Virus record (IMG/VR): IMGVR_UViG_3300032123_000052 | Coordinates: 1 to 64,000 of that record | Length of the DNA: 64,000 nt | From: a virus | Lineage: Duplodnaviria > Caudoviricetes | Strand: one strand, 5' to 3' | Shown: positions 1-64,000 of the stretch, piece by piece | Layout of the letters: each line of letters opens with the position of its first letter | Numbering within the stretch: position 1 is the stretch's first letter | Translations under genes and position numbers: made by a program | The notes under the pieces: model-generated | Told to the model about the DNA's origin: nothing | The model's input: only the letters and a program-made list of their open reading frames with translations | The model's database searches: none

Positions 1-270
1 GGCCATACAATTTCAGGCACAATTAGTGGGTGTAGTTATGGAATTTATTATGGTTTCGGCTATACAATTTCAGGCACAATTAGTGGGTGTAGTTATGGAA
101 TTTATTATGGTTCCGGCCATACAATTTCAGGCACAATTAGTGGGTGTAGTTATGGAATTTATTATGGTTCCGGCCATACAATTTCAGGCACAATTAGTGG
201 GTGTAGTTATGGAATTCGTTACGGTTCCGGCTATACAATTTCAGGCACAATTAGTGGGTGTAGTTATAGT
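1..270 (+). repeat. 57-bp coding tandem repeat, about 4.7 near-identical copies visible
   Basis: Unit ggccatacaatttcaggcacaattagtgggtgtagttatggaatttattatggtt(t/c)c starts at 1, 58, 115, 172 and 229, with only a few substitutions. Confidence 0.97.
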
Positions 271-861
271 TTTGTATTTTATTTATTTGATACTACTATA
301 AAATCAGGTGCAAATATAGATTATTCTTTGCTTTATAGAAATCAAGAGGGAGGTAGAATACGAATTGAAGATTATTTGCAGTCTCATGGAACCAATAAAG
401 TAATTGATTCTTTTGGTGATATTATAAAAACAGCTTGTGATGGAACCGGAGATGCTCCAAGCGTTGATCCTGATAGTGGAAATGGGTATTGTGTCGAGGC
501 TTCAAATATTCAATCCAATATATCCGAAGTAAATAAATTAATTATAGTACCAGCTCATCGAATATGGTTGACAGCGGAAGAACACACTATAACATATAAA
601 TTACAAACGACATATGCAGGTATTTCTGCGGGAAAATTGACTATGACATGTAGCTATATCAGTACAGAAAGCCCTGTTACAAGAACAATTACGACAAACG
701 CACCTGCAATCAGTCAACGTTCAGATGATACTGATTGGTCTGAAACATTAGCTGTAACAATTACTCCAGTGGTAGCAGGATGGGTTGATATAGAAATAAA
801 ATTGACAGAATACGAATCAGGAAATGAAGTATATATATGGCCTACACCAACAATAAGTTAG
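1..861 (+). CDS. Beta-helix-repeat virion/fibre-like protein, 5'-partial (open from window start)
   Basis: Frame 1 is open from base 1 and reads (GHTISGTISGCSYGIYYGS)n, then continues without a stop into the track ORF 328..861. The 19-aa G/I/S/C/Y repeat resembles parallel beta-helix rungs, and neighbours are virion genes. Confidence 0.75.
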   Translation, partial: GHTISGTISGCSYGIYYGFGYTISGTISGCSYGIYYGSGHTISGTISGCSYGIYYGSGHTISGTISGCSYGIRYGSGYTISGTISGCSYSFVFYLFDTTIKSGANIDYSLLYRNQEGGRIRIEDYLQSHGTNKVIDSFGDIIKTACDGTGDAPSVDPDSGNGYCVEASNIQSNISEVNKLIIVPAHRIWLTAEEHTITYKLQTTYAGISAGKLTMTCSYISTESPVTRTITTNAPAISQRSDDTDWSETLAVTITPVVAGWVDIEIKLTEYESGNEVYIWPTPTIS

Positions 862-867
862 ACAATT

Positions 868-2163
868 ATGGCTACAAATAAACATGGCACATGGAGTAAC
901 GGGGAATCTATACTATGGTATAGTCCATCTACCTCATTAGATGTTATATGGTCTGACGGAGAGTGCCATCTAGTTGACCAATATACTAGTGGTTCCATTA
1001 GCGGTTCTAGTATATTAAGTTTAACTGGTACTGGTACTGTTAAAGGTAATGGCGATCTTAATGGGTTACTTGGTCTAGGTCTAATTGGTATTGGTACTCT
1101 TACACCCGTTAGTGGTTTTATTAGTGGCTCAGGTATACTAGTTTTAACTAGTATTGGTATTGTTAAGGGTAACGGTAATCTTAATGGTATTAATACATTA
1201 AGTCTAACTGGTACCGGTACTGTTAAAGGTACCGGAATATTATTGGGTACTAGTGTATTAAGTTTAATTGGTACTGGTACTGTTAAAGGTAACGGTATAT
1301 TATCGGTTATTGGTACATTGGGTTTAACTGGTATTGGCACGCTTACACTTCCTAGTGGTTCTGTTAGTGGTACTACTAATTTAAGTTTAACTAGTATTGG
1401 AATTGTTAAAGGTACCGGAATATTATCAAGTACTAGTACATTAAGTTTAACTGGTACTGGTACTGTTAAAGGCAATGGTTTTATTAGTGGTACTAGTATA
1501 TTGGGTTTAACTAGTACCGGTATTATTAAGGGTAATGGTAATCTTAGTGGTATTGGTACATTAAGTTTAACTAGTGTCGGTACTCTTGTACCCATTAGTG
1601 GTTCTATTAGTGGTACTGGTATATTAAGTTTAACTGGTACTGGTACTGTTAAAGGCACTGGAATATTATTAGGTACTAGTATATTAAGTTTAATTGGTAC
1701 TGGTACTCTTACACTTCCTAGTGGTTCTGTTAGTGGTATTAGTACACTGGGTTTAACCAGTACCGGTACTATTAGGGGTACTGGAACATTATTAGGCACT
1801 GGTATATTAACTCTAACCGGTACTAGTACATTATTGGGTACTGGAATACTATTAGGCAATACTAATATAAGTTTAACTAGTACTGGTAAATTATCTGTTT
1901 TAATATCTGGTACCAGTACATTTAGTTTAACTAGTACTGGTACTATTAAAGGTATAGGTAATCTTAATGGGTTACTTAACCTAGTTCTAATTGGTATTGG
2001 TTTAATTAAAGGCAATGGTACATTATTAAGTAATTCATTAATACAATTAACAGTTACAGGAACAATAATTGATTCAAGTGCAGTAGTGATAGCTACCTAT
2101 ACTATTGAAATTCCTATTGTTGATAAAATTATAGTTCCTGTTACTGATAAAATTACAATTTAA
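868..2163 (+). CDS. Low-complexity Gly/Thr/Ser/Leu repeat protein, probably a virion fibre/decoration protein
   Basis: About 20 degenerate copies of SGTSILSLTGTGTVKG-like units with short unique termini, located among structural genes. Confidence 0.7.
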   Translation: MATNKHGTWSNGESILWYSPSTSLDVIWSDGECHLVDQYTSGSISGSSILSLTGTGTVKGNGDLNGLLGLGLIGIGTLTPVSGFISGSGILVLTSIGIVKGNGNLNGINTLSLTGTGTVKGTGILLGTSVLSLIGTGTVKGNGILSVIGTLGLTGIGTLTLPSGSVSGTTNLSLTSIGIVKGTGILSSTSTLSLTGTGTVKGNGFISGTSILGLTSTGIIKGNGNLSGIGTLSLTSVGTLVPISGSISGTGILSLTGTGTVKGTGILLGTSILSLIGTGTLTLPSGSVSGISTLGLTSTGTIRGTGTLLGTGILTLTGTSTLLGTGILLGNTNISLTSTGKLSVLISGTSTFSLTSTGTIKGIGNLNGLLNLVLIGIGLIKGNGTLLSNSLIQLTVTGTIIDSSAVVIATYTIEIPIVDKIIVPVTDKITI

Positions 2164-2179
2164 GAGGAGGATATAGCTT

Positions 2180-2620
2180 ATGTCGATGTCTAATGCTGCT
2201 GAAACTGCTTTACTCAAACTTTTATTTGCTAATATTGATTGGGCTAATATTGGGGATGCTGGTGGGTTGTTACAGAGTGTAGCCGATGGATCACTTTTTA
2301 TCTCGCTCCATACTGGTGATCCGGGTGAAGCAGGAGATCAAACTACTAATGAATGTGATTATACTTCTTATGCGCGTGTGGCCGTAGCTCGTATAGATAC
2401 TGCATGGACATTTTCTGGAGATAATGTTTCTAATGCCGCTGCTGTAGATTTTCCTGCATGTACTGGTGGCACTAATACAACTACTTATTTTGCTGTGGGT
2501 AGAGATGTTTCTGGTGCAGGTATGGTTATTGTCTCCGGTGCTTTAACTGCTAGTCTTGCTATTAGTAATGGTATTACACCTTCATTTGCAATTGGTGAGC
2601 TTGATGTTAACGCTGATTAA
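2180..2620 (+). CDS. Small phage tail-fibre-associated structural protein (LHTGDPGE family)
   Basis: RBS gaggagg upstream. Motifs MSNAAETALL, FISLHTGDPGEAG, YARVAVAR and SGALTASLAI...ITPSFAIGEL match a widespread phage structural family I recognise from memory. Confidence 0.7.
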   Translation: MSMSNAAETALLKLLFANIDWANIGDAGGLLQSVADGSLFISLHTGDPGEAGDQTTNECDYTSYARVAVARIDTAWTFSGDNVSNAAAVDFPACTGGTNTTTYFAVGRDVSGAGMVIVSGALTASLAISNGITPSFAIGELDVNAD

Positions 2621-2631
2621 GGAGGAATACT

Positions 2632-2916
2632 ATGGGTTACTGGAGAATACCTCAGAGACAGCATGATCCTCAGCAAACTGAGATTTTTGAACTTGATTGG
2701 ACTAAGTATTTAAAAATTGGTAATACTATTTCTTCTATTGTATGGACATTGCCAGCAGGTATTACTAAAGTTAGTGACTCTAATACAACTACTAGTACAT
2801 TTATAAAATTAAAAGGTGGTACTATTGGTGAAACGTATAGAGTTACTTGTAGAATAACTACATCAGATGGGAGGAAACCTGAAAGATCTATTGATATAGT
2901 TGTACAATCAATGTAA
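2632..2916 (+). CDS. Putative fibre-tail adaptor protein
   Basis: RBS aggagg. Pattern HDP..TEIFELDW..YL..G.TI...GGT.GETYRVTCRITTSDGR resembles the small Ig-like adaptor family usually paired with the preceding gene. Confidence 0.6.
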   Translation: MGYWRIPQRQHDPQQTEIFELDWTKYLKIGNTISSIVWTLPAGITKVSDSNTTTSTFIKLKGGTIGETYRVTCRITTSDGRKPERSIDIVVQSM

Positions 2917-2927
2917 GAAATAGATAC

Positions 2928-2953
2928 GGAAGTGGGTTACTTAACCCACTTCC
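2928..2953. repeat. Intergenic inverted repeat (12-bp arms, 2-nt spacer) upstream of the terminase genes
   Basis: ggaagtgggtta-ct-taacccacttcc. Confidence 0.85.
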
Positions 2954-2980
2954 ATTAATTAAATTTTAGGAGGTCATTAA

Positions 2981-3592
2981 GTGTCTAAAGCTGATTCAAG
3001 GGAATATTTTTTACCCCATACTTCATTTAGACAGGTTGCTCAGATGTCATCTTATGAAATTGAAGTTTTAGGTACTAAATATCCAGAAGCAAGAAAAACG
3101 TCTGTTGGTATACCTGTATTTGGTATGATGTTTGCTTTAAATTCAGAACTTAAAAAGTATCAAAATAAGTTTGGTACTAATATTAATACAGATATAGATG
3201 AAGCTAAGTTAGAAAGTGAGTTAAAATATGAAAATATTTTGTCTAAGAGAATTCTTAATCAAACTAAATTAGGAATGTTAATTCTTAAAGAAGAGGCTTC
3301 TGACAGAGTTAAGAAAATTCTTAGGGCTGTAATGAATACGCTTAAAGTAGGTATTAAACATTCTTCTGCTCGTATTATGGGTATGGGAATTAAAAATCAA
3401 CGTGATATTGAAACTGTACTTACAGAAGAGTGGAATGATGCAATTGGTGAACTTGAAGAGGGTTCTAAAGTAATTTCTTGGGAATATGATGGATCAGCCG
3501 CATTACTTCAAACTAAATTAGTTGATTTAGAAAAAATCGATCCTGAGTTTGTAGATGTAGTGAAAGCGAGACAACGTGAAAACCAAGGTTAA
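2981..3592 (+). CDS. Probable terminase small subunit (Nu1-like position)
   Basis: GTG start with RBS ggagg, immediately upstream of and overlapping TerL. The size and helical C-terminal region fit; assignment is mainly positional. Confidence 0.55.
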   Translation: MSKADSREYFLPHTSFRQVAQMSSYEIEVLGTKYPEARKTSVGIPVFGMMFALNSELKKYQNKFGTNINTDIDEAKLESELKYENILSKRILNQTKLGMLILKEEASDRVKKILRAVMNTLKVGIKHSSARIMGMGIKNQRDIETVLTEEWNDAIGELEEGSKVISWEYDGSAALLQTKLVDLEKIDPEFVDVVKARQRENQG

Positions 3593-5441
3593 GATTAGTC
3601 CAGAGGAATTAGAAATACTTTATCTTCCTAAAAGGTTATCTGCACTTGAGGTAGCTAAGAAGATTAGACTCCCTCAGAAAGCTAATATATTAAATAAGAT
3701 TGATTTGGAGTTAACACCATATCTTAAATACCCTATTTCTTTAATTGGAAATACTCAAGTTCAATGGATATTTATGGTAGCCCCAACGCAATCTGGTAAA
3801 ACTGTATTCTTGCAAGTAGCTATAGCTGATTCTATAGATCAAGACCCAGGTACACTTATTTATGTTAATCCTGATGAAGTATTAACTAAAAAAAATATGC
3901 AGGAAAAAGTAATTAATATGATATTGGAGACTCCTGATCTAGCTAAACATATGAAAGGGATTAAAAAAACATCTAGGACTGGAATTGAGCTTGATAATAT
4001 GACCATATATCCAGCATGGGCTGGTTCACTTGGTACACTAAGTTCAGTAGCTGCTAAACGAGCTGTACTTGATGAGTTAAGGTTAATGAAATTGATGATA
4101 GGGGATGAATCCAATGCCCTTAAATTAATTGGTGATAGATTAACTACTTATCTTCATATGGGATTAGGTCAGGGATACGGTGTAAGTACTCCATCTGTTG
4201 AAGGAGATTTATTACATCAACAATTAACTGTTCCTGGAACACTTGTACTTAAGTGGCATATTAAATGTCAAAATTGTGGAAAGGTCCAGGTATTGGATTT
4301 TTTTAGAAATAAGAAAATTACTAATGTAGTTGATACTGATGGCTTAACCAGAGAAATTTATAAGTGTGTTTGTCTAGGGTGTGGGTATGAATTTGATGAT
4401 TCAGATCAAAAAAGAAAATTAAATAGTACTGGTTTTTATGCTGTTGAGGGTGGGTTACTTGAATTACCTCAAAAATTACCTAAACGAGTACTTTGTTGGT
4501 TTGATTCGATGTCTTCTCCTTTTCGTTCTTTTCAAGCTATATGGGAAGAGTTTAAACAGACCAAAGATAAATTACATGATTATAAAAATTTTTGGCAATG
4601 CTGGTTAGCGAAATTTTGGATTGATGATATAAGTAAAACTAGTGTTGAGAAATTAGAAAAGCATAAGATTGAAGATGCTTGCGGAGTAGTACCAGAGTGG
4701 TGTAAAGTTTTAACAGGTGGTATAGATTCACAAAAAGCTGGATTTTATGTAACTATTAGAGCTTGGGGGGAGAATCGAATTACTCGTTTAGTGGATGCTT
4801 ATTTTCTTGAGTGTAGATTACCTACTTCTCATGCTAGTGATGTGAGAAGAGTAATTAAACGAGATGTTACGGATAGAATATTTACTACATTGAAAGGGGA
4901 TAAATGGAAACTTGGTCTTTATGCTATAGATACTGGTGGTAATAGAACTAAGCAAATTTATGAAGGTACTGCTGGACTCGAAAGAATTATTTGGGTTAAA
5001 GGCAGAGATAATCAAAATTTAACAATTAGTTTTAATAAAGAAATTGGTCTCTATCTTGTAAGAACAGTAGAATATCTTGATGAGACTGAAGAAAAATCAT
5101 TTAGTGAGTCATTTGAATTGCCTTGTAATGTACCCAAAGAATATTTACGTCAATGGGTAAATTTAAGAAAGACTAGAAAAGTAAATAAAAGTACAAATGA
5201 GATAACATTTATTTGGAAACATGTTGGTCAATTTGATTATAGGATGGCTGATATACATTCTTTTATTTGTTTAGATATAACTACTTCTGTAGGAACATTT
5301 AGAAGGGAACTTGAAAAATCTACTTTCTTTTTCAATCCTCTTATTAAAAAAATTGAAGATGAAGCTCAGTCTGTACAGGAAATGGCAGATTCTGAAGATT
5401 CTGAAAATTATGAAGTCGGAACTTTTAGCGAGGAATGGTAA
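3576..5441 (+). CDS. terL: Terminase large subunit, lambda GpA family
   Basis: Walker A-like MVAPTQSGKT, DQDPG motif, Walker B LDE, STP motif, Zn-binding CxxC pairs (CQNCG, CLGCG), nuclease GGIDSQ and AIDTGG. Confidence 0.93.
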   Translation: MKTKVKISPEELEILYLPKRLSALEVAKKIRLPQKANILNKIDLELTPYLKYPISLIGNTQVQWIFMVAPTQSGKTVFLQVAIADSIDQDPGTLIYVNPDEVLTKKNMQEKVINMILETPDLAKHMKGIKKTSRTGIELDNMTIYPAWAGSLGTLSSVAAKRAVLDELRLMKLMIGDESNALKLIGDRLTTYLHMGLGQGYGVSTPSVEGDLLHQQLTVPGTLVLKWHIKCQNCGKVQVLDFFRNKKITNVVDTDGLTREIYKCVCLGCGYEFDDSDQKRKLNSTGFYAVEGGLLELPQKLPKRVLCWFDSMSSPFRSFQAIWEEFKQTKDKLHDYKNFWQCWLAKFWIDDISKTSVEKLEKHKIEDACGVVPEWCKVLTGGIDSQKAGFYVTIRAWGENRITRLVDAYFLECRLPTSHASDVRRVIKRDVTDRIFTTLKGDKWKLGLYAIDTGGNRTKQIYEGTAGLERIIWVKGRDNQNLTISFNKEIGLYLVRTVEYLDETEEKSFSESFELPCNVPKEYLRQWVNLRKTRKVNKSTNEITFIWKHVGQFDYRMADIHSFICLDITTSVGTFRRELEKSTFFFNPLIKKIEDEAQSVQEMADSEDSENYEVGTFSEEW

Positions 5442-5698
5442 TTATGACAGAATTTACTACATGGGCGGTTGAATTACTCCGCTGGAAAAATGCATTAGCC
5501 AATAGAGATATAGATTCTTTTTGGGTAATGTCAACTGAAAATTCACGAGAGATGCATACTACATATACTCGTTTAGATAATATTTCTAAATTTACTGAAT
5601 GGTTAGAAAATAAAAAGGACATGGAGTCATTAAGAAGTGATGAGGGTAAAGGCGGAGATAGTGTATCTATTTTACAATTTGTAGCAGGAGGTAATTAA
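5435..5698 (+). CDS. Putative head-tail joining (gpW-like) protein
   Basis: 87 aa between TerL and the portal, the slot gpW occupies in lambda-like modules. Confidence 0.5.
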   Translation: MVIMTEFTTWAVELLRWKNALANRDIDSFWVMSTENSREMHTTYTRLDNISKFTEWLENKKDMESLRSDEGKGGDSVSILQFVAGGN

Positions 5699-7254
5699 TG
5701 CCTTCAAGTTATGATATAATTAATGATTCACCATATTTTAAAAATTGGTTTGATGGGTTACATGAACTAGCTCCAGATACAGAATTAGAAGAAGATCAAA
5801 CTTTAATTGGTCTAAGGAAAACAAGTCTCAAGCTTATTAAAAATAATTTTATAGCATCAGCAGCTCAGTTAGCCTATATCAATACGGTATTGGGGGGTAA
5901 GATAACTCTTGATGTGTTAAGTACGAGTAAATCTTTTGAAAAAGAAGTTAAAAGAGTGTTTGGTGAAACAATGAATGGCTTAGATATTAATAGACAATAT
6001 TCTTTAACTCAGATAGCTGAACAAATTGTTGCTGCTGCTTTTGCACATGGGGATATTTTAATTAATCTTCCCAGAGATAAAAGACACCTTGGAAAAATTA
6101 AAACATATGTTGAATTGGTTGAAGCGTCTCGAATTAAAACACCTCCAAAATACAAGAATAATAATTTGGTTAAAGAGGGTGTTCATTATTATGAGAGTGG
6201 TAGAATAAAGGGATATTGGGTAATTAAGCGTCAAAAACAACAAGAGAAAATAAATTACTATACTGCTCAAGACAGTGATTTTGATTTTTTTCCCGTATAC
6301 AAAAAAGATAATGATATTACACGTAGGGTTTGTTGGTTATTTAAAGCACCATTGAATTTAAGACCAAATCAATCTAGGGGTATACCTGTATTGACTGGGA
6401 TTATGGAGCTTTTAAGATATATTGATCAGTATCTTGAAGCTGTATTGGTAGGTTCAAGGGTAGCTGCTTGTTTTGCTGCTTTTGTTAAATCTAATAACCC
6501 TGTTCAAGCTCGTAAATCTTTAGTTGAGTCAGATAATGATGCTAGTGTTTATGTTAAAGGTAAAAGAATACATAAATTACAGCCTGGTACAATTGCTAGT
6601 ATGAAGAATACCGATGACATTGTTTTTGCGACTCCAAATAGACCTTCTGATAATTTCGATACTTTTGTTTTAAGGTTATTTAAATCTGTAGCTATGAATT
6701 TACGTATTCCTTATGAACAAATGTTTCTTGATTTGAGTCAAACAAATTATTCTTCTTGGAGAGGCGGTAGTTTAGAGACCGAAAGAAATGTAAATCGTTG
6801 GGAAAGGGATTTAGAAGATTGTTTAAGATGGATAGTTATGACTTTTCTACAAGAAGCATTAGTCACTCGTGAATTAAAAGGTACGTTAAAAGGAATGACT
6901 TTGCAAATAACCTTTCCCGTATATAAAACTCTTGACGAAGAGAAAACATCAAGAGCAAGACGACTTAATCTTGATAATGGTTCTACTAGTCAACATAGAG
7001 AACAAGCAGGATTGGGTAAAAATTATGAACAACTTCAAGAAGAATTAACCAAGGAGGCTTTAGATAATGTTGAAAAGGAGGCAAAAATACTAATAAGAAA
7101 GAAAGAATTAGAAGAAGAACATGACATAATTTTTCCAGATCAAGTTAAAGAGGATAGAGATACTTCTGGTTCCCGTAGAGAAGGTGAAGAAAAAGAATCA
7201 GATTTAGATGATGAAGATGCTAAAGAGAGGAGAAAGGATGATGACAATTGGTAA
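5698..7254 (+). CDS. Portal protein, lambda family
   Basis: Motifs VELVEASRI, RPNQSRGIP, LQPG, DLSQTNYSSWRGGSLE; position after TerL/gpW. Confidence 0.92.
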   Translation: MPSSYDIINDSPYFKNWFDGLHELAPDTELEEDQTLIGLRKTSLKLIKNNFIASAAQLAYINTVLGGKITLDVLSTSKSFEKEVKRVFGETMNGLDINRQYSLTQIAEQIVAAAFAHGDILINLPRDKRHLGKIKTYVELVEASRIKTPPKYKNNNLVKEGVHYYESGRIKGYWVIKRQKQQEKINYYTAQDSDFDFFPVYKKDNDITRRVCWLFKAPLNLRPNQSRGIPVLTGIMELLRYIDQYLEAVLVGSRVAACFAAFVKSNNPVQARKSLVESDNDASVYVKGKRIHKLQPGTIASMKNTDDIVFATPNRPSDNFDTFVLRLFKSVAMNLRIPYEQMFLDLSQTNYSSWRGGSLETERNVNRWERDLEDCLRWIVMTFLQEALVTRELKGTLKGMTLQITFPVYKTLDEEKTSRARRLNLDNGSTSQHREQAGLGKNYEQLQEELTKEALDNVEKEAKILIRKKELEEEHDIIFPDQVKEDRDTSGSRREGEEKESDLDDEDAKERRKDDDNW

Positions 7255-8056
7255 TAGTTTTTTAATTCAACATTTTATGAATTCTGTATGGTTAATACAT
7301 CCTGAAAAACTTAAAATTATGTCTGAAGTTTTAGTTAAAAAAGCTATTGGGGATTTAAATGGGTCACTTAACCTACTTCAATTAGAACCAAAAGAACAAA
7401 AACCTGCTTATGTTCAAAGGATAGGAGATGTTGCGGTTCTTAATATTGTGGGAGTATTGGTTCCTAAAGCAAGTTGGTTGGATACCATGTGTGGTTTTGT
7501 TTCTACTATTGAACTACAAAATCAATTCGAAACTCTGGTAGCTGATCCTACTATTAAACGTATTGTATTATATTTTGATAGTCCTGGAGGATCAGGTATG
7601 GCAATACCTGAATTTGCTAATGTTGTACATGAGGCACGCAATGAAAAAGAAATAGTTGCTTTTACAGATTGTTTTATGTGCTCAGCAGCATATTGGATTG
7701 GTGCAGCAGCAGATCAACTTGTTGTTACTCCTTCTTCCATTATAGGTTCTATAGGAACCTATATGTCTCTTATTAAAGAAAAACCAGAGACTAAAGAGTA
7801 TGATATACATATTATTCAAGCTGGGAGTAATAAATTATTTGGTAGTCCAAGTACTCCTTTGACAAGTGATGAAATTAACTATTTTCAAGAAAAAGTCAAT
7901 CAGAATTATGAAACTTTTACTACTGCTATTTCGCAGTATAGAAATGTTATTCAAGAGGAAGTTAAAAATACTAAAGCTAGTTATTATACATCAGGTGAAG
8001 ATGCACCTGAATGGTTGTATGATGTTTTAGCTGATTCTCATTATGTATTATCTTAA
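7241..8056 (+). CDS. Prohead maturation protease, S49 (SppA-like) family
   Basis: FDSPGGSG, MCSAAYWIG, GSIG and AGSNK motifs. The start is more likely 7238/7241 (RBS gaggag) than the track's 7208. Confidence 0.9.
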   Translation: MTIGNSFLIQHFMNSVWLIHPEKLKIMSEVLVKKAIGDLNGSLNLLQLEPKEQKPAYVQRIGDVAVLNIVGVLVPKASWLDTMCGFVSTIELQNQFETLVADPTIKRIVLYFDSPGGSGMAIPEFANVVHEARNEKEIVAFTDCFMCSAAYWIGAAADQLVVTPSSIIGSIGTYMSLIKEKPETKEYDIHIIQAGSNKLFGSPSTPLTSDEINYFQEKVNQNYETFTTAISQYRNVIQEEVKNTKASYYTSGEDAPEWLYDVLADSHYVLS

Positions 8057-8069
8057 AGGAGATTTATTT

Positions 8070-8588
8070 ATGATGTTTTCAAAAAAGACTATTGATTTAG
8101 ATAAGTTGAAGGTAGAAGATCCTGATGCTTATAGTGCTCTAATGAATGATGCTAAAGCAAACGTAAAGTATGATGAAAACACTGAGTTAAAAATAGCAAA
8201 AGAAGAATTAGCTCAGTATAGAGATAAAGAGGCACGTATAGAAATTGATGCTCAAATTATTAGTTACGGTGAAAAATTAAAAGTACCAGAAATGGCTAAA
8301 AGAACCATAGCGGATAAATTGAATTTTGAAACGGCATTAAAGTATATGGTGGATGAAAATATTAAAAATGTTAAAGATATTAAAGAGTCTTTTGGAGATA
8401 CTGCATCTGTTGCAGCAGGAGAAAATCTTGAAGAAGGTAATGAAGATGAACCTAAAACTTTTTATGGAGCTATGACTATGATCGCTGAACGTGATAAGTG
8501 TACTAAGGCAGAAGCTTCTGTAAAAGCACAAAAAGAATTTCCAAAATTACTTGCTAAAAAGTATGGCAAGGAGGAAGATAACCAATAA
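8070..8588 (+). CDS. Putative capsid scaffolding protein
   Basis: Charged helical protein between the protease and cement/capsid genes. RBS aaaggag favours a start at 8070. Confidence 0.55.
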   Translation: MMFSKKTIDLDKLKVEDPDAYSALMNDAKANVKYDENTELKIAKEELAQYRDKEARIEIDAQIISYGEKLKVPEMAKRTIADKLNFETALKYMVDENIKNVKDIKESFGDTASVAAGENLEEGNEDEPKTFYGAMTMIAERDKCTKAEASVKAQKEFPKLLAKKYGKEEDNQ

Positions 8589-8658
8589 TTTTTAATGGGT
8601 TACTTGAAGCAGTACAACTATAATTAATCTTTATTAACATATTTTTGGAGGATTTAAC

Positions 8659-9525
8659 ATGATACAAAAACAATATATGGATTTTACTTGTGCAACTGGT
8701 CTTCTGGCTAAGAGGTTTGTTACAATTACTAAATCCACAGATACTGTTGCTTATACGGTTGCAGGAGCAAAACCAGATGGTATTACTATTGGGGATGAAA
8801 GTAATTTAAAAATTTCAATACAGTTACTTGGGAATCTTAATTCTTCTTTTTGGTTTGATTCTGTTGGAGTTATTGCTAAGGGTGGAGAAGTAGAAGTAGG
8901 GGTTGATGGTAAAGGTCAAATTCAAGCTAGTGGGGCAATAGCTTGCTATGCTAAAATTGCTGCTGTTGCTGATTCTTTTGGGGTAGGTTATAATATAGGA
9001 GGTACTATTGGTTCTGCGGTTGGTACACCTGGAGTAGGTATGACTTCTGTTGAAGAGTCAATTGGTTCATGGCATAAGACTACTATTACTGTTCCTATTA
9101 CTACTGTATTACCTGCTATAGCTGGCGGTGCTGATTTAGCAGTAGGTGTATTAATCTATACCTTACCTGCTGGAGCTAAAATTATTAAATCTGGTAATGT
9201 AGATATAGCTCTTGATGAACTTGATGGTAATATAACTGCTGATACTCCTGATGTTGGTATCGGTACTGTTATCGGTACTGGTGCTGTCAGTGTACTTGGA
9301 GGAACAGGAACATTTGAAGATATTGTTACTGGTAGAGCAGCAGCAGATTGTAATGGAACTGCAACAGTTGGAACAGCAATGCCCACTGGGGCAACAGGTG
9401 GACTTGTTATTGAGGTTGGGGATGCTCATACAATACATTTTAATGTTGCTGATGGATGGGCTGCTTCGGGTGAAGCTGCATGTCCTGTTACTGGAACAGC
9501 TGTTATTGAGTGGCTTGATGTATAA
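8659..9525 (+). CDS. Head decoration/cement protein with C-terminal extension
   Basis: The N-terminal ~115 aa resemble DUF2190-type cement proteins (RFV..AG...GI..GGEVEVGVDGKG). It lies directly before the capsid gene and has an extra ~170-aa beta-rich domain. Confidence 0.55.
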   Translation: MIQKQYMDFTCATGLLAKRFVTITKSTDTVAYTVAGAKPDGITIGDESNLKISIQLLGNLNSSFWFDSVGVIAKGGEVEVGVDGKGQIQASGAIACYAKIAAVADSFGVGYNIGGTIGSAVGTPGVGMTSVEESIGSWHKTTITVPITTVLPAIAGGADLAVGVLIYTLPAGAKIIKSGNVDIALDELDGNITADTPDVGIGTVIGTGAVSVLGGTGTFEDIVTGRAAADCNGTATVGTAMPTGATGGLVIEVGDAHTIHFNVADGWAASGEAACPVTGTAVIEWLDV

Positions 9526-9566
9526 ATAAGTTAATTATTTTATTTTCTATTTACGGAGGTAGTATA

Positions 9567-10535
9567 ATGGGTAGATATATTGGTACTGCTTTACAACATG
9601 ATGTAAAAGAACTCATTGAAGAATCACCATTGGACTTGGTTGAGTATCAAGCCAATACTGTTCTTCCTGAAAAGACAGTAACTGAAAAATCTGGAGAAAT
9701 ACCAGTAATGAAGACAAGTGTGGGAATGAAACAACTTGATCTTAAACGTGCTCCTCGTTCAACATTTAAACGTGCTGAATGGGTATGGGGAAGTGCAAAT
9801 TTTGTTACATATGAATATGGGTATGAAGAACCTATTGACAATGTTGAAAAATTGGAAAACGCAGATATTTTTAATGAAGAAGTTGTTGTTGCTAATATAG
9901 CAAGAAGTCAACTTATGTTAGCACGTGAGAAACGTGTGGCTGATGCTGTTTTTAGTGCTACTACTTTTGTAGGTGCTAAAAATACTACAGTCATTACTAA
10001 TGAATGGAGTGATGCTACCAACGCTGATCCCTATGCAGATATTACTAATGTGCACGATATTATGTTTGCGAAAAATGGTATACCTAGAGCAAGATGTGAA
10101 TTACTTATTAATGAAAAAGTATTTCGTAATGTAATGGGTAGTGATAAAATACAAAGTAATTTAAAGTATACTATACCTATTGATAAGATGTCTGAACAGG
10201 AGAAGAAAAATTTACTTGCCCAGTTTTTAGGTATAAAACAAGTAAATATTGCAACTTCATTTGCGGATTCTACTGCTATAGGTGTTGAAAATGCTGAGTT
10301 TTCTCGCCTTTGGAGTGATGAATACGCAATGTTTTATTTTCCTTGTCCTAATGTTGACTCTTGGAGGGTTAAAGGACTTGGTCGTCAACCAGTTTATGCA
10401 AAATTTTCTCCTACTTATATTATAGAAGATTATCCTGAACCACAATCTGATTCTCTGGTTGTTAGGGCAAGGGAATATAGGGGAGAATTTATTAATACTA
10501 TGTATGGAGTATTAATGTCCAATATGACCTCCTAA
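9567..10535 (+). CDS. Major capsid protein (lambda gpE-like, HK97 fold)
   Basis: 322 aa, RBS ggagg. Motifs LAREKRVAD, EWSDATNADPYADI and WSDEYA, plus canonical position. Confidence 0.85.
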   Translation: MGRYIGTALQHDVKELIEESPLDLVEYQANTVLPEKTVTEKSGEIPVMKTSVGMKQLDLKRAPRSTFKRAEWVWGSANFVTYEYGYEEPIDNVEKLENADIFNEEVVVANIARSQLMLAREKRVADAVFSATTFVGAKNTTVITNEWSDATNADPYADITNVHDIMFAKNGIPRARCELLINEKVFRNVMGSDKIQSNLKYTIPIDKMSEQEKKNLLAQFLGIKQVNIATSFADSTAIGVENAEFSRLWSDEYAMFYFPCPNVDSWRVKGLGRQPVYAKFSPTYIIEDYPEPQSDSLVVRAREYRGEFINTMYGVLMSNMTS

Positions 10536-10551
10536 GTCTATTGGTGTTGTA

Positions 10552-10591
10552 TAAGGTAAGTAGTGGGTTATTTTACCTGCTACTTATCTTA
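10552..10591 (+). terminator. Imperfect hairpin after the capsid gene (possible terminator)
   Basis: taaggtaagtag...ctacttatctta arms with G-U pairs, following the MCP stop. No strong U-tract. Confidence 0.4.
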
Positions 10592-10622
10592 ATAAATAAT
10601 TTAAGTTTTAGAAAGGTGAATT

Positions 10623-11231
10623 ATGTCCAGAGGAGGTTCACATAAAGGCGCAGTTCTTTTACATGCGGAAGAAAATATAAAAGAATTAAAAGCAATGATT
10701 CCTAGACGTAGAAAAGCCATGCAAAAAGCCATAGCCAAAAGTTTAACTAGAGCTAGACTCAGGGCAGAGGAGTATATTTTACCCAATACTACTGGAACTT
10801 ATAATCCTTATTTTGCTCGTAAAAAACAACCTGGCACATCAGGGCGTTTAACAAGTAGAACAGGTAAATTAAAAATAATGCTTAAAAGTGGAGCTGGTGC
10901 AAGTAACCCGTTAAAAGGTTGGATAGGATTTGGAAATAAGATAGCCAAACAACCATCTATTGCTTTACACAGTACAGTTAGAGCAGAGAAAAAAGATACT
11001 TTTTATACGGGGGCTATTAGAGTATGGTTAAGAGGAGGAGATCAAAGATTATTTGATACTGCAAGAGGACAACCACAAGAATCTCTACAAACTCTTGCTG
11101 TACGTTTTAATTGGGAAACTGGTATAAGAGGGGATAAACGACCGATTTTTGAACCAATTGCTAAAAAAAATGATTTTGATCTGCGTAAGTTTGTTGAAGA
11201 AGCAAATTCTAAAAATTGGAGGTTACATTAA
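10623..11231 (+). CDS. Putative neck/tail-completion protein
   Basis: Very basic, contains LTSRTGKLK and a C-terminal GI.GDKRPIFEP, resembling HK97-gp10/morphogenesis-type proteins; positional support. Confidence 0.45.
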   Translation: MSRGGSHKGAVLLHAEENIKELKAMIPRRRKAMQKAIAKSLTRARLRAEEYILPNTTGTYNPYFARKKQPGTSGRLTSRTGKLKIMLKSGAGASNPLKGWIGFGNKIAKQPSIALHSTVRAEKKDTFYTGAIRVWLRGGDQRLFDTARGQPQESLQTLAVRFNWETGIRGDKRPIFEPIAKKNDFDLRKFVEEANSKNWRLH

Positions 11232-11719
11232 TGGCTAAAGAACCATTAGCTGAATTTCTTGAAACTCTTATGGAAAAATATATAAATAATGGTACTTTTG
11301 TAAATGATCCTACAAATATTGTTATGGGTGAATCTATAAATGGTCTTGTGCATTTAAATAATGATATGTTTCCAAGACTTGAATTATTGATCACTAAACT
11401 TAAATTTGATGGATTTATGGATCAGAGGATTATAAATCAATCTTTTCGTTTTAGTGTAGCGGGACATCTTAAAAGAAACGAAGTTAAAACTACTCCAGAA
11501 AATATGTGGGAAGCTGTTAGATGGGGAAGAGAATTAACACAAATATTATTTACTATTCACGATGATGTAATAGCTGGAAAACCCCCTTGCGATGGATTTA
11601 TACAAATAGGAGGTTTTCCAGAAGTATTTTTTGAATATGAAATGTTTCCTAAGATCACTTCAGTTATTCTCTTTGCTGAGGCTGAAATACAGTTAAGTGA
11701 TATTTACACAAATAATTAA
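11231..11719 (+). CDS. Putative tail terminator protein
   Basis: Directly upstream of the tail tube gene, with FPRLEL and an alternating beta/alpha pattern. RBS ggagg favours a start at 11231. Confidence 0.5.
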   Translation: MAKEPLAEFLETLMEKYINNGTFVNDPTNIVMGESINGLVHLNNDMFPRLELLITKLKFDGFMDQRIINQSFRFSVAGHLKRNEVKTTPENMWEAVRWGRELTQILFTIHDDVIAGKPPCDGFIQIGGFPEVFFEYEMFPKITSVILFAEAEIQLSDIYTNN

Positions 11720-11728
11720 GGAGGGATA

Positions 11729-13372
11729 ATGCCTACACCGAAAATTTTTGAGACCGGTGCTATGAAAATGGAATCAGGTCAATCGGCTTCAGATTTTAGT
11801 GATACTTTTACAGCCGATACAGGTTCAGATATACTTACAGTTGCTAGTGATCATGGATTGGTCACTGGAGATATTGTACAACTCACTACTTCCGTTGCTG
11901 ATTTACCTGATCCTTTAGCAGTATTAACTGAGTACTTTGTTATATTAGTTGATGCTGATGAGGTACAATTAGCTACAACTCTTGCTAATGCTTTAGCGGG
12001 CACAGAAATTGATATTACTGATGCAGGAACAGGTACACACACTCTACATAATTGGGCTGTACCTCATGGAGGATGGGGAGGCAATACTGGTGTACAAACA
12101 TTAGGGGCTAATGATGCTTTTCCGTGGTTGGCTTTTGGTAGTAAATTAAATATTGCTACAGAAGAAGATGCTAGTGTAACTACAAAAGCATTTAAAACTA
12201 CTCCGCGTTTAATTGGAAAAACTGTCGATAACCCGGTTTCTTATTATGCTCGTTTTAAAGGAATAAATCGATTTCATTATTGGATGTGGGGTTTCGAGAA
12301 TAAAATTACTGAAGTAGTAGTATGTCGTGCTGCTGCATCCCCTTTTACTGTTGCTCCTGTTATCGGTGAACAGGGTGATGATGTAGCTACAAATACCTTT
12401 ACTTTTTTAAGAACAGAAATTCTTAGAAATGGTGATCGTCTTTATATTTTCAAAGCAGATGATAGTGTTGCACCTAGTGGTGGTTTAACTATTACTAAGG
12501 CAGCGGGATGGGTATTTACATTTGTTTCTACCAGTGCTGTTATGTATGAACATGTATATGAGCTTGATTCAAGGGGTAGACGTTTACGTTCATATACTGC
12601 TGCTGAACTTGCAGTACATACTACTTTATTAAGTACAGATCAAAGAAATTTAATGGCTACATTTGGGAAAAGAATTAACGAGTATGATTTACGTTATAAA
12701 AATAGTATGTGTAAAAGTTTTTCCCTTAAAATGTCGGCTGCTGGACTCTCTCAGTGGGATGCCAATTATATGGCTTTTACAGAAGAAAGAAGTACATTAG
12801 CTAATGGGTACTCTTCTGAGGATTGGACATTAGTTTCTGGACTGGGAGATCATTCATTGGTACCTGCTCATTTTGAATATCGTTTTAGTATGGGTACAAC
12901 TATAACTCCGGGTACAGAAGGGGAGATTGTTGGTTTAACTGAAGTCGGACTAACGGATTTTAGTTTTGATGTTGAAGTACCTTTACAAAGTTTACAGGAT
13001 ACTATTTCTGGATTGGGTCTTGCTGAACCCATATTAGAAAATAAATATGGTGTTCGTTGTACTGGTACGATTTCTCGTCATTCAGCTCAAACATGGCAAG
13101 CTTATCGTGATGCCCAAACTAAAGTTGTAGCACATATAATAACTAATCAAGGTGATTATATGCAAGAAATTATGATGAAAGAATGTACTTTTTCTGAATC
13201 TGGTGGGGATGATTCTGATGTTATACAAGAACCTGTAGCATTAGAAATAGGATTTCTTGCAAGTACTTCTGAATGGTCTGATTATCTTAATGGTATTACT
13301 GAATTACATGATAGTCCTGCAGTATTTAGAGTTCGTGATGATTCAGATGTAAATCAAATGTTATTATTTTAA
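11729..13372 (+). CDS. Major tail (tube) protein with inserted accessory domains
   Basis: Position before the chaperone and tape measure genes. C-terminal tube-like strands (CKSFSLKMS, FSFDVE, VRCTGTI, EIMMKEC). At 547 aa it is long because of two insertions. Confidence 0.6.
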   Translation: MPTPKIFETGAMKMESGQSASDFSDTFTADTGSDILTVASDHGLVTGDIVQLTTSVADLPDPLAVLTEYFVILVDADEVQLATTLANALAGTEIDITDAGTGTHTLHNWAVPHGGWGGNTGVQTLGANDAFPWLAFGSKLNIATEEDASVTTKAFKTTPRLIGKTVDNPVSYYARFKGINRFHYWMWGFENKITEVVVCRAAASPFTVAPVIGEQGDDVATNTFTFLRTEILRNGDRLYIFKADDSVAPSGGLTITKAAGWVFTFVSTSAVMYEHVYELDSRGRRLRSYTAAELAVHTTLLSTDQRNLMATFGKRINEYDLRYKNSMCKSFSLKMSAAGLSQWDANYMAFTEERSTLANGYSSEDWTLVSGLGDHSLVPAHFEYRFSMGTTITPGTEGEIVGLTEVGLTDFSFDVEVPLQSLQDTISGLGLAEPILENKYGVRCTGTISRHSAQTWQAYRDAQTKVVAHIITNQGDYMQEIMMKECTFSESGGDDSDVIQEPVALEIGFLASTSEWSDYLNGITELHDSPAVFRVRDDSDVNQMLLF

Positions 13373-13378
13373 TTAAGT

Positions 13379-13414
13379 AAGTGACCTATTACCTAATTAG
13401 GTAATAGGTCACTT
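13379..13414. repeat. Perfect 36-bp palindrome between the tail tube and chaperone genes
   Basis: aagtgacctattacctaa|ttaggtaataggtcactt is self-reverse-complementary. Confidence 0.95.
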
Positions 13415-13442
13415 GTACTAATTCATTTATTAGGAGGTCAAG

Positions 13443-13865
13443 ATGGGATTCGTAGTTAATCCAAAACGTGATGTAATTTTTCATCATACTATTGTGGAAG
13501 AAGATCAAGAACCAATTGAAATTTCTGTATCATTTAGTTTTATTGCGGCGGAAGATGTTGATTATGTTGAACTACAGAAAAAAGCAGAAGACAAAACTAC
13601 TTTTGAAGTTACAAATGAAGATACAGGAGAAAAGAAAACTATTAATATGGGTTTGTATAATACTTTTTTGTATACTCTAAGAACTTCTTTAGTAGGATGT
13701 ACGGGATTTGTTGATTCTGGTAATAATGAAATAGAAATTAAAGATAAAGATGGTAAAACAATTGTCAGTAATCAGTTAGTTGTTTTTGAAGCTATAAGAC
13801 TAATGAAAGAGTTATTTGATAAGGTAATTATAGCATACAGTGGGACACAAGAAAAAAACTTATAG
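13443..13865 (+). CDS. Tail assembly chaperone (gpG-like)
   Basis: Between the tail tube and tape measure genes, RBS ggagg, and ends at a slippery site. Confidence 0.75.
   Translation: MGFVVNPKRDVIFHHTIVEEDQEPIEISVSFSFIAAEDVDYVELQKKAEDKTTFEVTNEDTGEKKTINMGLYNTFLYTLRTSLVGCTGFVDSGNNEIEIKDKDGKTIVSNQLVVFEAIRLMKELFDKVIIAYSGTQEKNL
13853..13859 (+). other. Programmed -1 ribosomal frameshift heptamer A AAA AAC
   Basis: X XXY YYZ heptamer in the gpG frame, one sense codon before TAG. The -1 frame is open through to 14233. Confidence 0.8.
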
Positions 13866-14233
13866 ACTGGTGTGATGGTACTATAGATTTTAATTGGTCA
13901 CCATCTTTATGTCTGTTATGCCAGTCTGTTAAGACATGTAAATTCTGTAAATATGTCATAGACCAAGAACTTGATTTACGTAGTTTAGCATTGTATACCC
14001 CTTTAGCTGAACTTTGGTATATTTTTCAGACTATCTTAGTTATTAGTCCTACTACTGAAATTGGATTTACTATGATGGGAGCTGATGTATTTTTAAAAGG
14101 ATATGATTTTGTACTGGGTCAAGTAACCCATCGTGAATTTTGGAGAGTTATGGTATATTTTCTTAATAGGACAAATGAAAAGTTTAGGGAAAGAAGAAAA
14201 TCTAAACTTGCTCAACTGGGAAGAAGGAAATAA
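13859..14233 (+). CDS. Frameshift extension (gpT part of the gpGT fusion)
   Basis: The -1 frame reads LIDWCDGTIDFNWSPSLCLLCQSVKTCKFCKYVIDQELDLRSLALYTPLAELW... and is in frame with track ORF 13991..14233. Its stop overlaps the TMP start. Confidence 0.72.
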   Translation, partial: LIDWCDGTIDFNWSPSLCLLCQSVKTCKFCKYVIDQELDLRSLALYTPLAELWYIFQTILVISPTTEIGFTMMGADVFLKGYDFVLGQVTHREFWRVMVYFLNRTNEKFRERRKSKLAQLGRRK

Positions 14234-17175
14234 TGGCAAGACCTTTAGTGTTAAAATTTACAGTCGATGATAAAGGGAATGTAGTCATTGACAAAATGAG
14301 TTCCAATGTCAATAAGCTAAATAAAAATACGAAGGGATTAGGGAAAACTCTAACCCACGTATTTGCTTCTGCTGTTATGCTCACAGCTCTTAATAAATTT
14401 AGAATGGGTATAGCTTCAGCAAATAAAGAAGTATTTGAATTTAATAAAACTTTTAAACAGATCGAAGGTATTACAGGAACTAGTGGTAAGTCCTTAGATG
14501 CACTAAAGAAAAAGACTCTTGATGTAAGTAATGTTACAGAACATACTTCTACTGCTATTGCAAAAGCAGTTTTAAGTATATCTAAGATGGGATTTACACT
14601 AGAGCAATCTTTAGCTGTTGTTCCTCATGTAGCTGATTTAGCCACTTCTTCAATTGTTGAATTAGATGAGGCTACAAGAGTAGCTGTTCAGACTATGAAA
14701 TCATATCAAATGGGCGCATCTGATATGGAACACATAGTTAATACTATTCAAGGAACAGTTAGTAAAACAGCTATAAATTTCGATGAATATGCTCAATCCA
14801 TGAAATTTGTAGCTCCTATTGGTCAAGCATTAAATATAACTCTTGAAGAAACATCTGCTATGATTGGTAAGCTAGGTGATGTAGGTATTAAGGGTTCATT
14901 GGCAGGTACCACTCTTAAAAATATGTTTTTAAATATAATGAAACCTAGTGATGATGTTAGGGTTATACTTAAAACTTTGAATGTTGAAGGTAAAGGATTT
15001 AATGAAATACTTAAAGCCATGAACAAAGCAGGTATTCCTATATCTTCATTTTTAGAAACATTTAATAAAAGAGCGATTGCTGGGTCACTTGCACTAGCGG
15101 AAATGACAGGGGCTACTGATGAATTAAAAAAAGCATTAGAAATGGAAGATGTTAAGGTTAAAGATGTCGCTGATATAATTCGTGATGCATGGATACCTCA
15201 ATTGTTAATGCTAAGAAATACATTTGTCAATGTATTTGTCACAATGGGAAAAATTCTCGATGATTCTGATTTAGGAATAGGTATTGGAGGCATAACTAAA
15301 AAATTTATAGAGCTTCAAGGATGGCTTGAAAAAAATCCGGGAGCTGTTATTGGAGTAGCTAAAGAAATAGCCAGTCTTACTATGAATATAACTAAATTAG
15401 CTGCTGGAGCATTTGAATTTGCTATTAAAAATGGGGATATGTTATTTAAGTTATTTAAAGTTATGTTGACTTTAAACATAGCTAATAGAATAGGAATCGG
15501 TTATACAAGAGCTTTTACGAGATTTGATAATGCTGTAGGTAATGCTGGAAAAAGTATGGCTATATCTTTACCTATTTTACAGGGAATGGCAATAGCCATA
15601 CAACTTGCATCTGCTTGGACAGATAAATGGGTTGAAAATCTTGAAAGAGTGCAAAAAGTAACAGGTGATATAACCATAAAAGGTCTTGAACATAAACTTG
15701 AAGCTTTACAAGCATTCCAAAAAAGAATGACTGATCTTACGGAAATTAAGTTTAAAAATAAAATTACTTGGGTAGGCAAAGGACTTGCTGAAATTGAAAG
15801 AGTATTAGAGAATGATGTAGAATTATTAAATAGGATTTCTAGGACCATAGGAAAAGAGTTTGGTATTGATCCTAATTTTTTTAAGGGATTTACAAAAATT
15901 GATATGGTGATTTCTGGCTTAGAGAAAAGAATAACTAGGATGAAAAAGATAGCAACGGAAGAAACAAAAAAACCAAAAGTAATTGATCCATTTAATTTAG
16001 AAGATTTATTGGGTACAGATGGTGGCAAAGGAGCTAAAGATCCTGCTGAGGAATATGCTGATGCTTTTATAAAGTATATGGAATTAAGACTAAAAGGAAA
16101 AAGTGAAGTAATAGCTAGAGCTTTAGCCGGATTTTCTTTGGATGCTGCTAAATTGTTGGGAGCAGGAGAAACTATAGGAGGATTAACTGGCGGACAAATT
16201 GGAGGTTTGGGTAAATTAACTCCGGGATTTGAAGCTAGTTTAACTGGACAAGAAATTCCTGGTTTACCTTTACACATGGCTGACATACCCAATGTTTCTG
16301 AACAAGCTGAAAATGCTATAAAATCGGCATCTGTAGAAGTTGAAATTTTAAATACCCAAAAAGAACGTATTAAGGTAATAGATGAATTAATTAAAAAATA
16401 TGAAGAAGAGTTTGAAGCTATTGAAGAACTTGAAGCTAGGCAATTAGAGGCCTTAGAAGCTGAAAGAGCTATTGGTGAAGAGCGTAAAGAATTTTGGCTT
16501 GATCAAGCCGAAGGATTTATGTCAGCAGCTCAAATGGCTACTAGTATGGTTCAAATGATTCAAGATGCTCAATTTAACAAACTTAAATCTCATCATCAAG
16601 AACAAATGAAAATGTTTGATGAGAGAGCGAAACGTGAAATAGATAATGTTCAGGGCAATGCTTTTAAACAAGCTATTATTGCTCGTAAAATGGCTAAAGA
16701 GAGACAAAAACTTGAAGCAGAACAATCAAAATTAGAAAGAGAACAGAAAGAAAAACAAAGAAGATGGGCAATGATTGAAGTTGTTATTAATACAGCAGTA
16801 GGTATAACTCAAGCTCTTAGGGGTATGGTTCCTCCTGCTAGTATAGTTATGGCGGCTATAGTTGGGGCAATGGGGTTTGCCCAACTTGGTCTTATTTCTT
16901 CCCAGGAAAGTTTCAAGGTGGGTGGTTATACTGGTTCAGGTGACCCATCGGATGTTGCTGGTTATGTACATAAAAAAGAATTTGTTATTAAAGATAGAGA
17001 TGTTAGAGACCTAGGGGGAGCTACAGGAGTACAACAGATGATTGATGATAGACTTGAAAATACAGGTACTTCTAATAGAGTTGTTTATATGAATATTGAT
17101 ACATTTATTGGAACAGAAGAATTTAAACGAGAGCTTTTTGTTGATATACAAAAGGAGGCTCAGAGATGGGAATAA
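14233..17175 (+). CDS. Tape measure protein (TP901-type core)
   Basis: 980 aa, helical. TP901-core motifs (LEETSAMIGKLGDVGIKGSLAGTTLKN), hydrophobic patches and C-terminal GGYTG/GYVHKKEFV. Confidence 0.92.
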   Translation: MARPLVLKFTVDDKGNVVIDKMSSNVNKLNKNTKGLGKTLTHVFASAVMLTALNKFRMGIASANKEVFEFNKTFKQIEGITGTSGKSLDALKKKTLDVSNVTEHTSTAIAKAVLSISKMGFTLEQSLAVVPHVADLATSSIVELDEATRVAVQTMKSYQMGASDMEHIVNTIQGTVSKTAINFDEYAQSMKFVAPIGQALNITLEETSAMIGKLGDVGIKGSLAGTTLKNMFLNIMKPSDDVRVILKTLNVEGKGFNEILKAMNKAGIPISSFLETFNKRAIAGSLALAEMTGATDELKKALEMEDVKVKDVADIIRDAWIPQLLMLRNTFVNVFVTMGKILDDSDLGIGIGGITKKFIELQGWLEKNPGAVIGVAKEIASLTMNITKLAAGAFEFAIKNGDMLFKLFKVMLTLNIANRIGIGYTRAFTRFDNAVGNAGKSMAISLPILQGMAIAIQLASAWTDKWVENLERVQKVTGDITIKGLEHKLEALQAFQKRMTDLTEIKFKNKITWVGKGLAEIERVLENDVELLNRISRTIGKEFGIDPNFFKGFTKIDMVISGLEKRITRMKKIATEETKKPKVIDPFNLEDLLGTDGGKGAKDPAEEYADAFIKYMELRLKGKSEVIARALAGFSLDAAKLLGAGETIGGLTGGQIGGLGKLTPGFEASLTGQEIPGLPLHMADIPNVSEQAENAIKSASVEVEILNTQKERIKVIDELIKKYEEEFEAIEELEARQLEALEAERAIGEERKEFWLDQAEGFMSAAQMATSMVQMIQDAQFNKLKSHHQEQMKMFDERAKREIDNVQGNAFKQAIIARKMAKERQKLEAEQSKLEREQKEKQRRWAMIEVVINTAVGITQALRGMVPPASIVMAAIVGAMGFAQLGLISSQESFKVGGYTGSGDPSDVAGYVHKKEFVIKDRDVRDLGGATGVQQMIDDRLENTGTSNRVVYMNIDTFIGTEEFKRELFVDIQKEAQRWE

Positions 17176-17582
17176 GTATAACTTTTGATACTTTAATAGT
17201 GGGAGGAGATATTACTTTAATTACTCCTACTGTAGTTTATGGTACAGATTATTTTGATATGCGGTATAATCAATCTTCTAATAGAACTGCTGATGGTACA
17301 CTTGTGACATATGGTACAGGTTTATCTGTTGTTAGTGGGGAAATAATCATGAAAGGCGTGTCATGGATTGAAGGGGATAATTTTAGAACATGGTTACATG
17401 ATGAAGTTATTTTTGCATTAAATAGTTTTACTATAACACCACCTGCTGAGCTTGATCTGGGTAAAGGTAAAGGAGTAGTAGTAGCTGGTTGTAATTTTAT
17501 AGGGCATGATGATAAAGGAGTTCTTAAACTCGTAGTACCAGGAAATTTTAAAATTAAGTTTCCCTACACCTTTGTGAGATAA
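17166..17582 (+). CDS. Putative distal tail protein
   Basis: 138 aa, beta-rich, immediately after the TMP (RTADGTLVTY motif). Confidence 0.5.
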   Translation: MGISITFDTLIVGGDITLITPTVVYGTDYFDMRYNQSSNRTADGTLVTYGTGLSVVSGEIIMKGVSWIEGDNFRTWLHDEVIFALNSFTITPPAELDLGKGKGVVVAGCNFIGHDDKGVLKLVVPGNFKIKFPYTFVR

Positions 17583-17592
17583 GGATTTTAAT

Positions 17593-20500
17593 ATGTTTGA
17601 ATCAAGTACAAATGTTACTACTTCAGTTGCAATATATCCTAATTCAGGAGATGATTGGGATATACTTAGTCCTTTTCCTGCTGAGATACTTAAAAAAGTA
17701 GTTATAGTGACAGGTATATTCTCTACTACTCCTTCGAAGGGAGATACCTGTACAGATATTGATACCAATAGTTTTACATATTTAAGAATTGTCACAGGAA
17801 CCAATAAACATGTTTTTGAGGCAAATGATAGTATAGCTCCTACATTACAGACAGGGAATTTAACTAATATATCTCCTGGTTGGGTATTTACTTTTACTGC
17901 ACATGATGGATTAGAAAATGAAAAGGGTTTTGTATTTTCTAATTCCCTAATTAATAATTATGGGTTACTTCACCTACTACCAAAAAGATTAAATGATGTG
18001 GGCAGAATTAACAATGAAGTTAATTTTTTAGCCAAGACAAATTTACAAAGTAAAACTATACCAGTAAGTCAAGGTATAGGTGGAATGTCCAAATTAAAAG
18101 ATTTTAATTTTACTATTACTAAGGATTATTTGGGTACTAATCCTATGGATATTAATGATATTATAAATACCTATGGCAGAACCATTTCTTTATTTATTTC
18201 TGAGTCCACAGGAATTGAAGATCCTGATAATGTAACATATTCAAAAATAAAATTCAAGGGTAAAATATTTAAAGCAGGTAGGAAAAATAATGAAATTATA
18301 TTTATTGTTAAAGGCTTACTTAATTCAGCTAATCCTCTTGTAGGTGGAGCTGTAGTCACACAAAGTGATAATTCACAAGAAAATGAAGCTATATTATTTG
18401 GAGATTCTGGAGGCGCTTATATCCCAATAAGTAAAAAAGAAGATGATAATGGAATAGTTACCTTGCAATTTAATCAAGATGATAAATTTATTATTAAAAG
18501 TTTACATGTTAAGAGCGGTACAGATTCTGAACCTGTGTGGTTAGATATTGATACCCCCTACAATATTGTAGATAACAAGATTATATTTAATGAGATTGAG
18601 TATTCTGAAATATTTCTAAGAGAGGTTTTGGATGCACCCATTAATCAAATTGACAGACTTGTTATTGAATCATATTATATAGTAGGTATAAATTTTGAGG
18701 GAGATATGACACCTATTACTTTATCTCCAGGGGATAAAGTAATGTGTAAATATATTAATCCATCTTATAATCTTCAAGATACCCTTAATCGTATGACTTA
18801 TATAAAAATGGAAACTGTTTTAGATGAGGACATATATTTTTTTAAATGTGGTTGGGAGTTTGTTTTTGGGTATTTAAGAGGACATATAGATAATTACACA
18901 AATGATATTACAGACAGAAAAACCTATTTAAATTTACCTCATGCTGGAGGTTTAACTGTTAGGGCTATAAGTTATATTGTTACATATAGATTAAATCCAC
19001 TTGAAAAAGAAATAGATGCTTTACCCATAAGATTTCCAGATGGTGTAGATGTAAATTGGCAAGCTCAGGAGTTAAAAGATGTATTACAGATGTGGGGCAC
19101 AGCAGATAGAGTATTTCAATCTATTCCAAAAGATCCATTAATAATACAGATTGAAGATGAAAAAATGTTAGTGATATATACAGAAAAAGATACAGGTTAC
19201 CCCTCTAGTGAACAATGTCCAGATCAACCTGAGTATTGTTATGTATGGGTAGTAAGGGGATGGTCAAATACCGATAAAGTTAGTCATAGTAATAATTTAC
19301 CTGTGACAATTTATAATTCCCTAGAACAAAAAATATTAGTTAATTTTGTAAGACCATTACAAAATTTAAATTCGGTTACTCCTTCAGGGGATTGGACTTT
19401 CGGTACTGATTTTGACAAGTTTTTAAAAAATGTACAGGATATGCAAGTTTGGAATTTTGCAGGTGGGGGTGTATTAACTAGTGAACATGATCCTTTAGCT
19501 TGGCTAGCATTAGATTTTAATTTACCAGATCTAACAGGCGATTTAGAAAATCTTTGGTTAATTGGAAAAGCTTCTGTTGATATTGATCCATATGATATAA
19601 ATCAAGGTAACCCAGAAGGGGATGCTTTTATAAGTATTGCTTTAAATACCATTGAAGAGGGGAATGAAACAAGTACTATTGAACAACGACAGAAAAGACG
19701 TAGAATATATGGACAATATTTACATGATGACATATCTGAACAAGATAAATATAAAATTGCTTCTTATCGTTATGATGGGTCACTTGAACAAGTACAAGGG
19801 GAATATATTTTTTCTTTAAAGACTGTTACTGCTTTTGCTAGGTATCATAATGCATATATACCCGGTGCTGGTTATAGTGTTAAGCAGCAAACCAATGCTT
19901 ATAATATAAGCGACTACGATGATTTAAAAGAAACTTCTATATTTTTCTGTTTAAATAGTAACACATATGAGAATAAAAAAACTATGTTTACTTTTAATAG
20001 ACCATCATTAAAAGTACAACTTAAAATGGATATTTTATCTGCTGATATTTATGCTAAAGTTATTCCTAAAAAGATTTTTGATAACTCTAGTGATGAATTT
20101 ACAATAGGTACTAATGGTAAAATCTGTTGGCATCCCTATAACTATTTCCAAACGATTGGAGATTTAATTAATCCAGATTTAAAAAATATGATCTCGGTTT
20201 CTGATGATGATAATTTAGGATTTACAAATATAGCCGTATTTTCCAATGCTAAGTTTGGTTTTGTTACACCTAATCCAAATACAGATTATCCAGGTTTTTT
20301 AGTTAAAGATCTAATTAGAAAAAATGGGGTAGGTAAAATTTACCCTACTCAAAATTTGAAAGAAGATTATATTCTGCCTTCTATTGATGTCGGAAATTAT
20401 GTTAGAACAACAGGTTTTCCTGATGGGTTATCTGATGCAGGCAAAATACTTCTTGAAAATGGTAGCTCTTATTTATGGGTAGATCAGGATAATAATAAAG

Positions 20501-21384
20501 TTAAAATAGTTACTAAAGTAATATTGGATGAGAGTAATCCTGTAAGTATTATACAAGAGTTACTTACTACATATTTTAATGATGTGACATTAAATACTTC
20601 GTCTTTTACAGTAGCCACAGAAAAAAGACTTTCTTGGGATGCTCGTTTAATGGTAACAGAGGAAAAAACATTGGTGTCATTAATTGATATGCTTGCTAAA
20701 GAACATGGATTAATTGTATATGAAAATAATGAGGGTGAAGTAACTATTGTAACTCTTGATCCTCCTGTAACAAATTCAGTTTCTAGTAATATTGATGATA
20801 CTTTACTAATATACAAGGATGAGAATAAAGAAAGTCTCTTAGATTTTAAAGAAGATTTCACAGATTTAAACTACCTTATTACTGAACTAGATGTTTATTA
20901 TGATTTTGTTAATAGTAAATATCAAGGGTATATTAAATCATTAGATTTAAATAATCAAGATGATTTTGCTATATCTAAACAATTTACAGATAACGATATT
21001 AAAATCAAATTACAATTACAAACTATATTTAATAAAGGTACTGTTAATAAAAGTGCAGAAATTAAAATGATTTATCATCAAGTGCCTACTAGGATTATAA
21101 AAGGCAAAACTACTTTAGGTGCATCAGATTATGATATTGGTGGATGGGTTACTTGTAGTAGTTCTAAAATTGCCGAAGTTAGTGGTAAAATTTATTTGGT
21201 TTTAAGTAAAAAAGAACAAGTACCCTTTCCTGGTAAAAGAAATAATATTGAATTTGGTTTATTTGAATTTGATTGGGATAACCTTGTATTAAGAATACAA
21301 GAAGTACCTCATCAAACAGAAATTGATAATTATGATGAAGTGATAGATACAATAGATGACATTGATGAAGTACCAAATGCATAA
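17593..21384 (+). CDS. Large tail tip/hub (Tal-like) protein
   Basis: 1263 aa after TMP/Dit. Hub-like segments (KIKFKGKIF...IIFIVKG; LVSLIDMLAKEHGLIVYENNEGEVTI). Confidence 0.55.
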   Translation: MFESSTNVTTSVAIYPNSGDDWDILSPFPAEILKKVVIVTGIFSTTPSKGDTCTDIDTNSFTYLRIVTGTNKHVFEANDSIAPTLQTGNLTNISPGWVFTFTAHDGLENEKGFVFSNSLINNYGLLHLLPKRLNDVGRINNEVNFLAKTNLQSKTIPVSQGIGGMSKLKDFNFTITKDYLGTNPMDINDIINTYGRTISLFISESTGIEDPDNVTYSKIKFKGKIFKAGRKNNEIIFIVKGLLNSANPLVGGAVVTQSDNSQENEAILFGDSGGAYIPISKKEDDNGIVTLQFNQDDKFIIKSLHVKSGTDSEPVWLDIDTPYNIVDNKIIFNEIEYSEIFLREVLDAPINQIDRLVIESYYIVGINFEGDMTPITLSPGDKVMCKYINPSYNLQDTLNRMTYIKMETVLDEDIYFFKCGWEFVFGYLRGHIDNYTNDITDRKTYLNLPHAGGLTVRAISYIVTYRLNPLEKEIDALPIRFPDGVDVNWQAQELKDVLQMWGTADRVFQSIPKDPLIIQIEDEKMLVIYTEKDTGYPSSEQCPDQPEYCYVWVVRGWSNTDKVSHSNNLPVTIYNSLEQKILVNFVRPLQNLNSVTPSGDWTFGTDFDKFLKNVQDMQVWNFAGGGVLTSEHDPLAWLALDFNLPDLTGDLENLWLIGKASVDIDPYDINQGNPEGDAFISIALNTIEEGNETSTIEQRQKRRRIYGQYLHDDISEQDKYKIASYRYDGSLEQVQGEYIFSLKTVTAFARYHNAYIPGAGYSVKQQTNAYNISDYDDLKETSIFFCLNSNTYENKKTMFTFNRPSLKVQLKMDILSADIYAKVIPKKIFDNSSDEFTIGTNGKICWHPYNYFQTIGDLINPDLKNMISVSDDDNLGFTNIAVFSNAKFGFVTPNPNTDYPGFLVKDLIRKNGVGKIYPTQNLKEDYILPSIDVGNYVRTTGFPDGLSDAGKILLENGSSYLWVDQDNNKVKIVTKVILDESNPVSIIQELLTTYFNDVTLNTSSFTVATEKRLSWDARLMVTEEKTLVSLIDMLAKEHGLIVYENNEGEVTIVTLDPPVTNSVSSNIDDTLLIYKDENKESLLDFKEDFTDLNYLITELDVYYDFVNSKYQGYIKSLDLNNQDDFAISKQFTDNDIKIKLQLQTIFNKGTVNKSAEIKMIYHQVPTRIIKGKTTLGASDYDIGGWVTCSSSKIAEVSGKIYLVLSKKEQVPFPGKRNNIEFGLFEFDWDNLVLRIQEVPHQTEIDNYDEVIDTIDDIDEVPNA

Positions 21385-21395
21385 AGGAGACTGAA

Positions 21396-23570
21396 ATGCC
21401 AAATAGAGAAATAACTTTTTATTACAATACTCTTACTTATATGTTAGCGAATCTTAAAAATAAGCAAAGAGCTTTTACTACTGAGGGTGCTGACTCAAAT
21501 AATGAAACTGTTTGGGGTAGCGGTAAAGGTACTAAAGGTTGGCTTGCTTATAAAGATTTGGATGGAGATTTACAAGTACCTGCAATACAAAAATATTATG
21601 ATGTTTCTCTTTCTGCATGGGTAAGAAGAGGGAATGTATTTGCAGATGTTGAGATAGATGAAATTTATTCCAATATAGGTTTTAAAGACCAGTATTTAGC
21701 TGATGATATACCCATTAGTGAGAGTGGTGTAACAGCCTTAGCAGGTGGATTCTCAGCTACGAGTATTATTGGCGCACTGAATGAACTTAAGAGTGGTATA
21801 ACTGCTGCTGATACTTATTGGGCAGCTCAATCTGGAACTTCTACTAGGCCTAAATCTCCTTTTGTTTGGATATATGCTTTAAATGGTTTTCAAGATCAAT
21901 ATTGTGCAGGTATACCTTTAGCAGAATCCGGTGATGGGTCACTTGATGGAGGATTTAGCGCAGTGAGTATTATTGGGGCATTAAATGAAGTGTATGGTAG
22001 TATGCACGCATTCAAGACAATCACAGGTATTACAAATGATGTAGTTGCAGATTCTGTAGCTGATACTCTTAGCCTTGCAACCGGAAATAATATACTTGAA
22101 ATAGTTGGTACGACAGCAACAGATACTATTACATTCACAGTAGATGAGACTAATATTAATCATGACAATCTATCCAATTTTGTAGCGAATAAGCACATAG
22201 ATCACTCTACGGTATCAATTTCAAGTGGCGGAATTCTTTCAGGGGGAGGCACTATAGTAGCGAATTGTACAATATCTCTCGCTAATGGCGATGTAGATCA
22301 TGACCAGACACTTAATTTTACATCTACAGAGCACTTTACAATGTTAAATGAGAATGATCTTGGAAGTAATTCAGATACTCAAGCTGCTACTCAACAATCG
22401 ATTAAAGCTTACGTAGATGCTGCTATCGGTGCTGAAAACCTGTGGAATAGAGCAGCTACAACGTTATCACCTCATACCGCTGGAGATAACGTTACTACTA
22501 CTGGGGTGATAACAGGCAACTCTTTCATCACAGCTTCAAATATTGGTATTGCTGCTGATGCAGATTTGATTCAACTGACCGCTGCTAATACTGTAGTTTT
22601 CAATGCTACTAACGTTGGTATAGACAATGTAGCTCCCGGAAGACTCCTCACAGTCGGAGGTGCTCACGATGATCCAACAATCTCCTTGAATCGGTCAACT
22701 ATTACGTGGACTGCTGATCAAAAAACGGCGTTCGGGTGCGTAGATGGAGAGGGTGGAAATTTAAAACTATATAGCAATACTACTGGAGGGATTTATCATA
22801 AATATATTTCAAAAGCCGCAGCATCTGGTTTCAACGCGCTGTTTCAGGCATTTTCTGAACATGATCTAACAACTCAAGGTTCATTTCTGTTCGTAGGTTT
22901 CAAGCATGACGGTTCTGGTAGTTTTACCACTCATGGGGCATCTGCGAAAATATTTGAAGTGAGAAATTATGCCAATACATTAATGACTATCAAGGGTAAT
23001 GCTAATACTGGCATAGACAACGCTCTTCCTTCCAGATTACTGACAGTCGGAGGTGCTCACGATGATCCTACTATCTCACTTAATAGGTCAACCATAACTT
23101 GGACTGCAGACCAAAAATCTGCTTTTGGATGTGTTGATGGAGAGGCTGGAAATTTTATGCTTCGCAGTGGTCTTGTTGGAGGATTGGATATTACTTCATA
23201 TTCAAAATCTGTCAGTGGTGTGGCTATAGCGTTTAATGCGTGTTCTGAAAACGATCTGACTGCATACGGCTCATTTATATTTAGAGCGTACAAGCATGAT
23301 GGTTCTGGGAGTTTAACCGCTCATGGAAATAGTGCTAAGATATTTGAAATTAGAAATGATTACAATATATTAATGACTATTTTGGGTGATGGTAATATGG
23401 CTATTAATGGAAATGCAACATTAGCCAGTAATAAAAATATTGTAACACAGGGAACAGGCGCCCTGTATAGCACAGGAGTTGGCCTTGGAGAAACTGAGAG
23501 GAATGTTGCCGATCCTTATCCCAGATTTGACAAAGATACCGGAGAATTGTATGGAGTGACACCAAGTTAA
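21396..23570 (+). CDS. Tail fibre protein, mosaic
   Basis: Fibre shaft motifs (SIIGALNEL twice, HDNLSNFVANKHIDHS, ATQQSIKAYVD) and a duplicated ~131-aa distal module. Confidence 0.75.
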   Translation: MPNREITFYYNTLTYMLANLKNKQRAFTTEGADSNNETVWGSGKGTKGWLAYKDLDGDLQVPAIQKYYDVSLSAWVRRGNVFADVEIDEIYSNIGFKDQYLADDIPISESGVTALAGGFSATSIIGALNELKSGITAADTYWAAQSGTSTRPKSPFVWIYALNGFQDQYCAGIPLAESGDGSLDGGFSAVSIIGALNEVYGSMHAFKTITGITNDVVADSVADTLSLATGNNILEIVGTTATDTITFTVDETNINHDNLSNFVANKHIDHSTVSISSGGILSGGGTIVANCTISLANGDVDHDQTLNFTSTEHFTMLNENDLGSNSDTQAATQQSIKAYVDAAIGAENLWNRAATTLSPHTAGDNVTTTGVITGNSFITASNIGIAADADLIQLTAANTVVFNATNVGIDNVAPGRLLTVGGAHDDPTISLNRSTITWTADQKTAFGCVDGEGGNLKLYSNTTGGIYHKYISKAAASGFNALFQAFSEHDLTTQGSFLFVGFKHDGSGSFTTHGASAKIFEVRNYANTLMTIKGNANTGIDNALPSRLLTVGGAHDDPTISLNRSTITWTADQKSAFGCVDGEAGNFMLRSGLVGGLDITSYSKSVSGVAIAFNACSENDLTAYGSFIFRAYKHDGSGSLTAHGNSAKIFEIRNDYNILMTILGDGNMAINGNATLASNKNIVTQGTGALYSTGVGLGETERNVADPYPRFDKDTGELYGVTPS
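22617..23402 (+). repeat. Diverged tandem duplication (393-bp period) in the fibre gene
   Basis: GIDN..P.RLLTVGGAHDDPTISLNRSTITWTADQK.AFGCVDGE...KHDGSGS.T.HG.SAKIFE.RN begins at 22617 and again at 23010. Confidence 0.92.
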
Positions 23571-23699
23571 AAATTAAACAGGCGTTTATTAATGGCGAAT
23601 GAATATAAAGACGAATTGCGAGTATTGGCAACACCTTAGAAAAGCTTTATAATAAATTATAAATAAGTTTATTAACTTTCAACAAACAGGAGGAGGTGT

Positions 23700-24215
23700 A
23701 TGAAAACGACTGATGTTGTACGTCTGTACAATGAGATTTGTGTTTTGCAGGGTATTAAAAAGACACTCTGGGAATTTAATCACATGATGATTGAGGTTAA
23801 AAAAGTGATTAGGTCAGCAGCTGATGATTACAGCGAGAACATTATGGCAATTCAGGAAGAGATCACCGCGCTTCGACTTGAATACTGCCAAAAAGATGAC
23901 GAAGGCAAAGCGGTTGTGGCACGCCGTTATAGCAAAGATACTGATGGGAAGCTTACCATCACTGAAGAGCAATATGTTGGCCTTGTCAGGGGGGAGCAGC
24001 CAAATTTCGACACCAGGTTCAAAGAGCTTAACGATGCCGCTAAGGAGCTTGGGGAGGCAATAGTGATATACGGCGAAGATAAAAGGCCGATAGAAGAGAG
24101 ACTTTCTGAAGTCAAACCTGCTAAACGTAGCCAGGTTCCAGCAGACTGGGATGGGAATCGTGAAGAAATTTTCTGGGATTTTATCGAAGAAAATAAGAAA
24201 ATTACCGCAGAATAG
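23700..24215 (+). CDS. Hypothetical protein, possibly a fibre-associated chaperone (DUF1617-like)
   Basis: Strong RBS aggaggtg. Helical, with an EYCQKDDEGKAV motif seen in genes that follow fibre genes. Confidence 0.5.
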   Translation: MKTTDVVRLYNEICVLQGIKKTLWEFNHMMIEVKKVIRSAADDYSENIMAIQEEITALRLEYCQKDDEGKAVVARRYSKDTDGKLTITEEQYVGLVRGEQPNFDTRFKELNDAAKELGEAIVIYGEDKRPIEERLSEVKPAKRSQVPADWDGNREEIFWDFIEENKKITAE

Positions 24216-24253
24216 CTGATAATAAAAAGAGAGGGATGGTGTAGGATAAATGC

Positions 24254-24949
24254 ATGGCCCAATTTGGAAACAACTATAACTATGGGGTGAGCCCTTACTA
24301 TAAAGATGAGGGTGATCCGCTTGTGCCGGGCGATTACTACTTTGATTTTGACAAAGTAGAAACAGGTATTGGGTCTGTAGAAGATCCGTGCAATTATGAG
24401 CAGTTCGTTAATTATTTCGATCCTGCTGACGGGGCACCGTGTAACTTTGCACCGACATTCGGTGATATACTAAACATAAGAGGCGTAGCCAAACTTATTG
24501 GCAGAACGTATCTCATTAATATAAATAACACCGTTGAAGGATTGGTGACAATCAGACCATGGAGTATTACTCAGCATGGAGTCTGGTTAATAGAAACCCG
24601 TGATCTCGATACGGGTTTAATAACATTTATTAAAAATGAATCTGATAATTATATTAATAATCTGGTGGTGGAGGGTTTCGCGTTGTTGCAAAACAACGCC
24701 AGCTCTCCTACCGCTGTTAAAATGACAGGTATAACATATAGCGGTTCCGGCCCGGTTATCACAATGAAGAATTGTATGGTATATTGCCGGAGTGGAAATG
24801 TCGATCTTGCCGCAAATGCAAATTGCGCCAGTAAATATCAGGGATATTCAATATGGGCCAATGAAGTTGATTTTGGCGCTGTTACAAGCAATCTCTTAAC
24901 TATGGATGATGGCTCGATAAAAGCAAACCTTTTAATTGATGCGGCCTAA
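24254..24949 (+). CDS. Beta-helix-like virion protein (possibly the N-terminal part of a split gene)
   Basis: Asn/Ile-rich beta-helix-like strands. Its TAA is followed in the same frame by TCA ATG of the next ORF. Confidence 0.6.
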   Translation: MAQFGNNYNYGVSPYYKDEGDPLVPGDYYFDFDKVETGIGSVEDPCNYEQFVNYFDPADGAPCNFAPTFGDILNIRGVAKLIGRTYLININNTVEGLVTIRPWSITQHGVWLIETRDLDTGLITFIKNESDNYINNLVVEGFALLQNNASSPTAVKMTGITYSGSGPVITMKNCMVYCRSGNVDLAANANCASKYQGYSIWANEVDFGAVTSNLLTMDDGSIKANLLIDAA

Positions 24950-24952
24950 TCA

Positions 24953-27598
24953 ATGACAATTGTAATTAATAATCTTGAAACAAATCGACCCGAATCAGAT
25001 CTTACAAATGCAACTGTGGTAAACAGTTCATTTGAAGCGGCGGCGCCGAACAATGTTCCCGGGCCTTTTTATTCTGATGAGTACAACAAATTTAATTTCG
25101 TATATGACGATTTTGGATTTGTAAATCCAAGCCGCGGATCAGCATATCAGTCAGCAAATGGATATCCGACCGGAATAGGTGGAGCGTCTCGATATGGGGT
25201 TGGGGCATTCTACTTCTTTGTTCCGGTTCCAAATCCGGAGATACAGCCACGAGCTACTGAGATATTATGCGAAGAGGCCACAACACCAGGCAGGGTGTTT
25301 TGGGAGTATCTTTCTACATTCTGGAACTATATGGATACTGCCGACAGAGAGTCGTTTGAGGCTTTTTGGTATGGGTTAACCCAAGCTGGTGCAGACTTAG
25401 TTAAGAGGGCAAGAAGATTGCTTGGGGCAACTGCTCCAGAAAATGCATGGATATGTGTGCTCGAGGATTATTATGATATCCTTATTGGCCCGTTGCACTC
25501 AAAACCAATTGATCTTGATCCAACTATTAAATCCCCGAATTATACCATAAGGCCGATTGAAGTAAAACTTTTTGAACCGGCTTATGACTCTGAAACAAAT
25601 CCTGTTTACCGAGATATGTTTCGAATTTCGGCACCAGATTATTATAGAGTACGCAAAGTTGGCCTTAGCAATTATGTTGTTGTTCAGGTGAAAAGAGAAG
25701 GCGTCACCGATCGGTATTTCAAATTAAATAACCTTTTGTCATCAGAAGAGAAGTATGATCGGTCAGCATTTGCAGAGATTAATGAAACAATCAACTTTGA
25801 AGACGATCTTGATGTTGGTAGAATTGGCATTACAGCAAATGATTATACTGAGGATGTGTCTGAATACTATGTTCTCGTTTCTGCTGATGATGGTAGTGGG
25901 ACCAGCGTTGTGTGGACGGCAAACAGTCTTCATATAAAAGTTGACCGTATTGCCGCTGAAACAATTGATCAAATACTCACCATTGTTAACACGCCACCTG
26001 CCGCATGGGCTGTTGTCACAAACCGATCACCAAAAGGGCTTGATAACTTTCCGATAACAACAGAAGCTGGAGTAATGCCGGATGATGCGATAAAGTTTAA
26101 AAACCTTCCACAGTATATTTGCCGTGAAGAGAATGAAGGTAGGTATTATTTACCTGAAGGCAAGAAGTGGGAATGGTTTGATGGATATACAGCGCTGGAT
26201 GGTGATGTTGGCAACCCCGCTTTTGGTGAATGGGTTGATTCATTTTCATCTTTTAATTACATGATAGAAGTGCAAGGCGATCTGTCTTATATAGGAGATG
26301 AGTCATTTACTATATATCTGACAACTGGCAGAACATATGATGTTCTTTCACATATAAATATACTTCCATCACTTCAAAACTTTCTTGATGAAAAATTAGG
26401 AGTTCCACTCTTTGATGGGCAGGACTATCGATTCTATAACAATACGGTGGAATTTTTTAATGATATATTTACTAATGGGCAGGCCATCCCTAATACCTAT
26501 CTTTATTGCCCAAAAGCATCTGCAATTGAGCACATGCTTTTCGAAATCTACGGAACGATCGTGAATGTTCCAAGATGGCAGGATTATAATTACACCAATA
26601 TATCCGGGAAGGCTGGAATAAACTCTCTTCTTAAATCGCTACAGAGCGTCAGCAATAGACAGGATTATGAAAGAGCTTTAAATGTCTATTATGGATTGCC
26701 GGTATCTCCAGAGCGATCAGACGTTCTAGGCTTATACGAATCATATGGATATAAAGTAATAGGAGTCGCTAGTAACAATGTTACTTTGGAGATTCCTGAG
26801 AACGAGGAGCTTCATCAATTTATACAATCAGGCGGCAGATTCCTTATTGAAGGAAAGACTGAAGTTAAGATATCAATAGTTTCTGATAGACCAAATGGAA
26901 TAGTGACGCTTGAAAACGCATCCTCTGTTGATGTAAATGATATTTTTTATGTAAAATTGAACAATAAATTTTTCATAAAGAGCTTTTATTCCGAAGATCT
27001 GTCAACCTCTACCCCTGGATATATAGATGTTTATATACCTGAGGGGGCTGGTGCAATTCAGCATGTTGTTGATGTTATGCAGACACTTTCTGGTGGAGAA
27101 CAATATCCAGAAATGCTTATATATGGAACCGAAAAGCTTAATCATAACTACAATGGCGTATACCATGTAACAAATGCTACTGAGGCTGGGGGAATAGTGC
27201 GGCTCACTGTTTATGAAAAGGAGAATGTTGATACGACAGTCTATAATGATTTCATCGGCGAAACTACTGAAAATATCAGTGCTGGTTTTGCCCACTTCTC
27301 ATGGCCGACACATAAGTTCCTTAATTTGTATCTTGAGACTCAAAAATATTTTAAAGCGTATATTGATTCACCGATCGATACTATTTATGACGCCGGAGAT
27401 GTCTTAAATAAATACGATATAATTACACGCAATGTATCGGTCGTTGATAAAGCAATTTTCCCAGGATGGGTAGGTTTCGATCATTTCAGAAGATATAACG
27501 GAATTAATCTTGAGTCTGATATTCTTGAGATTACTTATATCGTCCCTGGAGCCACTTTTGGTAAGTATTTTCCGAGTGCGTGTATGGCACTCGTATAG
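24953..27598 (+). CDS. Large structural protein, baseplate-wedge-like (tentative)
   Basis: 881-aa ORF. WEYLSTFW..F..FW and ERALNVYYGLPV segments recall wedge-type proteins of large phages (from memory, unverified). Confidence 0.45.
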   Translation: MTIVINNLETNRPESDLTNATVVNSSFEAAAPNNVPGPFYSDEYNKFNFVYDDFGFVNPSRGSAYQSANGYPTGIGGASRYGVGAFYFFVPVPNPEIQPRATEILCEEATTPGRVFWEYLSTFWNYMDTADRESFEAFWYGLTQAGADLVKRARRLLGATAPENAWICVLEDYYDILIGPLHSKPIDLDPTIKSPNYTIRPIEVKLFEPAYDSETNPVYRDMFRISAPDYYRVRKVGLSNYVVVQVKREGVTDRYFKLNNLLSSEEKYDRSAFAEINETINFEDDLDVGRIGITANDYTEDVSEYYVLVSADDGSGTSVVWTANSLHIKVDRIAAETIDQILTIVNTPPAAWAVVTNRSPKGLDNFPITTEAGVMPDDAIKFKNLPQYICREENEGRYYLPEGKKWEWFDGYTALDGDVGNPAFGEWVDSFSSFNYMIEVQGDLSYIGDESFTIYLTTGRTYDVLSHINILPSLQNFLDEKLGVPLFDGQDYRFYNNTVEFFNDIFTNGQAIPNTYLYCPKASAIEHMLFEIYGTIVNVPRWQDYNYTNISGKAGINSLLKSLQSVSNRQDYERALNVYYGLPVSPERSDVLGLYESYGYKVIGVASNNVTLEIPENEELHQFIQSGGRFLIEGKTEVKISIVSDRPNGIVTLENASSVDVNDIFYVKLNNKFFIKSFYSEDLSTSTPGYIDVYIPEGAGAIQHVVDVMQTLSGGEQYPEMLIYGTEKLNHNYNGVYHVTNATEAGGIVRLTVYEKENVDTTVYNDFIGETTENISAGFAHFSWPTHKFLNLYLETQKYFKAYIDSPIDTIYDAGDVLNKYDIITRNVSVVDKAIFPGWVGFDHFRRYNGINLESDILEITYIVPGATFGKYFPSACMALV

Positions 27599-27629
27599 TA
27601 TATTAGTGTTATGATAAAGGATTTTTATT

Positions 27630-28040
27630 ATGCAAGTTAACGTAACAATAAGATCAGAAATGCTTAATGTTATAGATACATCTATAACAACAGGTACAGC
27701 TCCTAAAAAAATAATTTTCCAGGACGCTTCTGATATAACACTTGCCGAAATGCAATTCAAGGAGTTAGAAGCTTTTGGAATTGATGCCCAATACAAATTT
27801 AAAGCTCTTGATGATAGCTATTCACTAAAAGCGTCAGTAACAACAAGTGGCAGGGTTGCCAAATTCTTTATTAAAGGTGAGAAGGTTGGTGGCGGCGTTC
27901 CTCTTATAGTTACTATGAATGGTAGTGTTGGTGGATTAAATTCAAATTCTGATATCAGATTTAACAGGAGAGACTGGTCCGAATCTGGGGTGATTACACT
28001 CAATAATTTGATACTTAAATTAATACAAGGTCTGGCATAG
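27630..28040 (+). CDS. Small phage structural protein
   Basis: The pattern RSEMLNVID...SG.VAKFFI...GSVG..NSDI resembles the common RNAMLD...ATGTA.WFR...GSVG..GAD tail-associated family. Confidence 0.5.
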   Translation: MQVNVTIRSEMLNVIDTSITTGTAPKKIIFQDASDITLAEMQFKELEAFGIDAQYKFKALDDSYSLKASVTTSGRVAKFFIKGEKVGGGVPLIVTMNGSVGGLNSNSDIRFNRRDWSESGVITLNNLILKLIQGLA

Positions 28041-28048
28041 GGGTTTTT

Positions 28049-29722
28049 ATGAATACGTTCGTACGTAGGGAAATATTAGACAATTCGATATCTGGCGATA
28101 AGATATTCGGCGGGAGTATAAATTATGTTGATGGTCTTTATACTGACCATCTTGCTGTTCCTCACGACGCTGGATCAGGCGGGACAGGTTCTATCGACGG
28201 GGCTGCATTCACGATTGGTATTACTGATAGAATAGCATTTATAGATGCGGTGACCACCAACACAAGGTCGCTTAATGTGTGGGCCAGCGATTTCAGTGGA
28301 TATGCTGCTACATTAACGCCAACATCAACACAATATGGAACCTTATACCTTAATAGTGCTAGTGGCCATGCGGTTCAATTAACGGCAAATTCATCAAGTT
28401 ATAGCTATCACACTCCAAAGCTTATTATAGGGGCGACATCAGAACAGGCGAGTCATTATAAATTTGAAGTTCCATCTCATTTTTCATATTTTTATGGAAT
28501 TGATTGTTTAATGGCAATTTGCACAAATTTGCAGGCTAATAGTTTCTATTTTATAAACCACTCTGCGCTCTGGACAAATATTCAAGATGTTTCACAATTG
28601 GTTGACTATCTTGCAACAAATGCTCTTTCGGGAGGTGTTGGCCCGCTTCTGGTTGATCCACTTCAGGAGATTGTTGATAATATCAGCGCATGGCAAATGT
28701 CTCAAATAGCACATCTTCAGGATGCAATTTCTACCTCTAATTGGCAATGGTTATCGGAGATGGACCAGAGCGTGTCAATCGGCCAGCAGGTTATTTTTGG
28801 CGATGTTGATTGTATTAATGTAATAGCGACTGGTGATGTCGCGGCCGCTGGTCAGGTTGAAGGCACAAAGCTTGTTGAGACATCTGGAGGAACTGTCCTT
28901 GTTCCATCTCAACATGGGGATATCAGAGGGCTTCATTTGGATTGGTTTTATCCTCTTGGTGTTTCAACAGAAACGAGAATTATTGTTGAGGAAGGTGAGT
29001 GCATAGACGCGTCAAAGGTTCTTAGAATTTCATTAACAAGCAGATTAACTAAGCATATTGATGCCTTATGGATAGCTGGGGATGATAATGGCGGAAGGGC
29101 TGGGCCACTAACATCATCAACTTATTATTGGGTTCATGTCATTTATAATAGTTCTGGTGGGCTGGTAGATGCTGGGTTTGATACAAGCTTAACTGCAACT
29201 AATTTATTATCAGTATCTTCATACACGCATTATAGAACTCTTGGGAGGGTACGTGTCGATGGTGCGGATAAAATTATTATGTTTGAAGATATAGCCACTT
29301 ATCAATATACACACAGGTCAACAAGATCCGGTTTTAAATTAGGCGTAGGTGCAGCATTTGTCTCTAGCCCTTTTGAAGTCTATAGTGGGGCACAAAGGTT
29401 AGGGAGGACAGTGGAATGTTGGATTCAAGAAGGGTCAGAACCATCAAACTCATCAAAGCTTGAATATAATTTTTTTCCATATGCGAGGCCGCTATCTCTG
29501 GATACATATGATGTTGTAGCCGCTCCCTGTAATTTCCTGAATGGAAATACCGCTTCGCATGTGAAGCCTGGGGAAATACGGTTAGACCGAACATCTGATA
29601 CATTTCAATGTCTTTGTTTTATAGATGGAGCTGGAATACATGAGGATGGGTTTGTACTTTCTGGCCCTAAGGGTATACAACAACTTATATCTTTTATAAT
29701 TCACATTCGTGACCATACATAA
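28049..29722 (+). CDS. Tail fibre-like protein
   Basis: ISGDKIFGG N-terminus, coiled/QSV shaft segment and a YYWVHVI...VDAGF...YTHYRTLGRVRVDG distal domain typical of fibres. Confidence 0.55.
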   Translation: MNTFVRREILDNSISGDKIFGGSINYVDGLYTDHLAVPHDAGSGGTGSIDGAAFTIGITDRIAFIDAVTTNTRSLNVWASDFSGYAATLTPTSTQYGTLYLNSASGHAVQLTANSSSYSYHTPKLIIGATSEQASHYKFEVPSHFSYFYGIDCLMAICTNLQANSFYFINHSALWTNIQDVSQLVDYLATNALSGGVGPLLVDPLQEIVDNISAWQMSQIAHLQDAISTSNWQWLSEMDQSVSIGQQVIFGDVDCINVIATGDVAAAGQVEGTKLVETSGGTVLVPSQHGDIRGLHLDWFYPLGVSTETRIIVEEGECIDASKVLRISLTSRLTKHIDALWIAGDDNGGRAGPLTSSTYYWVHVIYNSSGGLVDAGFDTSLTATNLLSVSSYTHYRTLGRVRVDGADKIIMFEDIATYQYTHRSTRSGFKLGVGAAFVSSPFEVYSGAQRLGRTVECWIQEGSEPSNSSKLEYNFFPYARPLSLDTYDVVAAPCNFLNGNTASHVKPGEIRLDRTSDTFQCLCFIDGAGIHEDGFVLSGPKGIQQLISFIIHIRDHT

Positions 29723-29734
29723 TAGGGAGATTTT

Positions 29735-30286
29735 ATGAAACACGCCCAGGTAATAAATCTTAACGAAGATACTGTTATGGCATTTATAGGGGATAATGTC
29801 ATTGAGGCTGCAACGCAGGAATTGATGCATACAATAGCATCTTCACTTCTGGTTGATATGAAACTGTGGGATTTAATAAGTAATGCCCCTGTTACTATCA
29901 CAGGTTTAACAATGACATATAGTTCCACCTCCAGATTCTGGACTGTTGATATTGATGGTACGCCTTCTATAAAAAGTATTCTTCAGGACAGGCGCAAATA
30001 TGTTGGAACGGTTTATGGAAATGCGGCAGAACCGGAGAATTTGGAACCATTCCAAATTACTGAATTTGCGATTGACAATGAATCTCTTGATGATATATTA
30101 ATGAGAATGTCCTATGAGATAGTGATAGATGGTGGCCAGGCGTTTTTCTTCTGGTATGCGCCTGGGCATCATGGCGATGTGTCATATAGAAGATTTGTTG
30201 CTGAAGCATATGAAGGTGGTGTTGGAGCAACTTTTGCCACTGATCCGAGCCGTGTTACTCATAGGGGTGTAATTCAGCAGTATTAA
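29735..30286 (+). CDS. Hypothetical protein
   Basis: 183-aa ORF with RBS gggag, in the co-directional cluster. Confidence 0.6.
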   Translation: MKHAQVINLNEDTVMAFIGDNVIEAATQELMHTIASSLLVDMKLWDLISNAPVTITGLTMTYSSTSRFWTVDIDGTPSIKSILQDRRKYVGTVYGNAAEPENLEPFQITEFAIDNESLDDILMRMSYEIVIDGGQAFFFWYAPGHHGDVSYRRFVAEAYEGGVGATFATDPSRVTHRGVIQQY

Positions 30287-30314
30287 TTTGGTTCATCATA
30301 AACTGGAGTGGGAA

Positions 30315-33300
30315 ATGCCGTATCCATTTTTGCCAGCCAACAGCCCGGCAAATCCATTTATAGGCTCTGCATATTCGATCTATGGTATACGACCGAAGGT
30401 CTCTACAATTACATTCTCAGTAGGTATAGCGGCAACGAGTGTTGATGAATATGTGACAAAGACTTTGGCTGGGGCAATGCCGACTGCAACTATTCAGAAT
30501 GGGCTTCTCACCTTTTCTGTCCCACAAACAAATTCATATATCGGGGTTGGTGACAAAATAGAGTTGGATGATGGTTCTCCGTTTTATGTATATCTCAATG
30601 AGAAAATAAATACTAGGCAATGGAGAGTGCATAATGTTACTGGGGGCGTTCCTGTCGATAAACAGTCACCACTCTCAGTAACCACTGTCGATAAAACATT
30701 TAATGACATTCGTTCTGCAATTCATGGAGATACGTCTGGCGCCTACACACTACTTGGAAATAACCATGATCTTGTGTCTAAGATGGCTATGCTTCGTATT
30801 GCCTGCTATGAAATGTATGACGACATGGGCGCCAATACCCTTTCTATTTCAAATCTATGGGTCGTTAGTAATGATTTCCGGGTGAAGATATATACGCCAC
30901 GAGATGTTTCTACCGAGTGTAATAAGAGCCAAAAGCATATCAGAGGAAGAATTGATCTTGGTGGATATAGGGTGGCGTCGTCTTCAAATGTAATTAACAT
31001 GGCTGGAAGCAGGGTAATCATTGACGGCCTTGCAATTGGAGACGGTGGCTACAACCCTGGGTATGGAATCAGAATCGACAGCAATAATGAGCTGTGTGAA
31101 GCAGTAAATAATGTGGTGGTTGGTTCAGATACTGGTATTGATGTTACGGCAACGTCGCCTGAGGAATATGCCATTGTTGATAATGTAGTGAGGGATTGCG
31201 ATTCTGGAATAATACTTAATCCGTCGTCAACTATTGGCGGAGTGTGTTTTAGCAACACTGTTGTAAACTGTTCAGTTGTGGGAATTTTATACAGCGGAAA
31301 CAACCTTACCGATATAGCGAATAATATTATTCAGGATTGTGGAATCGACATTGATGATAGTTCTGCTGGCCTTTCTAATGTTGACAACTGTATTACGAGT
31401 GACGCGTCGTGCGCTGGTGGAACAAATTGCCATCCGAACATTACCCTTAAGTTTGAAGATAAAACGAATAAAGACTATCGTCTTCATATAAGCGATACCG
31501 TCGCATATACCGGAGTGGCAGGATTAGATCTATCATCTCATGCTAAATACGGGTTCATAAAAGATATTGATGGTGAAGAGATTGATGACACTTGGTGTAT
31601 TGGAGCGTTCCATAAAACTCTTGAAGTTACATTCAGTGTTGGGCCTAACACTGATATAAAATCAGGCTCTCCTACATATTCCATTACTGGCGCAATCATG
31701 ACATTCAGCTCCGCGCAGACGCACGAACTATTGAGCGCAGGATGTGTGGTCGCAGATTCTGGTACAAACCATCTTCTTAAGCGGAAGATGTCTGGCACCG
31801 AATGGGAAGTAACTGGTTTTGACGGGACTCCGGCATCTGATGTTGTGGGGCCTGTTACTATAATAAGCATAAAACACCACACGACCAATCTTTATGATTT
31901 AATTACAGACGCAAGTGAAGCAACACACCTTGTTAACCGTCTTGGCTCAATTGATTTAGTAACAACCGACATAAACGTTAAAGTAGCATGCGTTGCCGGA
32001 ATTTCTTCGAGAGCGCCTGAGCTTGATGGATATACATGCGATCGCCATCGCCATGTTGAGATATTTGCCCCCGACCTTTCAGACGCTGATTACCTTGAGT
32101 CAAATCAGAACCGGAAGCACAATAGTAAGTGGGGAGAGCTTTCTTATATTTCGAGTACAACAGATTTCCCTGTAAACCAACCTTATGAGATATATGGTGA
32201 TCGTGGTGGAAGTGGAGTCGTCTTTAACACAGGAGCTGATTTCTGCTCTATTAAAGGGATTCAGATATCATCTTCAATCCAGGGAGTGTTGGTTGATGGT
32301 GCTAAAAACGTCACTGTGGAAGATAACATTGTAAAAGATTGTAAAGGCAATGGCATCACAGTAACTGGTAAAGAGAAATCGAATGAGAATCTTCTGGCAA
32401 AAAATATTATTTATAAGTGTGGCGGAAGTGGGATAGAAATTCAGCACGGCGCTGCATTTGAAACATATTACGAAACGAAGTTTGGGACGCCAGCCACTAA
32501 TGGTTTTATAATTACATCAATGTTCGGTCATTCTCATATTTTTAAGAAATATACCGTAACAGTTATAGCCAGTTCTGTAGACAGAATAGATTGGTTTCCT
32601 GGTCGTGTTGTTATCTATGCCGATTCTGGATCAAGTGTTGGTGATATTCTTGCGAGCGGGAATATATTTGGAACCCCGTGGGGGACAATTACTGCTGATG
32701 GTGTTGGCGCGGTAGGCGCATTGTCTGAAATTAGAATGGAAGATGCTGTTACCCTGCTCGAGTATCATGAAACTGGCCTTGGAATTAGACACTACCTGTA
32801 TAACAACACAATAACAAAATGTCAACGTGGCATTTATATAGAAACACTTGTTGAGCAGGATTGGATAACCAATGTTGCTGTGTTGAGAAACAATGATATA
32901 TTAGAATGTGAGCTGGATAATTATTACTCAACCCATGTGTTCCCGATTACCATACTCGCTGAGAACAACTGGTCTGATGACCAGTCAATATTGAACTTTT
33001 ATGGATCAAATAATGTCGATACACTTGCTCCGCGTTTTTTAAACACATCGGCTGAAGATTATCGCGCCACTCTTTACGATCTTGAAAGAATGGAAGGTAT
33101 TAACCTTGCTTCTGATGAGAATTTCCAGATCGAATATGATAATGTCGGCACTGAATATTCCACATATCCCCAGTGGGCTATTGGGGCGAATACATGGAAG
33201 TTCAGAAAAAAGTCAATTAATTGCTCTGTTGGTATTGAAGCCGGAAACCTTGATGAGTTTCCAGCCGGCAGAACGATAACAATTGAAGATGGCATAGCTG

Positions 33301-36300
33301 AATTCAGCTCAAGTGATATTAGCGGCGGTATAGGCGTTGGCGATAAAATTCAGTATGATGATGGTGGTCCTACTTATTGTTATCTTGCTGAGAAAGGTAC
33401 GAGTCATAGATGGTGTGTTGTTGATGATAGCGGAAATCACATCACCAGCCTTACCACAAAAGATGTAACTGATATTAAACGAGTATCAAACAGTTTGGAG
33501 GATGCGTTTAATACAGATATTACCACTGAGTTTTCAGATATAAGCGATAAGGATATTGCAGCTGACTTGCTTGATTTATACGTGTGGGGTTATGATGATG
33601 ACATTGATGATGTCGATGAGGTTGTTATAGACTCATGGACAACTACTCCATTTTATAGAATATATGTGCAATCCCCGTGGGACACGCGGACTCAATGCAT
33701 GTCTCGGCAGATGCATACCGGTATATGGAATGGGTACCGTGTTGTATCAGACGATGAGCCGAACGGGTCTGGCGGAATAGTAATCAGCATTATTAACACA
33801 AACCACATAGTAATTCGTGGAATCAGCGTAGAACCTCCCCCGCTCGCTGGAATAGGAATTGGAACTGATTCTGGAAGAGATGGTGTTATAATTGAAAATA
33901 ATGTGGTCAGAAATGGTGATATCGGAATAAATGTGCTTGGGGCTCTTGGCTGTGGCAACAGGGTGTATGGGAACATCCTTTATGACCAGGCCACCACAAA
34001 CATATCTGTCAATGGTGGAAGCGCGATTAACAATACTGCAATAGGAGCATCAACAAACGGTATTATAGTTACAAGCGCCGTTGATGATAATATAAATAAT
34101 ATTTGTCAAGACCAAATCACATGTTTCGGTGGGTTGGCAACGCCACGAGTCTGTATCAGCAGCGACGGCTCTGCCGGAACTAACGATGAATGCATGTCAA
34201 ACGTCACACTTAATTTCGCTGATAAAGCTGGTAAAGATTTCCACCTCCATAGAAGCGACTGGCATGCACTGAATCGCGGAGTAAAGTTCAATTCAATTCT
34301 TCCATTCAGATATATGTCCAGCGCGTATGCTACGTACTCATTTTATCGAGATATTGATAATGAGCTGATCGAAGATGGTGGTTGGTCAATAGGCGCTGAC
34401 TCATTTATTGAAATGGAAACGGTTGATCTGTATTTCTCTGCTTCGCGGGATACAACTAATTTTAGAAAAGGAACAAGCCCGTATCTTGAAATTGCAGATG
34501 GTGTCATGACTTTTTCTGAGCCTCAAGATGGCGAGGCTATGGGGATTGGTGATAAAGTTGATTACGATATTGACAATAAAATTTGCTATCTGTATAGGAA
34601 GGCCTCTGATATTGTATGGGAGGTACGTGGCAAATTTGGAATTGTCCCGCCAAATACAAGTGGGCCAATCGATTTAAACGCAATTAATAGAGCGTTTACA
34701 ATTACAACATTTAATTTGTTTGACCAGACACATGCCGGTAGTATTCAACAATTTCTTGGTGACAGCAATAACCCGTTTGTCCATTTAAGAACATCACGAT
34801 ACTCTTTGAATATTGCTATGTATAAGCACTCTATCGAACAAGAAGCTATAACATTGCGATATTTTGATAGTTATGAAAACAATCGTATCAGGTTGTTTGC
34901 ACCGAGAGATATACGCAATGAGTGTAATATATCCCAGGCTCATAATGGAAATGCTACGACCACCAATGACCAAGTATGGGTACGGTCTCAAGCGCCACCC
35001 CACGCCATTGACATGTATATCGATTATGCTGAGATAGATGGTATCATAGTCTCCGGCGACGCGGCAAATAGCACTGATTCAATAAGGCTGTTAAAGGCCA
35101 ATAATTGTAAAATCGTTAATAATCTACTATGGGGCGGAGTAAACGGAATTGCTCCTGTTGATATGGGGCATGATGATTTTACCGGTGATCATTTTCTTGG
35201 TACTATAAGAACTGATATATGGGACACAGCTTTTTATAGCAATTGGGAATTGCGAAACGTTCCTGGTGTTGGGTATGTTGCAATACCAGCATGGTCTCAA
35301 ATTGGTGTTATAAGTGATTTGACATCAGGCGCTGATAAATCTGGTGATTTTGATTATGAATTCGGTATGGTATTGGGCTCTGATAATTCAGTTGGTCAGA
35401 AACTCAGATTTATCCTTGATGATGGCGCTATTAAAGCTGAGTGTAACTGGGAAGATGGAACCCTCGATTTTGGCGGATCTCAATTAAATTTTCCATGGCT
35501 ATTTAATCGCGAATATAAAATGCGTATGGTTCGCGGCGGCACTATAACATCTGATGGTCTTTATGTAGATGATGTTGGAGAAGATAGCACCACTTCTCTT
35601 TATTATCTTGATAATTTTAATGATGGTGATGGGCATGGTTCTGGAAAATGGGCTAAACATCCTGGAGCATACACATCATGGTCTGGGGATCATCATATAG
35701 AAGTAGAAGGTCCGAAAGCACATGGATTCAGCTATATCGATTTATGGGTTGCGTCGGAGCCACTTCCTGGCGGAACAAAAATGGTTGGAAAGAATTCCAA
35801 TAATATCATTGTAAATAATACAATTTGGGACAAAGAGGGTGGCGGTATTATTACCTCAGATACTGATATTATTTACAATAACACTGTTGACGATTGTGAT
35901 CTATATTGCTATCGCAACTCTGCTTCTGATTTACTGATAAATAATATTGGGCAACGTGGAACTTCTGGGGCTTTTTACAATGGCGACACTGCTGAATTTT
36001 GTGTAGCTGATGACACGTCATTGGTAGTGACTGATGAGAATAGAAATATTAATAGTTTAACTTTAACTTTTGTTGACAAAATAAGCCCTATTGCGAGGAG
36101 GAATTATCATTTGGCATTGGCGACCGACTACCTCGCAATATGGTCAGCAAAACATCTTATTGGAAACCCAGACTATCCGTTTAATATTGATGGTGGTGGT
36201 GTGCCGAGGCGTCGTAAATGGGATCGTGGTTCTCTGGAATATCAATCGAAAAAAGTTATTTACGCCATTGGGGATGCCTACGTCGATCATCAGACAAAGC

Positions 36301-38102
36301 CTGGTGTTGGCGGTCTTACTTACATTATTAATGAAATCAATGGTAAGAGTTATATAGATTTCTATGTTCCGCAAACAAAGCTGAGTATGGGTGTTGGAAG
36401 TCAAGTTGTTGATATTGGCAACTCGTTCCCAAATGGCTGCCTTATCATAGAAAAAATAACCGAGACAAAATGGATAGTTGTTGATTATGCCGGTAATAGT
36501 ATAGCTGATAGATCAGGTTCTGTTTTTAGCATCAATAGGATTTTCAGCACATTATATGAGGCACTTGACACTTCTGGAATTGTAAGTTCTACTTATCTTA
36601 ACTCATCATCTCTTTATGCCGTCGGTGTATATGTTGAGCTTGCCTGTTATAACGAAGGAATAGGCAGAATGGTTCAACAAGCGCTAAATATTGATTCAAT
36701 AGCGTGTGATAAACATCATAATTTGCGAATAAAAACACCATACGACACAGTGACGGAATGTAATATATCGCAGAGGCATGATGGGTTGTACGATGAAGGA
36801 TTTAGATTTGAGCCTGAAGTGTTTAATGGTAGTACGGCTTCTATGTATTTCTTCCAGATGCTGTATGTCGAAATAGAAGGCATACTTCTTAATGCAGATG
36901 ATACCATTAAGGATGGAATACACCTGTTTGACTGTCGCGATGCGTACGTTGGGTATAATGTAATAAAGGATTGTGGCGGAAATGGCATATTGCTTGAGCA
37001 GGCGACAAACCCTGAAGATATCATTTTTAATAATCTGGTTTACGATTGTGTCAGAGACGGAATTGTTATAAAGGCCAATTTTAATCCATGGTTTTCTATA
37101 TTAACTCGCGTCAACAATAATACTGTCGTAAACTGCAGAAGGGCGTTTTATCTTGAAAAAGCAGATAAGAGTTATTCTGATGGCTTGTCAGTAGAGTTGA
37201 GAAACAATATTGCCCAGGATTCAAGATATCAGGATTATGTGTCAACCTATGAGAACTATTTTGGCAGATTCGCATTGTACAATTGTATCAGTGGTGATTT
37301 CTCATCATGGCTATTTCCCGGAATAAATAATATAAGAAATCAATATGTCAGATTCATCGGCAGGCCAGACAATTTTAATCTTCATAAAATACAGGACGGT
37401 TTTGCTGTAGATGATGCTTTGGATTTAAGTACTGATTGGCTGTATTCATTTTTCGATGATATAGGTGGCCGCCTGCGTGATTCAGGCGATTATGATAGAG
37501 GGGCGTTTGAAGTGGTTGATGTGTTTGGGTCTGGCAATCTTATCACCGGACCTGTTGAGATAAGTGGTATAGGTTTTGAGGGTATTGATTATCCTCTACT
37601 TATAATACATCTTCGTGATACTGTTGATGATTATCTTCCACATATCGATCCAGTGTATCAGTTTATTAATATTGAAGGCGCCACTGTCGATACTGATATA
37701 AATGCGTTTCTTGCTTCATTACCTACCACCGACAATGTTATAATTTATGTACAGGGCGGAATTGTAAAACAGGGAACTTTTGAACTTCAGGACAGAAACC
37801 CACGCACTGTTACGATTAAAACATATCCACCTGAAGTTTATCTTGGGCCAGCTTCTCATATATATTTAGGACCAATAGTTGATGGCACCAGCGACCAGGC
37901 ATTGCTTACATATGACGGTATGAAAATTTATAGTGAATCGGCCGCTGCACAGGATTATTTACTTGATAACACTGCGGTTACTAAGGCTCTGAGATTTATA
38001 AATTCTATTATCCAAGTAAATAAAGATAGTGTGATTGATAATATTCCTGATGCAACTGTTAAGGTAACTAATTCACTAATTGCATATCGAAATGGCCCTT
38101 AA
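30315..38102 (+). CDS. Giant (~2,600 aa) multi-module right-handed beta-helix protein, putative spike/adhesin or depolymerase
   Basis: Five homologous modules, each with many NN.I..C..GI beta-helix rungs and ending in F.D...DY.L...DIDG...W.IGA-type motifs. ATG 30315 has RBS ggag; the track start is TTG 30288. Confidence 0.8.
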   Translation: MPYPFLPANSPANPFIGSAYSIYGIRPKVSTITFSVGIAATSVDEYVTKTLAGAMPTATIQNGLLTFSVPQTNSYIGVGDKIELDDGSPFYVYLNEKINTRQWRVHNVTGGVPVDKQSPLSVTTVDKTFNDIRSAIHGDTSGAYTLLGNNHDLVSKMAMLRIACYEMYDDMGANTLSISNLWVVSNDFRVKIYTPRDVSTECNKSQKHIRGRIDLGGYRVASSSNVINMAGSRVIIDGLAIGDGGYNPGYGIRIDSNNELCEAVNNVVVGSDTGIDVTATSPEEYAIVDNVVRDCDSGIILNPSSTIGGVCFSNTVVNCSVVGILYSGNNLTDIANNIIQDCGIDIDDSSAGLSNVDNCITSDASCAGGTNCHPNITLKFEDKTNKDYRLHISDTVAYTGVAGLDLSSHAKYGFIKDIDGEEIDDTWCIGAFHKTLEVTFSVGPNTDIKSGSPTYSITGAIMTFSSAQTHELLSAGCVVADSGTNHLLKRKMSGTEWEVTGFDGTPASDVVGPVTIISIKHHTTNLYDLITDASEATHLVNRLGSIDLVTTDINVKVACVAGISSRAPELDGYTCDRHRHVEIFAPDLSDADYLESNQNRKHNSKWGELSYISSTTDFPVNQPYEIYGDRGGSGVVFNTGADFCSIKGIQISSSIQGVLVDGAKNVTVEDNIVKDCKGNGITVTGKEKSNENLLAKNIIYKCGGSGIEIQHGAAFETYYETKFGTPATNGFIITSMFGHSHIFKKYTVTVIASSVDRIDWFPGRVVIYADSGSSVGDILASGNIFGTPWGTITADGVGAVGALSEIRMEDAVTLLEYHETGLGIRHYLYNNTITKCQRGIYIETLVEQDWITNVAVLRNNDILECELDNYYSTHVFPITILAENNWSDDQSILNFYGSNNVDTLAPRFLNTSAEDYRATLYDLERMEGINLASDENFQIEYDNVGTEYSTYPQWAIGANTWKFRKKSINCSVGIEAGNLDEFPAGRTITIEDGIAEFSSSDISGGIGVGDKIQYDDGGPTYCYLAEKGTSHRWCVVDDSGNHITSLTTKDVTDIKRVSNSLEDAFNTDITTEFSDISDKDIAADLLDLYVWGYDDDIDDVDEVVIDSWTTTPFYRIYVQSPWDTRTQCMSRQMHTGIWNGYRVVSDDEPNGSGGIVISIINTNHIVIRGISVEPPPLAGIGIGTDSGRDGVIIENNVVRNGDIGINVLGALGCGNRVYGNILYDQATTNISVNGGSAINNTAIGASTNGIIVTSAVDDNINNICQDQITCFGGLATPRVCISSDGSAGTNDECMSNVTLNFADKAGKDFHLHRSDWHALNRGVKFNSILPFRYMSSAYATYSFYRDIDNELIEDGGWSIGADSFIEMETVDLYFSASRDTTNFRKGTSPYLEIADGVMTFSEPQDGEAMGIGDKVDYDIDNKICYLYRKASDIVWEVRGKFGIVPPNTSGPIDLNAINRAFTITTFNLFDQTHAGSIQQFLGDSNNPFVHLRTSRYSLNIAMYKHSIEQEAITLRYFDSYENNRIRLFAPRDIRNECNISQAHNGNATTTNDQVWVRSQAPPHAIDMYIDYAEIDGIIVSGDAANSTDSIRLLKANNCKIVNNLLWGGVNGIAPVDMGHDDFTGDHFLGTIRTDIWDTAFYSNWELRNVPGVGYVAIPAWSQIGVISDLTSGADKSGDFDYEFGMVLGSDNSVGQKLRFILDDGAIKAECNWEDGTLDFGGSQLNFPWLFNREYKMRMVRGGTITSDGLYVDDVGEDSTTSLYYLDNFNDGDGHGSGKWAKHPGAYTSWSGDHHIEVEGPKAHGFSYIDLWVASEPLPGGTKMVGKNSNNIIVNNTIWDKEGGGIITSDTDIIYNNTVDDCDLYCYRNSASDLLINNIGQRGTSGAFYNGDTAEFCVADDTSLVVTDENRNINSLTLTFVDKISPIARRNYHLALATDYLAIWSAKHLIGNPDYPFNIDGGGVPRRRKWDRGSLEYQSKKVIYAIGDAYVDHQTKPGVGGLTYIINEINGKSYIDFYVPQTKLSMGVGSQVVDIGNSFPNGCLIIEKITETKWIVVDYAGNSIADRSGSVFSINRIFSTLYEALDTSGIVSSTYLNSSSLYAVGVYVELACYNEGIGRMVQQALNIDSIACDKHHNLRIKTPYDTVTECNISQRHDGLYDEGFRFEPEVFNGSTASMYFFQMLYVEIEGILLNADDTIKDGIHLFDCRDAYVGYNVIKDCGGNGILLEQATNPEDIIFNNLVYDCVRDGIVIKANFNPWFSILTRVNNNTVVNCRRAFYLEKADKSYSDGLSVELRNNIAQDSRYQDYVSTYENYFGRFALYNCISGDFSSWLFPGINNIRNQYVRFIGRPDNFNLHKIQDGFAVDDALDLSTDWLYSFFDDIGGRLRDSGDYDRGAFEVVDVFGSGNLITGPVEISGIGFEGIDYPLLIIHLRDTVDDYLPHIDPVYQFINIEGATVDTDINAFLASLPTTDNVIIYVQGGIVKQGTFELQDRNPRTVTIKTYPPEVYLGPASHIYLGPIVDGTSDQALLTYDGMKIYSESAAAQDYLLDNTAVTKALRFINSIIQVNKDSVIDNIPDATVKVTNSLIAYRNGP

Positions 38103-38167
38103 GGGAGTTAAATGTGGCAATAAGTAGTTTCGGATAAATATCAACTTTTTTAGAAAGGTGACACGTT

Positions 38168-38686
38168 ATGTCGATAAAATTATTAAGAGAATACGGAGTT
38201 GGAACGATAATTGATTTTGCATTGTTCGATCCACCAGGCGCGAACCTTATCGCCACAGCGGTTCATGCTGCGGGAGATACGAAAATATCTATAGATGGCG
38301 CCTCAGAAAATCCAACTATTAATGGATTTGTCAATGTTGATCAGGGGTACAGGATTGCGCTTGACGCGGCAGAAGTTACCGGGAAAAGCATGCGTATTCC
38401 AATTGTAGACCAAGACCCTTCAAAAGTATGGCTCGACGATTTCATACTTATAGAGACATACGGGCATGCGCTTGCGATGCACCAATTTGCTACATTGAAT
38501 ATGCTCATTGATGGCGTTACTGTTGAGCACATTCACGAATTGCTCATGGCAATGGCGAATGGCCGATTTCTAAAAGATACTCCAACTACCAATGATATAA
38601 CTTTTTATAAACGCGACAATTTGACACCGTTAACGGTGGTACATGTTGATGACCAAACGGGTGAAAGAACCAGGCTCTCTCCATAA
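38168..38686 (+). CDS. Conserved hypothetical virion-associated protein
   Basis: RBS gaaaggtg. Motifs REYGVGTIIDF, AGDTKISIDG and VWLDDFILIETYG resemble a family I recall from environmental phages. Confidence 0.55.
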   Translation: MSIKLLREYGVGTIIDFALFDPPGANLIATAVHAAGDTKISIDGASENPTINGFVNVDQGYRIALDAAEVTGKSMRIPIVDQDPSKVWLDDFILIETYGHALAMHQFATLNMLIDGVTVEHIHELLMAMANGRFLKDTPTTNDITFYKRDNLTPLTVVHVDDQTGERTRLSP

Positions 38687-38699
38687 CGGAAGGTAGCAA

Positions 38700-39602
38700 G
38701 TGGCCGATCTGCATTTAGTAAAAAATGGAAATAACGGAAATGAAATTCAGAATTCCATTGTGATATCGTATAATGGCAACGATTTAGACTTTTCTACTAC
38801 TGACACCCCGGTGGGAGATGTGGTCTATAATCTAATGACGTATAATTATGGTGCTGGAAACCTTGGAATAGTGAATCCAGTATCAAATGTTATTGCGTCT
38901 CAACCAAATGCTGATCCGTTATTTACAGAGGCAGAACTTACTGAGCAACTGTTTGATATTGATGAGGTAATGGAAAAAGCATTTCTTCCACAGAAGCTAT
39001 CACCAGTTTTGGATAAAGGGGACAATCAGTTCGTTACTGATATACCTGTTGATATCGTTGGTAACCGCAGAGTTTATATTTCAGGTCTTGTCGATATTGG
39101 TCCGTACGAGCTTGAAGTGCATCAACTGCATTTCGTATCTGAACAAATCAGATCTATTTTTCAGGATAAAATAAGAATCGATTACACCAATCAAAGATTC
39201 ACCCCGGTCACCAGCGATGATATTTATGAAGATTTGTGGGATCAGTTTTTACTTAATCCGGAATATAGAGAAGAGTTCTCTCGTGAATCAAAAGTTATTA
39301 TTAAAATGAAAACAATCGAATCGAAATTTAAGATATCAACAGACAAGATTGATCTTCCTCTGGCTGAATATGAAGCATATTATGATAGAGGGAAAATGTC
39401 AATTATAGTATCAAAAACCGATGATTTTTTTGGCAACATGGTGAATAGTATATTTGATGATGGTAGATATGTGTTTTTCTTTAGTGAAATCGACAGTAAA
39501 CTTTTTGTGTATATAAATCCAACTTATAATAAAGGCAAGTCTGGTAAAACAAATGTTGTCAATGAGGTCCGCGCTGGCGGCTTGTCAATGGTGAATAGAT
39601 AA
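38700..39602 (+). CDS. Hypothetical protein
   Basis: 300-aa ORF, GTG start with RBS ggaagg, tightly packed. Confidence 0.6.
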   Translation: MADLHLVKNGNNGNEIQNSIVISYNGNDLDFSTTDTPVGDVVYNLMTYNYGAGNLGIVNPVSNVIASQPNADPLFTEAELTEQLFDIDEVMEKAFLPQKLSPVLDKGDNQFVTDIPVDIVGNRRVYISGLVDIGPYELEVHQLHFVSEQIRSIFQDKIRIDYTNQRFTPVTSDDIYEDLWDQFLLNPEYREEFSRESKVIIKMKTIESKFKISTDKIDLPLAEYEAYYDRGKMSIIVSKTDDFFGNMVNSIFDDGRYVFFFSEIDSKLFVYINPTYNKGKSGKTNVVNEVRAGGLSMVNR

Positions 39603-39604
39603 TT

Positions 39605-42600
39605 ATGCTAAGACTTACAAACGCACAAAGATCAACGTATCACCATAAAACCATAACTGAGTTTTCCGATATTAGCCATTTAATAGCGACTGGTGTTGCA
39701 AAAGGTTACGCGTCCAATAAGTATTCGTGGGTTTCTGACTTTCTGTTTAAGCATGCTGGAAACACATCTATTAATCCTCACATAGGGTATGCAGCATTCT
39801 ACAGTGAGAGAGATATATTTCAGCAAGAATATGGAAATGTAGTTAGGCTTCAGGATGAATATCCATTTCTCAGTGAGTATGATTATTCTATATTTCCGAA
39901 ACACTATGGCGAACTTTCTACAAAACAATATTTTAAAGTTGGGCAGAAGTTCTCGGAATATGATATTATCCAGTATTTAAATTTTTCCAAGTTTTATCCA
40001 CTGACCACCGGGTCAACAGATCTTGAATATTCAAGAGGCAGGGTTAAATTTAATATTAATCATGGGCGGTATAGAAATCCTGCTTTTTATGCTCAGGGCT
40101 ATAAGTTGGATATGAGTGACAATGAAGAGGGCCAGGAGTATGAATATTTCGATAGATATTTGTGGACGAACCCAAAAGATATTGAGCCTGGCAATAGTGT
40201 GTACAAAGAGTATATAATCAATGAAACAGATTTTGACATAACTCTTCTTCCGGTATTTACTGATTACTACGGCGACAGTGATATACCTGCTATAATTGCT
40301 TTTAATCAAAATAACAATGATATAAAGAGATTGTTTGATTACAAACTATTGATTGATAATCCTGAATTTCATCATTTTCCTGTTGGCGCTAATAATTGGG
40401 TTGTTAATCAAAATAATATTAATGCTGGAAGTGGTAAATATTATCCATACGTAGGTTTTGTACAATGTTTTCTTGATGGTTGGAAGTTTATATCTCCGTA
40501 TTATGAGTACCAAAACCCATCATTGGTACCACCAGCCCAAGGATATATACAATTCTATCCTGAAATTACTCAGAATGGTGTGTTAGAGCCAGCTAAAGTA
40601 TTAATTAATTGGGGGAGATACTTACATGGCGGCGCTGCCATTCCAAGATCTGGTGTATGCGTTTTTAATTCAGGAATACATCTTGGAGAAGCTGATGACC
40701 AATCGAGAATTGTATACAACATTTGCAAACACATGACAATATGGGATAGTGCCTCAGAACGGTTTGTGCTATATAAAAAAGCTCCTAAATACCCTGGGCA
40801 CCTCACGGGCGAAGACGTTCTATTCGGCATAGATTTAGACACAGAACGCAACAGAAGAAATTCTGCAGTTATTATGACTGAACCATATTTTACCGTGAAG
40901 CCAATAGCAAACGGGCAAGCTGCGAAAATATCATTTGTTGATTATAAAAACACCCCGATAGAACATACCGATTTTGAAGACTTTGAAAACGACCCATCGA
41001 TGTATTTAAAAATTAAAGCGCCGCTCACATTTATTAAAGAGCTTGACCGACACCTGGCGCTTAATGAAGTTAACACTGACATAATTGATACATTGATTAT
41101 AAAAAATCCTCGACCAAATTATGAGATGTTTAATTCAGACGCGCTTTTTTATGACAATTTCGGCGATGACAACAAGACATTGCTGTATCGTCAGGAATTC
41201 TGCCTTGATGACCTTATTGAGGGAATGGTTGGAGCCGGGACACATAGAAAGTTTTTTATAACAGCGTTTGGCCCGCGGGCAAACAAGTACAGCGATGATG
41301 AAATGAAGGTGTCAGGAATGGGGTTTGTGTGCAAAACAATGGTTAATCAGGCTGGTGAGATTCAACTTGGACACGATGAATATCTACACGTTTATTGTAA
41401 TAACCACACTTTTACAAACGCACCACCAGCAGGTGACAGCGACCCGGACCACGCTATACCAAATATTGATATTGAAGTATTAACAGACACATCAATTGTC
41501 ACCCGGATACAGCAGCACGAAAAATTCAAACCAATGTTAAAACTTCCAGGGATAAATGGATATATAAAAATATTGGAAAGAAATTCACACTTTAAAATAA
41601 ATAGGGCACCAGATGGTGAATATGAAATTATATACAATGTTGAGTTTCCATTTTGCCCAGGCTCCACCTATGAACGCATCGTAATGAATTTTGGAATAGT
41701 TGAAGGTATTACTCCTGAAACTTCAGGGCAGCATATAAATCATGAATTCCTTCTTAGTCAGATATTTTATAAAGCTGATTATATAAACGCAGGCTCTTGG
41801 GAAGTAACAGAAGTTGGCCCAGATAAAAGATACGACCTAACCAACGAGAGGTATTCGCCATTTGGTGATGATTCGTTTACTCATCACGAATTGTTTCAAC
41901 AGATTAGCCCTACGCTTGATATATTCAATTGTATCAGTATACCGTGGGTTCATTATTATTATGACGAAATATTTACGTTTGAAGAATTTGATAAACCAAT
42001 TCTCCATAGCGAAACGATTCAATATCCTGCAAGACTTATCTGGGAGCCACTTGAATGGAATTTGCTAAGCCTTATTAAACCGCAAACCCTGGGATTTGAA
42101 AAGTATGGAACATATAATATAAATGTACTTCAAGACAGAAAGCTTTTTTCTATTGATAATGCCATTGAGTATTTCTCGAGCGATTTACAATTAATTGCGC
42201 TTGCTGATAACAGGCAGTGGCAGTTCGACAAAGATAAATACGCATCATTCATCGGCAGAGAAAATCCTGCATATGTCTGTGAGATGGATATCTCTACACT
42301 TTTTGAAGACTTTCAGACGTACCAAGTCAAAAATGGCGCAATACCTGATGTTAAAAGGTGGCTCTATGGATATTTTTCAGGATTTGCCCATATGATGGCA
42401 ACGACCTCAGATCCTGAAACGAGAAGTGAAACAACCGCCCCTGGGTCAGAGTTTATAACCACACAGGCCGCACAATCAAATATCGTTATTGAAATATGGG
42501 ACGCTGGTTCTGATATAGGCAATGGGAAGTCTGGAAATTGGAGACCGCTATCGTCGATATCGTCAGACACTGAAAAAATTGCTGGTGAATTGATCTTAGA

Positions 42601-43366
42601 TAATATGTTTATATATCTTGATGACGACCCCACTCCGAATGCACTGCATGTAAATGAATTTGAAGACATTTGGTCGTTTTACCTCGGCCATTATAATCCT
42701 GAACATTTTCCTGATTTTCCACCTGAGTGGCAACCTGGTGGTGAAAAATCTTTATTACTTGATGGTCAGTCAAACCTCGTTTTGTCTGATTCGTATGGAA
42801 TAAGGAATTATCATATTGTATATGCACAGTGGGAACCGGTTGACACTGTTCAGGCTTATAAAGTGTGGATACGATACGATGAAACCAAGGATGATTTGTT
42901 TGTTCTCAATAAAACTGTTATTGATATGGACAATCTTCCAAGTGAATTTGGGTACCTTGCAATACATAAGCCGGAGAAGTTCTTAAGTAAAAATGCGAAT
43001 TTTGTTTTAAATACAAATGCACCATCGCCGACAAATCTTAATGAATCTGTTGTTAAATATATTGACATTCGATCTCAAGAAGGTACCGGTGGAATCCCTG
43101 GTTTTGATCGGTATGTCGATAACGAAAATAAAATACGTTTCAGAATAAGAGTTCGCAGATACAAAGATTATCCAGTAAATTATATAGATGAGGACACCAG
43201 CGACACACAATACATTGGAGGCGATGTGGTAACTGGTGATGAGTGGATGAATTTCCCATGGGGAGACGGCGTAATATTTGATATTGCTTTTGATTGGGGC
43301 AAGGTTGCCACGCTCGAACGCTTAAGGAAATTTGGCCTTACTTATTTTAAATGTGCCTCTAGGTGA
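39605..43366 (+). CDS. Large hypothetical protein (probably structural)
   Basis: 1253-aa uninterrupted ORF, aromatic/acidic-rich, with no recognisable catalytic motif. Confidence 0.7.
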   Translation: MLRLTNAQRSTYHHKTITEFSDISHLIATGVAKGYASNKYSWVSDFLFKHAGNTSINPHIGYAAFYSERDIFQQEYGNVVRLQDEYPFLSEYDYSIFPKHYGELSTKQYFKVGQKFSEYDIIQYLNFSKFYPLTTGSTDLEYSRGRVKFNINHGRYRNPAFYAQGYKLDMSDNEEGQEYEYFDRYLWTNPKDIEPGNSVYKEYIINETDFDITLLPVFTDYYGDSDIPAIIAFNQNNNDIKRLFDYKLLIDNPEFHHFPVGANNWVVNQNNINAGSGKYYPYVGFVQCFLDGWKFISPYYEYQNPSLVPPAQGYIQFYPEITQNGVLEPAKVLINWGRYLHGGAAIPRSGVCVFNSGIHLGEADDQSRIVYNICKHMTIWDSASERFVLYKKAPKYPGHLTGEDVLFGIDLDTERNRRNSAVIMTEPYFTVKPIANGQAAKISFVDYKNTPIEHTDFEDFENDPSMYLKIKAPLTFIKELDRHLALNEVNTDIIDTLIIKNPRPNYEMFNSDALFYDNFGDDNKTLLYRQEFCLDDLIEGMVGAGTHRKFFITAFGPRANKYSDDEMKVSGMGFVCKTMVNQAGEIQLGHDEYLHVYCNNHTFTNAPPAGDSDPDHAIPNIDIEVLTDTSIVTRIQQHEKFKPMLKLPGINGYIKILERNSHFKINRAPDGEYEIIYNVEFPFCPGSTYERIVMNFGIVEGITPETSGQHINHEFLLSQIFYKADYINAGSWEVTEVGPDKRYDLTNERYSPFGDDSFTHHELFQQISPTLDIFNCISIPWVHYYYDEIFTFEEFDKPILHSETIQYPARLIWEPLEWNLLSLIKPQTLGFEKYGTYNINVLQDRKLFSIDNAIEYFSSDLQLIALADNRQWQFDKDKYASFIGRENPAYVCEMDISTLFEDFQTYQVKNGAIPDVKRWLYGYFSGFAHMMATTSDPETRSETTAPGSEFITTQAAQSNIVIEIWDAGSDIGNGKSGNWRPLSSISSDTEKIAGELILDNMFIYLDDDPTPNALHVNEFEDIWSFYLGHYNPEHFPDFPPEWQPGGEKSLLLDGQSNLVLSDSYGIRNYHIVYAQWEPVDTVQAYKVWIRYDETKDDLFVLNKTVIDMDNLPSEFGYLAIHKPEKFLSKNANFVLNTNAPSPTNLNESVVKYIDIRSQEGTGGIPGFDRYVDNENKIRFRIRVRRYKDYPVNYIDEDTSDTQYIGGDVVTGDEWMNFPWGDGVIFDIAFDWGKVATLERLRKFGLTYFKCASR

Positions 43367-43412
43367 TTGATTGATTGTAATAAATATTGTATATTGAAGG
43401 TACGGAGGTCTT

Positions 43413-44534
43413 ATGTCTTCTAACTTACGTTCGAAACCAATTGAAGGCCATGTTACAGACAGCGCCGGTAATGTTCTGAGAAACTCTCAGATAATTATAA
43501 AACAGGCAACCCCATCAGGCAGTATTGCCATGGGGTCGGTAAAGTCTGATGATGATGGGTATTTTCAATCAAAACCACTATCTAATGGTCAGTACGATAT
43601 TTATGAGTCTGGTGTTAGTATAGCAAGGATAGTACATACCGCCGACAGAAATTCAATTCAATGTTACAAACCAGGTGTTGATAATTATAATATCTCATTA
43701 ATACAGAATTTCATTGCTCTTGCAGAAGCCGACAATCCAACACTCAATAGTTTTAAATGGTTTCTACAAATCGAACCAGAAGAGCTTGATGTTTCTGTAT
43801 ATGGAAGTACGTTTCCTATTTATGATATAAACCTGTTGGCAATTACTGATGAAAATAATGAATATCATAATATAGCTGAATTTTTTAATTTCAATATCAA
43901 TTCAAGAATAACAACCACTCGATTTGATATAGAATACTTTGCTCCATTGACGGCATTATCAAAATTCTATAAGAGAATCAGATGGGCTGGTGTTCCTGCA
44001 TTAAGGTTTAGTGAAGACTCGAAACTTGTTGTGCCTTTGGATTATTTCTCCATTGTAGCGAGTTTGCCGAAGAATATATCGAATTACGATGCTGATATTA
44101 TTTTGATTTCAGAAGATATCAGTGTCGAAAAATTGGTGACAATTTCTGGAACACACGACGATTTCAAAAACCATGTTGATAATATAACCATTGGAGATGT
44201 TGTAAAACTGACCGCACATGGTTATGACATAGCCGCATCTCCAATAGGCCCGTTCTACCATTACGGAGTTGTGGTTGATGTCCAGCGCGACGCTACGTAC
44301 ACGATTACCCTTGAGAAATGGCTTTCATCTCGCTTTCTTTCTGATCTTGATTTTGATGATGTTAACAATGCATACGCAGCAAAAATAGAATCGTTTGATG
44401 GGATGTTCCAGGGAATTACCGATATTAGCGATGAGGCCAATGAGAGATTTACTTTAGTCGAAAATATCAATGCTCAGGATAATATTCCTGAATTGTATAA
44501 TTATAATAATCAAGGGCAGTTAAATCCTGCTTAA
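43413..44534 (+). CDS. Protein with N-terminal carboxypeptidase-regulatory-like (prealbumin-fold) domain
   Basis: GHVTDSAGNVL.NSQIII...VKSDDDGYF..KPLSNGQYDI pattern; RBS ggagg. Confidence 0.6.
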   Translation: MSSNLRSKPIEGHVTDSAGNVLRNSQIIIKQATPSGSIAMGSVKSDDDGYFQSKPLSNGQYDIYESGVSIARIVHTADRNSIQCYKPGVDNYNISLIQNFIALAEADNPTLNSFKWFLQIEPEELDVSVYGSTFPIYDINLLAITDENNEYHNIAEFFNFNINSRITTTRFDIEYFAPLTALSKFYKRIRWAGVPALRFSEDSKLVVPLDYFSIVASLPKNISNYDADIILISEDISVEKLVTISGTHDDFKNHVDNITIGDVVKLTAHGYDIAASPIGPFYHYGVVVDVQRDATYTITLEKWLSSRFLSDLDFDDVNNAYAAKIESFDGMFQGITDISDEANERFTLVENINAQDNIPELYNYNNQGQLNPA

Positions 44535-44564
44535 TCTTAATATGGTGGCCTTCAAGGAGGGTTA

Positions 44565-44975
44565 ATGGACAAAGCGGTTATTGACAACCTTACCCATGAA
44601 CAGCGGGTTAAGATGGCTGTTGCTTATCTTTTGCGGCATAAGGATGAACGACCGAAAGATCTTGATAAATTTTTTAAAAAACTCGAGACGTATGAAGAAT
44701 CTGCCAAAGCTACGAACATGGCTATAGGCAGAGGCAGAGAGGCTTTAGGCCATCTTGAGACAAAATTCTACCATCTGATGGGCTCAATTGATACATTGTC
44801 TGAATTGATTTCAGATGAATTAATCCTGGAAGCTGAGAATGATATTAAAGTGTGGTGCGAAAAATATCAACCACCAGCAACCTTGCCTAACATGGAACCA
44901 GGAATCGACATGACTGGAAATTCAAATATGCCTGCTAATGTTGATATGGCTGGATCAACTGCTTGTGCTCAATAG
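44565..44975 (+). CDS. Hypothetical coiled-coil protein
   Basis: 136 aa, RBS aaggagg. Confidence 0.6.
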   Translation: MDKAVIDNLTHEQRVKMAVAYLLRHKDERPKDLDKFFKKLETYEESAKATNMAIGRGREALGHLETKFYHLMGSIDTLSELISDELILEAENDIKVWCEKYQPPATLPNMEPGIDMTGNSNMPANVDMAGSTACAQ

Positions 44976-44988
44976 TAGGAGGAGAATC

Positions 44989-45837
44989 ATGAAAAGAGTA
45001 AATATAAGAGACGGGCTCAAACAGAGAATGAATGAAATTCTCGGAGGAGATTCTGGTGTAGAAGGTGATGTTCCTGGATTAACAGCCTGGTCTATTCAAG
45101 CGGCAATGGTCGACAATTTGAGAAGAATAAATGCGGCTCTTGTCGGCGATGTACAAGGAAGGCCGATGAGGGGTTTGTGGCTTACAAAAAATTCCGCATT
45201 ATCAATTGCCATATCTGCAGGATATGGCATTACTCCTACTGGTGATATTGTTGTAATCGCTACCGCAATAACATCTTCTGTCGATAGTGCTGATGGTGCG
45301 AAATATATATATTTACGACATAAGATGGCGGAGGTTGATGGCGACACTTATGCTGATGGAAAGAAAACTGGATTTATAGGAAAAGCTGGTACTCAAAATA
45401 TCGTTTATGATGATTTTGCAGCATCGAAGAAAAATACTGTTCAGAATTTCGTTAATGATATTTTAACAATAAGCTCAACGATAATTTCTGGAGATCCCGA
45501 TCTTGTTTATATAGGTAGTATTGTCGTGTCTGGTGCTGATATCACATCGGTCACAAATTCGACTTCACGCGGCCTTGCTCCTAATGACACTTCCGGTAGA
45601 TATAGATTGCCGGGAATACATGTTAATGGTGATTCTATGTTTGAAAATGAAGTTGACTTCCTCGCTGCCGTTGTCATGCAGGCAACGCTTCTTGTTCAAG
45701 GTAGAGCCACATTCGATGGCGGTATAACTGTTGATGGCGATTCCGGGGTCACTAACCTCGTTCTTGAAGTTGGTGATGGTAGCGGTGGGTCGAAATTGTT
45801 AAAATTTAAAGATGGGATATATATAGGTCCTGTATAA
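44989..45837 (+). CDS. Putative fibre/collar-like structural protein
   Basis: ATG 44989 with RBS aggagg (track start 44938). ALSIAISAGYGITPTGDIVV..KYIYL and a C-terminal LLKFKDGIY motif common to fibre proteins. Confidence 0.5.
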   Translation: MKRVNIRDGLKQRMNEILGGDSGVEGDVPGLTAWSIQAAMVDNLRRINAALVGDVQGRPMRGLWLTKNSALSIAISAGYGITPTGDIVVIATAITSSVDSADGAKYIYLRHKMAEVDGDTYADGKKTGFIGKAGTQNIVYDDFAASKKNTVQNFVNDILTISSTIISGDPDLVYIGSIVVSGADITSVTNSTSRGLAPNDTSGRYRLPGIHVNGDSMFENEVDFLAAVVMQATLLVQGRATFDGGITVDGDSGVTNLVLEVGDGSGGSKLLKFKDGIYIGPV

Positions 45838-45856
45838 ATAAAAAGAGGAGCGCGTT

Positions 45857-46690
45857 ATGCATTTCGCATTAAAAGGGAAATACCCAATTGAAACCGAGGA
45901 GCATGTAAAGACTGCGGTTGGTTATTTCGATAAGTATCTTGGCCGTTTTTCTCCTATGGATAGAGCCGCAGCTGCCACCAATATCGAAAAAAGGGCGGAG
46001 ATTCTCGGGGTTGATGTAAATAGGGATTGGATAACAAATTATTCCCGCATGCTTAAAAAAGAAGCGGAAATCTCTCCTGATTTTCAACGCAACATTCAGT
46101 TGAGGAAAGATGCTTGTCTTAAAGAAGGTATCAAAATGAGTGTTGGCGACAAAGAGGTGGATGCGATCCAGCTGCTTGACAAAGTTGCTTCATTAAATAC
46201 TGGTGACATTCATGGGATAGCAATCGTTAAAGCCCTTGAAGCATTTGATAAACTTGCCAATTTTGAGTACAGGTATGATAATGATATTATCGACCCAGTA
46301 TTAACAGTATTCGGAAGTTTAAGGGCTCCAGAATACGATGCTGAAAAAATTTCCGGCAATGTAACCGATTATGATCTGGTTAAAATGTCTCGAAATAATG
46401 ATGTGCTTGAGAAAGTGGCGAGTGCATTTACACAAGAAGTAGCAGATAATTTTAAAAAGAGTCCGGTTAAAACTGTTCAGAGTATGACGCATCCGGAACA
46501 AAGTCTTTTTCTTGAGAAAATATCAAAACTTGGTGAGGGTAAAGGTGTTGGTGGTCCAAAACAAATGGTTGGTGGCGCCAGCAAGTGTGTGTGTCCATCA
46601 TGTGGGAACACAGAGACACATAGTCGCGGAACACCTTGCGCTGATAAAAAGTGTCCAAAATGTGGCGCTAAAATGCAGGGAAAAAAATAA
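45857..46690 (+). CDS. Hypothetical head-module-like protein with C-terminal Zn-finger
   Basis: N-terminal KYPI...VK.A..YF motif; C-terminal CVCPSCG..H.RG.PC....CPKCG. Confidence 0.6.
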   Translation: MHFALKGKYPIETEEHVKTAVGYFDKYLGRFSPMDRAAAATNIEKRAEILGVDVNRDWITNYSRMLKKEAEISPDFQRNIQLRKDACLKEGIKMSVGDKEVDAIQLLDKVASLNTGDIHGIAIVKALEAFDKLANFEYRYDNDIIDPVLTVFGSLRAPEYDAEKISGNVTDYDLVKMSRNNDVLEKVASAFTQEVADNFKKSPVKTVQSMTHPEQSLFLEKISKLGEGKGVGGPKQMVGGASKCVCPSCGNTETHSRGTPCADKKCPKCGAKMQGKK

Positions 46691-46693
46691 AAA

Positions 46694-47425
46694 TTGAACA
46701 AGCTATCTGAGCAACTCAGGGATGCCATTCTTCTCGATAAGCCCGAGGAGGTAGAGCGTATCAAGAATGAGATCGAGCTACGTAAAATGGCTCGTCGGGA
46801 TCTTGTTACGCCTACAAAGATAAATACATTGCTCAATGACGAATCTGCTTCTGCAATTAAGATATATGACTTCCTTAACCGATCATTTGGTGCGGATTGG
46901 TGGGAGTGGGAAATTGAGACTATTGAGCAGCTTCTGTGGGTCAAATACGGCACCGTATTGGAAGATACCAACCGTGACAAGGTGTTGGCGATAAGGCACA
47001 CTTGCTTAAGCGACGGGGCGTTTGCTGATTGGTACGAATTCAATCAGGCCGCATTGGCTTTCTCGGGGAGCATTGCCGATTTTGAATTTTTAAAAAGCCC
47101 ATCTCCCGGTATGATTGTCAATGCTGTAAAAGCGCTTAATCATATTAGACCTGATTGCGAATCTTTTTTTAGCAATGAAGTAATTAAGTATATGTGTGTG
47201 GTATTAATAAATGAAGGGGTGTATACTCCTCCACCATCTCTAATCAGAATAATTAAAGACACAATGAAAAAGATGGTGTCAAGTTCTGAAAACTGGCTAT
47301 CTGTATTTAAAAGATATAATCAGTTTTCGAATAAAAGATATTCTGATGTGAAAGAGGATGTTGTTGATATTCAAGCGAAAAGAATTTTCAAAGCAGAAAA
47401 GTCTGCATTAGTTTATAATTTATAA
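46694..47425 (+). CDS. Hypothetical protein
   Basis: 243 aa with WWEWEIETI and F.DWYEF motifs; TTG start. Confidence 0.6.
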   Translation: MNKLSEQLRDAILLDKPEEVERIKNEIELRKMARRDLVTPTKINTLLNDESASAIKIYDFLNRSFGADWWEWEIETIEQLLWVKYGTVLEDTNRDKVLAIRHTCLSDGAFADWYEFNQAALAFSGSIADFEFLKSPSPGMIVNAVKALNHIRPDCESFFSNEVIKYMCVVLINEGVYTPPPSLIRIIKDTMKKMVSSSENWLSVFKRYNQFSNKRYSDVKEDVVDIQAKRIFKAEKSALVYNL

Positions 47426-47441
47426 TAGAGGATGGTGCTAT

Positions 47442-47798
47442 ATGAATACACAAGAAATATATCAAGCTGCATTTGAAGATGAGCTTCAGAAAATTGCTGT
47501 AAAAGCTGAAGATGTTGAAGAGGGTTTGGGAACTGTTTTTACCAAACAGCAGGAACAAACTGCCAGGAAGTTGATTGACAAAGAAATAGCTAAGAGTTTT
47601 ATTCTTAGACACCCATTGTTAACTGGCATTCCAACACTTGGGTTGCTTCCTTACTCAGCGGGACAAATTGCCAAAACACAAACAACCAAAAGTCTTGCCA
47701 GACAATATCCTGAAATTAAAAAACTGTATGAGAAGAAAATAAGGGCTGAAAGGGCGGCTGAAACAGCCCAACATGTTGCTTACATTGGAAAAACATAA
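47442..47798 (+). CDS. Small protein with AFxDELxKIA motif
   Basis: N-terminal EIYQAAFEDELQKIA and a central hydrophobic stretch. Confidence 0.6.
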   Translation: MNTQEIYQAAFEDELQKIAVKAEDVEEGLGTVFTKQQEQTARKLIDKEIAKSFILRHPLLTGIPTLGLLPYSAGQIAKTQTTKSLARQYPEIKKLYEKKIRAERAAETAQHVAYIGKT

Positions 47799-47858
47799 AT
47801 AAGTATATATAAAGATTTTAATAAATAAAAATTTATAATATTTTGAAGGGTTAACAAT

Positions 47859-49946
47859 ATGTCAAATGAAGCCCTACAAGGGCCCGGGGCATCCACATCT
47901 GGTAGTGGCAGTACAGGAAGTAACGTAAAAATTGCTTTTACCAGAGGTTCTTTAAAGTACGACAGCCCATTTATGGACATGACTAGCACGTTCATTCCTA
48001 AAAGTATTAAGGGCCTTCTCAGATTCATAGCGGCAAGTATTCTAAGTGACGGTTTTGTTTCACAATGTATTACGAAACTTTCTGAATACCCTATTACCAA
48101 ATTGATTTATAAGGAAGAAAAAGAGTCAGAAATAAAAAACGATAAAACTATCAAGAAGTGGAAAAATATACTTGAGAAGAAACTTAAAATAGTACGATCA
48201 ATGAAGCAGGCGGGGATGGACTATTATGGATATGGAAATTCTATTATCTCAATAAATTATCCATTTAAACGCTTCTTTATTTGTGGTGGTTGTGAGTATA
48301 AGTTCGCGGCAGACTCAATAAAATATAAGTTCAAAGATTATAAATTCTATGGAAAATGCCCCAAATGCGGCAAGGAAGACAGATTAAAAGCTCAGGATAA
48401 AAACACAAAAGAACTTGATAAATTCAATCTTATCCACTGGGACTTGCTGTACATAGATATTAAATATAATACTATCAGTGGAGACCATTTTTATTTCTAT
48501 AAAATACCCCCTCAAATGGAAGTCGCAATTAAACGAGGTGATCTTGATATAATAAACACTACTAGGCTTGAAATTATTCAAGCTGTAAAGAAAAAAAAAC
48601 CTCTCAAATTAATGGCTGATAATGTATTTCATTTAAAGAGAACTGGACCACAGTACCTTATTTCTTCTGAGCGTGGGTGGGGTATACCTGCAATCATGCC
48701 TGTAATGAAGGATATTTTCCATACCAAAATATTGAAAAAAGGAAATGAGATGATCGCATTTGATCATATCGTTCCTTTAAGGATTCTTTTTCCTCAAGGC
48801 ACTGGTGATATAAGTCCGCATGCCACTGTGAATCTTTCAGGGTGGAGAACGAAGATTGAGGATGAGATTAGGAAGTGGAAAGCTGATCCGAACTATATCT
48901 CCATAGTTCCCCTTCCTATTGGCCAGATTAACTTTAGCGGTGATGCGAAAGTTCTTTCTATCACACCTGAGTTAAAGGCTACTGAGGATACTATTATAAC
49001 CGGTATAGGTATTATACCAGAGATAATCCGCGGTGGTGCTTCATGGTCGGGAAGCAACGTTTCTCTCAGGGTTGTTGAAAACAGCTTTCTGAATCATCGA
49101 AACGATATGCATGACTATCTCGAATTTGTTGTCGAAAATATTGCAAGATATCTTGATCTTCCAGAAATAGATGTGAGAATGTCTGACTTTAAAATGGCTG
49201 ATGATTTGCAAAAGAAAAAGATGATAGTTGAAGCGGCTCTTGGACCAGCGTCAAAATCTCTTATGTCTAAAACTACAGTTACTAAAGAACTTGGTTTCGA
49301 TCCTGAACAGGAGTATGAGCTTAAGCTTAAAGAGCTAAAAAAGAATATTGAATTGACAATTGAGGAAATGGAGGGTGAGGCAACCGCCCAAGGGTCGGCA
49401 GCAGTGGTCAATTCTATGTACCAAGCAGACGCTCAAGCGGCTAATGCAGACAGGCTTGAGGTTCATGATAGAGAATCTCAGGGCAAGCGTGAAGAGATGG
49501 ATGTGCAGATGCATGAGGAAGGCGCTAATGCAATAGCCGATGAAGTAGCTATTGCGGCGCAGAAAAAAAATCTTGACCCACCTTCAATACCGATTCCAAA
49601 TCTTATTCTTATGCTTACTCAGAGGTTTGCAATAGCTGCTAAAACCAATCCTGACGAATTCAAAATGCGTATGTTGATAATGAAAAATACTACGCCAGCT
49701 CTTTATCAGGAGGTGTATAATAATCTTAAAGAATTAAATATTATTCAAGCTGATTTGACCCCAGATCTACAGGTTGCACAAAAAATGACCCCAGGTGAGC
49801 TTCCTGTGTATAACCAGGGGGACGTTGGGGCTGAATCGCCCCCAAGTGTCGCTGAGACCGGGCCGCCCCAAGGGTTCAATCAGCAGAAATATACTAAGCA
49901 ACTTCCGGAAGCAAAGCCACCAGTATCTCAGAACGCACCAATTTAA
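47859..49946 (+). CDS. Putative portal-like protein of a second (large-phage) type
   Basis: 695 aa. SPF.D...F.P..IK.L, I.KLSEYPIT, a CxxC..CxxC insertion, WG.P...P and F.M.DD.Q.K motifs resemble portal-like proteins of large uncultured phages (from memory, unverified). Confidence 0.5.
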   Translation: MSNEALQGPGASTSGSGSTGSNVKIAFTRGSLKYDSPFMDMTSTFIPKSIKGLLRFIAASILSDGFVSQCITKLSEYPITKLIYKEEKESEIKNDKTIKKWKNILEKKLKIVRSMKQAGMDYYGYGNSIISINYPFKRFFICGGCEYKFAADSIKYKFKDYKFYGKCPKCGKEDRLKAQDKNTKELDKFNLIHWDLLYIDIKYNTISGDHFYFYKIPPQMEVAIKRGDLDIINTTRLEIIQAVKKKKPLKLMADNVFHLKRTGPQYLISSERGWGIPAIMPVMKDIFHTKILKKGNEMIAFDHIVPLRILFPQGTGDISPHATVNLSGWRTKIEDEIRKWKADPNYISIVPLPIGQINFSGDAKVLSITPELKATEDTIITGIGIIPEIIRGGASWSGSNVSLRVVENSFLNHRNDMHDYLEFVVENIARYLDLPEIDVRMSDFKMADDLQKKKMIVEAALGPASKSLMSKTTVTKELGFDPEQEYELKLKELKKNIELTIEEMEGEATAQGSAAVVNSMYQADAQAANADRLEVHDRESQGKREEMDVQMHEEGANAIADEVAIAAQKKNLDPPSIPIPNLILMLTQRFAIAAKTNPDEFKMRMLIMKNTTPALYQEVYNNLKELNIIQADLTPDLQVAQKMTPGELPVYNQGDVGAESPPSVAETGPPQGFNQQKYTKQLPEAKPPVSQNAPI

Positions 49947-50034
49947 AGCCGCCAGGTACGAGCCACCCTAACCCTCGCCTGGGGCTCGCCTTGCCCGGTC
50001 TTTGGATCGGGCTTGTGCGTGATAGCTAAAAAAA

Positions 50035-50070
50035 CTCATAGCTAAAAAGAATGGAGCCAAACGGCCCCAT
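50035..50070 (-). terminator. Intrinsic terminator for the leftward operon
   Basis: The minus strand reads atggggcc-gttt-ggctccat followed by tctttttag. Confidence 0.55.
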
Positions 50071-50084
50071 CACGAATTTTCTGA

Positions 50085-50495
50085 TTATTTGTCAGTGTCA
50101 TCATATGGCACATATCCACCTTTTCCAAGCATATACTGCGAAAATTTATCTTCACTGTTAAAGTACATATGATAAGCAGTACGAATAACTGGAAGTCCAC
50201 CAATCCCTTTAAAAGCGAGTATTGTATTGGGATTCGCGAAATTAGGATTTATTATTATGAACAAGATTTTTCCTTTAACTCCTGTGTCAAAATTGATCCT
50301 GTTTGATGATTTGGTATCAATCACCACACGGCCTTTAAGGCCATCTTCTTTAACATCGTTACCGTTTGCATGATAAGCGCATTGAATAGTATCAATATCT
50401 TCCATATCAACTATGTCTTCACGCTCCTTATCATCAATATTCGAAAGTATCTTCAACATTGCTCCCATTAAATTATACATTCCTTTCCAAAACAA
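50085..50495 (-). CDS. Hypothetical protein
   Basis: ORF of about 130 aa; the true start is probably an ATG slightly downstream of the track start. Confidence 0.55.
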   Translation of the reverse strand: MFWKGMYNLMGAMLKILSNIDDKEREDIVDMEDIDTIQCAYHANGNDVKEDGLKGRVVIDTKSSNRINFDTGVKGKILFIIINPNFANPNTILAFKGIGGLPVIRTAYHMYFNSEDKFSQYMLGKGGYVPYDDTDK

Positions 50496-50517
50496 ATACG
50501 GGGAGCAAAACTCCCCG
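50488..50517 (-). terminator. Intrinsic terminator directly after the Ubl gene
   Basis: Minus strand cggggag-ttttg-ctccccg followed by tatttgtttt. Confidence 0.65.
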
Positions 50518-50556
50518 CAACTGTAATTATTAAGAGATTAATACAATGGTTTAAGG

Positions 50557-51033
50557 CTAATTGCCTTTTACCTTTTGTGAAAGAATGATCCTTACAACAC
50601 CAGCCCCGTCAGTTGGACGGCTGACACATTCAGTCGGCTCAACTTTACGGGTACCGATACGGTATTCATAAGCATGGCTACCATCAGCGTGAGTAAAAGG
50701 TGCTCTTTTATCATCACCAAGCTGATTGATAATTTCCTGAATTGTCATACCGGGGGTGGCGGGAAGTTTCTCAATTCCGCCACCGGCGCCCATTCGAATT
50801 AAATTAACTTCAAAAGGCTCTTCAGCATTACCTTTGGTTTTCGTCCCGACGAAAATGCTTTGGCCGTTATGTAGCAGGGTGTTCTTTTGTACTTCAACAC
50901 CATGTACAGTAATGGTGCTATTTTCAGGGAGACTTACATCGAGTGCATCAAGTAATCCCTGAACAGTTGGATCGTCGGAAATCTCAGCATCGAGAATTTC
51001 CTTCCCCATCTGAATGAGTTTTACACAAATCAT
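50557..51033 (-). CDS. Tandem ubiquitin-like (beta-grasp) protein, di-Ubl
   Basis: Two ~70-90-aa halves, each starting V.LI.MG, containing T(V/I)Q..(L/I) and ending K.KGN. Adjacent to E1, JAB and E2-like genes; RBS gaaagg. Confidence 0.78.
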   Translation of the reverse strand: MICVKLIQMGKEILDAEISDDPTVQGLLDALDVSLPENSTITVHGVEVQKNTLLHNGQSIFVGTKTKGNAEEPFEVNLIRMGAGGGIEKLPATPGMTIQEIINQLGDDKRAPFTHADGSHAYEYRIGTRKVEPTECVSRPTDGAGVVRIILSQKVKGN

Positions 51034-51058
51034 TTTAAAAACCTTTCATGGAAATTAG

Positions 51059-51829
51059 TTATTGGGTTAAATGCTGCTGAATGAACTGGGGCTCTTTCCC
51101 ATTAAACATTCTATAATAAAATGATTCAGGGTAAAGGGAAAAGTGAACCTCATTCCATAATTCATCAGGCTGATCTGGTTTTGCTTTTTTGTCGTCAGCC
51201 CCATACTTTCTATTGAAATGCTGCACAACCCTTCCGCATGCCAAGCTGGCAAGATATGTAGTGGTCGTGATTATTGATGCACTTGCTCCACATGCGGATG
51301 CGCTTGCCTCCTCATCGCTATATAGCGTTTCTTTCCATGCTGAGGCTTGGTCTCCATCGTGAGGATTGAATGCGTAAACTCGACCTTCACGCAACCCCAT
51401 CCGTGTCTCGATTACCAAGTCTGTATTAAAACTGAATCTTAAACATTTTTCAAATATTTCTTTTCTTGATGCCATGGTATCGGTAAGAATGAAAACGTAA
51501 GTAGACTGGACGCTTTTTTGATCTGTCACCATCTCTTTATGCGTTTCAATCTCAAAATTACACTTACGCTTTATAATCTCATTAAGAGCCTCAACCTTAG
51601 ATTTACCAACCTGTGAAGGTTCATAAATCTGATTACACAAGTTGTGTTCTTCAATAACATCATCATCAAAAACTTTTATTATTCCCTGTTCATGCGCCGC
51701 ATTGCCCCAACCAAGCTGGGCAAGATACAACGCGACATGGCTTCCAGTAGCTCCGACCCCAATTATCGAAATACTTTTTTTTTTTATATCTTTTGGGTCC
51801 AACAACCCCAATTGTCTTAGATATTCCAT
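51059..51829 (-). CDS. ThiF/MoeB-family adenylyltransferase (E1-like Ubl-activating enzyme)
   Basis: YLRQ arginine finger, IIGVGATGS nucleotide loop, FDDDVIEEHNLCNQ, VGKSKVEAL, TDTMASR, ETRMG and a candidate catalytic Cys in SACG. Confidence 0.93.
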   Translation of the reverse strand: MEYLRQLGLLDPKDIKKKSISIIGVGATGSHVALYLAQLGWGNAAHEQGIIKVFDDDVIEEHNLCNQIYEPSQVGKSKVEALNEIIKRKCNFEIETHKEMVTDQKSVQSTYVFILTDTMASRKEIFEKCLRFSFNTDLVIETRMGLREGRVYAFNPHDGDQASAWKETLYSDEEASASACGASASIITTTTYLASLACGRVVQHFNRKYGADDKKAKPDQPDELWNEVHFSLYPESFYYRMFNGKEPQFIQQHLTQ

Positions 51830-52773
51830 TATTCCACAAAGCCTCCTCCATAGAAATCATCGACCTCTTGATCAACTTCATCTAACAATGACGCAACTTC
51901 TTGTGCGTTGAGGCTAGGCTTATTAGTTACTTTGGATGTTTTGTTTGGAAGGAAATTAATCTGCTTTCCGTACTGCCTGAATTTTCCCTCTGTGTACCGA
52001 ACCCTATCCTTATAGTCAGTTGTTTTGTAGGCGGTATATTCTTTATTTTTAGGTATATTGGCTTTCTTCAGCTCTTTTACCTTTTTCTTTATTTGACCTA
52101 TCTCATCGTCGTTTGAGAATATTTTTGAAATTTCGACACTTTGGTCATAGGAATTTTCTTCAGTGCTTGCTTCTGCGAGCACCTCTCGAACTTCATTCAT
52201 TTTTTCAACTAATGAAGCCGCTGTGTTTTCGTCCTCAGCTTCCCATTTGATATTATCAAATCGAACCTGATTCTCATGGTCAAAAAATGATATACTTATT
52301 TCATCACCACTGCAAATGGCTCTGATCAAGTAAGCACCAGTAGAATTCATTCTTTCTATTGCCTGGTTTTCATCCTGTGACGACGGACTTGTCGCCCTCA
52401 CCCCTGGGTGTTTGTGTCCCCAAAATCTTATCCTCTGGATATCATCAAGCTTCTCCTTTTCGATAAGATATTCCATAATACTGTGTTCACCTTCTGGGGA
52501 TATTTCACACGTTCCACCATCGGCAGCGTCGTGTTTTGGGTAGAATACATCACGAATATAGAACTCGTATTCTCCTATTTCATCAACAACTGCGTAAAAC
52601 CCAACCTCGGTAGTGTGCTCATCCATTAGCACTCTAATCCATTTGAGAGCTGTTGCGCTGAACACTATTTTCGGAGGCTTTTTATTAGCAAGGGTAAGCA
52701 TTCTGTATGTTGTTTTCCGGTTATCCGGCTTGAAGTTCATATTATTACTGATTCTCCGCAGTCTGATGAGCAT
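51829..52773 (-). CDS. JAB/JAMM (MPN+) metalloprotease with charged C-terminal extension
   Basis: Upstream Glu (TEVGFY) and GHKHP...SPSSQD, i.e. the HxH-x-SxxD zinc motif. Its stop overlaps the E1 start; alternative start at 52740. Confidence 0.88.
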   Translation of the reverse strand: MLIRLRRISNNMNFKPDNRKTTYRMLTLANKKPPKIVFSATALKWIRVLMDEHTTEVGFYAVVDEIGEYEFYIRDVFYPKHDAADGGTCEISPEGEHSIMEYLIEKEKLDDIQRIRFWGHKHPGVRATSPSSQDENQAIERMNSTGAYLIRAICSGDEISISFFDHENQVRFDNIKWEAEDENTAASLVEKMNEVREVLAEASTEENSYDQSVEISKIFSNDDEIGQIKKKVKELKKANIPKNKEYTAYKTTDYKDRVRYTEGKFRQYGKQINFLPNKTSKVTNKPSLNAQEVASLLDEVDQEVDDFYGGGFVE

Positions 52774-53776
52774 TATCTTCCTGAGCTTCAGGCCAGTATT
52801 TCATATGATAGCCCCATGAATCATCAGGATTTGGTGTTTTAATAAACCTGATTAACGACTCAACTACGTAAACAAGATCTCTTGCACTAAGAGCATCAAA
52901 TACTGCATTGAATGCCGTCCCAAAGCAAGTACCGCCATCAGCCTGAACATGGCCACATTCCCATACTGCGCCGTTGCTTGAGGCATGTCGATGGGTAAGA
53001 TTTCTTATTGATACTGCTTTTTTCTGGCCTGTAGGGTTCGGAGAAAATAATGCATCAATACGAACACCAAGCCGCATAATACCAATGTGTCTTTTATGGC
53101 CATCCAACCTATCGTCAGTCACAAGAGGAATGGTTATAAAGACAATTTCATCATTGGTGAAATATACCTCGTTGACAAGTTCATAATTTTCAACAATACC
53201 ATTGGCTTGTTCAACAAGATTGATAATATCAGGACTTGTTTCAGAGAATCGTTTAGTAGCATCTTCGATTCTCCTTTTTAGAGCTATTGCTTTATTGAAA
53301 TGAATATTAAAATCTTTTAGAGAGTCATCGAGCTGTTTAGCGATATTGACACTTTCTCCACCAACAGCTTGAGATATTGCGGCATATATCTGCTCTTCAT
53401 TAGCAATACGGCTTTCCTCGATTTGCGATGGGTCGACCATGCGCCGTTCTGTGTCAGCAGCCGCCTCTTCACAGGTATTTTCATCCGCTGGCACGTCCTC
53501 CTCTTCGACATTATCTTCTTCGACGGGTTGACCTTCCTGCTGGGCAGGTTCTGATACAACATCAATAATAACAGAGCTTCCTGTCGTATCGAAGCTGACA
53601 ACTCCGTCGTATGCGTTTGATAATATCTCACGAGCTTCTTCAAGTCGCGGCTCATCAATGATGAGTTGAATTGTGCCGTCCCCGCCGAGATCTATTGAGT
53701 TCATAATATTTAGCAGACCTTCCGGAATGCTATTTATATCATAACCCAATGTCGGTTTAATAAACAACGTAAGCAA
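52745..53776 (-). CDS. Coiled-coil plus C-terminal E2/UBC-like domain protein (paralogue B)
   Basis: TTG start with RBS gaggagg. Acidic linker and coiled coil, then IG..RL..RI, SIRNLT, GHVQADGGTCFG (HxxxxGxxC) and a final WPE. Confidence 0.7.
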   Translation of the reverse strand: MLTLFIKPTLGYDINSIPEGLLNIMNSIDLGGDGTIQLIIDEPRLEEAREILSNAYDGVVSFDTTGSSVIIDVVSEPAQQEGQPVEEDNVEEEDVPADENTCEEAAADTERRMVDPSQIEESRIANEEQIYAAISQAVGGESVNIAKQLDDSLKDFNIHFNKAIALKRRIEDATKRFSETSPDIINLVEQANGIVENYELVNEVYFTNDEIVFITIPLVTDDRLDGHKRHIGIMRLGVRIDALFSPNPTGQKKAVSIRNLTHRHASSNGAVWECGHVQADGGTCFGTAFNAVFDALSARDLVYVVESLIRFIKTPNPDDSWGYHMKYWPEAQEDNAHQTAENQ

Positions 53777-53787
53777 TAAACCCTCCT

Positions 53788-55737
53788 CTAATTAATGTGA
53801 ATAGGTATCGCGTCTGCGAGTAATTCGTCGAATTTCTTTTCTGCCTCAGCTATCTGTTCAATTGCTTCATAAACAACATTGGCATTACGATTTATATTAG
53901 TTGCTATTTCCTCAGATACTTCAGGCCAGTGGTTTACTTTTTCCCCAGCGGCATCTGATGTATTTGCTGATTCAAGGAAAAGTATTATTTGATACACCAC
54001 TTCAAATAAGTCGCGTCTTTTGTACGCATCGGTCAATCCGACCGCAAGGTTCCCATGACAGAAAGTGCCATTGTTCCATACATGCGGAGCGTTCATAATC
54101 GAATCGCCTGCATTAATCTGGTGCTTAGTGTTATTGATTCTTACAGTTTTGCTTTGGTCGTAAGTGTTGCTATGCATTCCGATGATAATATGAAAAGTTC
54201 CTATATCATGCCAACGTTTAGTTCTTTCGTCCTGTGCGTATATATTATTCGTATATACATGGACAGAGCCATCTTTTATTGTGATAGCACTTATTTTGTC
54301 AATTGCTATGGTCTGGTCATAATTATCATTAGCCTTTTTTCGCTCATCTTTCATAAATTCACCTTCATTGAAATAAGCTATCTGGTCATGGAATCTTTGA
54401 AACATTTTTGCATGCTCCATAGCCTGATCAAGACATTCTTTATACTTCGTGTGGTGCTCGTCTTTTTTTTTCTTGATCTGATTGGTTATGGCTTTCGAAT
54501 TTTCCATTGCAAATTGAATATACTCTTCTTTATTATTTATAGCCTTTTTCTCCATATAGGCAATATCAATTTTAACAAGCTCATTATATGGCGTGGAATT
54601 TGAATGCCTTCTTGCAAATTCCTTATATGCAATTTTAAAGAACGTTTTGTTTTTTCCAGTTGAATATGGAACTAGAAAATAAACTACACATCGATCTTTG
54701 ACAGCCCATATCACATGTGTCACTGTGTCTTTATAGACACCATCATATTTGTATATTGGAGAGTTCTTACGCTCTTTCAGGATGTCTCTAATTCTACGCT
54801 CTTTATTTTCTTCGCTTGCCCTAGTCTCGCGACGTATGTCATTAATCGCTTTATTTTCATTTCTGGTACCGGCGATGGTATGTATTTCATCAATTTCACA
54901 ACCGAAACACAAAGCTTTCATACCTTCATTAATTAAGAACGTTATGGTCGGCATGCTATAAGTAAAGAACAGTACATCTTTCGATAAATCGGACATAATA
55001 TATTCAGCTTTTATCATGTCCAATACCATAGATGCATGTGATGCGCTATATAAACACACTATGCTTTTTTTGATGCTTTTAGCAATATCTGTTATTAAAT
55101 TAAATTGGGTTTCGGTGAGCTTAGAGCCAAACACAACCACCCTAACCCTCTCTTCATCAAAAGAAACGTCATGATCTGTACAAGGGCAGTCTTTTATGTT
55201 CGTGATATTATCAAGAATCTTTTTCATGCGAGTAATCCATTTTGGTATTTCTTTTGGTTTCTCCAGCTCAACCTCAACCATTTCTTCTTCGGGAACAGCC
55301 ACATCATTTGAAGCGCCAGAATACTCTTCTGTTGGCAGCTCTTCTTGTGACGTAGTATGGTGATTGTTAATTTCATCCTTAATATTATCAAGCGTAAAAC
55401 GCGATCCACTTGTTCCTACAGATACTACATTTAAATATAATTCTGATGCTTTTGCCTCTTCACCAGTAAGATCGTTTAGTAAATTATCATCAACCCAATA
55501 TCGATGCACTGCCAACCTCATACCATGAATATTTGAATTCATTATTAATGGCTGAAGCCTTGGGTCTTTATCAAGCTTGTCCCACAGATAATTTATTGTA
55601 TTAAACGCTGTATCAAAACCGTCCTTATCGACAGCGGCGGCTACAGCCCCATTTTCTAGTGCATATTTCATAAATTCAATATTAAGAATTTCGGCAAGCC
55701 ACATTTCGACAAACCCAAAGGTCTGGTCCATTTGCAT
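53788..55737 (-). CDS. Large coiled-coil plus C-terminal E2/UBC-like domain protein (paralogue A)
   Basis: RBS aaggag. Coiled coil, then DIGTFHIII, VRINNT, APHVWNNGTFCHGN (PHV...G..C.G), L..V...I..FL and a final WPE. Confidence 0.75.
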   Translation of the reverse strand: MQMDQTFGFVEMWLAEILNIEFMKYALENGAVAAAVDKDGFDTAFNTINYLWDKLDKDPRLQPLIMNSNIHGMRLAVHRYWVDDNLLNDLTGEEAKASELYLNVVSVGTSGSRFTLDNIKDEINNHHTTSQEELPTEEYSGASNDVAVPEEEMVEVELEKPKEIPKWITRMKKILDNITNIKDCPCTDHDVSFDEERVRVVVFGSKLTETQFNLITDIAKSIKKSIVCLYSASHASMVLDMIKAEYIMSDLSKDVLFFTYSMPTITFLINEGMKALCFGCEIDEIHTIAGTRNENKAINDIRRETRASEENKERRIRDILKERKNSPIYKYDGVYKDTVTHVIWAVKDRCVVYFLVPYSTGKNKTFFKIAYKEFARRHSNSTPYNELVKIDIAYMEKKAINNKEEYIQFAMENSKAITNQIKKKKDEHHTKYKECLDQAMEHAKMFQRFHDQIAYFNEGEFMKDERKKANDNYDQTIAIDKISAITIKDGSVHVYTNNIYAQDERTKRWHDIGTFHIIIGMHSNTYDQSKTVRINNTKHQINAGDSIMNAPHVWNNGTFCHGNLAVGLTDAYKRRDLFEVVYQIILFLESANTSDAAGEKVNHWPEVSEEIATNINRNANVVYEAIEQIAEAEKKFDELLADAIPIHIN

Positions 55738-55775
55738 TATACTCCTTATGATGAAGATTACTATCTATATAATTA

Positions 55776-56102
55776 TTATTCCATATTATATGCATGGATA
55801 ACACGCTCTTTTGTTAAGCCAAGCAGTTCTTTTATTTTACACCACTCTTCCCACGAGTGGCAAAGAAATGTCCTGGTTCCACATTGAGCGAGTTTTGTTA
55901 GTTTTGTCAGTTGTAGCTTTTGTGCAACACCAGTTAATCTTTTACATTCAACCATGATGGCGCCAGTAAGTATGGTTGTAAAGAACACATCGGGCTCACC
56001 GTTTTTATTTGCTTTCATTATTTTGAAACATTCGCAATACTCGCCAAATGATTCCAGATCAATCAGGATTTGATTCTGAATTTTTTTTTCATTTTTTGCC
56101 AT
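55776..56102 (-). CDS. VRR-NUC family nuclease
   Basis: EKKIQ..I, NGEPDVFF, MVECKR..G...KLQ and SWEE. Confidence 0.85.
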   Translation of the reverse strand: MAKNEKKIQNQILIDLESFGEYCECFKIMKANKNGEPDVFFTTILTGAIMVECKRLTGVAQKLQLTKLTKLAQCGTRTFLCHSWEEWCKIKELLGLTKERVIHAYNME

Positions 56103-56184
56103 ATTGATACTCCAAATTTAAAAACTTTCGTGGCTAAGTAGTAAGTGCGGTATTGGCCAACCCTATCTCTCGGCTGTTTTGGCC

Positions 56185-56784
56185 TCATAACTTTACTTCG
56201 TGTCCAATGCCAGTCTCATTATCCGCGACTCCAAATTGGAACCGCCCGTTGATGTAATCAAACTGCTTTTTAAGATTTCTCGCGTCATCCAATGCGATAT
56301 GGGCGGCTGCCTGATCTTTTTCAAAACGCAAATCAAAGCCATTGCGGAACTGTTGTCCTCCACAAAGGTCAAGTAGCATCTGAAAATCTTTGAAGTACAC
56401 CGGGAAGTTCTTGGGAAGATCGATCAACCTTCCGAAACATCTTGCGAATGCAACCCAATCATATGCGCCATAGTCAGCCCAGAATTCAGGTTTCTCATCA
56501 TTGCCGATAAATCTAATGATCTCAAGCACAATTTCATGCATTGTTCTCCAATTATAGAGTGGGTTACAGTACATATCATTACACACAACACCCCTTTCGC
56601 GGTTGATGGTAATTCCCGGAAGATGCTGAAGAACATGGTTTTTTATCCAGGCATCAGCCCTCATAAGACGGGCGCCAGAATTACAGACATACAACTCTCT
56701 ACCATCTTCTGAAACAATGGCAAGGCTAACAAGATCGAGAATAATCCCATCCTCAATAAATTCTGTATCGATAAAGTATTTCAT
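56185..56784 (-). CDS. DEDD-family 3'-5' exonuclease (Rv2179c-like)
   Basis: MKYFIDTEFIEDG, LVSLAIV, FWADYGAYDWV and HIALDDAR. Confidence 0.88.
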   Translation of the reverse strand: MKYFIDTEFIEDGIILDLVSLAIVSEDGRELYVCNSGARLMRADAWIKNHVLQHLPGITINRERGVVCNDMYCNPLYNWRTMHEIVLEIIRFIGNDEKPEFWADYGAYDWVAFARCFGRLIDLPKNFPVYFKDFQMLLDLCGGQQFRNGFDLRFEKDQAAAHIALDDARNLKKQFDYINGRFQFGVADNETGIGHEVKL

Positions 56785-57212
56785 TAATCGTTTTCTCCTT
56801 GAATAATTGATAAAAACTCACTGTTGTATGGTATAAAAGTTGTTGGGCATGGATTGCACGCTGATGCCCATACCCATCCTCCGGGAACACGCATAATCAT
56901 TATATTCTTATTTATATTAATTGTATCACCGAGCTTTAATTCATAAAATAAGTGTGCCGCAGTGATAGTTTTTTCACTAATTTCAAACTCTTTCGCTTGG
57001 TGGAATACTTTTAATTTTTTTGCTACTAATTCTATCCACCATTTCACTTTTTCTATTACCCAATCTTCGGGTGTGTCGTATTCGCCATCTTCTCCGATTA
57101 TCTCATCAATCATTTCAGGATCAACCACTTCGTATTGATATGCATCGATAGCGGCGCGTTCAAGTGCTAATTTCAAAATAGCAGGGTTAAGCATTTTCTC
57201 CATTAGTACCAT
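56784..57212 (-). CDS. Hypothetical protein
   Basis: 142 aa, coupled to its neighbours; C-terminal MRVPGGWVW..TTFIPY segment. Confidence 0.55.
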   Translation of the reverse strand: MVLMEKMLNPAILKLALERAAIDAYQYEVVDPEMIDEIIGEDGEYDTPEDWVIEKVKWWIELVAKKLKVFHQAKEFEISEKTITAAHLFYELKLGDTININKNIMIMRVPGGWVWASACNPCPTTFIPYNSEFLSIIQGEND

Positions 57213-57468
57213 CCTTTATTATTCTTATTATTTGCCGTTGTGATAATTTGAATTTTTCAGCCAGCTCCCATATAAGCCAGTTGGCGGTTCTCAATTGTCT
57301 TATTTTTTTGTTTCTTCTATCGATAGCTGTTCTGTAGGATTTGACGCCAAGGGATGCTCTGTGCTGTTGTATACATTGGCGCGTTACGCCGAAAGCATCA
57401 GCTATTTTTTGGTCAGAACCATAGCTGTTTACCATACCTTGCATTTGTTCAATTGTAAACTTTTTCAT
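57187..57468 (-). CDS. Small helix-turn-helix DNA-binding protein
   Basis: Two HTH-like segments: DQKIADAFGVTRQCIQQ and ELAEKFKLSQRQIIRI. Confidence 0.7.
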   Translation of the reverse strand: MKKFTIEQMQGMVNSYGSDQKIADAFGVTRQCIQQHRASLGVKSYRTAIDRRNKKIRQLRTANWLIWELAEKFKLSQRQIIRIIKDGTNGENA

Positions 57469-57538
57469 TGAAAAATTTTGTGCCCCTTTGTTTAAATAAA
57501 AAAGGCCGCCAACAATTTAGCAGCCCTTTACAATTATT

Positions 57539-59335
57539 TTATATTTCTAATACATCAGGCCCCTTTTTCAATACCCTCGCCCATTGTTCAAGGGTTAGTG
57601 ATAAATTAACTTTACTTTTTAAAGCTTTCAATACCACCTCATCGATAGTAAGCTTTGTGACTAAATCTATAATTGTTACTGACAATTCTTGACCTTGCCT
57701 GTGTTGCCTCCCTTCCGCCTGGTCGCGCTTGATATAAGAATATGGATTACAAAAAAATACCTGATAATTAGAAAATTGTATATTATGTCCGTGACCCGCT
57801 TTTGCCTGATTACCAATAAAATAGCGATACTGCGGATCTTTGAATTTTTGTACTTGTTCATATGCATCGTCTTTTGCATAGCATGTGAGATACTTATCTT
57901 TACCAAAAGCATTACCTATAGTTTTCGTTATAAGCTCAAGGGCCGGTATATAATGTGCCCATATAATAATTTTTCTCTCTGGAGGGATATTATTTAATAC
58001 TTGAATAAGCAATCGCAACTTTGGATTATCCTCCAGAGTGATAACGCTTCTATCTTTTATTTCTTTTCCATCAGGGGACATACTCGTCCTCGAATTAATA
58101 TAAAAACCTGACGCTATCTGCTGTAATTTAGTTGTCAAAACTAGAGCGTTTTTAGCCGTGAGTGTCTGCTCGCATGACATGTCGCATTTCCCATTTTTAC
58201 TACATAACTTACACATGTCACCAATGATTGCAACGCAATCTTTTTTCATATCATTATATAAAGCAGCCTGTTTTGTTCCCATGTCGCATAACACTTTTTC
58301 GCGTATAATAGGTGGTAGATGTTTAAGACAGTCTTCTTTTTTAAATGAAACTGAGATGTTGCCAATTAGATTTGCAACAACCTCCTCGGCACCACCGTTA
58401 GGAACCCATACATGGCCGTCAGGATCGACAGAATGCATATATTGACCTCTGAACTCACCATGCTTTGCATAAGGAACGGTATCAGGGCCAAGAAATCTGA
58501 AAGGCATAAAAAATGACATCAGATTATTAGATGCCAGCGTTGCTGTCAGTATGTATTTATATTTGCAGTTTTCAAACTTCCGCACTATCTCTTTTGTCTG
58601 CCTCGATCCGGAGCTTCCTATTCTGTGGGCTTCATCAAGAACAACCATATCGAAATACCCGTCAGGTGTAATGTTGAGTATTGAAAACATCGATTCATAA
58701 TTGCCAATATAGATATCATAATCTACATTTTTATTTTTTATTTTATAAGTTTTATTAATGATGTTTGATGATTGGATTTTATTTTTTAGAATCACACCGG
58801 TTAAGTGTGGAATCTGAATTTTCATTTCTTCCAGGACATTTTTCTTTAAATCAGTCATGGTAATAACCAAAGCCTTCTTAACCTGACCACGCTTGATTCT
58901 TTCATCGATTGCCCATAAATACGGGCCTGTTTTGCATGTTCCAGTGTCAGCTATAATAGAAGCAACATCTGGATATGACATAATATTGAATAAAATCTTC
59001 TGATGCTCCATGGGGGTATAAATACCTTGGTAATCATATTCAAATTTGATCTCACCGCCATATTGCGATTTAATTTTTTCTATTACAGTTTTTCTTTTTT
59101 TTATATTTGCCAATATGATATTAACCAGCTTCTTTGCGCCTGTGCCCCATTTTATTCCGTATTTCTTGAATCGGTATATTTTAGGCCCTGATTTTAAAGG
59201 TATAGTTATTCTATTATACCCCCTCACCTTCCTGCCGTGCATCATCCCTTGCATTCTTTCCAGAAGGGACTTGTCGTTACAACCTATAATGAATTGGGTT
59301 TTATTAAGAATTTCTATATTCATAATTATACCCAA
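57539..59335 (-). CDS. SNF2-family (SF2) helicase/ATPase
   Basis: HQK, DTGTCKT (motif I), LDEAHRI, LTAT, NPKL, GHGHNIQ and QAEGRQHRQGQ (motif VI). Confidence 0.9.
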   Translation of the reverse strand: MGIIMNIEILNKTQFIIGCNDKSLLERMQGMMHGRKVRGYNRITIPLKSGPKIYRFKKYGIKWGTGAKKLVNIILANIKKRKTVIEKIKSQYGGEIKFEYDYQGIYTPMEHQKILFNIMSYPDVASIIADTGTCKTGPYLWAIDERIKRGQVKKALVITMTDLKKNVLEEMKIQIPHLTGVILKNKIQSSNIINKTYKIKNKNVDYDIYIGNYESMFSILNITPDGYFDMVVLDEAHRIGSSGSRQTKEIVRKFENCKYKYILTATLASNNLMSFFMPFRFLGPDTVPYAKHGEFRGQYMHSVDPDGHVWVPNGGAEEVVANLIGNISVSFKKEDCLKHLPPIIREKVLCDMGTKQAALYNDMKKDCVAIIGDMCKLCSKNGKCDMSCEQTLTAKNALVLTTKLQQIASGFYINSRTSMSPDGKEIKDRSVITLEDNPKLRLLIQVLNNIPPERKIIIWAHYIPALELITKTIGNAFGKDKYLTCYAKDDAYEQVQKFKDPQYRYFIGNQAKAGHGHNIQFSNYQVFFCNPYSYIKRDQAEGRQHRQGQELSVTIIDLVTKLTIDEVVLKALKSKVNLSLTLEQWARVLKKGPDVLEI

Positions 59336-59793
59336 TTGAAGAAACCGGTTTTAATTTTGTTATTTTCGACTATTGCAACAAACTGAAGAGTTTTATCGCG
59401 ACTCCATTTTTTAATATCGATTATAAATCGGTATTCTTTTCCGCCGCTTTTTGAATCGTTTCCTATAACCCCCTGCTTTGATTTCGCATTTGCAAGCATC
59501 GTAATTATAAATGATTTCATATTTGAAGCAAGTAATAGTGATTTTTGATGACTATCTGGTTTAACAATATCCCTGTATATAAAGGCGTGCTCCCTTGCAA
59601 GCACCTCTAAGCGCTCTGCTATCTGTTTAAATGCATGGTCTGTGATATCAATACCACAACTACCATCATTATCATCAGCATCCAAATCATCTTTGATTGT
59701 TTGTAAAGCTCTCTTTTTGTCATATAGTTCTTGTTCTATTTCATTTAATGAGTTGAGGGCTTTAGCATAATCCAAATATTTATCTTCGTTCAC
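59326..59793 (-). CDS. Hypothetical protein (N-terminal coiled coil; ITDHA...ER motif)
   Basis: 155 aa. The ITDHAFKQIAER and terminal FVAIVENNKIKT pattern weakly recalls RelE/BECR-like small folds. Confidence 0.5.
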   Translation of the reverse strand: MNEDKYLDYAKALNSLNEIEQELYDKKRALQTIKDDLDADDNDGSCGIDITDHAFKQIAERLEVLAREHAFIYRDIVKPDSHQKSLLLASNMKSFIITMLANAKSKQGVIGNDSKSGGKEYRFIIDIKKWSRDKTLQFVAIVENNKIKTGFFNWV

Positions 59794-60515
59794 TTTTTCT
59801 CCTCAAAAATTATTAATCCATACGGGTACCTTTCGTACGGCATGGTAGATACATAATGATAATTTTCCAAATTCCTATTATTACTCTCTAGGATTTTTAT
59901 AAAGAAACCAAGCTTCTTTGTTCTCAACCCGTTGGAAAACGTTCTAAATCCATACAAATATTTGCCACGACTGTGGCTTGTTTGATTAGCTCTGATGAGA
60001 AATACAAACAAAAAATTTTGATCCAGTATTGTCTTGGTCGTCCTGTTGAATGATACTTTCATTCTAACAAACTTATGGTTAAGTTCTTTATTCAAATAGT
60101 GTTGTGGTATTATAAATTCACCCCCCTTGCTGAAATAGGGATGCTGTTTTATATCAGTACCTCTTTCTTTCATCCTTGTTGTCTCAATACGGAAGCCAAC
60201 TGATTGTATTCTAAATACTTCATTTTCTTCAGGAAATAACCGTTCGGTATAATAGCATATTTTTTTTCCTATATATTGTTTTAAGTATTTTGGATTTTGT
60301 ATTAAAGCGTAGTTTTCACGCACAGTAACTTTATGATATGAATTTGAAACAGTCATCTCATTGCTAGGTGGAATGGTTGCAATAATACTAAGTGCACCAC
60401 TACCTTCTCTGTGAGCATAGAAGTGAAGAAATTCTACTTTATTAATTTTTATTCTGTTAAGTATTTCCCCATCCTGTATGACAATATTTTTTGATTGGAT
60501 TGTAGATTCTTTCAT
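59790..60515 (-). CDS. Hypothetical basic protein
   Basis: 241-aa ORF with RBS aagga; its TGA overlaps the ATG of the next gene (GTGA/ATGA-type coupling). Confidence 0.55.
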   Translation of the reverse strand: MKESTIQSKNIVIQDGEILNRIKINKVEFLHFYAHREGSGALSIIATIPPSNEMTVSNSYHKVTVRENYALIQNPKYLKQYIGKKICYYTERLFPEENEVFRIQSVGFRIETTRMKERGTDIKQHPYFSKGGEFIIPQHYLNKELNHKFVRMKVSFNRTTKTILDQNFLFVFLIRANQTSHSRGKYLYGFRTFSNGLRTKKLGFFIKILESNNRNLENYHYVSTMPYERYPYGLIIFEEKK

Positions 60516-60545
60516 GTGTCATCCTTAAAACTGCTGAAGCGCCTC

Positions 60546-60671
60546 TTATGAGACGCCCCAGCCAAAACGATTTAACACTTTATGTAGCAGTTTACGAAAT
60601 AGATTAAAAAGTATTTCATTAATAATTGCATTAATGAATCTAAGAAATATAACAAGTAATGAAAAACGCAT
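60546..60671 (-). CDS. 41-aa amphipathic/hydrophobic peptide (not in the ORF track)
   Basis: aaggagggtgtt-ATG, then MRFSLLVIFLRFINAIINEILFNLFRKLLHKVLNRFGWGVS-TAA. It fills the gap between two co-directional genes. Confidence 0.55.
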   Translation of the reverse strand: MRFSLLVIFLRFINAIINEILFNLFRKLLHKVLNRFGWGVS

Positions 60672-60726
60672 AACACCCTCCTTTGAAACGTCATGTCTCG
60701 GGGGGAGAGCAATCGATCTCAAAAGA

Positions 60727-62799
60727 TTATGCGTTTATATAACTCTTATTTTTTGCTTCTTTTCTTGTACATGCCTCGAATTTTGTTTTTCTCTTTATAC
60801 AAGAAATCAAACCAAGCTCTTCTGCATTTAATTTTATTTTATTATTTTCCAAAAGTTCATCCATTTTAGTTTCAGTTATGTTGAACTTCTTAATAATAGT
60901 GTCTATTTTAATGCCCTTTTCCAATAATATCTTCATGGTGGCGAGTGAATAGAATTCTCTGTTTTCGGTTGTATAATAATCGAGCACAGCATGTTCGTCG
61001 ATTTTAATTTCATTTGAGCACCCCTGGGCAAAACTTTTACACAGCTTCATAAGGCGCACGTTTTCTTGCTTATTAACCTCAAACCTTTTCCACGCAGTTT
61101 GGCAATCTTCCACATCTTTGACAAGAAATTGATTCGGATCATCAATGTTATTTATAAATTGCTTATTAAACAACGGGCATTTTGATTCTTCTGCAAGATG
61201 GCAAGTATGGCAAAATTCATTACGCGTAGGCTCAAACGCGTTGTCTGTTTTAAGCATTTCTTGTTCTATCATTTGAATAGAATCATCAATCCATTGCTGG
61301 GCAGTTTCTGCTGCCGCTTTTACATCGATAATTTCGTATTCTATAGATTTCCCGAATCTAATATATTCGACGCGCACTATTACCTTTTGATAACTCTCTG
61401 GTGGTAATAGATGGTATGCAAGCAGGACATATACCTTCATTTGCATATCCTCCTTAAGTTGGGCCACAGTCATCATTTTTCTTGAGCTTTTATAGTCTGT
61501 AATCACAACAATATTGGTAAGATATGACAACACATCAATGATACCTCGCATGAATGCTTTATTAGAATAGAAGTCACTCAATAAGCCCCACTCACGATCG
61601 AAAGCAAGCTTCTTCTCTGTAAGCATTATGTCGCCAGGTATAAGTGAAAAATCTTTATTTTCGTAAAACCGGGCCATAATATACCCAACATCAATGATGA
61701 TATTGGCATTTGTGCATTTGTGATACGTTGTTGCTTTATTTACTATTTTGTCAAATGATGCACGGTCAGGCATAGATGGTTTTTCATAGTTGTCTTCAGA
61801 GATATTTTGATCAATTTCGTATATCAACCCAGCAAGGCCTTTAATGCTGGGGAAATATAGATGTATCTGATCTTGATGTCGATAAAGATAATATCCGAAA
61901 TCATGAAATGTAATCAGCAATTCCTGGATATCGAACTCTTTGGCAATAATCGGCACAACCTCTTGTTTAATATGAAGATTTTTGATACGAGCATATTCGG
62001 TGAGTTTTATTGCAAATGATTCTCGATATACCCACTCTCCTGACCATTCTGTGGCTTTATGGCATATTTTTCCTACGACGAGGTAATCAACCTTGGGTTG
62101 TTTTATCTTTTGGATATATTGCATATACCATTTAAATTGGCACTGGTGAAACAAGTTTATTCTTGAAAATGAATACGCCTGTGTTTCCATTATTTCTTTA
62201 TCAGATTGTGTTGGGACAATCCCCATTTTCTTAAATGCGCCGCTTATCTTTTCATCCATGTTTTTGGCGAATAGCGGGGCCTCTTGATTCTGAATACATT
62301 CAGATTCTTCAATATTCTTTAGCTTGACAAATAGTTCAATGCATTTAAGAGTGTCATATTCTGATCGGTGCGCTTCTTTATCATCCCATTTTATGCCAAT
62401 TCTCATGCATGCAGTTTTTAATTTATTACCACCCTTGTAGCGCTTCCTACACATTATCAATGTGTCTTCATATCTTTTGGGTTTTATTTTCAAAAATTTA
62501 AGATCAAACTGTTTGATATTGTGGCCGATAACAGTTCTCGATCCGAAAAATTCAGCCACCTCTTCTCTTATACCATCTTTGAGATAGTTTTTCTTATCCT
62601 TGACCATATCATATGTAATGCCGTTTATTTTACTTACCACTATGGGTATAAATTCAGCCATAGGTCTACATAGATATGATAGAGTTTTGCCTATTTTTCC
62701 AGAAAGGTTAAACTCTATCGCTGTCACCTCAACAACTTCATCGTTCTGATGATTGAGGCCGGTTGTTTCTGTGTCTACTCCAACGTAATTATATTCCAT
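60727..62799 (-). CDS. Fusion of a DnaQ-like DEDDh 3'-5' exonuclease and a PD-(D/E)XK (RecB/Cas4-like) nuclease
   Basis: N-terminal VDTETTGL, GHNIKQFD and HRSEYD. C-terminal YSFSRINLFHQCQFKW, RGIID, ITDYKS, QMKVY and FCHTC..C. Confidence 0.88.
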   Translation of the reverse strand: MEYNYVGVDTETTGLNHQNDEVVEVTAIEFNLSGKIGKTLSYLCRPMAEFIPIVVSKINGITYDMVKDKKNYLKDGIREEVAEFFGSRTVIGHNIKQFDLKFLKIKPKRYEDTLIMCRKRYKGGNKLKTACMRIGIKWDDKEAHRSEYDTLKCIELFVKLKNIEESECIQNQEAPLFAKNMDEKISGAFKKMGIVPTQSDKEIMETQAYSFSRINLFHQCQFKWYMQYIQKIKQPKVDYLVVGKICHKATEWSGEWVYRESFAIKLTEYARIKNLHIKQEVVPIIAKEFDIQELLITFHDFGYYLYRHQDQIHLYFPSIKGLAGLIYEIDQNISEDNYEKPSMPDRASFDKIVNKATTYHKCTNANIIIDVGYIMARFYENKDFSLIPGDIMLTEKKLAFDREWGLLSDFYSNKAFMRGIIDVLSYLTNIVVITDYKSSRKMMTVAQLKEDMQMKVYVLLAYHLLPPESYQKVIVRVEYIRFGKSIEYEIIDVKAAAETAQQWIDDSIQMIEQEMLKTDNAFEPTRNEFCHTCHLAEESKCPLFNKQFINNIDDPNQFLVKDVEDCQTAWKRFEVNKQENVRLMKLCKSFAQGCSNEIKIDEHAVLDYYTTENREFYSLATMKILLEKGIKIDTIIKKFNITETKMDELLENNKIKLNAEELGLISCIKRKTKFEACTRKEAKNKSYINA

Positions 62800-63277
62800 T
62801 AATTATTTCCCTCGCTCCTTTTTTTTCTTGTATTTCGGGCATTTTATCAAGTATTGCCTGTATTCTTTTTGTCAAACTAATGTAATATTCGGCATCTTCT
62901 ATTTGGTTGGGATTGTCTTTTATCATCTTCATAACGCCGGCAAGCATAATGACAAAATCCAATTTAAGAAGATCCGTATTAACAATAGTGATATCGTTTC
63001 TTACTGAGAGGCCAAATCCAGTTTTAATAGAACTCTCTAAATCTTCAACCCTCTTTTTGTAATAAGCTTTTTTGCTAGTTATTGCTTCGAGCATGCCAAA
63101 TAGCGTGGATATGCTTAAAGACTTTTGTTCGTTTGATTCGGTCAGTTCATTTACAGTATGTATATACTGTCTTTTCACATCCCAATTTTGAACATATTGT
63201 ACGATGCAATAAACAACACAGATTAATACAATAATGATTCCAATAGCACCTCCAGGGATATACAATAAAACCTCCAC
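62789..63277 (-). CDS. Hypothetical membrane-anchored coiled-coil protein
   Basis: N-terminal hydrophobic helix (GAIGIIIVLICVVYCIV); RBS ggagg. Confidence 0.6.
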   Translation of the reverse strand: MEVLLYIPGGAIGIIIVLICVVYCIVQYVQNWDVKRQYIHTVNELTESNEQKSLSISTLFGMLEAITSKKAYYKKRVEDLESSIKTGFGLSVRNDITIVNTDLLKLDFVIMLAGVMKMIKDNPNQIEDAEYYISLTKRIQAILDKMPEIQEKKGAREIINGI

Positions 63278-63303
63278 TAGTTAATGTGATTTGAAGTTTT
63301 CAT

Positions 63304-63331
63304 AAGAAGAAAAAGGTGACAAAGTATCACC
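63304..63331 (-). terminator. Terminator-like hairpin upstream of the leftward operon
   Basis: Minus strand ggtgata-ctt-tgtcacc followed by tttttcttctt. Confidence 0.45.
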
Positions 63332-63623
63332 CCATTAATCTTATATATCAAATCTTGTTTAAAAAAAGGCAGAGGCGCGTTAACACCTCCCAAATTAACG
63401 CAACTAAATTGAACATTCTTCCAACACCCTTGCCAAGCCGAGCAGCCGAGGAAATTTTGAGAACGGCCCTGAAGTCGAGCGCAGCAAATAGCAAGCGAGC
63501 GTAATGGGCCTGAACAAAGTTTCTGTGGCTGCCCGGCTCACCTAATTAGGCCGGGGCGAAACACCCCGTTTAAGCAACTTGCGTTATTTTATTGTAACTA
63601 TAAATATTGAAACAGAGCAACAA

Positions 63624-63761
63624 TCCTGGCGGCGGGAGGCGTGCACCTAAACTCATCCTGCAACTTCAAATCATTCCACCGATCACCGGTGCAACCGGGG
63701 ATAGTTAGTCGATTTGGGGAGTTGCAGGGATGGGTTGTGGTGCACGCCTAGCTCCGCCGGA
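63624..63761. other. Long imperfect rod-like inverted repeat 1 (candidate structured RNA or cruciform)
   Basis: aggcgtgcacc/ggtgcacgcct (11 bp perfect), plus ggcgg/ccgcc, catcctgcaact/agttgcagggatg, caaatc/gatttg and an inner ccggt/accgg stem. Confidence 0.7.
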
Positions 63762-63907
63762 TGTGATATCTGCGTATTTATAAATATTCATTTCCGATGA
63801 ATCATCGGACAAAGCCTTACAATAATAGCGAGAGGGCAGTGCCACTGCCAATCCCGCTCAAAAGCATGACTAAAAATAGATCATCACTAGGAGTTAGTTG
63901 AGGTCAA

Positions 63908-63988
63908 GGAATTCCTGGATCTGAACCATCCGATGATGGACTAGCGAAGCTTAAGGCCCTCCTCGGATAGTTCAGATACAGGAATTCC
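63908..63988. other. Long inverted repeat 2 (26-bp arms, 2 mismatches)
   Basis: ggaattcctggatctgaaccatccga / tcggatagttcagatacaggaattcc. Confidence 0.8.
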
Positions 63989-64000
63989 GTATCGGACTAA

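Follow-up and report, generated by a model that had tools for sequence, protein, structure and literature searches.

A 208-kb virus record as a very probable assembly chimera of two phages meeting in a tail-fibre gene

The tail fibres of phages P2, Mu and the T-even group are mosaic, combining a conserved N-terminal domain that anchors the fibre to the virion with a distal receptor-binding module that is exchanged horizontally. In Alteromonas phages A5 and V22, mosaic tail fibres have been described in which the anchor is kept and the distal module exchanged (PMC10579305). Virome assembly is documented to err by joining viruses that occur together, through regions in which they are alike, into chimeric contigs (PMC5610896). 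The window analysed here, positions 1 to 64,000 of IMG/VR record IMGVR_UViG_3300032123_000052, belongs to a 208,085-bp contig that is very probably an inter-genome "lollipop" assembly chimera of two phages: A, a smaller sipho-like phage on the left, and B, a jumbo phage on the right.

As in the documented chimeras (PMC5610896), two viruses that occur together and are highly similar in one region would have been joined; the junction and both ends being exact k-length repeats, and each half having its own relatives and hallmark genes, are counted as further likenesses. Unlike those chimeras, one partner here forms a full circle, so that the contig resembles a "complete, linear 208-kb" jumbo phage. 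As in the A5 and V22 mosaics, the fibre of A has a family-specific N-terminal region of 200 residues (47–90% identical), a composition change at its boundary, and a distal module homologous to that of an unrelated, morphologically different phage (66–90% amino acid identity to B); unlike them, its true end would be hidden, with the assembly merging into B. The closest counterparts of B are circular or DTR-closed jumbo phages belonging to the same uncultured sediment clade, such as G002 (186,450 bp, 144-nt DTR, CheckV 100%), with which B is colinear throughout and nearly equal in size. In our record, unlike G002, the closing overlap joins the end to an internal site (208,031–208,085 matching 22,821–22,875) instead of to the start, owing to the 22.8 kb of foreign DNA ahead of it.

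Two compositional blocks with separate virion genes

An earlier note, made by eye from the sequence, had described a compositional switch inside the fibre gene, and this switch proved real, sliding composition, codon and tetranucleotide profiles all separating the two blocks. Block A (1–22 kb) has a GC content of 0.33 (range 0.30–0.35), a CpG o/e of 0.43 (range 0.30–0.59) and a GC3 of 0.163±0.020, while block B, the remainder of the 208,085-bp contig, has a GC content of 0.39, a CpG o/e of 0.86 and a GC3 of 0.352±0.056. Codon third positions are T in 47.9% and C in 4.9% of cases in A (GC3 range 0.116–0.187, n=17 genes), against 36.3% and 16.1% in B (range 0.204–0.529, n=151 genes), and the GC3 ranges of the two gene sets are disjoint (Mann–Whitney U=0, p=1.5e-11). 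The low-30s GC and T-ending codons that the note had seen on the left are thereby borne out, as is the rise in GC, C/G-ending codons and CpG on the right: profiles over 22–208 kb stay at a GC of about 0.39 and a CpG o/e of about 0.9, not only to the end of the window but to the end of the contig. In tetranucleotide space (Euclidean distance ×1000), the two A windows are at a distance of 35 from the centroid of B, whereas B windows lie 14.2±4.5 from their own centroid, with a maximum of 26.6. Ordinary within-genome heterogeneity was considered as the cause of the step and rejected, since B windows never come near A values. The switch falls at about 22,070, or about 22,072 by the third-order Markov log-likelihood ratio of an A model against a B model, which is within the fibre ORF at 21,396–23,570 (forward strand).

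Upstream of the fibre, 1–21,395 (forward strand) holds the structural half of the smaller sipho-like phage, colinear gene by gene with relatives of 30–44 kb. The head–tail module that had been claimed for the left block is indeed present, with TerL (3576–5441), portal (5698–7254), protease (7208–8056), major head protein (9567–10,535) and tape measure (14,233–17,175), followed by a distal tail protein of 1263 aa (17,593–21,384). The contig starts in a 57-nt tandem repeat of 4.7 copies (1–267, forward strand). Its first 55 nt are identical to 115–169 and the match breaks at base 56; hence the 5′ end is, as read from these repeats, an assembly-graph break rather than a genome end. This left end lies inside an A-type gene as well as the tandem repeat, and relatives carry further A-type genes upstream.

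The claim that the right block holds a second, unrelated portal-like gene was likewise upheld. This gene (47,859–49,946, forward strand) encodes a protein of 695 aa that was identified by a Foldseek fold search, in which all 40 matches at E≤1e-3 are phage portals, the model having a pLDDT of 60.7 and the matches TM scores of 0.2–0.37. Additionally, a second TerL lies outside the window at 93,863–95,533 and was found with phrog_675 and Pfam. The contig thus contains two copies of each of two single-copy hallmarks, TerL and portal, and the A and B members of each pair are unrelated by BLASTP (E = 0.036 and 0.21 for the two comparisons). Profiles phrog_15 and phrog_21 matched only the terminase and portal of A, with no match in B. 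A 734-aa ORF at 86,269–88,473, a portal candidate by position, gave no match in PHROGs, Pfam, PDB or Atlas, and the portal family alignment used as a profile against PDB gave none either. No tRNA was found within the window, and a megablast search of 10–34 kb against GenBank phages returned no match.

The fibre gene and the repeated 55-mer

The fibre ORF is composed of segments of different affinity. The N-terminal anchor domain of the A-type fibre (21,396–22,028, forward strand; residues 1 to about 200–211) still has an A-like composition, with 6.6% C at third positions and a CpG o/e of 0.35, and residues 1 to about 199–211 are 47–90% identical in relatives; past this boundary, the A-type fibre relatives show no similarity. 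The distal segment that follows (22,029–22,820, forward strand) is B-like in composition (GC 0.40, CpG o/e 0.83) and homologous to the fibre repeats of B, yet distinct from B's own sequence: amino acid identity to these repeats is 53% from residue 324, ranging over 53–90% for residues 324–693, and nucleotide identity is about 75% over 22,616–22,742. The composition step sits at the end of the N-terminal domain, and therefore probably reflects a real fibre-module exchange of the ordinary kind in the left phage, with 22,029–22,820 as the module that A would have acquired naturally.

Identity to the 3′ end of the contig rises sharply thereafter. The stretch 22,743–22,875 (forward strand) differs from 207,953–208,085 at only 2 of 133 nt (22,765 and 22,820; 98.5% identity), and within it 22,821–22,875 (forward strand) is an exact 55-mer equal to the last 55 nt of the contig (208,031–208,085) in matching codon phase. 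The base just 5′ of the 55-mer differs (A at 22,820, G at 208,030), and, the 5′ tandem repeat aside, the contig has no other exact repeat of at least 45 nt. Chance homology as the source of the terminal 55-mer was discarded, as the repeat is the sole long exact one, is preceded by a mismatch and is matched by a 55-nt repeat at the other end. The composition step at about 22,070 lies 750 nt upstream of the assembly junction at 22,821–22,875, so that composition alone cannot place the join.

Downstream of the 55-mer, 22,876–23,570 (forward strand) continues the 393-nt (131-aa) tandem units of B and forms the tip that completes B's fibre. The 3′ end of the contig lies in an open ORF of 1,288–1,294 aa, and closing B at the shared 55-mer, which joins 204,221–208,085 to 22,876–23,570, gives a circle of 185,210 bp and an unbroken fibre of 1,519 aa with zero stops. 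Judged from sequence, the jumbo phage is a circularly closed genome of 185.2 kb whose fibre gene spans the contig end. Phage A may itself carry an identical or collapsed copy of the tip at 22,876–23,570. No database protein spans both halves of the fibre, the best matches covering at most 33% of the query; searches of IMG/VR and of JGI metagenomes gave no fused-fibre locus and no continuation of A past the fibre, and a search of JGI metagenome contigs for other carriers of the fibre tip gave no match.

Relatives of the two blocks

Unambiguous jumbo-phage DNA, colinear with relatives, starts with the span 23,648–50,000 (forward strand). It opens with genes of 171, 231 and 881 aa, which, together with later ones, directly follow fibre and baseplate genes in the relatives; the baseplate genes corresponding to this order sit at 198.6–204.7 kb of the present contig. 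Two relatives share the gene order 692 aa, 147 aa, a 1004-aa Baseplate_J-like protein, fibre, 167 aa, 232 aa and 881 aa, and this order links our 198.6–204.7 kb directly to 23.65 kb. G002 is colinear with B around the full circle, the junction included, and aligns to 62% of B, in blocks of 68–79% nucleotide identity, and to 0 nt of A; its unique length of 186,306 bp compares with 185,210 bp predicted for the circle of B. Both G001 and G002, the relatives of B, lack A DNA and the A portal.

Relatives of A were reached only via alignment of the fibre N-domain, since single-protein IMG/VR locus searches with the 1263-aa tail protein, the portal and the whole fibre of A gave no match. Three contigs of 30–44 kb (47–61% complete) are colinear with A from position 868 to the fibre N-domain, and their TerL is 60% identical to that of A. 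At least 13 large ORFs that lie past the fibre in these relatives are missing from our contig, and one relative, G004, has low-GC replication genes on the minus strand; as far as these incomplete contigs extend, no B genes stand beside the fibre and the 881-aa protein of B is lacking. In two relatives of A, GC and CpG rise at the fibre C-terminus and then fall to a GC of 0.27 and a CpG o/e of 0.36 downstream; in our contig, unlike these, composition never falls back downstream of the fibre. Relatives carrying both blocks together, which the earlier note had named as evidence against two genomes, are absent among those found.

Origin of the join and its consequences

Directly observed are the composition step, the exact k-length repeats at both ends, the in-frame fibre closure, the synteny in the relatives of either phage and the duplicate hallmark genes. 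In the chimera reading, the stick would be 1–22,820, with the packaging, head and tail genes and the N-terminal fibre part of the AT-rich, CpG-depleted sipho-like phage A, and the loop would be 22,821–208,030, the whole circular or circularly permuted genome (185,210 bp) of jumbo phage B. The two phages would have in common a near-identical fibre stretch that is visible from 22,743, and in a k=55 de Bruijn graph their paths would merge at the vertex 22,821–22,875. The assembler would have begun in A, entered the cycle of B at this vertex, completed one lap and halted on re-meeting it, which would explain why precisely these 55 bases close the contig. A would have gained its 22,029–22,820 module, which we infer to be A's own, from B-like phages by natural exchange, and with it the homology that misled the assembler. 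The assembler type and k=55 are themselves deduced from the repeat lengths; G002, with its DTR of 144 nt, came from a different pipeline. The earlier note had left two options, namely that shared fibre sequence caused a misassembly or that the phage is truly recombinant or nested. The misassembly reading is strongly supported by the 55-mer loop-back, the 185-kb circle and the separate relatives, and recombination is probably right in the limited form of a fibre-module exchange.

It is improbable that the join is real in at least part of the population, the packaging, head and tail module of A having recombined into the 185-kb jumbo phage, or been captured by it, via the shared fibre tip, so that a natural hybrid would bear two virion modules unrelated to each other. 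A natural insertion or nested element would place an A piece of at least 22 kb within B just past B's fibre, between two copies of the fibre tip, with a true circle larger than 208 kb. Such an element would yield an identical contig and terminal 55-mer, and fibre homology could mediate the recombination. However, A is missing at this site and everywhere else in the two B relatives examined, one of which is the complete DTR genome, and the left end of A is an arbitrary break in the 57-nt tandem repeat, which would call for an even larger insert. It would enlarge the genome by at least 12%, although the complete relative is 186 kb, and would double the terminase, portal, protease, capsid and tail genes with ones of unrelated type, and the disjoint GC3 ranges would demand a very recent event. 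Carrier DNA does not lie on both sides of A, since B's fibre runs directly into the shared 55-mer and not into A, and no integrase turned up when genes near the junction were scanned against PHROGs. We consider a nested element highly improbable.

We think it just as improbable that, in the sampled community, homologous recombination of the fibre genes in a cell co-infected by A and B produced a hybrid DNA, A head and tail followed by B, that was probably a dead end and was faithfully assembled. Fibre modules do pass between unrelated phages (PMC10579305), and 98.5% fibre identity over 133 nt after about 75% upstream resembles a recombination tract and implies that A and B have a host in common. 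Nevertheless, the adjacency of B's fibre to the 55-mer is also present in the contig, which means that B exists as an intact circle; relatives are lacking for a hybrid equipped with two packaging and head systems, and a join at the k-mer level requires no real molecule. Extremely unlikely is a chimera with two joins, in which 22,07x–22,820 would belong to a B-like strain or species as a third genome, and the step at 22,07x would be a second assembly junction. The B-like composition of 22,029–22,820, homologous but not identical to B's fibre, would fit this scheme; however, the ORF is continuous, exact repeats give no sign of a second junction, the step falls where the conserved anchor stops, at the very point at which natural relatives part from one another, and the fibre C-termini of the two A relatives described above rise likewise in GC and CpG.

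A weaker reading, much likelier than a real join, is that phage A, sipho-like and of roughly 65–70 kb, and phage B, of 185 kb and baseplate-bearing, truly share a near-identical receptor-binding fibre tip. If this is true, the shared tip would be evidence that exchange across families took place very recently and that both phages infect one host in marine sediment. The identity of 98.5% over at least 133 nt suggests such a shared host and a recent exchange of receptor-binding modules, a known phenomenon.

The main value of the chimera reading, in which none of the genes at 1–22.8 kb (terminase, portal, capsid and tape measure among them) belongs to the jumbo phage, is in data hygiene, as the public IMG/VR record is presented as a complete linear 208-kb virus. 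Mixing the genes of A and B would make gene counts, inferences from duplicated virion modules, composition-based host prediction and taxonomy based on the left terminase wrong. The IMG/VR and CheckV entry for the record gives a 100%-complete linear genome and carries no flag.

Composition of the record and of its fibre gene

The source record in IMG/VR is a contig of 208,085 bp, classed by CheckV as 'linear' and 100% complete, of which the window constitutes the first 64 kb. The earlier note had described a GC switch in the fibre gene that lasts to the window end, and this is confirmed: GC is 0.30–0.35 left of 22 kb (block A, of a sipho-like phage A) and approximately 0.39 from there to the contig end (block B, of a jumbo phage B), while the CpG observed/expected ratio (o/e) rises from 0.30–0.59 to approximately 0.9. 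With third-order Markov models trained on 1–21 kb versus right-hand coding DNA, the log-likelihood ratio peaks at 22,072, inside the fibre ORF (21,396–23,570). The bias at codon third positions, previously seen by eye, also holds; T-ending codons account for 47.9% on the left versus 36.3% on the right, C-ending codons for 4.9% versus 16.1%, and per-gene GC3 is 0.163±0.020 (n=17) versus 0.352±0.056 (n=151), with disjoint ranges (p=1.5e-11). Both left 11-kb windows lie 35 tetranucleotide units from the right-hand centroid, beyond the maximum of 26.6 reached by the right-hand windows themselves (14±4.5). The composition difference is real and well outside the spread within one genome.

Contig ends and the repeated 55-mer

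Positions 22,821–22,875 of the fibre ORF are an exact copy, in the same codon phase, of the last 55 nt of the contig (208,031–208,085). The preceding base is A at 22,820 and G at 208,030, and upstream of 22,820 a single further mismatch in 78 nt is followed by approximately 75% identity. The first 55 nt of the contig recur exactly at 115–169, inside a 57-nt tandem repeat, and the match ends at base 56; apart from this 5′ tandem repeat, the 208 kb contain no exact repeat of at least 45 nt other than the fibre pair. Both contig ends stop one 55-mer past a mismatch, from which we infer an assembler working on a de Bruijn graph with k=55. Moreover, a 1,288-aa ORF starting at 204,221 is still open at the contig end, and its 393-nt tandem units run on into 22,876–23,570, such that 204,221–208,085 joined to 22,876–23,570 reads 1,519 aa without a stop. 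Given the repeated 55-mer and the stop-free fibre across it, block B is predicted to close into a 185,210-bp circle.

The 393-nt (131-aa) array of the B fibre begins at 207,036, continues up to the contig end and resumes at 22,876. The same fibre (204,221–208,085; L046:16,136–20,000) carries a 120-nt (40-aa) unit that is repeated 6.7 times at 204,859–205,669 and resembles beta-propeller blades, and the fibre ORF of the window has a weak Pfam match to PD40.

Relatives, hallmark genes and the origin of the contig

The 881-aa protein of 24,953–27,598 has homologues of 79–81% identity in two IMG/VR contigs, in both of which the homologues of the 23.65-kb genes are preceded by DNA that matches contig 198.6–206.4 kb and not block A. 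In one of them (L004), successive ORFs of 692, 147 and 1004 aa are followed by the fibre (672 aa) and then by ORFs of 167, 232 and 881 aa, and the other (L003) is similar. A parent record, G002 (186,450 bp, 144-nt direct terminal repeat, 100% completeness), is colinear with B round the whole circle, the predicted closure included, and its alignment covers 62% of B at 68–79% identity and 0 nt of A.

Relatives of A were found by aligning the fibre N-domain (residues 1 to 199–211), which is conserved at 47–90% identity in many proteins that diverge completely beyond it. These IMG/VR contigs of 30–44 kb, 47–61% complete, have the genes of block A in the same order, one for one, between position 868 and the fibre N-domain (TerL, the large terminase, 60% identical), and no B genes occur in these fragments; none of the relatives found for either block carries both. 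Past the fibre, they have at least 13 large ORFs, mostly on the minus strand, that lack a counterpart anywhere in the contig. Of an A-type phage, the contig thus contains the structural half only, and its A part begins at an arbitrary break. Phage A's own continuation was not found among IMG/VR and JGI metagenome contigs.

The head-tail module attributed to the left block is present, with TerL (3576–5441), portal (5698–7254) and tape measure (14,233–17,175), and with prohead protease, major head protein and large distal tail proteins within 1–21.4 kb. Block B encodes its own TerL (93,863–95,533; phrog_675, E=3e-55; Pfam GpA_ATPase and Terminase_6N) and a Baseplate_J-like protein (201,194–204,202). 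A second, unrelated portal-like gene on the right is upheld with moderate confidence: the 695-aa protein of 47,859–49,946, a core protein in a large clade, has portal clusters as its language-model look-alikes, and all 40 of 40 PDB matches of its AlphaFold model (pLDDT 60.7) at E<=1e-3 are phage portals, at TM of 0.2–0.37. BLASTP detected no relationship between the two TerLs, nor between the A portal and the B portal-like protein. The latter gene lies 44 kb from the B TerL; a 734-aa ORF (86,269–88,473) has no match in PHROGs, Pfam, PDB or Atlas, and a transposase gene lies inside the jumbo phage (contig 124,685–125,797; L041:14,685–15,797; phrog_506, E=1e-41).

Based on the end 55-mer, the B circle and the relatives of each block, the contig is very probably an assembly chimera of phages A and B, the misassembly through common fibre sequence that had been one of two readings offered at the outset. 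In all likelihood, the jumbo phage would measure 185.2 kb and block A would be no part of its genome. If A had inserted naturally into B, with duplicated fibre tips at both sides, the graph would be the same; however, the insert must begin mid-gene, enlarge the genome by 12% or more and duplicate every virion hallmark gene by an unrelated version, and the event must be very recent, as composition shows no amelioration, while the insert is missing from both B relatives. This makes insertion quite improbable, and a real recombinant subpopulation in the sample is considered equally so.

The step at approximately 22,070 precedes the join by 750 nt and falls where the conserved N-terminal anchor ends (nt 21,990–22,030). 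The intervening 22,029–22,820 has a B-like composition and shows homology to the B fibre, yet is not B's own sequence, with 53% aa identity from residue 324, then 75% and finally 98.5% nt identity. In the A relatives L006 and L007, GC and CpG also rise in the fibre C-terminus and then return to GC 0.27 and CpG o/e 0.36; after the contig's fibre, there is no return to A-like values. The simplest account of the offset is that the phage A fibre would be a natural mosaic, its distal module having been swapped with that of B-like phages, as is well known of fibre genes (PMC10579305), and that the resulting near-identity may have led the assembler to cross from A into B; the erroneous joining of viruses that co-exist and have regions in common has been documented for assemblies (PMC5610896). 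A third genome as the source of 22.07–22.82 kb is unnecessary, and is the least probable of the alternatives. The right limit of the stretch shared by A and B is not visible in the contig, and B-specific synteny is back by 23,648.

Further features of the A-type phages

Two A-type relatives from different samples, G004 and G005 (L036, L037), both begin at precisely the same distance from TerL, 4,528 nt upstream of it, which may reflect either a physical end that these genomes share or a break at the same place in both assemblies. Two small to medium proteins are isolated genes common to A-type relatives and the jumbo phage, groups otherwise unrelated (L005:14,715–15,068 (−) with contig 132,959–133,327, and L058:15,302–15,913 (−) with contig 183,031–183,744; 39–50% identical). 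Upstream of A's small terminase region, a 431-aa ORF (868–2163, +) contains approximately 16 copies of a 60-nt (20-aa) unit at 984–1954, and periodicities of a higher order lie at 123, 183 and 243 nt; the units are Gly/Thr/Ser-rich with a 'SLTGTGTVKGNG'-like motif, and identity to the G004 counterpart is only 28%. CpG o/e is 0.43 in the A block (1–21,395), 0.26–0.36 in L006 and L007 and 0.86 in the jumbo phage; such strong depletion in A-type phages is suggestive of another host, or of selection acting against restriction/modification targets that contain CpG.

Follow-up and report, generated by a model that had tools for sequence, protein, structure and literature searches.

The gene at positions 50557 to 51033 of the DNA analysed here appears to be a viral equivalent of eukaryotic polyubiquitin genes. 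It probably encodes a polyubiquitin-type precursor for a ubiquitin-like (Ubl) conjugation system of a phage, with two units that each end in K-x-K-G-N. The precursor reading has strong comparative support, and the cleavage is predicted. The window, by which is meant the whole stretch of DNA analysed (64,000 nucleotides), belongs to a 208,085-bp IMG/VR virus record from marine sediment, which is complete according to CheckV and has a single copy of the Ubl gene. The gene and its parts are the following:

50557..51033, minus strand: poly-Ubl precursor gene (P0001), 158 aa with two beta-grasp units, from the ORF, AF2, Foldseek and relatives
50827..51033, minus strand: unit D1, aa 1-69, with the C-terminal end TKTKGN, from sequence, AF2, hhalign and D1-only poly-proteins (P0051)
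50827..50835, minus strand: internal K67-G68-N69 junction, a candidate processing site, from conservation, pLDDT below 50 and contact with the JAB catalytic residues in the complex model
50560..50826, minus strand: unit D2, aa 70-158, with a loop/helix insertion and the C-terminal end QKVKGN, from sequence, AF2, hhalign and D2-only poly-proteins (P0053)
50560..50568, minus strand: terminal K156-G157-N158 with the stop codon directly after it, from conservation in 49 sequences

The 158-aa sequence reads M-ICVKLIQMG...FVGTKTKGN followed by AEEPFEVNLIRMG...ILSQKVKGN-stop. The first-pass annotation had described the endings TKTKGN and QKVKGN, a V.LI.MG opening in both halves and an extra insertion in domain 2. 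All of this is borne out: the ORF translation places the endings at aa 64-69 and aa 153-158 and gives the openings as V4-KLIQMG10 and V76-NLIRMG82, and by hhalign D2 is approximately 20 aa longer than D1. Met1 (51033) is a better start than Met9, because a start at Met9 loses beta-strand 1, which is conserved in the relatives. The Met9 start is present in the automatic calls for several homologues and in the database twin P0002, with products of 148-150 aa (window 51010-51033). The K.KGN pattern was observed four times in the six-frame translation of the window (0.75 expected), and the K-G-N pair in the Ubl gene exceeds chance. The two matches outside this gene, at window position 19790 on the plus strand and 31454 on the minus strand, are chance occurrences: they fall where large structural ORFs lie, one in a different frame and the other on the opposite strand.

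A word-indexed search returned 13 Ubl homologues with 49-79% identity, and an exhaustive phmmer search of 1.84 billion representatives returned 62 Ubl relatives. Residues K65, K67, G68, N69, K154, K156, G157 and N158 are invariant in the 13 close homologues, in which the residues right after the internal Asn are variable, with indels. In an alignment of 49 two-unit relatives, with a mean column identity of 35%, conservation reached 90% or more at K67/G68/N69, G82, G95 and K156/G157/N158 and nowhere else; K156 was invariant, and G157 and N158 were at least 90% conserved. Judged by these alignments, both K-G-N tails are the most constrained part of the Ubl protein. Conservation of the internal KGN, on which the first-pass annotation had made its reading depend, was thus found in 13 of 13 close homologues and in at least 90% of the 49 broader ones. 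Moreover, K-G-N closes two or three units in 64 of the 69 relatives, and the G-N state is identical at all sites in 63 of 64 multi-unit proteins, the mixed score of P0067 being a parsing error. The rare variants are altered at both sites of one protein, with KAN/KAN in P0035 and KGS/KGS in P0059, the latter present on two contigs. As D1 and D2 are old diverged paralogues and not recent duplicates, these concordant variants point to one enzyme that reads all the sites.

The AlphaFold2 model of the 158-aa protein (13 homologues, pLDDT 85.5) has two beta-grasp, that is ubiquitin-like, domains, and the sole stretch below pLDDT 50 comprises residues 66-69, which span the internal K-G-N. A Foldseek search of the PDB with the di-Ubl model matched ISG15, linear di-ubiquitin and FAT10 at E about 1e-8, and the structural neighbours in AFDB and ESM-Atlas were polyubiquitin, ubiquitin D and a 'BilA_UBL_2' cluster (TM 0.43). 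D1 and D2 gave no alignment with each other by BLASTP; by hhalign their profiles align end to end, from the first strand through K-G-N (probability 98%, E 1.3e-13). By these comparisons the two units are homologous but strongly diverged. Both are under purifying selection, with pN/pS of about 0.2-0.45 for D1 and for D2 between the window lineage and contigs L001-L003. The internal linker, which has a low pLDDT, comprises four residues here and as few as one or two in some relatives. In Pfam and PHROGs the Ubl, JAB and E2-like proteins of the window had no recognised family, the matches of P0001 to ThiS and Ub-Mut7C in Pfam being weak and sub-threshold (ThiS 14.1 bits, cut-off 22.5). The profile of the Ubl alignment found nothing meaningful among PDB sequences, and the same was true of the JAB and E2-like alignments.

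The Ubl gene closes a tight array of five genes on the minus strand, with a hairpin at the end of the operon:

50497..50519, minus strand: terminator-like hairpin and T-run 3' of the Ubl gene, marking the operon end
51059..51829, minus strand: ThiF-type E1, 256 aa, with a single adenylation domain (Pfam ThiF 7e-22)
51829..52773, minus strand: JAB/JAMM metalloprotease, 314 aa, probable start Met12 at 52740
52745..53776, minus strand: smaller E2-like protein, 343 aa, with a C-terminal domain that has an invariant H-x4-G-x2-C-x-G
53788..55737, minus strand: larger E2-like protein, 649 aa, which shares this C-terminal domain but is unrelated in its N-terminal region

The E1 has the motifs GxGxxG and TDxMxSR and an invariant Cys180 preceding the post-crossover helix (alignment A6). 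Its similarity to ThiF, MccB, UBA5 and MoeB is in all cases about 1e-4, a test that does not discriminate among them. Against the ThiF and MoeB equivalogs it reached 60 bits, with a cut-off of 275, and against PRTRC_ThiF (TIGR03736) 49.6 bits, with a cut-off of 144.75. The cassette proteins other than the E1 had no match in NCBIfam, including the PRTRC models (TIGR03735-03738). In PADLOC the E1 matches only the generic CBASS 'E1-E2' models, over its N-terminal half, and the Ubl, JAB and E2-like proteins had no match.

The first-pass annotation had taken a neighbouring gene for a JAB protease, which is confirmed by an invariant JAMM motif (E56...H120-x-H122...S131-x-x-D134) and by a predicted Rpn11-like MPN fold. 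The AF2 model of this protein has a pLDDT of 88, and its best Foldseek matches are Rpn11, BRCC36 and CSN5 (E 6e-9, TM about 0.6). The spacing in the HxH-to-S segment of the motif is x7 in the orthologues and x8 in the window copy. Pfam Prok-JAB is weakly matched by 21 of 40 JAB orthologues, and the window copy is unrecognised by Pfam. The protein also carries a coiled-coil, acidic C-terminal extension of approximately 130 aa (aa about 190-314), in which a predicted helix precedes a low-complexity acidic end ...DEVDQEVDDFYGGGFVE, and within the extension there is an invariant L-K-x-x-N-x-P motif (L235, K236, N239, P241).

The 343-aa and 649-aa proteins are paralogous (E 3e-11), with the C-terminal domain in common, and from their sequences they look E2-like and are regarded as putative E2 proteins. 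Their C-terminal domain had no match among PDB sequences, and a protein-atlas search with it returned unnamed viral clusters and one weak UQ_con lead. Past the conserved Cys of the 343-aa protein there is a helix (aa about 310-325), FIKTPNPDDSWG, which we take to resemble the LL..PNPDDP motif of canonical UBC E2 enzymes. A 136-aa ORF (window 50085-50495, minus strand) follows directly on the Ubl terminator and occupies the same position in L001 and L002, with 35-46% identity. It had no family match and may or may not belong to the conjugation system.

The cassette is flanked by genes for a VRR-NUC nuclease, an RNase H-like exonuclease and a helicase, and it faces the portal/structural module. 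The phage has only a distant relationship to cultured phages, and its portal shares 29% identity with the portals of Vibrio phages D69/D181/D148 and Salmonella phage Arash. The locus DNA was found among sequencing runs in marine-sediment metagenomes only, possibly its own source, with no RNA run listed. Neither megablast with the locus nor tblastn with the Ubl returned a match among 50,697 phage records. The order large E2-like, smaller E2-like, JAB, ThiF and Ubl is kept in the IMG/VR contigs L001-L004 (64-186 kb), with identities of 71-90% for the E1 and 49-75% for the Ubl. The divergent KAN and KGS members have the same cassette order, and partial versions accompany P0036 and P0053.

Other phage E1-based cassettes appear, from their sequences, to exist under a mistaken annotation. 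The ThiF genes of Flavobacterium phage FpV4 and Xanthomonas phage PhiXhv-12 are annotated 'thiamine biosynthesis protein'. In FpV4 (L007, NC_041872.1, 2674-4606) the neighbour of ThiF has a JAMM motif (HIHSH...SGTD), and in PhiXhv-12 (L008, PV764601.1, 1810-5184) ThiF lies next to a protein of 892 aa that carries an E2-like H...G.LC.G motif. A K-G-N Ubl neighbour was not seen beside either ThiF gene, and for this reason these cassettes differ from the one described here.

The number and type of units vary among the relatives, and HMM typing gave the following architectures besides that of the window:

D1-D1: P0051, unit identity 98.6%
D2-D2: P0053, unit identity 94%
D1-D1-D2: P0025
D1-Dx-Dx: P0036 and P0061, unit identity 100% and 96%, respectively

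The occurrence of D1-only and D2-only architectures means that neither unit type needs the other. In contig L005, which encodes P0036, two 73-aa units are 100% identical as protein, yet 31 of their 219 nucleotides differ, and all 31 differences are synonymous third-position changes. An all-synonymous outcome was obtained in none of 20,000 random sets of 31 substitutions, and synonymous-only differences between identical units exclude an assembly artefact at this locus. Such a pattern is the signature of eukaryotic polyubiquitin genes and shows that each unit is strongly selected as the same protein. Near-identical units and synonymous-only divergence come from the relatives P0036, P0051, P0053 and P0061, the units of the window being diverged paralogues.

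A complex of the JAB domain, Zn and the whole di-Ubl was predicted with a score of 0.79, against 0.01 for the best control; 58 of 80 solved complexes attain the mark for this score, and among mismatched pairs 2 of 110 do. Three runs had at least 80% of contacts in common, with a partner pLDDT of at least 81. The predicted interface sets D1 and linker residues 63-71 on the JAB strand 75-86 and on E45, H109, H111, S120 and D123 (P0077 numbering, which is the ORF numbering minus 11). D1 is seated as the distal unit and the internal linker is engaged, while the free C-terminus is left out. In JAMM enzymes the ubiquitin tail pairs with the Ins-1 strand (PMC4822132), a pairing that does not by itself fix the register of the cut, and the model has a matching geometry. 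This pass shows a likeness of the model to solved JAMM-ubiquitin complexes and is not proof of binding, since such complexes have already been solved and the model may recall them.

The mechanism that we propose begins with the JAB, which, following the structure prediction, would bind a unit as 'distal ubiquitin', pair its tail with an Ins-1-like strand and cut the K-G-N junction. The cut would be made at the internal site, and also at the C-terminal site in relatives with extensions, and two different modifiers would be released. The ThiF-type E1, to go by its conserved motifs, would then adenylate the modifiers, with Cys180 as the candidate thioester site. A more speculative last step would hand the modifiers to the conserved Cys of each E2-like protein, and the N-terminal regions, which diverge between the two, may pick the targets.

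The first-pass annotation had proposed that the neighbouring JAB cuts the precursor at KG/N, where a single Asn caps the Gly, and so yields two modifiers. The part that concerns a precursor cut by this JAB into two modifiers has strong support from the comparative data and agrees with the complex model. A JAB that severs a linear Ubl fusion also has a precedent in BubCD, which acts on BubAB (bioRxiv 10.1101/2024.11.21.623953). The KG/N cut and the one-Asn cap, on the other hand, are not established: none of the 69 family members ends at Gly, and the Asn of each site is no less invariant than the Gly. In 16 of the 69 the last residue is the Asn itself, in 28 a single variable residue follows it and in the remainder 2 to about 25 do, and the variable sequence always starts after Asn. 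To our knowledge no other Ubl precursor has an invariant Asn behind its Gly, and simple 'capping' does not explain this residue. In other Ubl precursors the boundary between conserved and variable sequence is the scissile bond. In addition, K-V-K-G-N aligns residue for residue with the R-L-R-G-G of ubiquitin (basic, hydrophobic, basic, Gly, small). The Asn may therewith be the mature C-terminal residue rather than a cap, and we consider a cut after Asn about as likely as one after Gly. The E1 does not decide between Gly and Asn, as it is equally distant from ThiF, MccB, UBA5 and MoeB.

The alternatives to be weighed concern the chemistry of the tail and the fate of the two units. It is possible, though doubtful, that the protein is a precursor in which Asn is the mature reactive end; this differs in chemistry only and overlaps with the main reading. 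Here the cut would be K-G-N/X and the E1 would activate the Asn carboxylate, maybe through a succinimide as MccB does on MccA. The ends of the relatives favour this version, the single residue beyond Asn in 28 of them being like the blocking residue of polyubiquitin, and with such a cut the 16 that end at Asn would need no terminal trimming. The boundary after Asn, the position-by-position match to R-L-R-G-G and an E1 as similar to MccB as to ThiF or UBA5 (about 1e-4) argue in the same direction. Nevertheless C-terminal Asn thioesters tend to cyclise, known JAMM proteases cut after Gly, and the residue activated in known E1-E2 cascades is Gly or, in CBASS, Ala. The Bub system is an example of this habit, BubCD cutting linear BubAB after a single conserved Gly (bioRxiv 10.1101/2024.11.21.623953). 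The KGS/KGS variant (P0059) and the distant relative P0075, which ends in K-G-A-L, also speak against a strict Asn chemistry, and MccB systems are without E2 or JAB, the peptide-clamp domain of MccB being absent from the 256-aa E1. A further elaboration, in which polyprotein-derived modifiers with a reactive Asn (K-G-N/X cut, E1 acting on the Asn carboxylate, perhaps an MccB-like succinimide) would each have their own E2-like paralogue and so form two tagging channels, is a tentative proposal and distinctly doubtful.

That the protein stays uncut and works as a two-domain modifier like ISG15, FAT10 or BilA, of which the C-terminal end alone is activated and the internal K-G-N is a docking element or hinge for E1, E2 or JAB or a relic of duplication, is unlikely in our estimation. 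Such a modifier would fit with the ISG15/FAT10 fold match, which is as good as that of linear di-ubiquitin, and with the short inter-domain linker. Published bacterial multi-beta-grasp Ubls also act intact, the multi-domain Ubls of Bil and Bub, with one to three beta-grasp domains, being described as intact modifiers (bioRxiv 10.1101/2024.11.21.623966). However, conservation is equal for the internal and the terminal motif and the variants change together, unlike the N-domains of ISG15-type proteins. D1-only and D2-only poly-proteins and identical units with synonymous-only differences indicate that each unit is selected as a stand-alone product, and the complex model takes the internal linker and not the C-terminus. 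It is very improbable that there is no protein modifier at all and that the units are sulfur carriers (ThiS/MoaD-like) or scaffolds of a ThiF-run small-molecule or RiPP-type pathway. The sub-threshold ThiS and Ub-Mut7C matches of P0001 and the phage ThiF genes annotated 'thiamine biosynthesis protein' hint at this, but the cassette has no sulfurtransferase, thiazole or molybdopterin genes and holds instead an Rpn11-like JAB and two H...G..C proteins. Moreover the E1 stands at 60 bits where the ThiF/MoeB equivalogs require 275, and the tail is without Gly-Gly. The polyubiquitin-type precursor thus is the reading that we prefer; what counts against it is that the evidence is all comparative or predicted and that the internal linker is short.

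Bacterial Ubl conjugation has so far been studied as anti-phage defence (Bil, CBASS Cap2/Cap3, Bub). A full conjugation kit in large phage genomes would mean that the virus itself may tag proteins. Genes of the polyubiquitin type, in which one ORF holds several modifier units, purifying selection keeps units identical as protein and a dedicated protease serves them, are considered eukaryotic; a phage family with polyubiquitin logic would indicate that such an arrangement evolved or was retained outside the eukaryotes as well. The K-G-N tail also poses the question of whether Gly is the activated residue, Asn then being an obligatory cap, or whether Asn itself is activated. The Ubl family has no Pfam, PHROG, NCBIfam or PADLOC model and is therefore annotated as hypothetical everywhere, so that a system that is viral and widespread in large uncultured phages has stayed unannotated. 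We found no paper on the K-G-N family or on phage poly-Ubl precursors.

Among the known systems, membership in PRTRC was rejected on the TIGR03736 score (49.6 bits against 144.75) and on the partners, which are unmatched. Membership among the ThiS/MoaD carriers was likewise rejected, with ThiS at 14.1 against 22.5 bits and a K-G-N tail that is not Gly-Gly. The likeness to MccB/MccA of microcin C consists in a ThiF-fold adenylating enzyme and a substrate with an invariant Asn at or near its C-terminus. However, MccA is a heptapeptide and has no beta-grasp fold, MccB carries a peptide clamp at its N-terminus, and there are no JAB or E2-like partners in that system. ISG15 and FAT10, likewise single chains of about 155 aa with a pair of beta-grasp domains, are among the best structural matches, but their N-terminal domains are without a conjugation motif and are not released, whereas here the internal motif is no less conserved than the terminal one.

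Bub (type 6e 'polyUbl') is similar in its repeat Ubls and in having a JAB that cuts a linear pre-protein after Gly. It has a JAB-E1 fusion without catalytic Cys, oxyester intermediates, a Ubl-E2 fusion and the serine protease BubE (bioRxiv 10.1101/2024.11.21.623953). Here, in contrast, separate genes encode JAB and E1, and an invariant Cys is present in the E1 (Cys180) and in each E2-like protein; on the separate genes and the invariant Cys180, membership in Bub (type 6E/DUF6527) was rejected. Bil, a bacterial anti-phage defence made up of BilA (Ubl), BilB (E2), BilC (JAB) and BilD (E1), has the same four activities and a tandem beta-grasp Ubl. Nevertheless the E1 described here has 256 aa and one ThiF domain, which is not the BilD architecture, and the PADLOC and Pfam models of Bil miss the Ubl, JAB and E2-like proteins. 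The cassette is also phage-borne with two E2-like paralogues, and BilA has not been reported with the C-terminal motif at the ends of internal domains. Membership in Bil was rejected on the minimal ThiF E1 and the unmatched Bil and defence profiles.

Bacterial polyUbl proteins with two or three beta-grasp repeats were described by Iyer, Burroughs and Aravind in 2006 as 'reminiscent of poly-ubiquitin' (PMC1779556). With the polyubiquitin genes UBB/UBC and yeast UBI4 the family shares head-to-tail units with little or no spacer and the same motif at the end of each unit. It also shares with them a varying number of units, differences that are synonymous only, a short variable blocking peptide that is often last and the need for a dedicated protease. 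It differs in that the tail is K-x-K-G-N and not R-G-G, that the candidate protease is a JAMM enzyme and not a cysteine DUB, and that the Ubl gene lies in a phage operon together with the E1, the E2-like proteins and the protease. The units of the window, moreover, are without BLASTP similarity to each other, a difference from polyubiquitin that would give two distinct modifiers from one gene.
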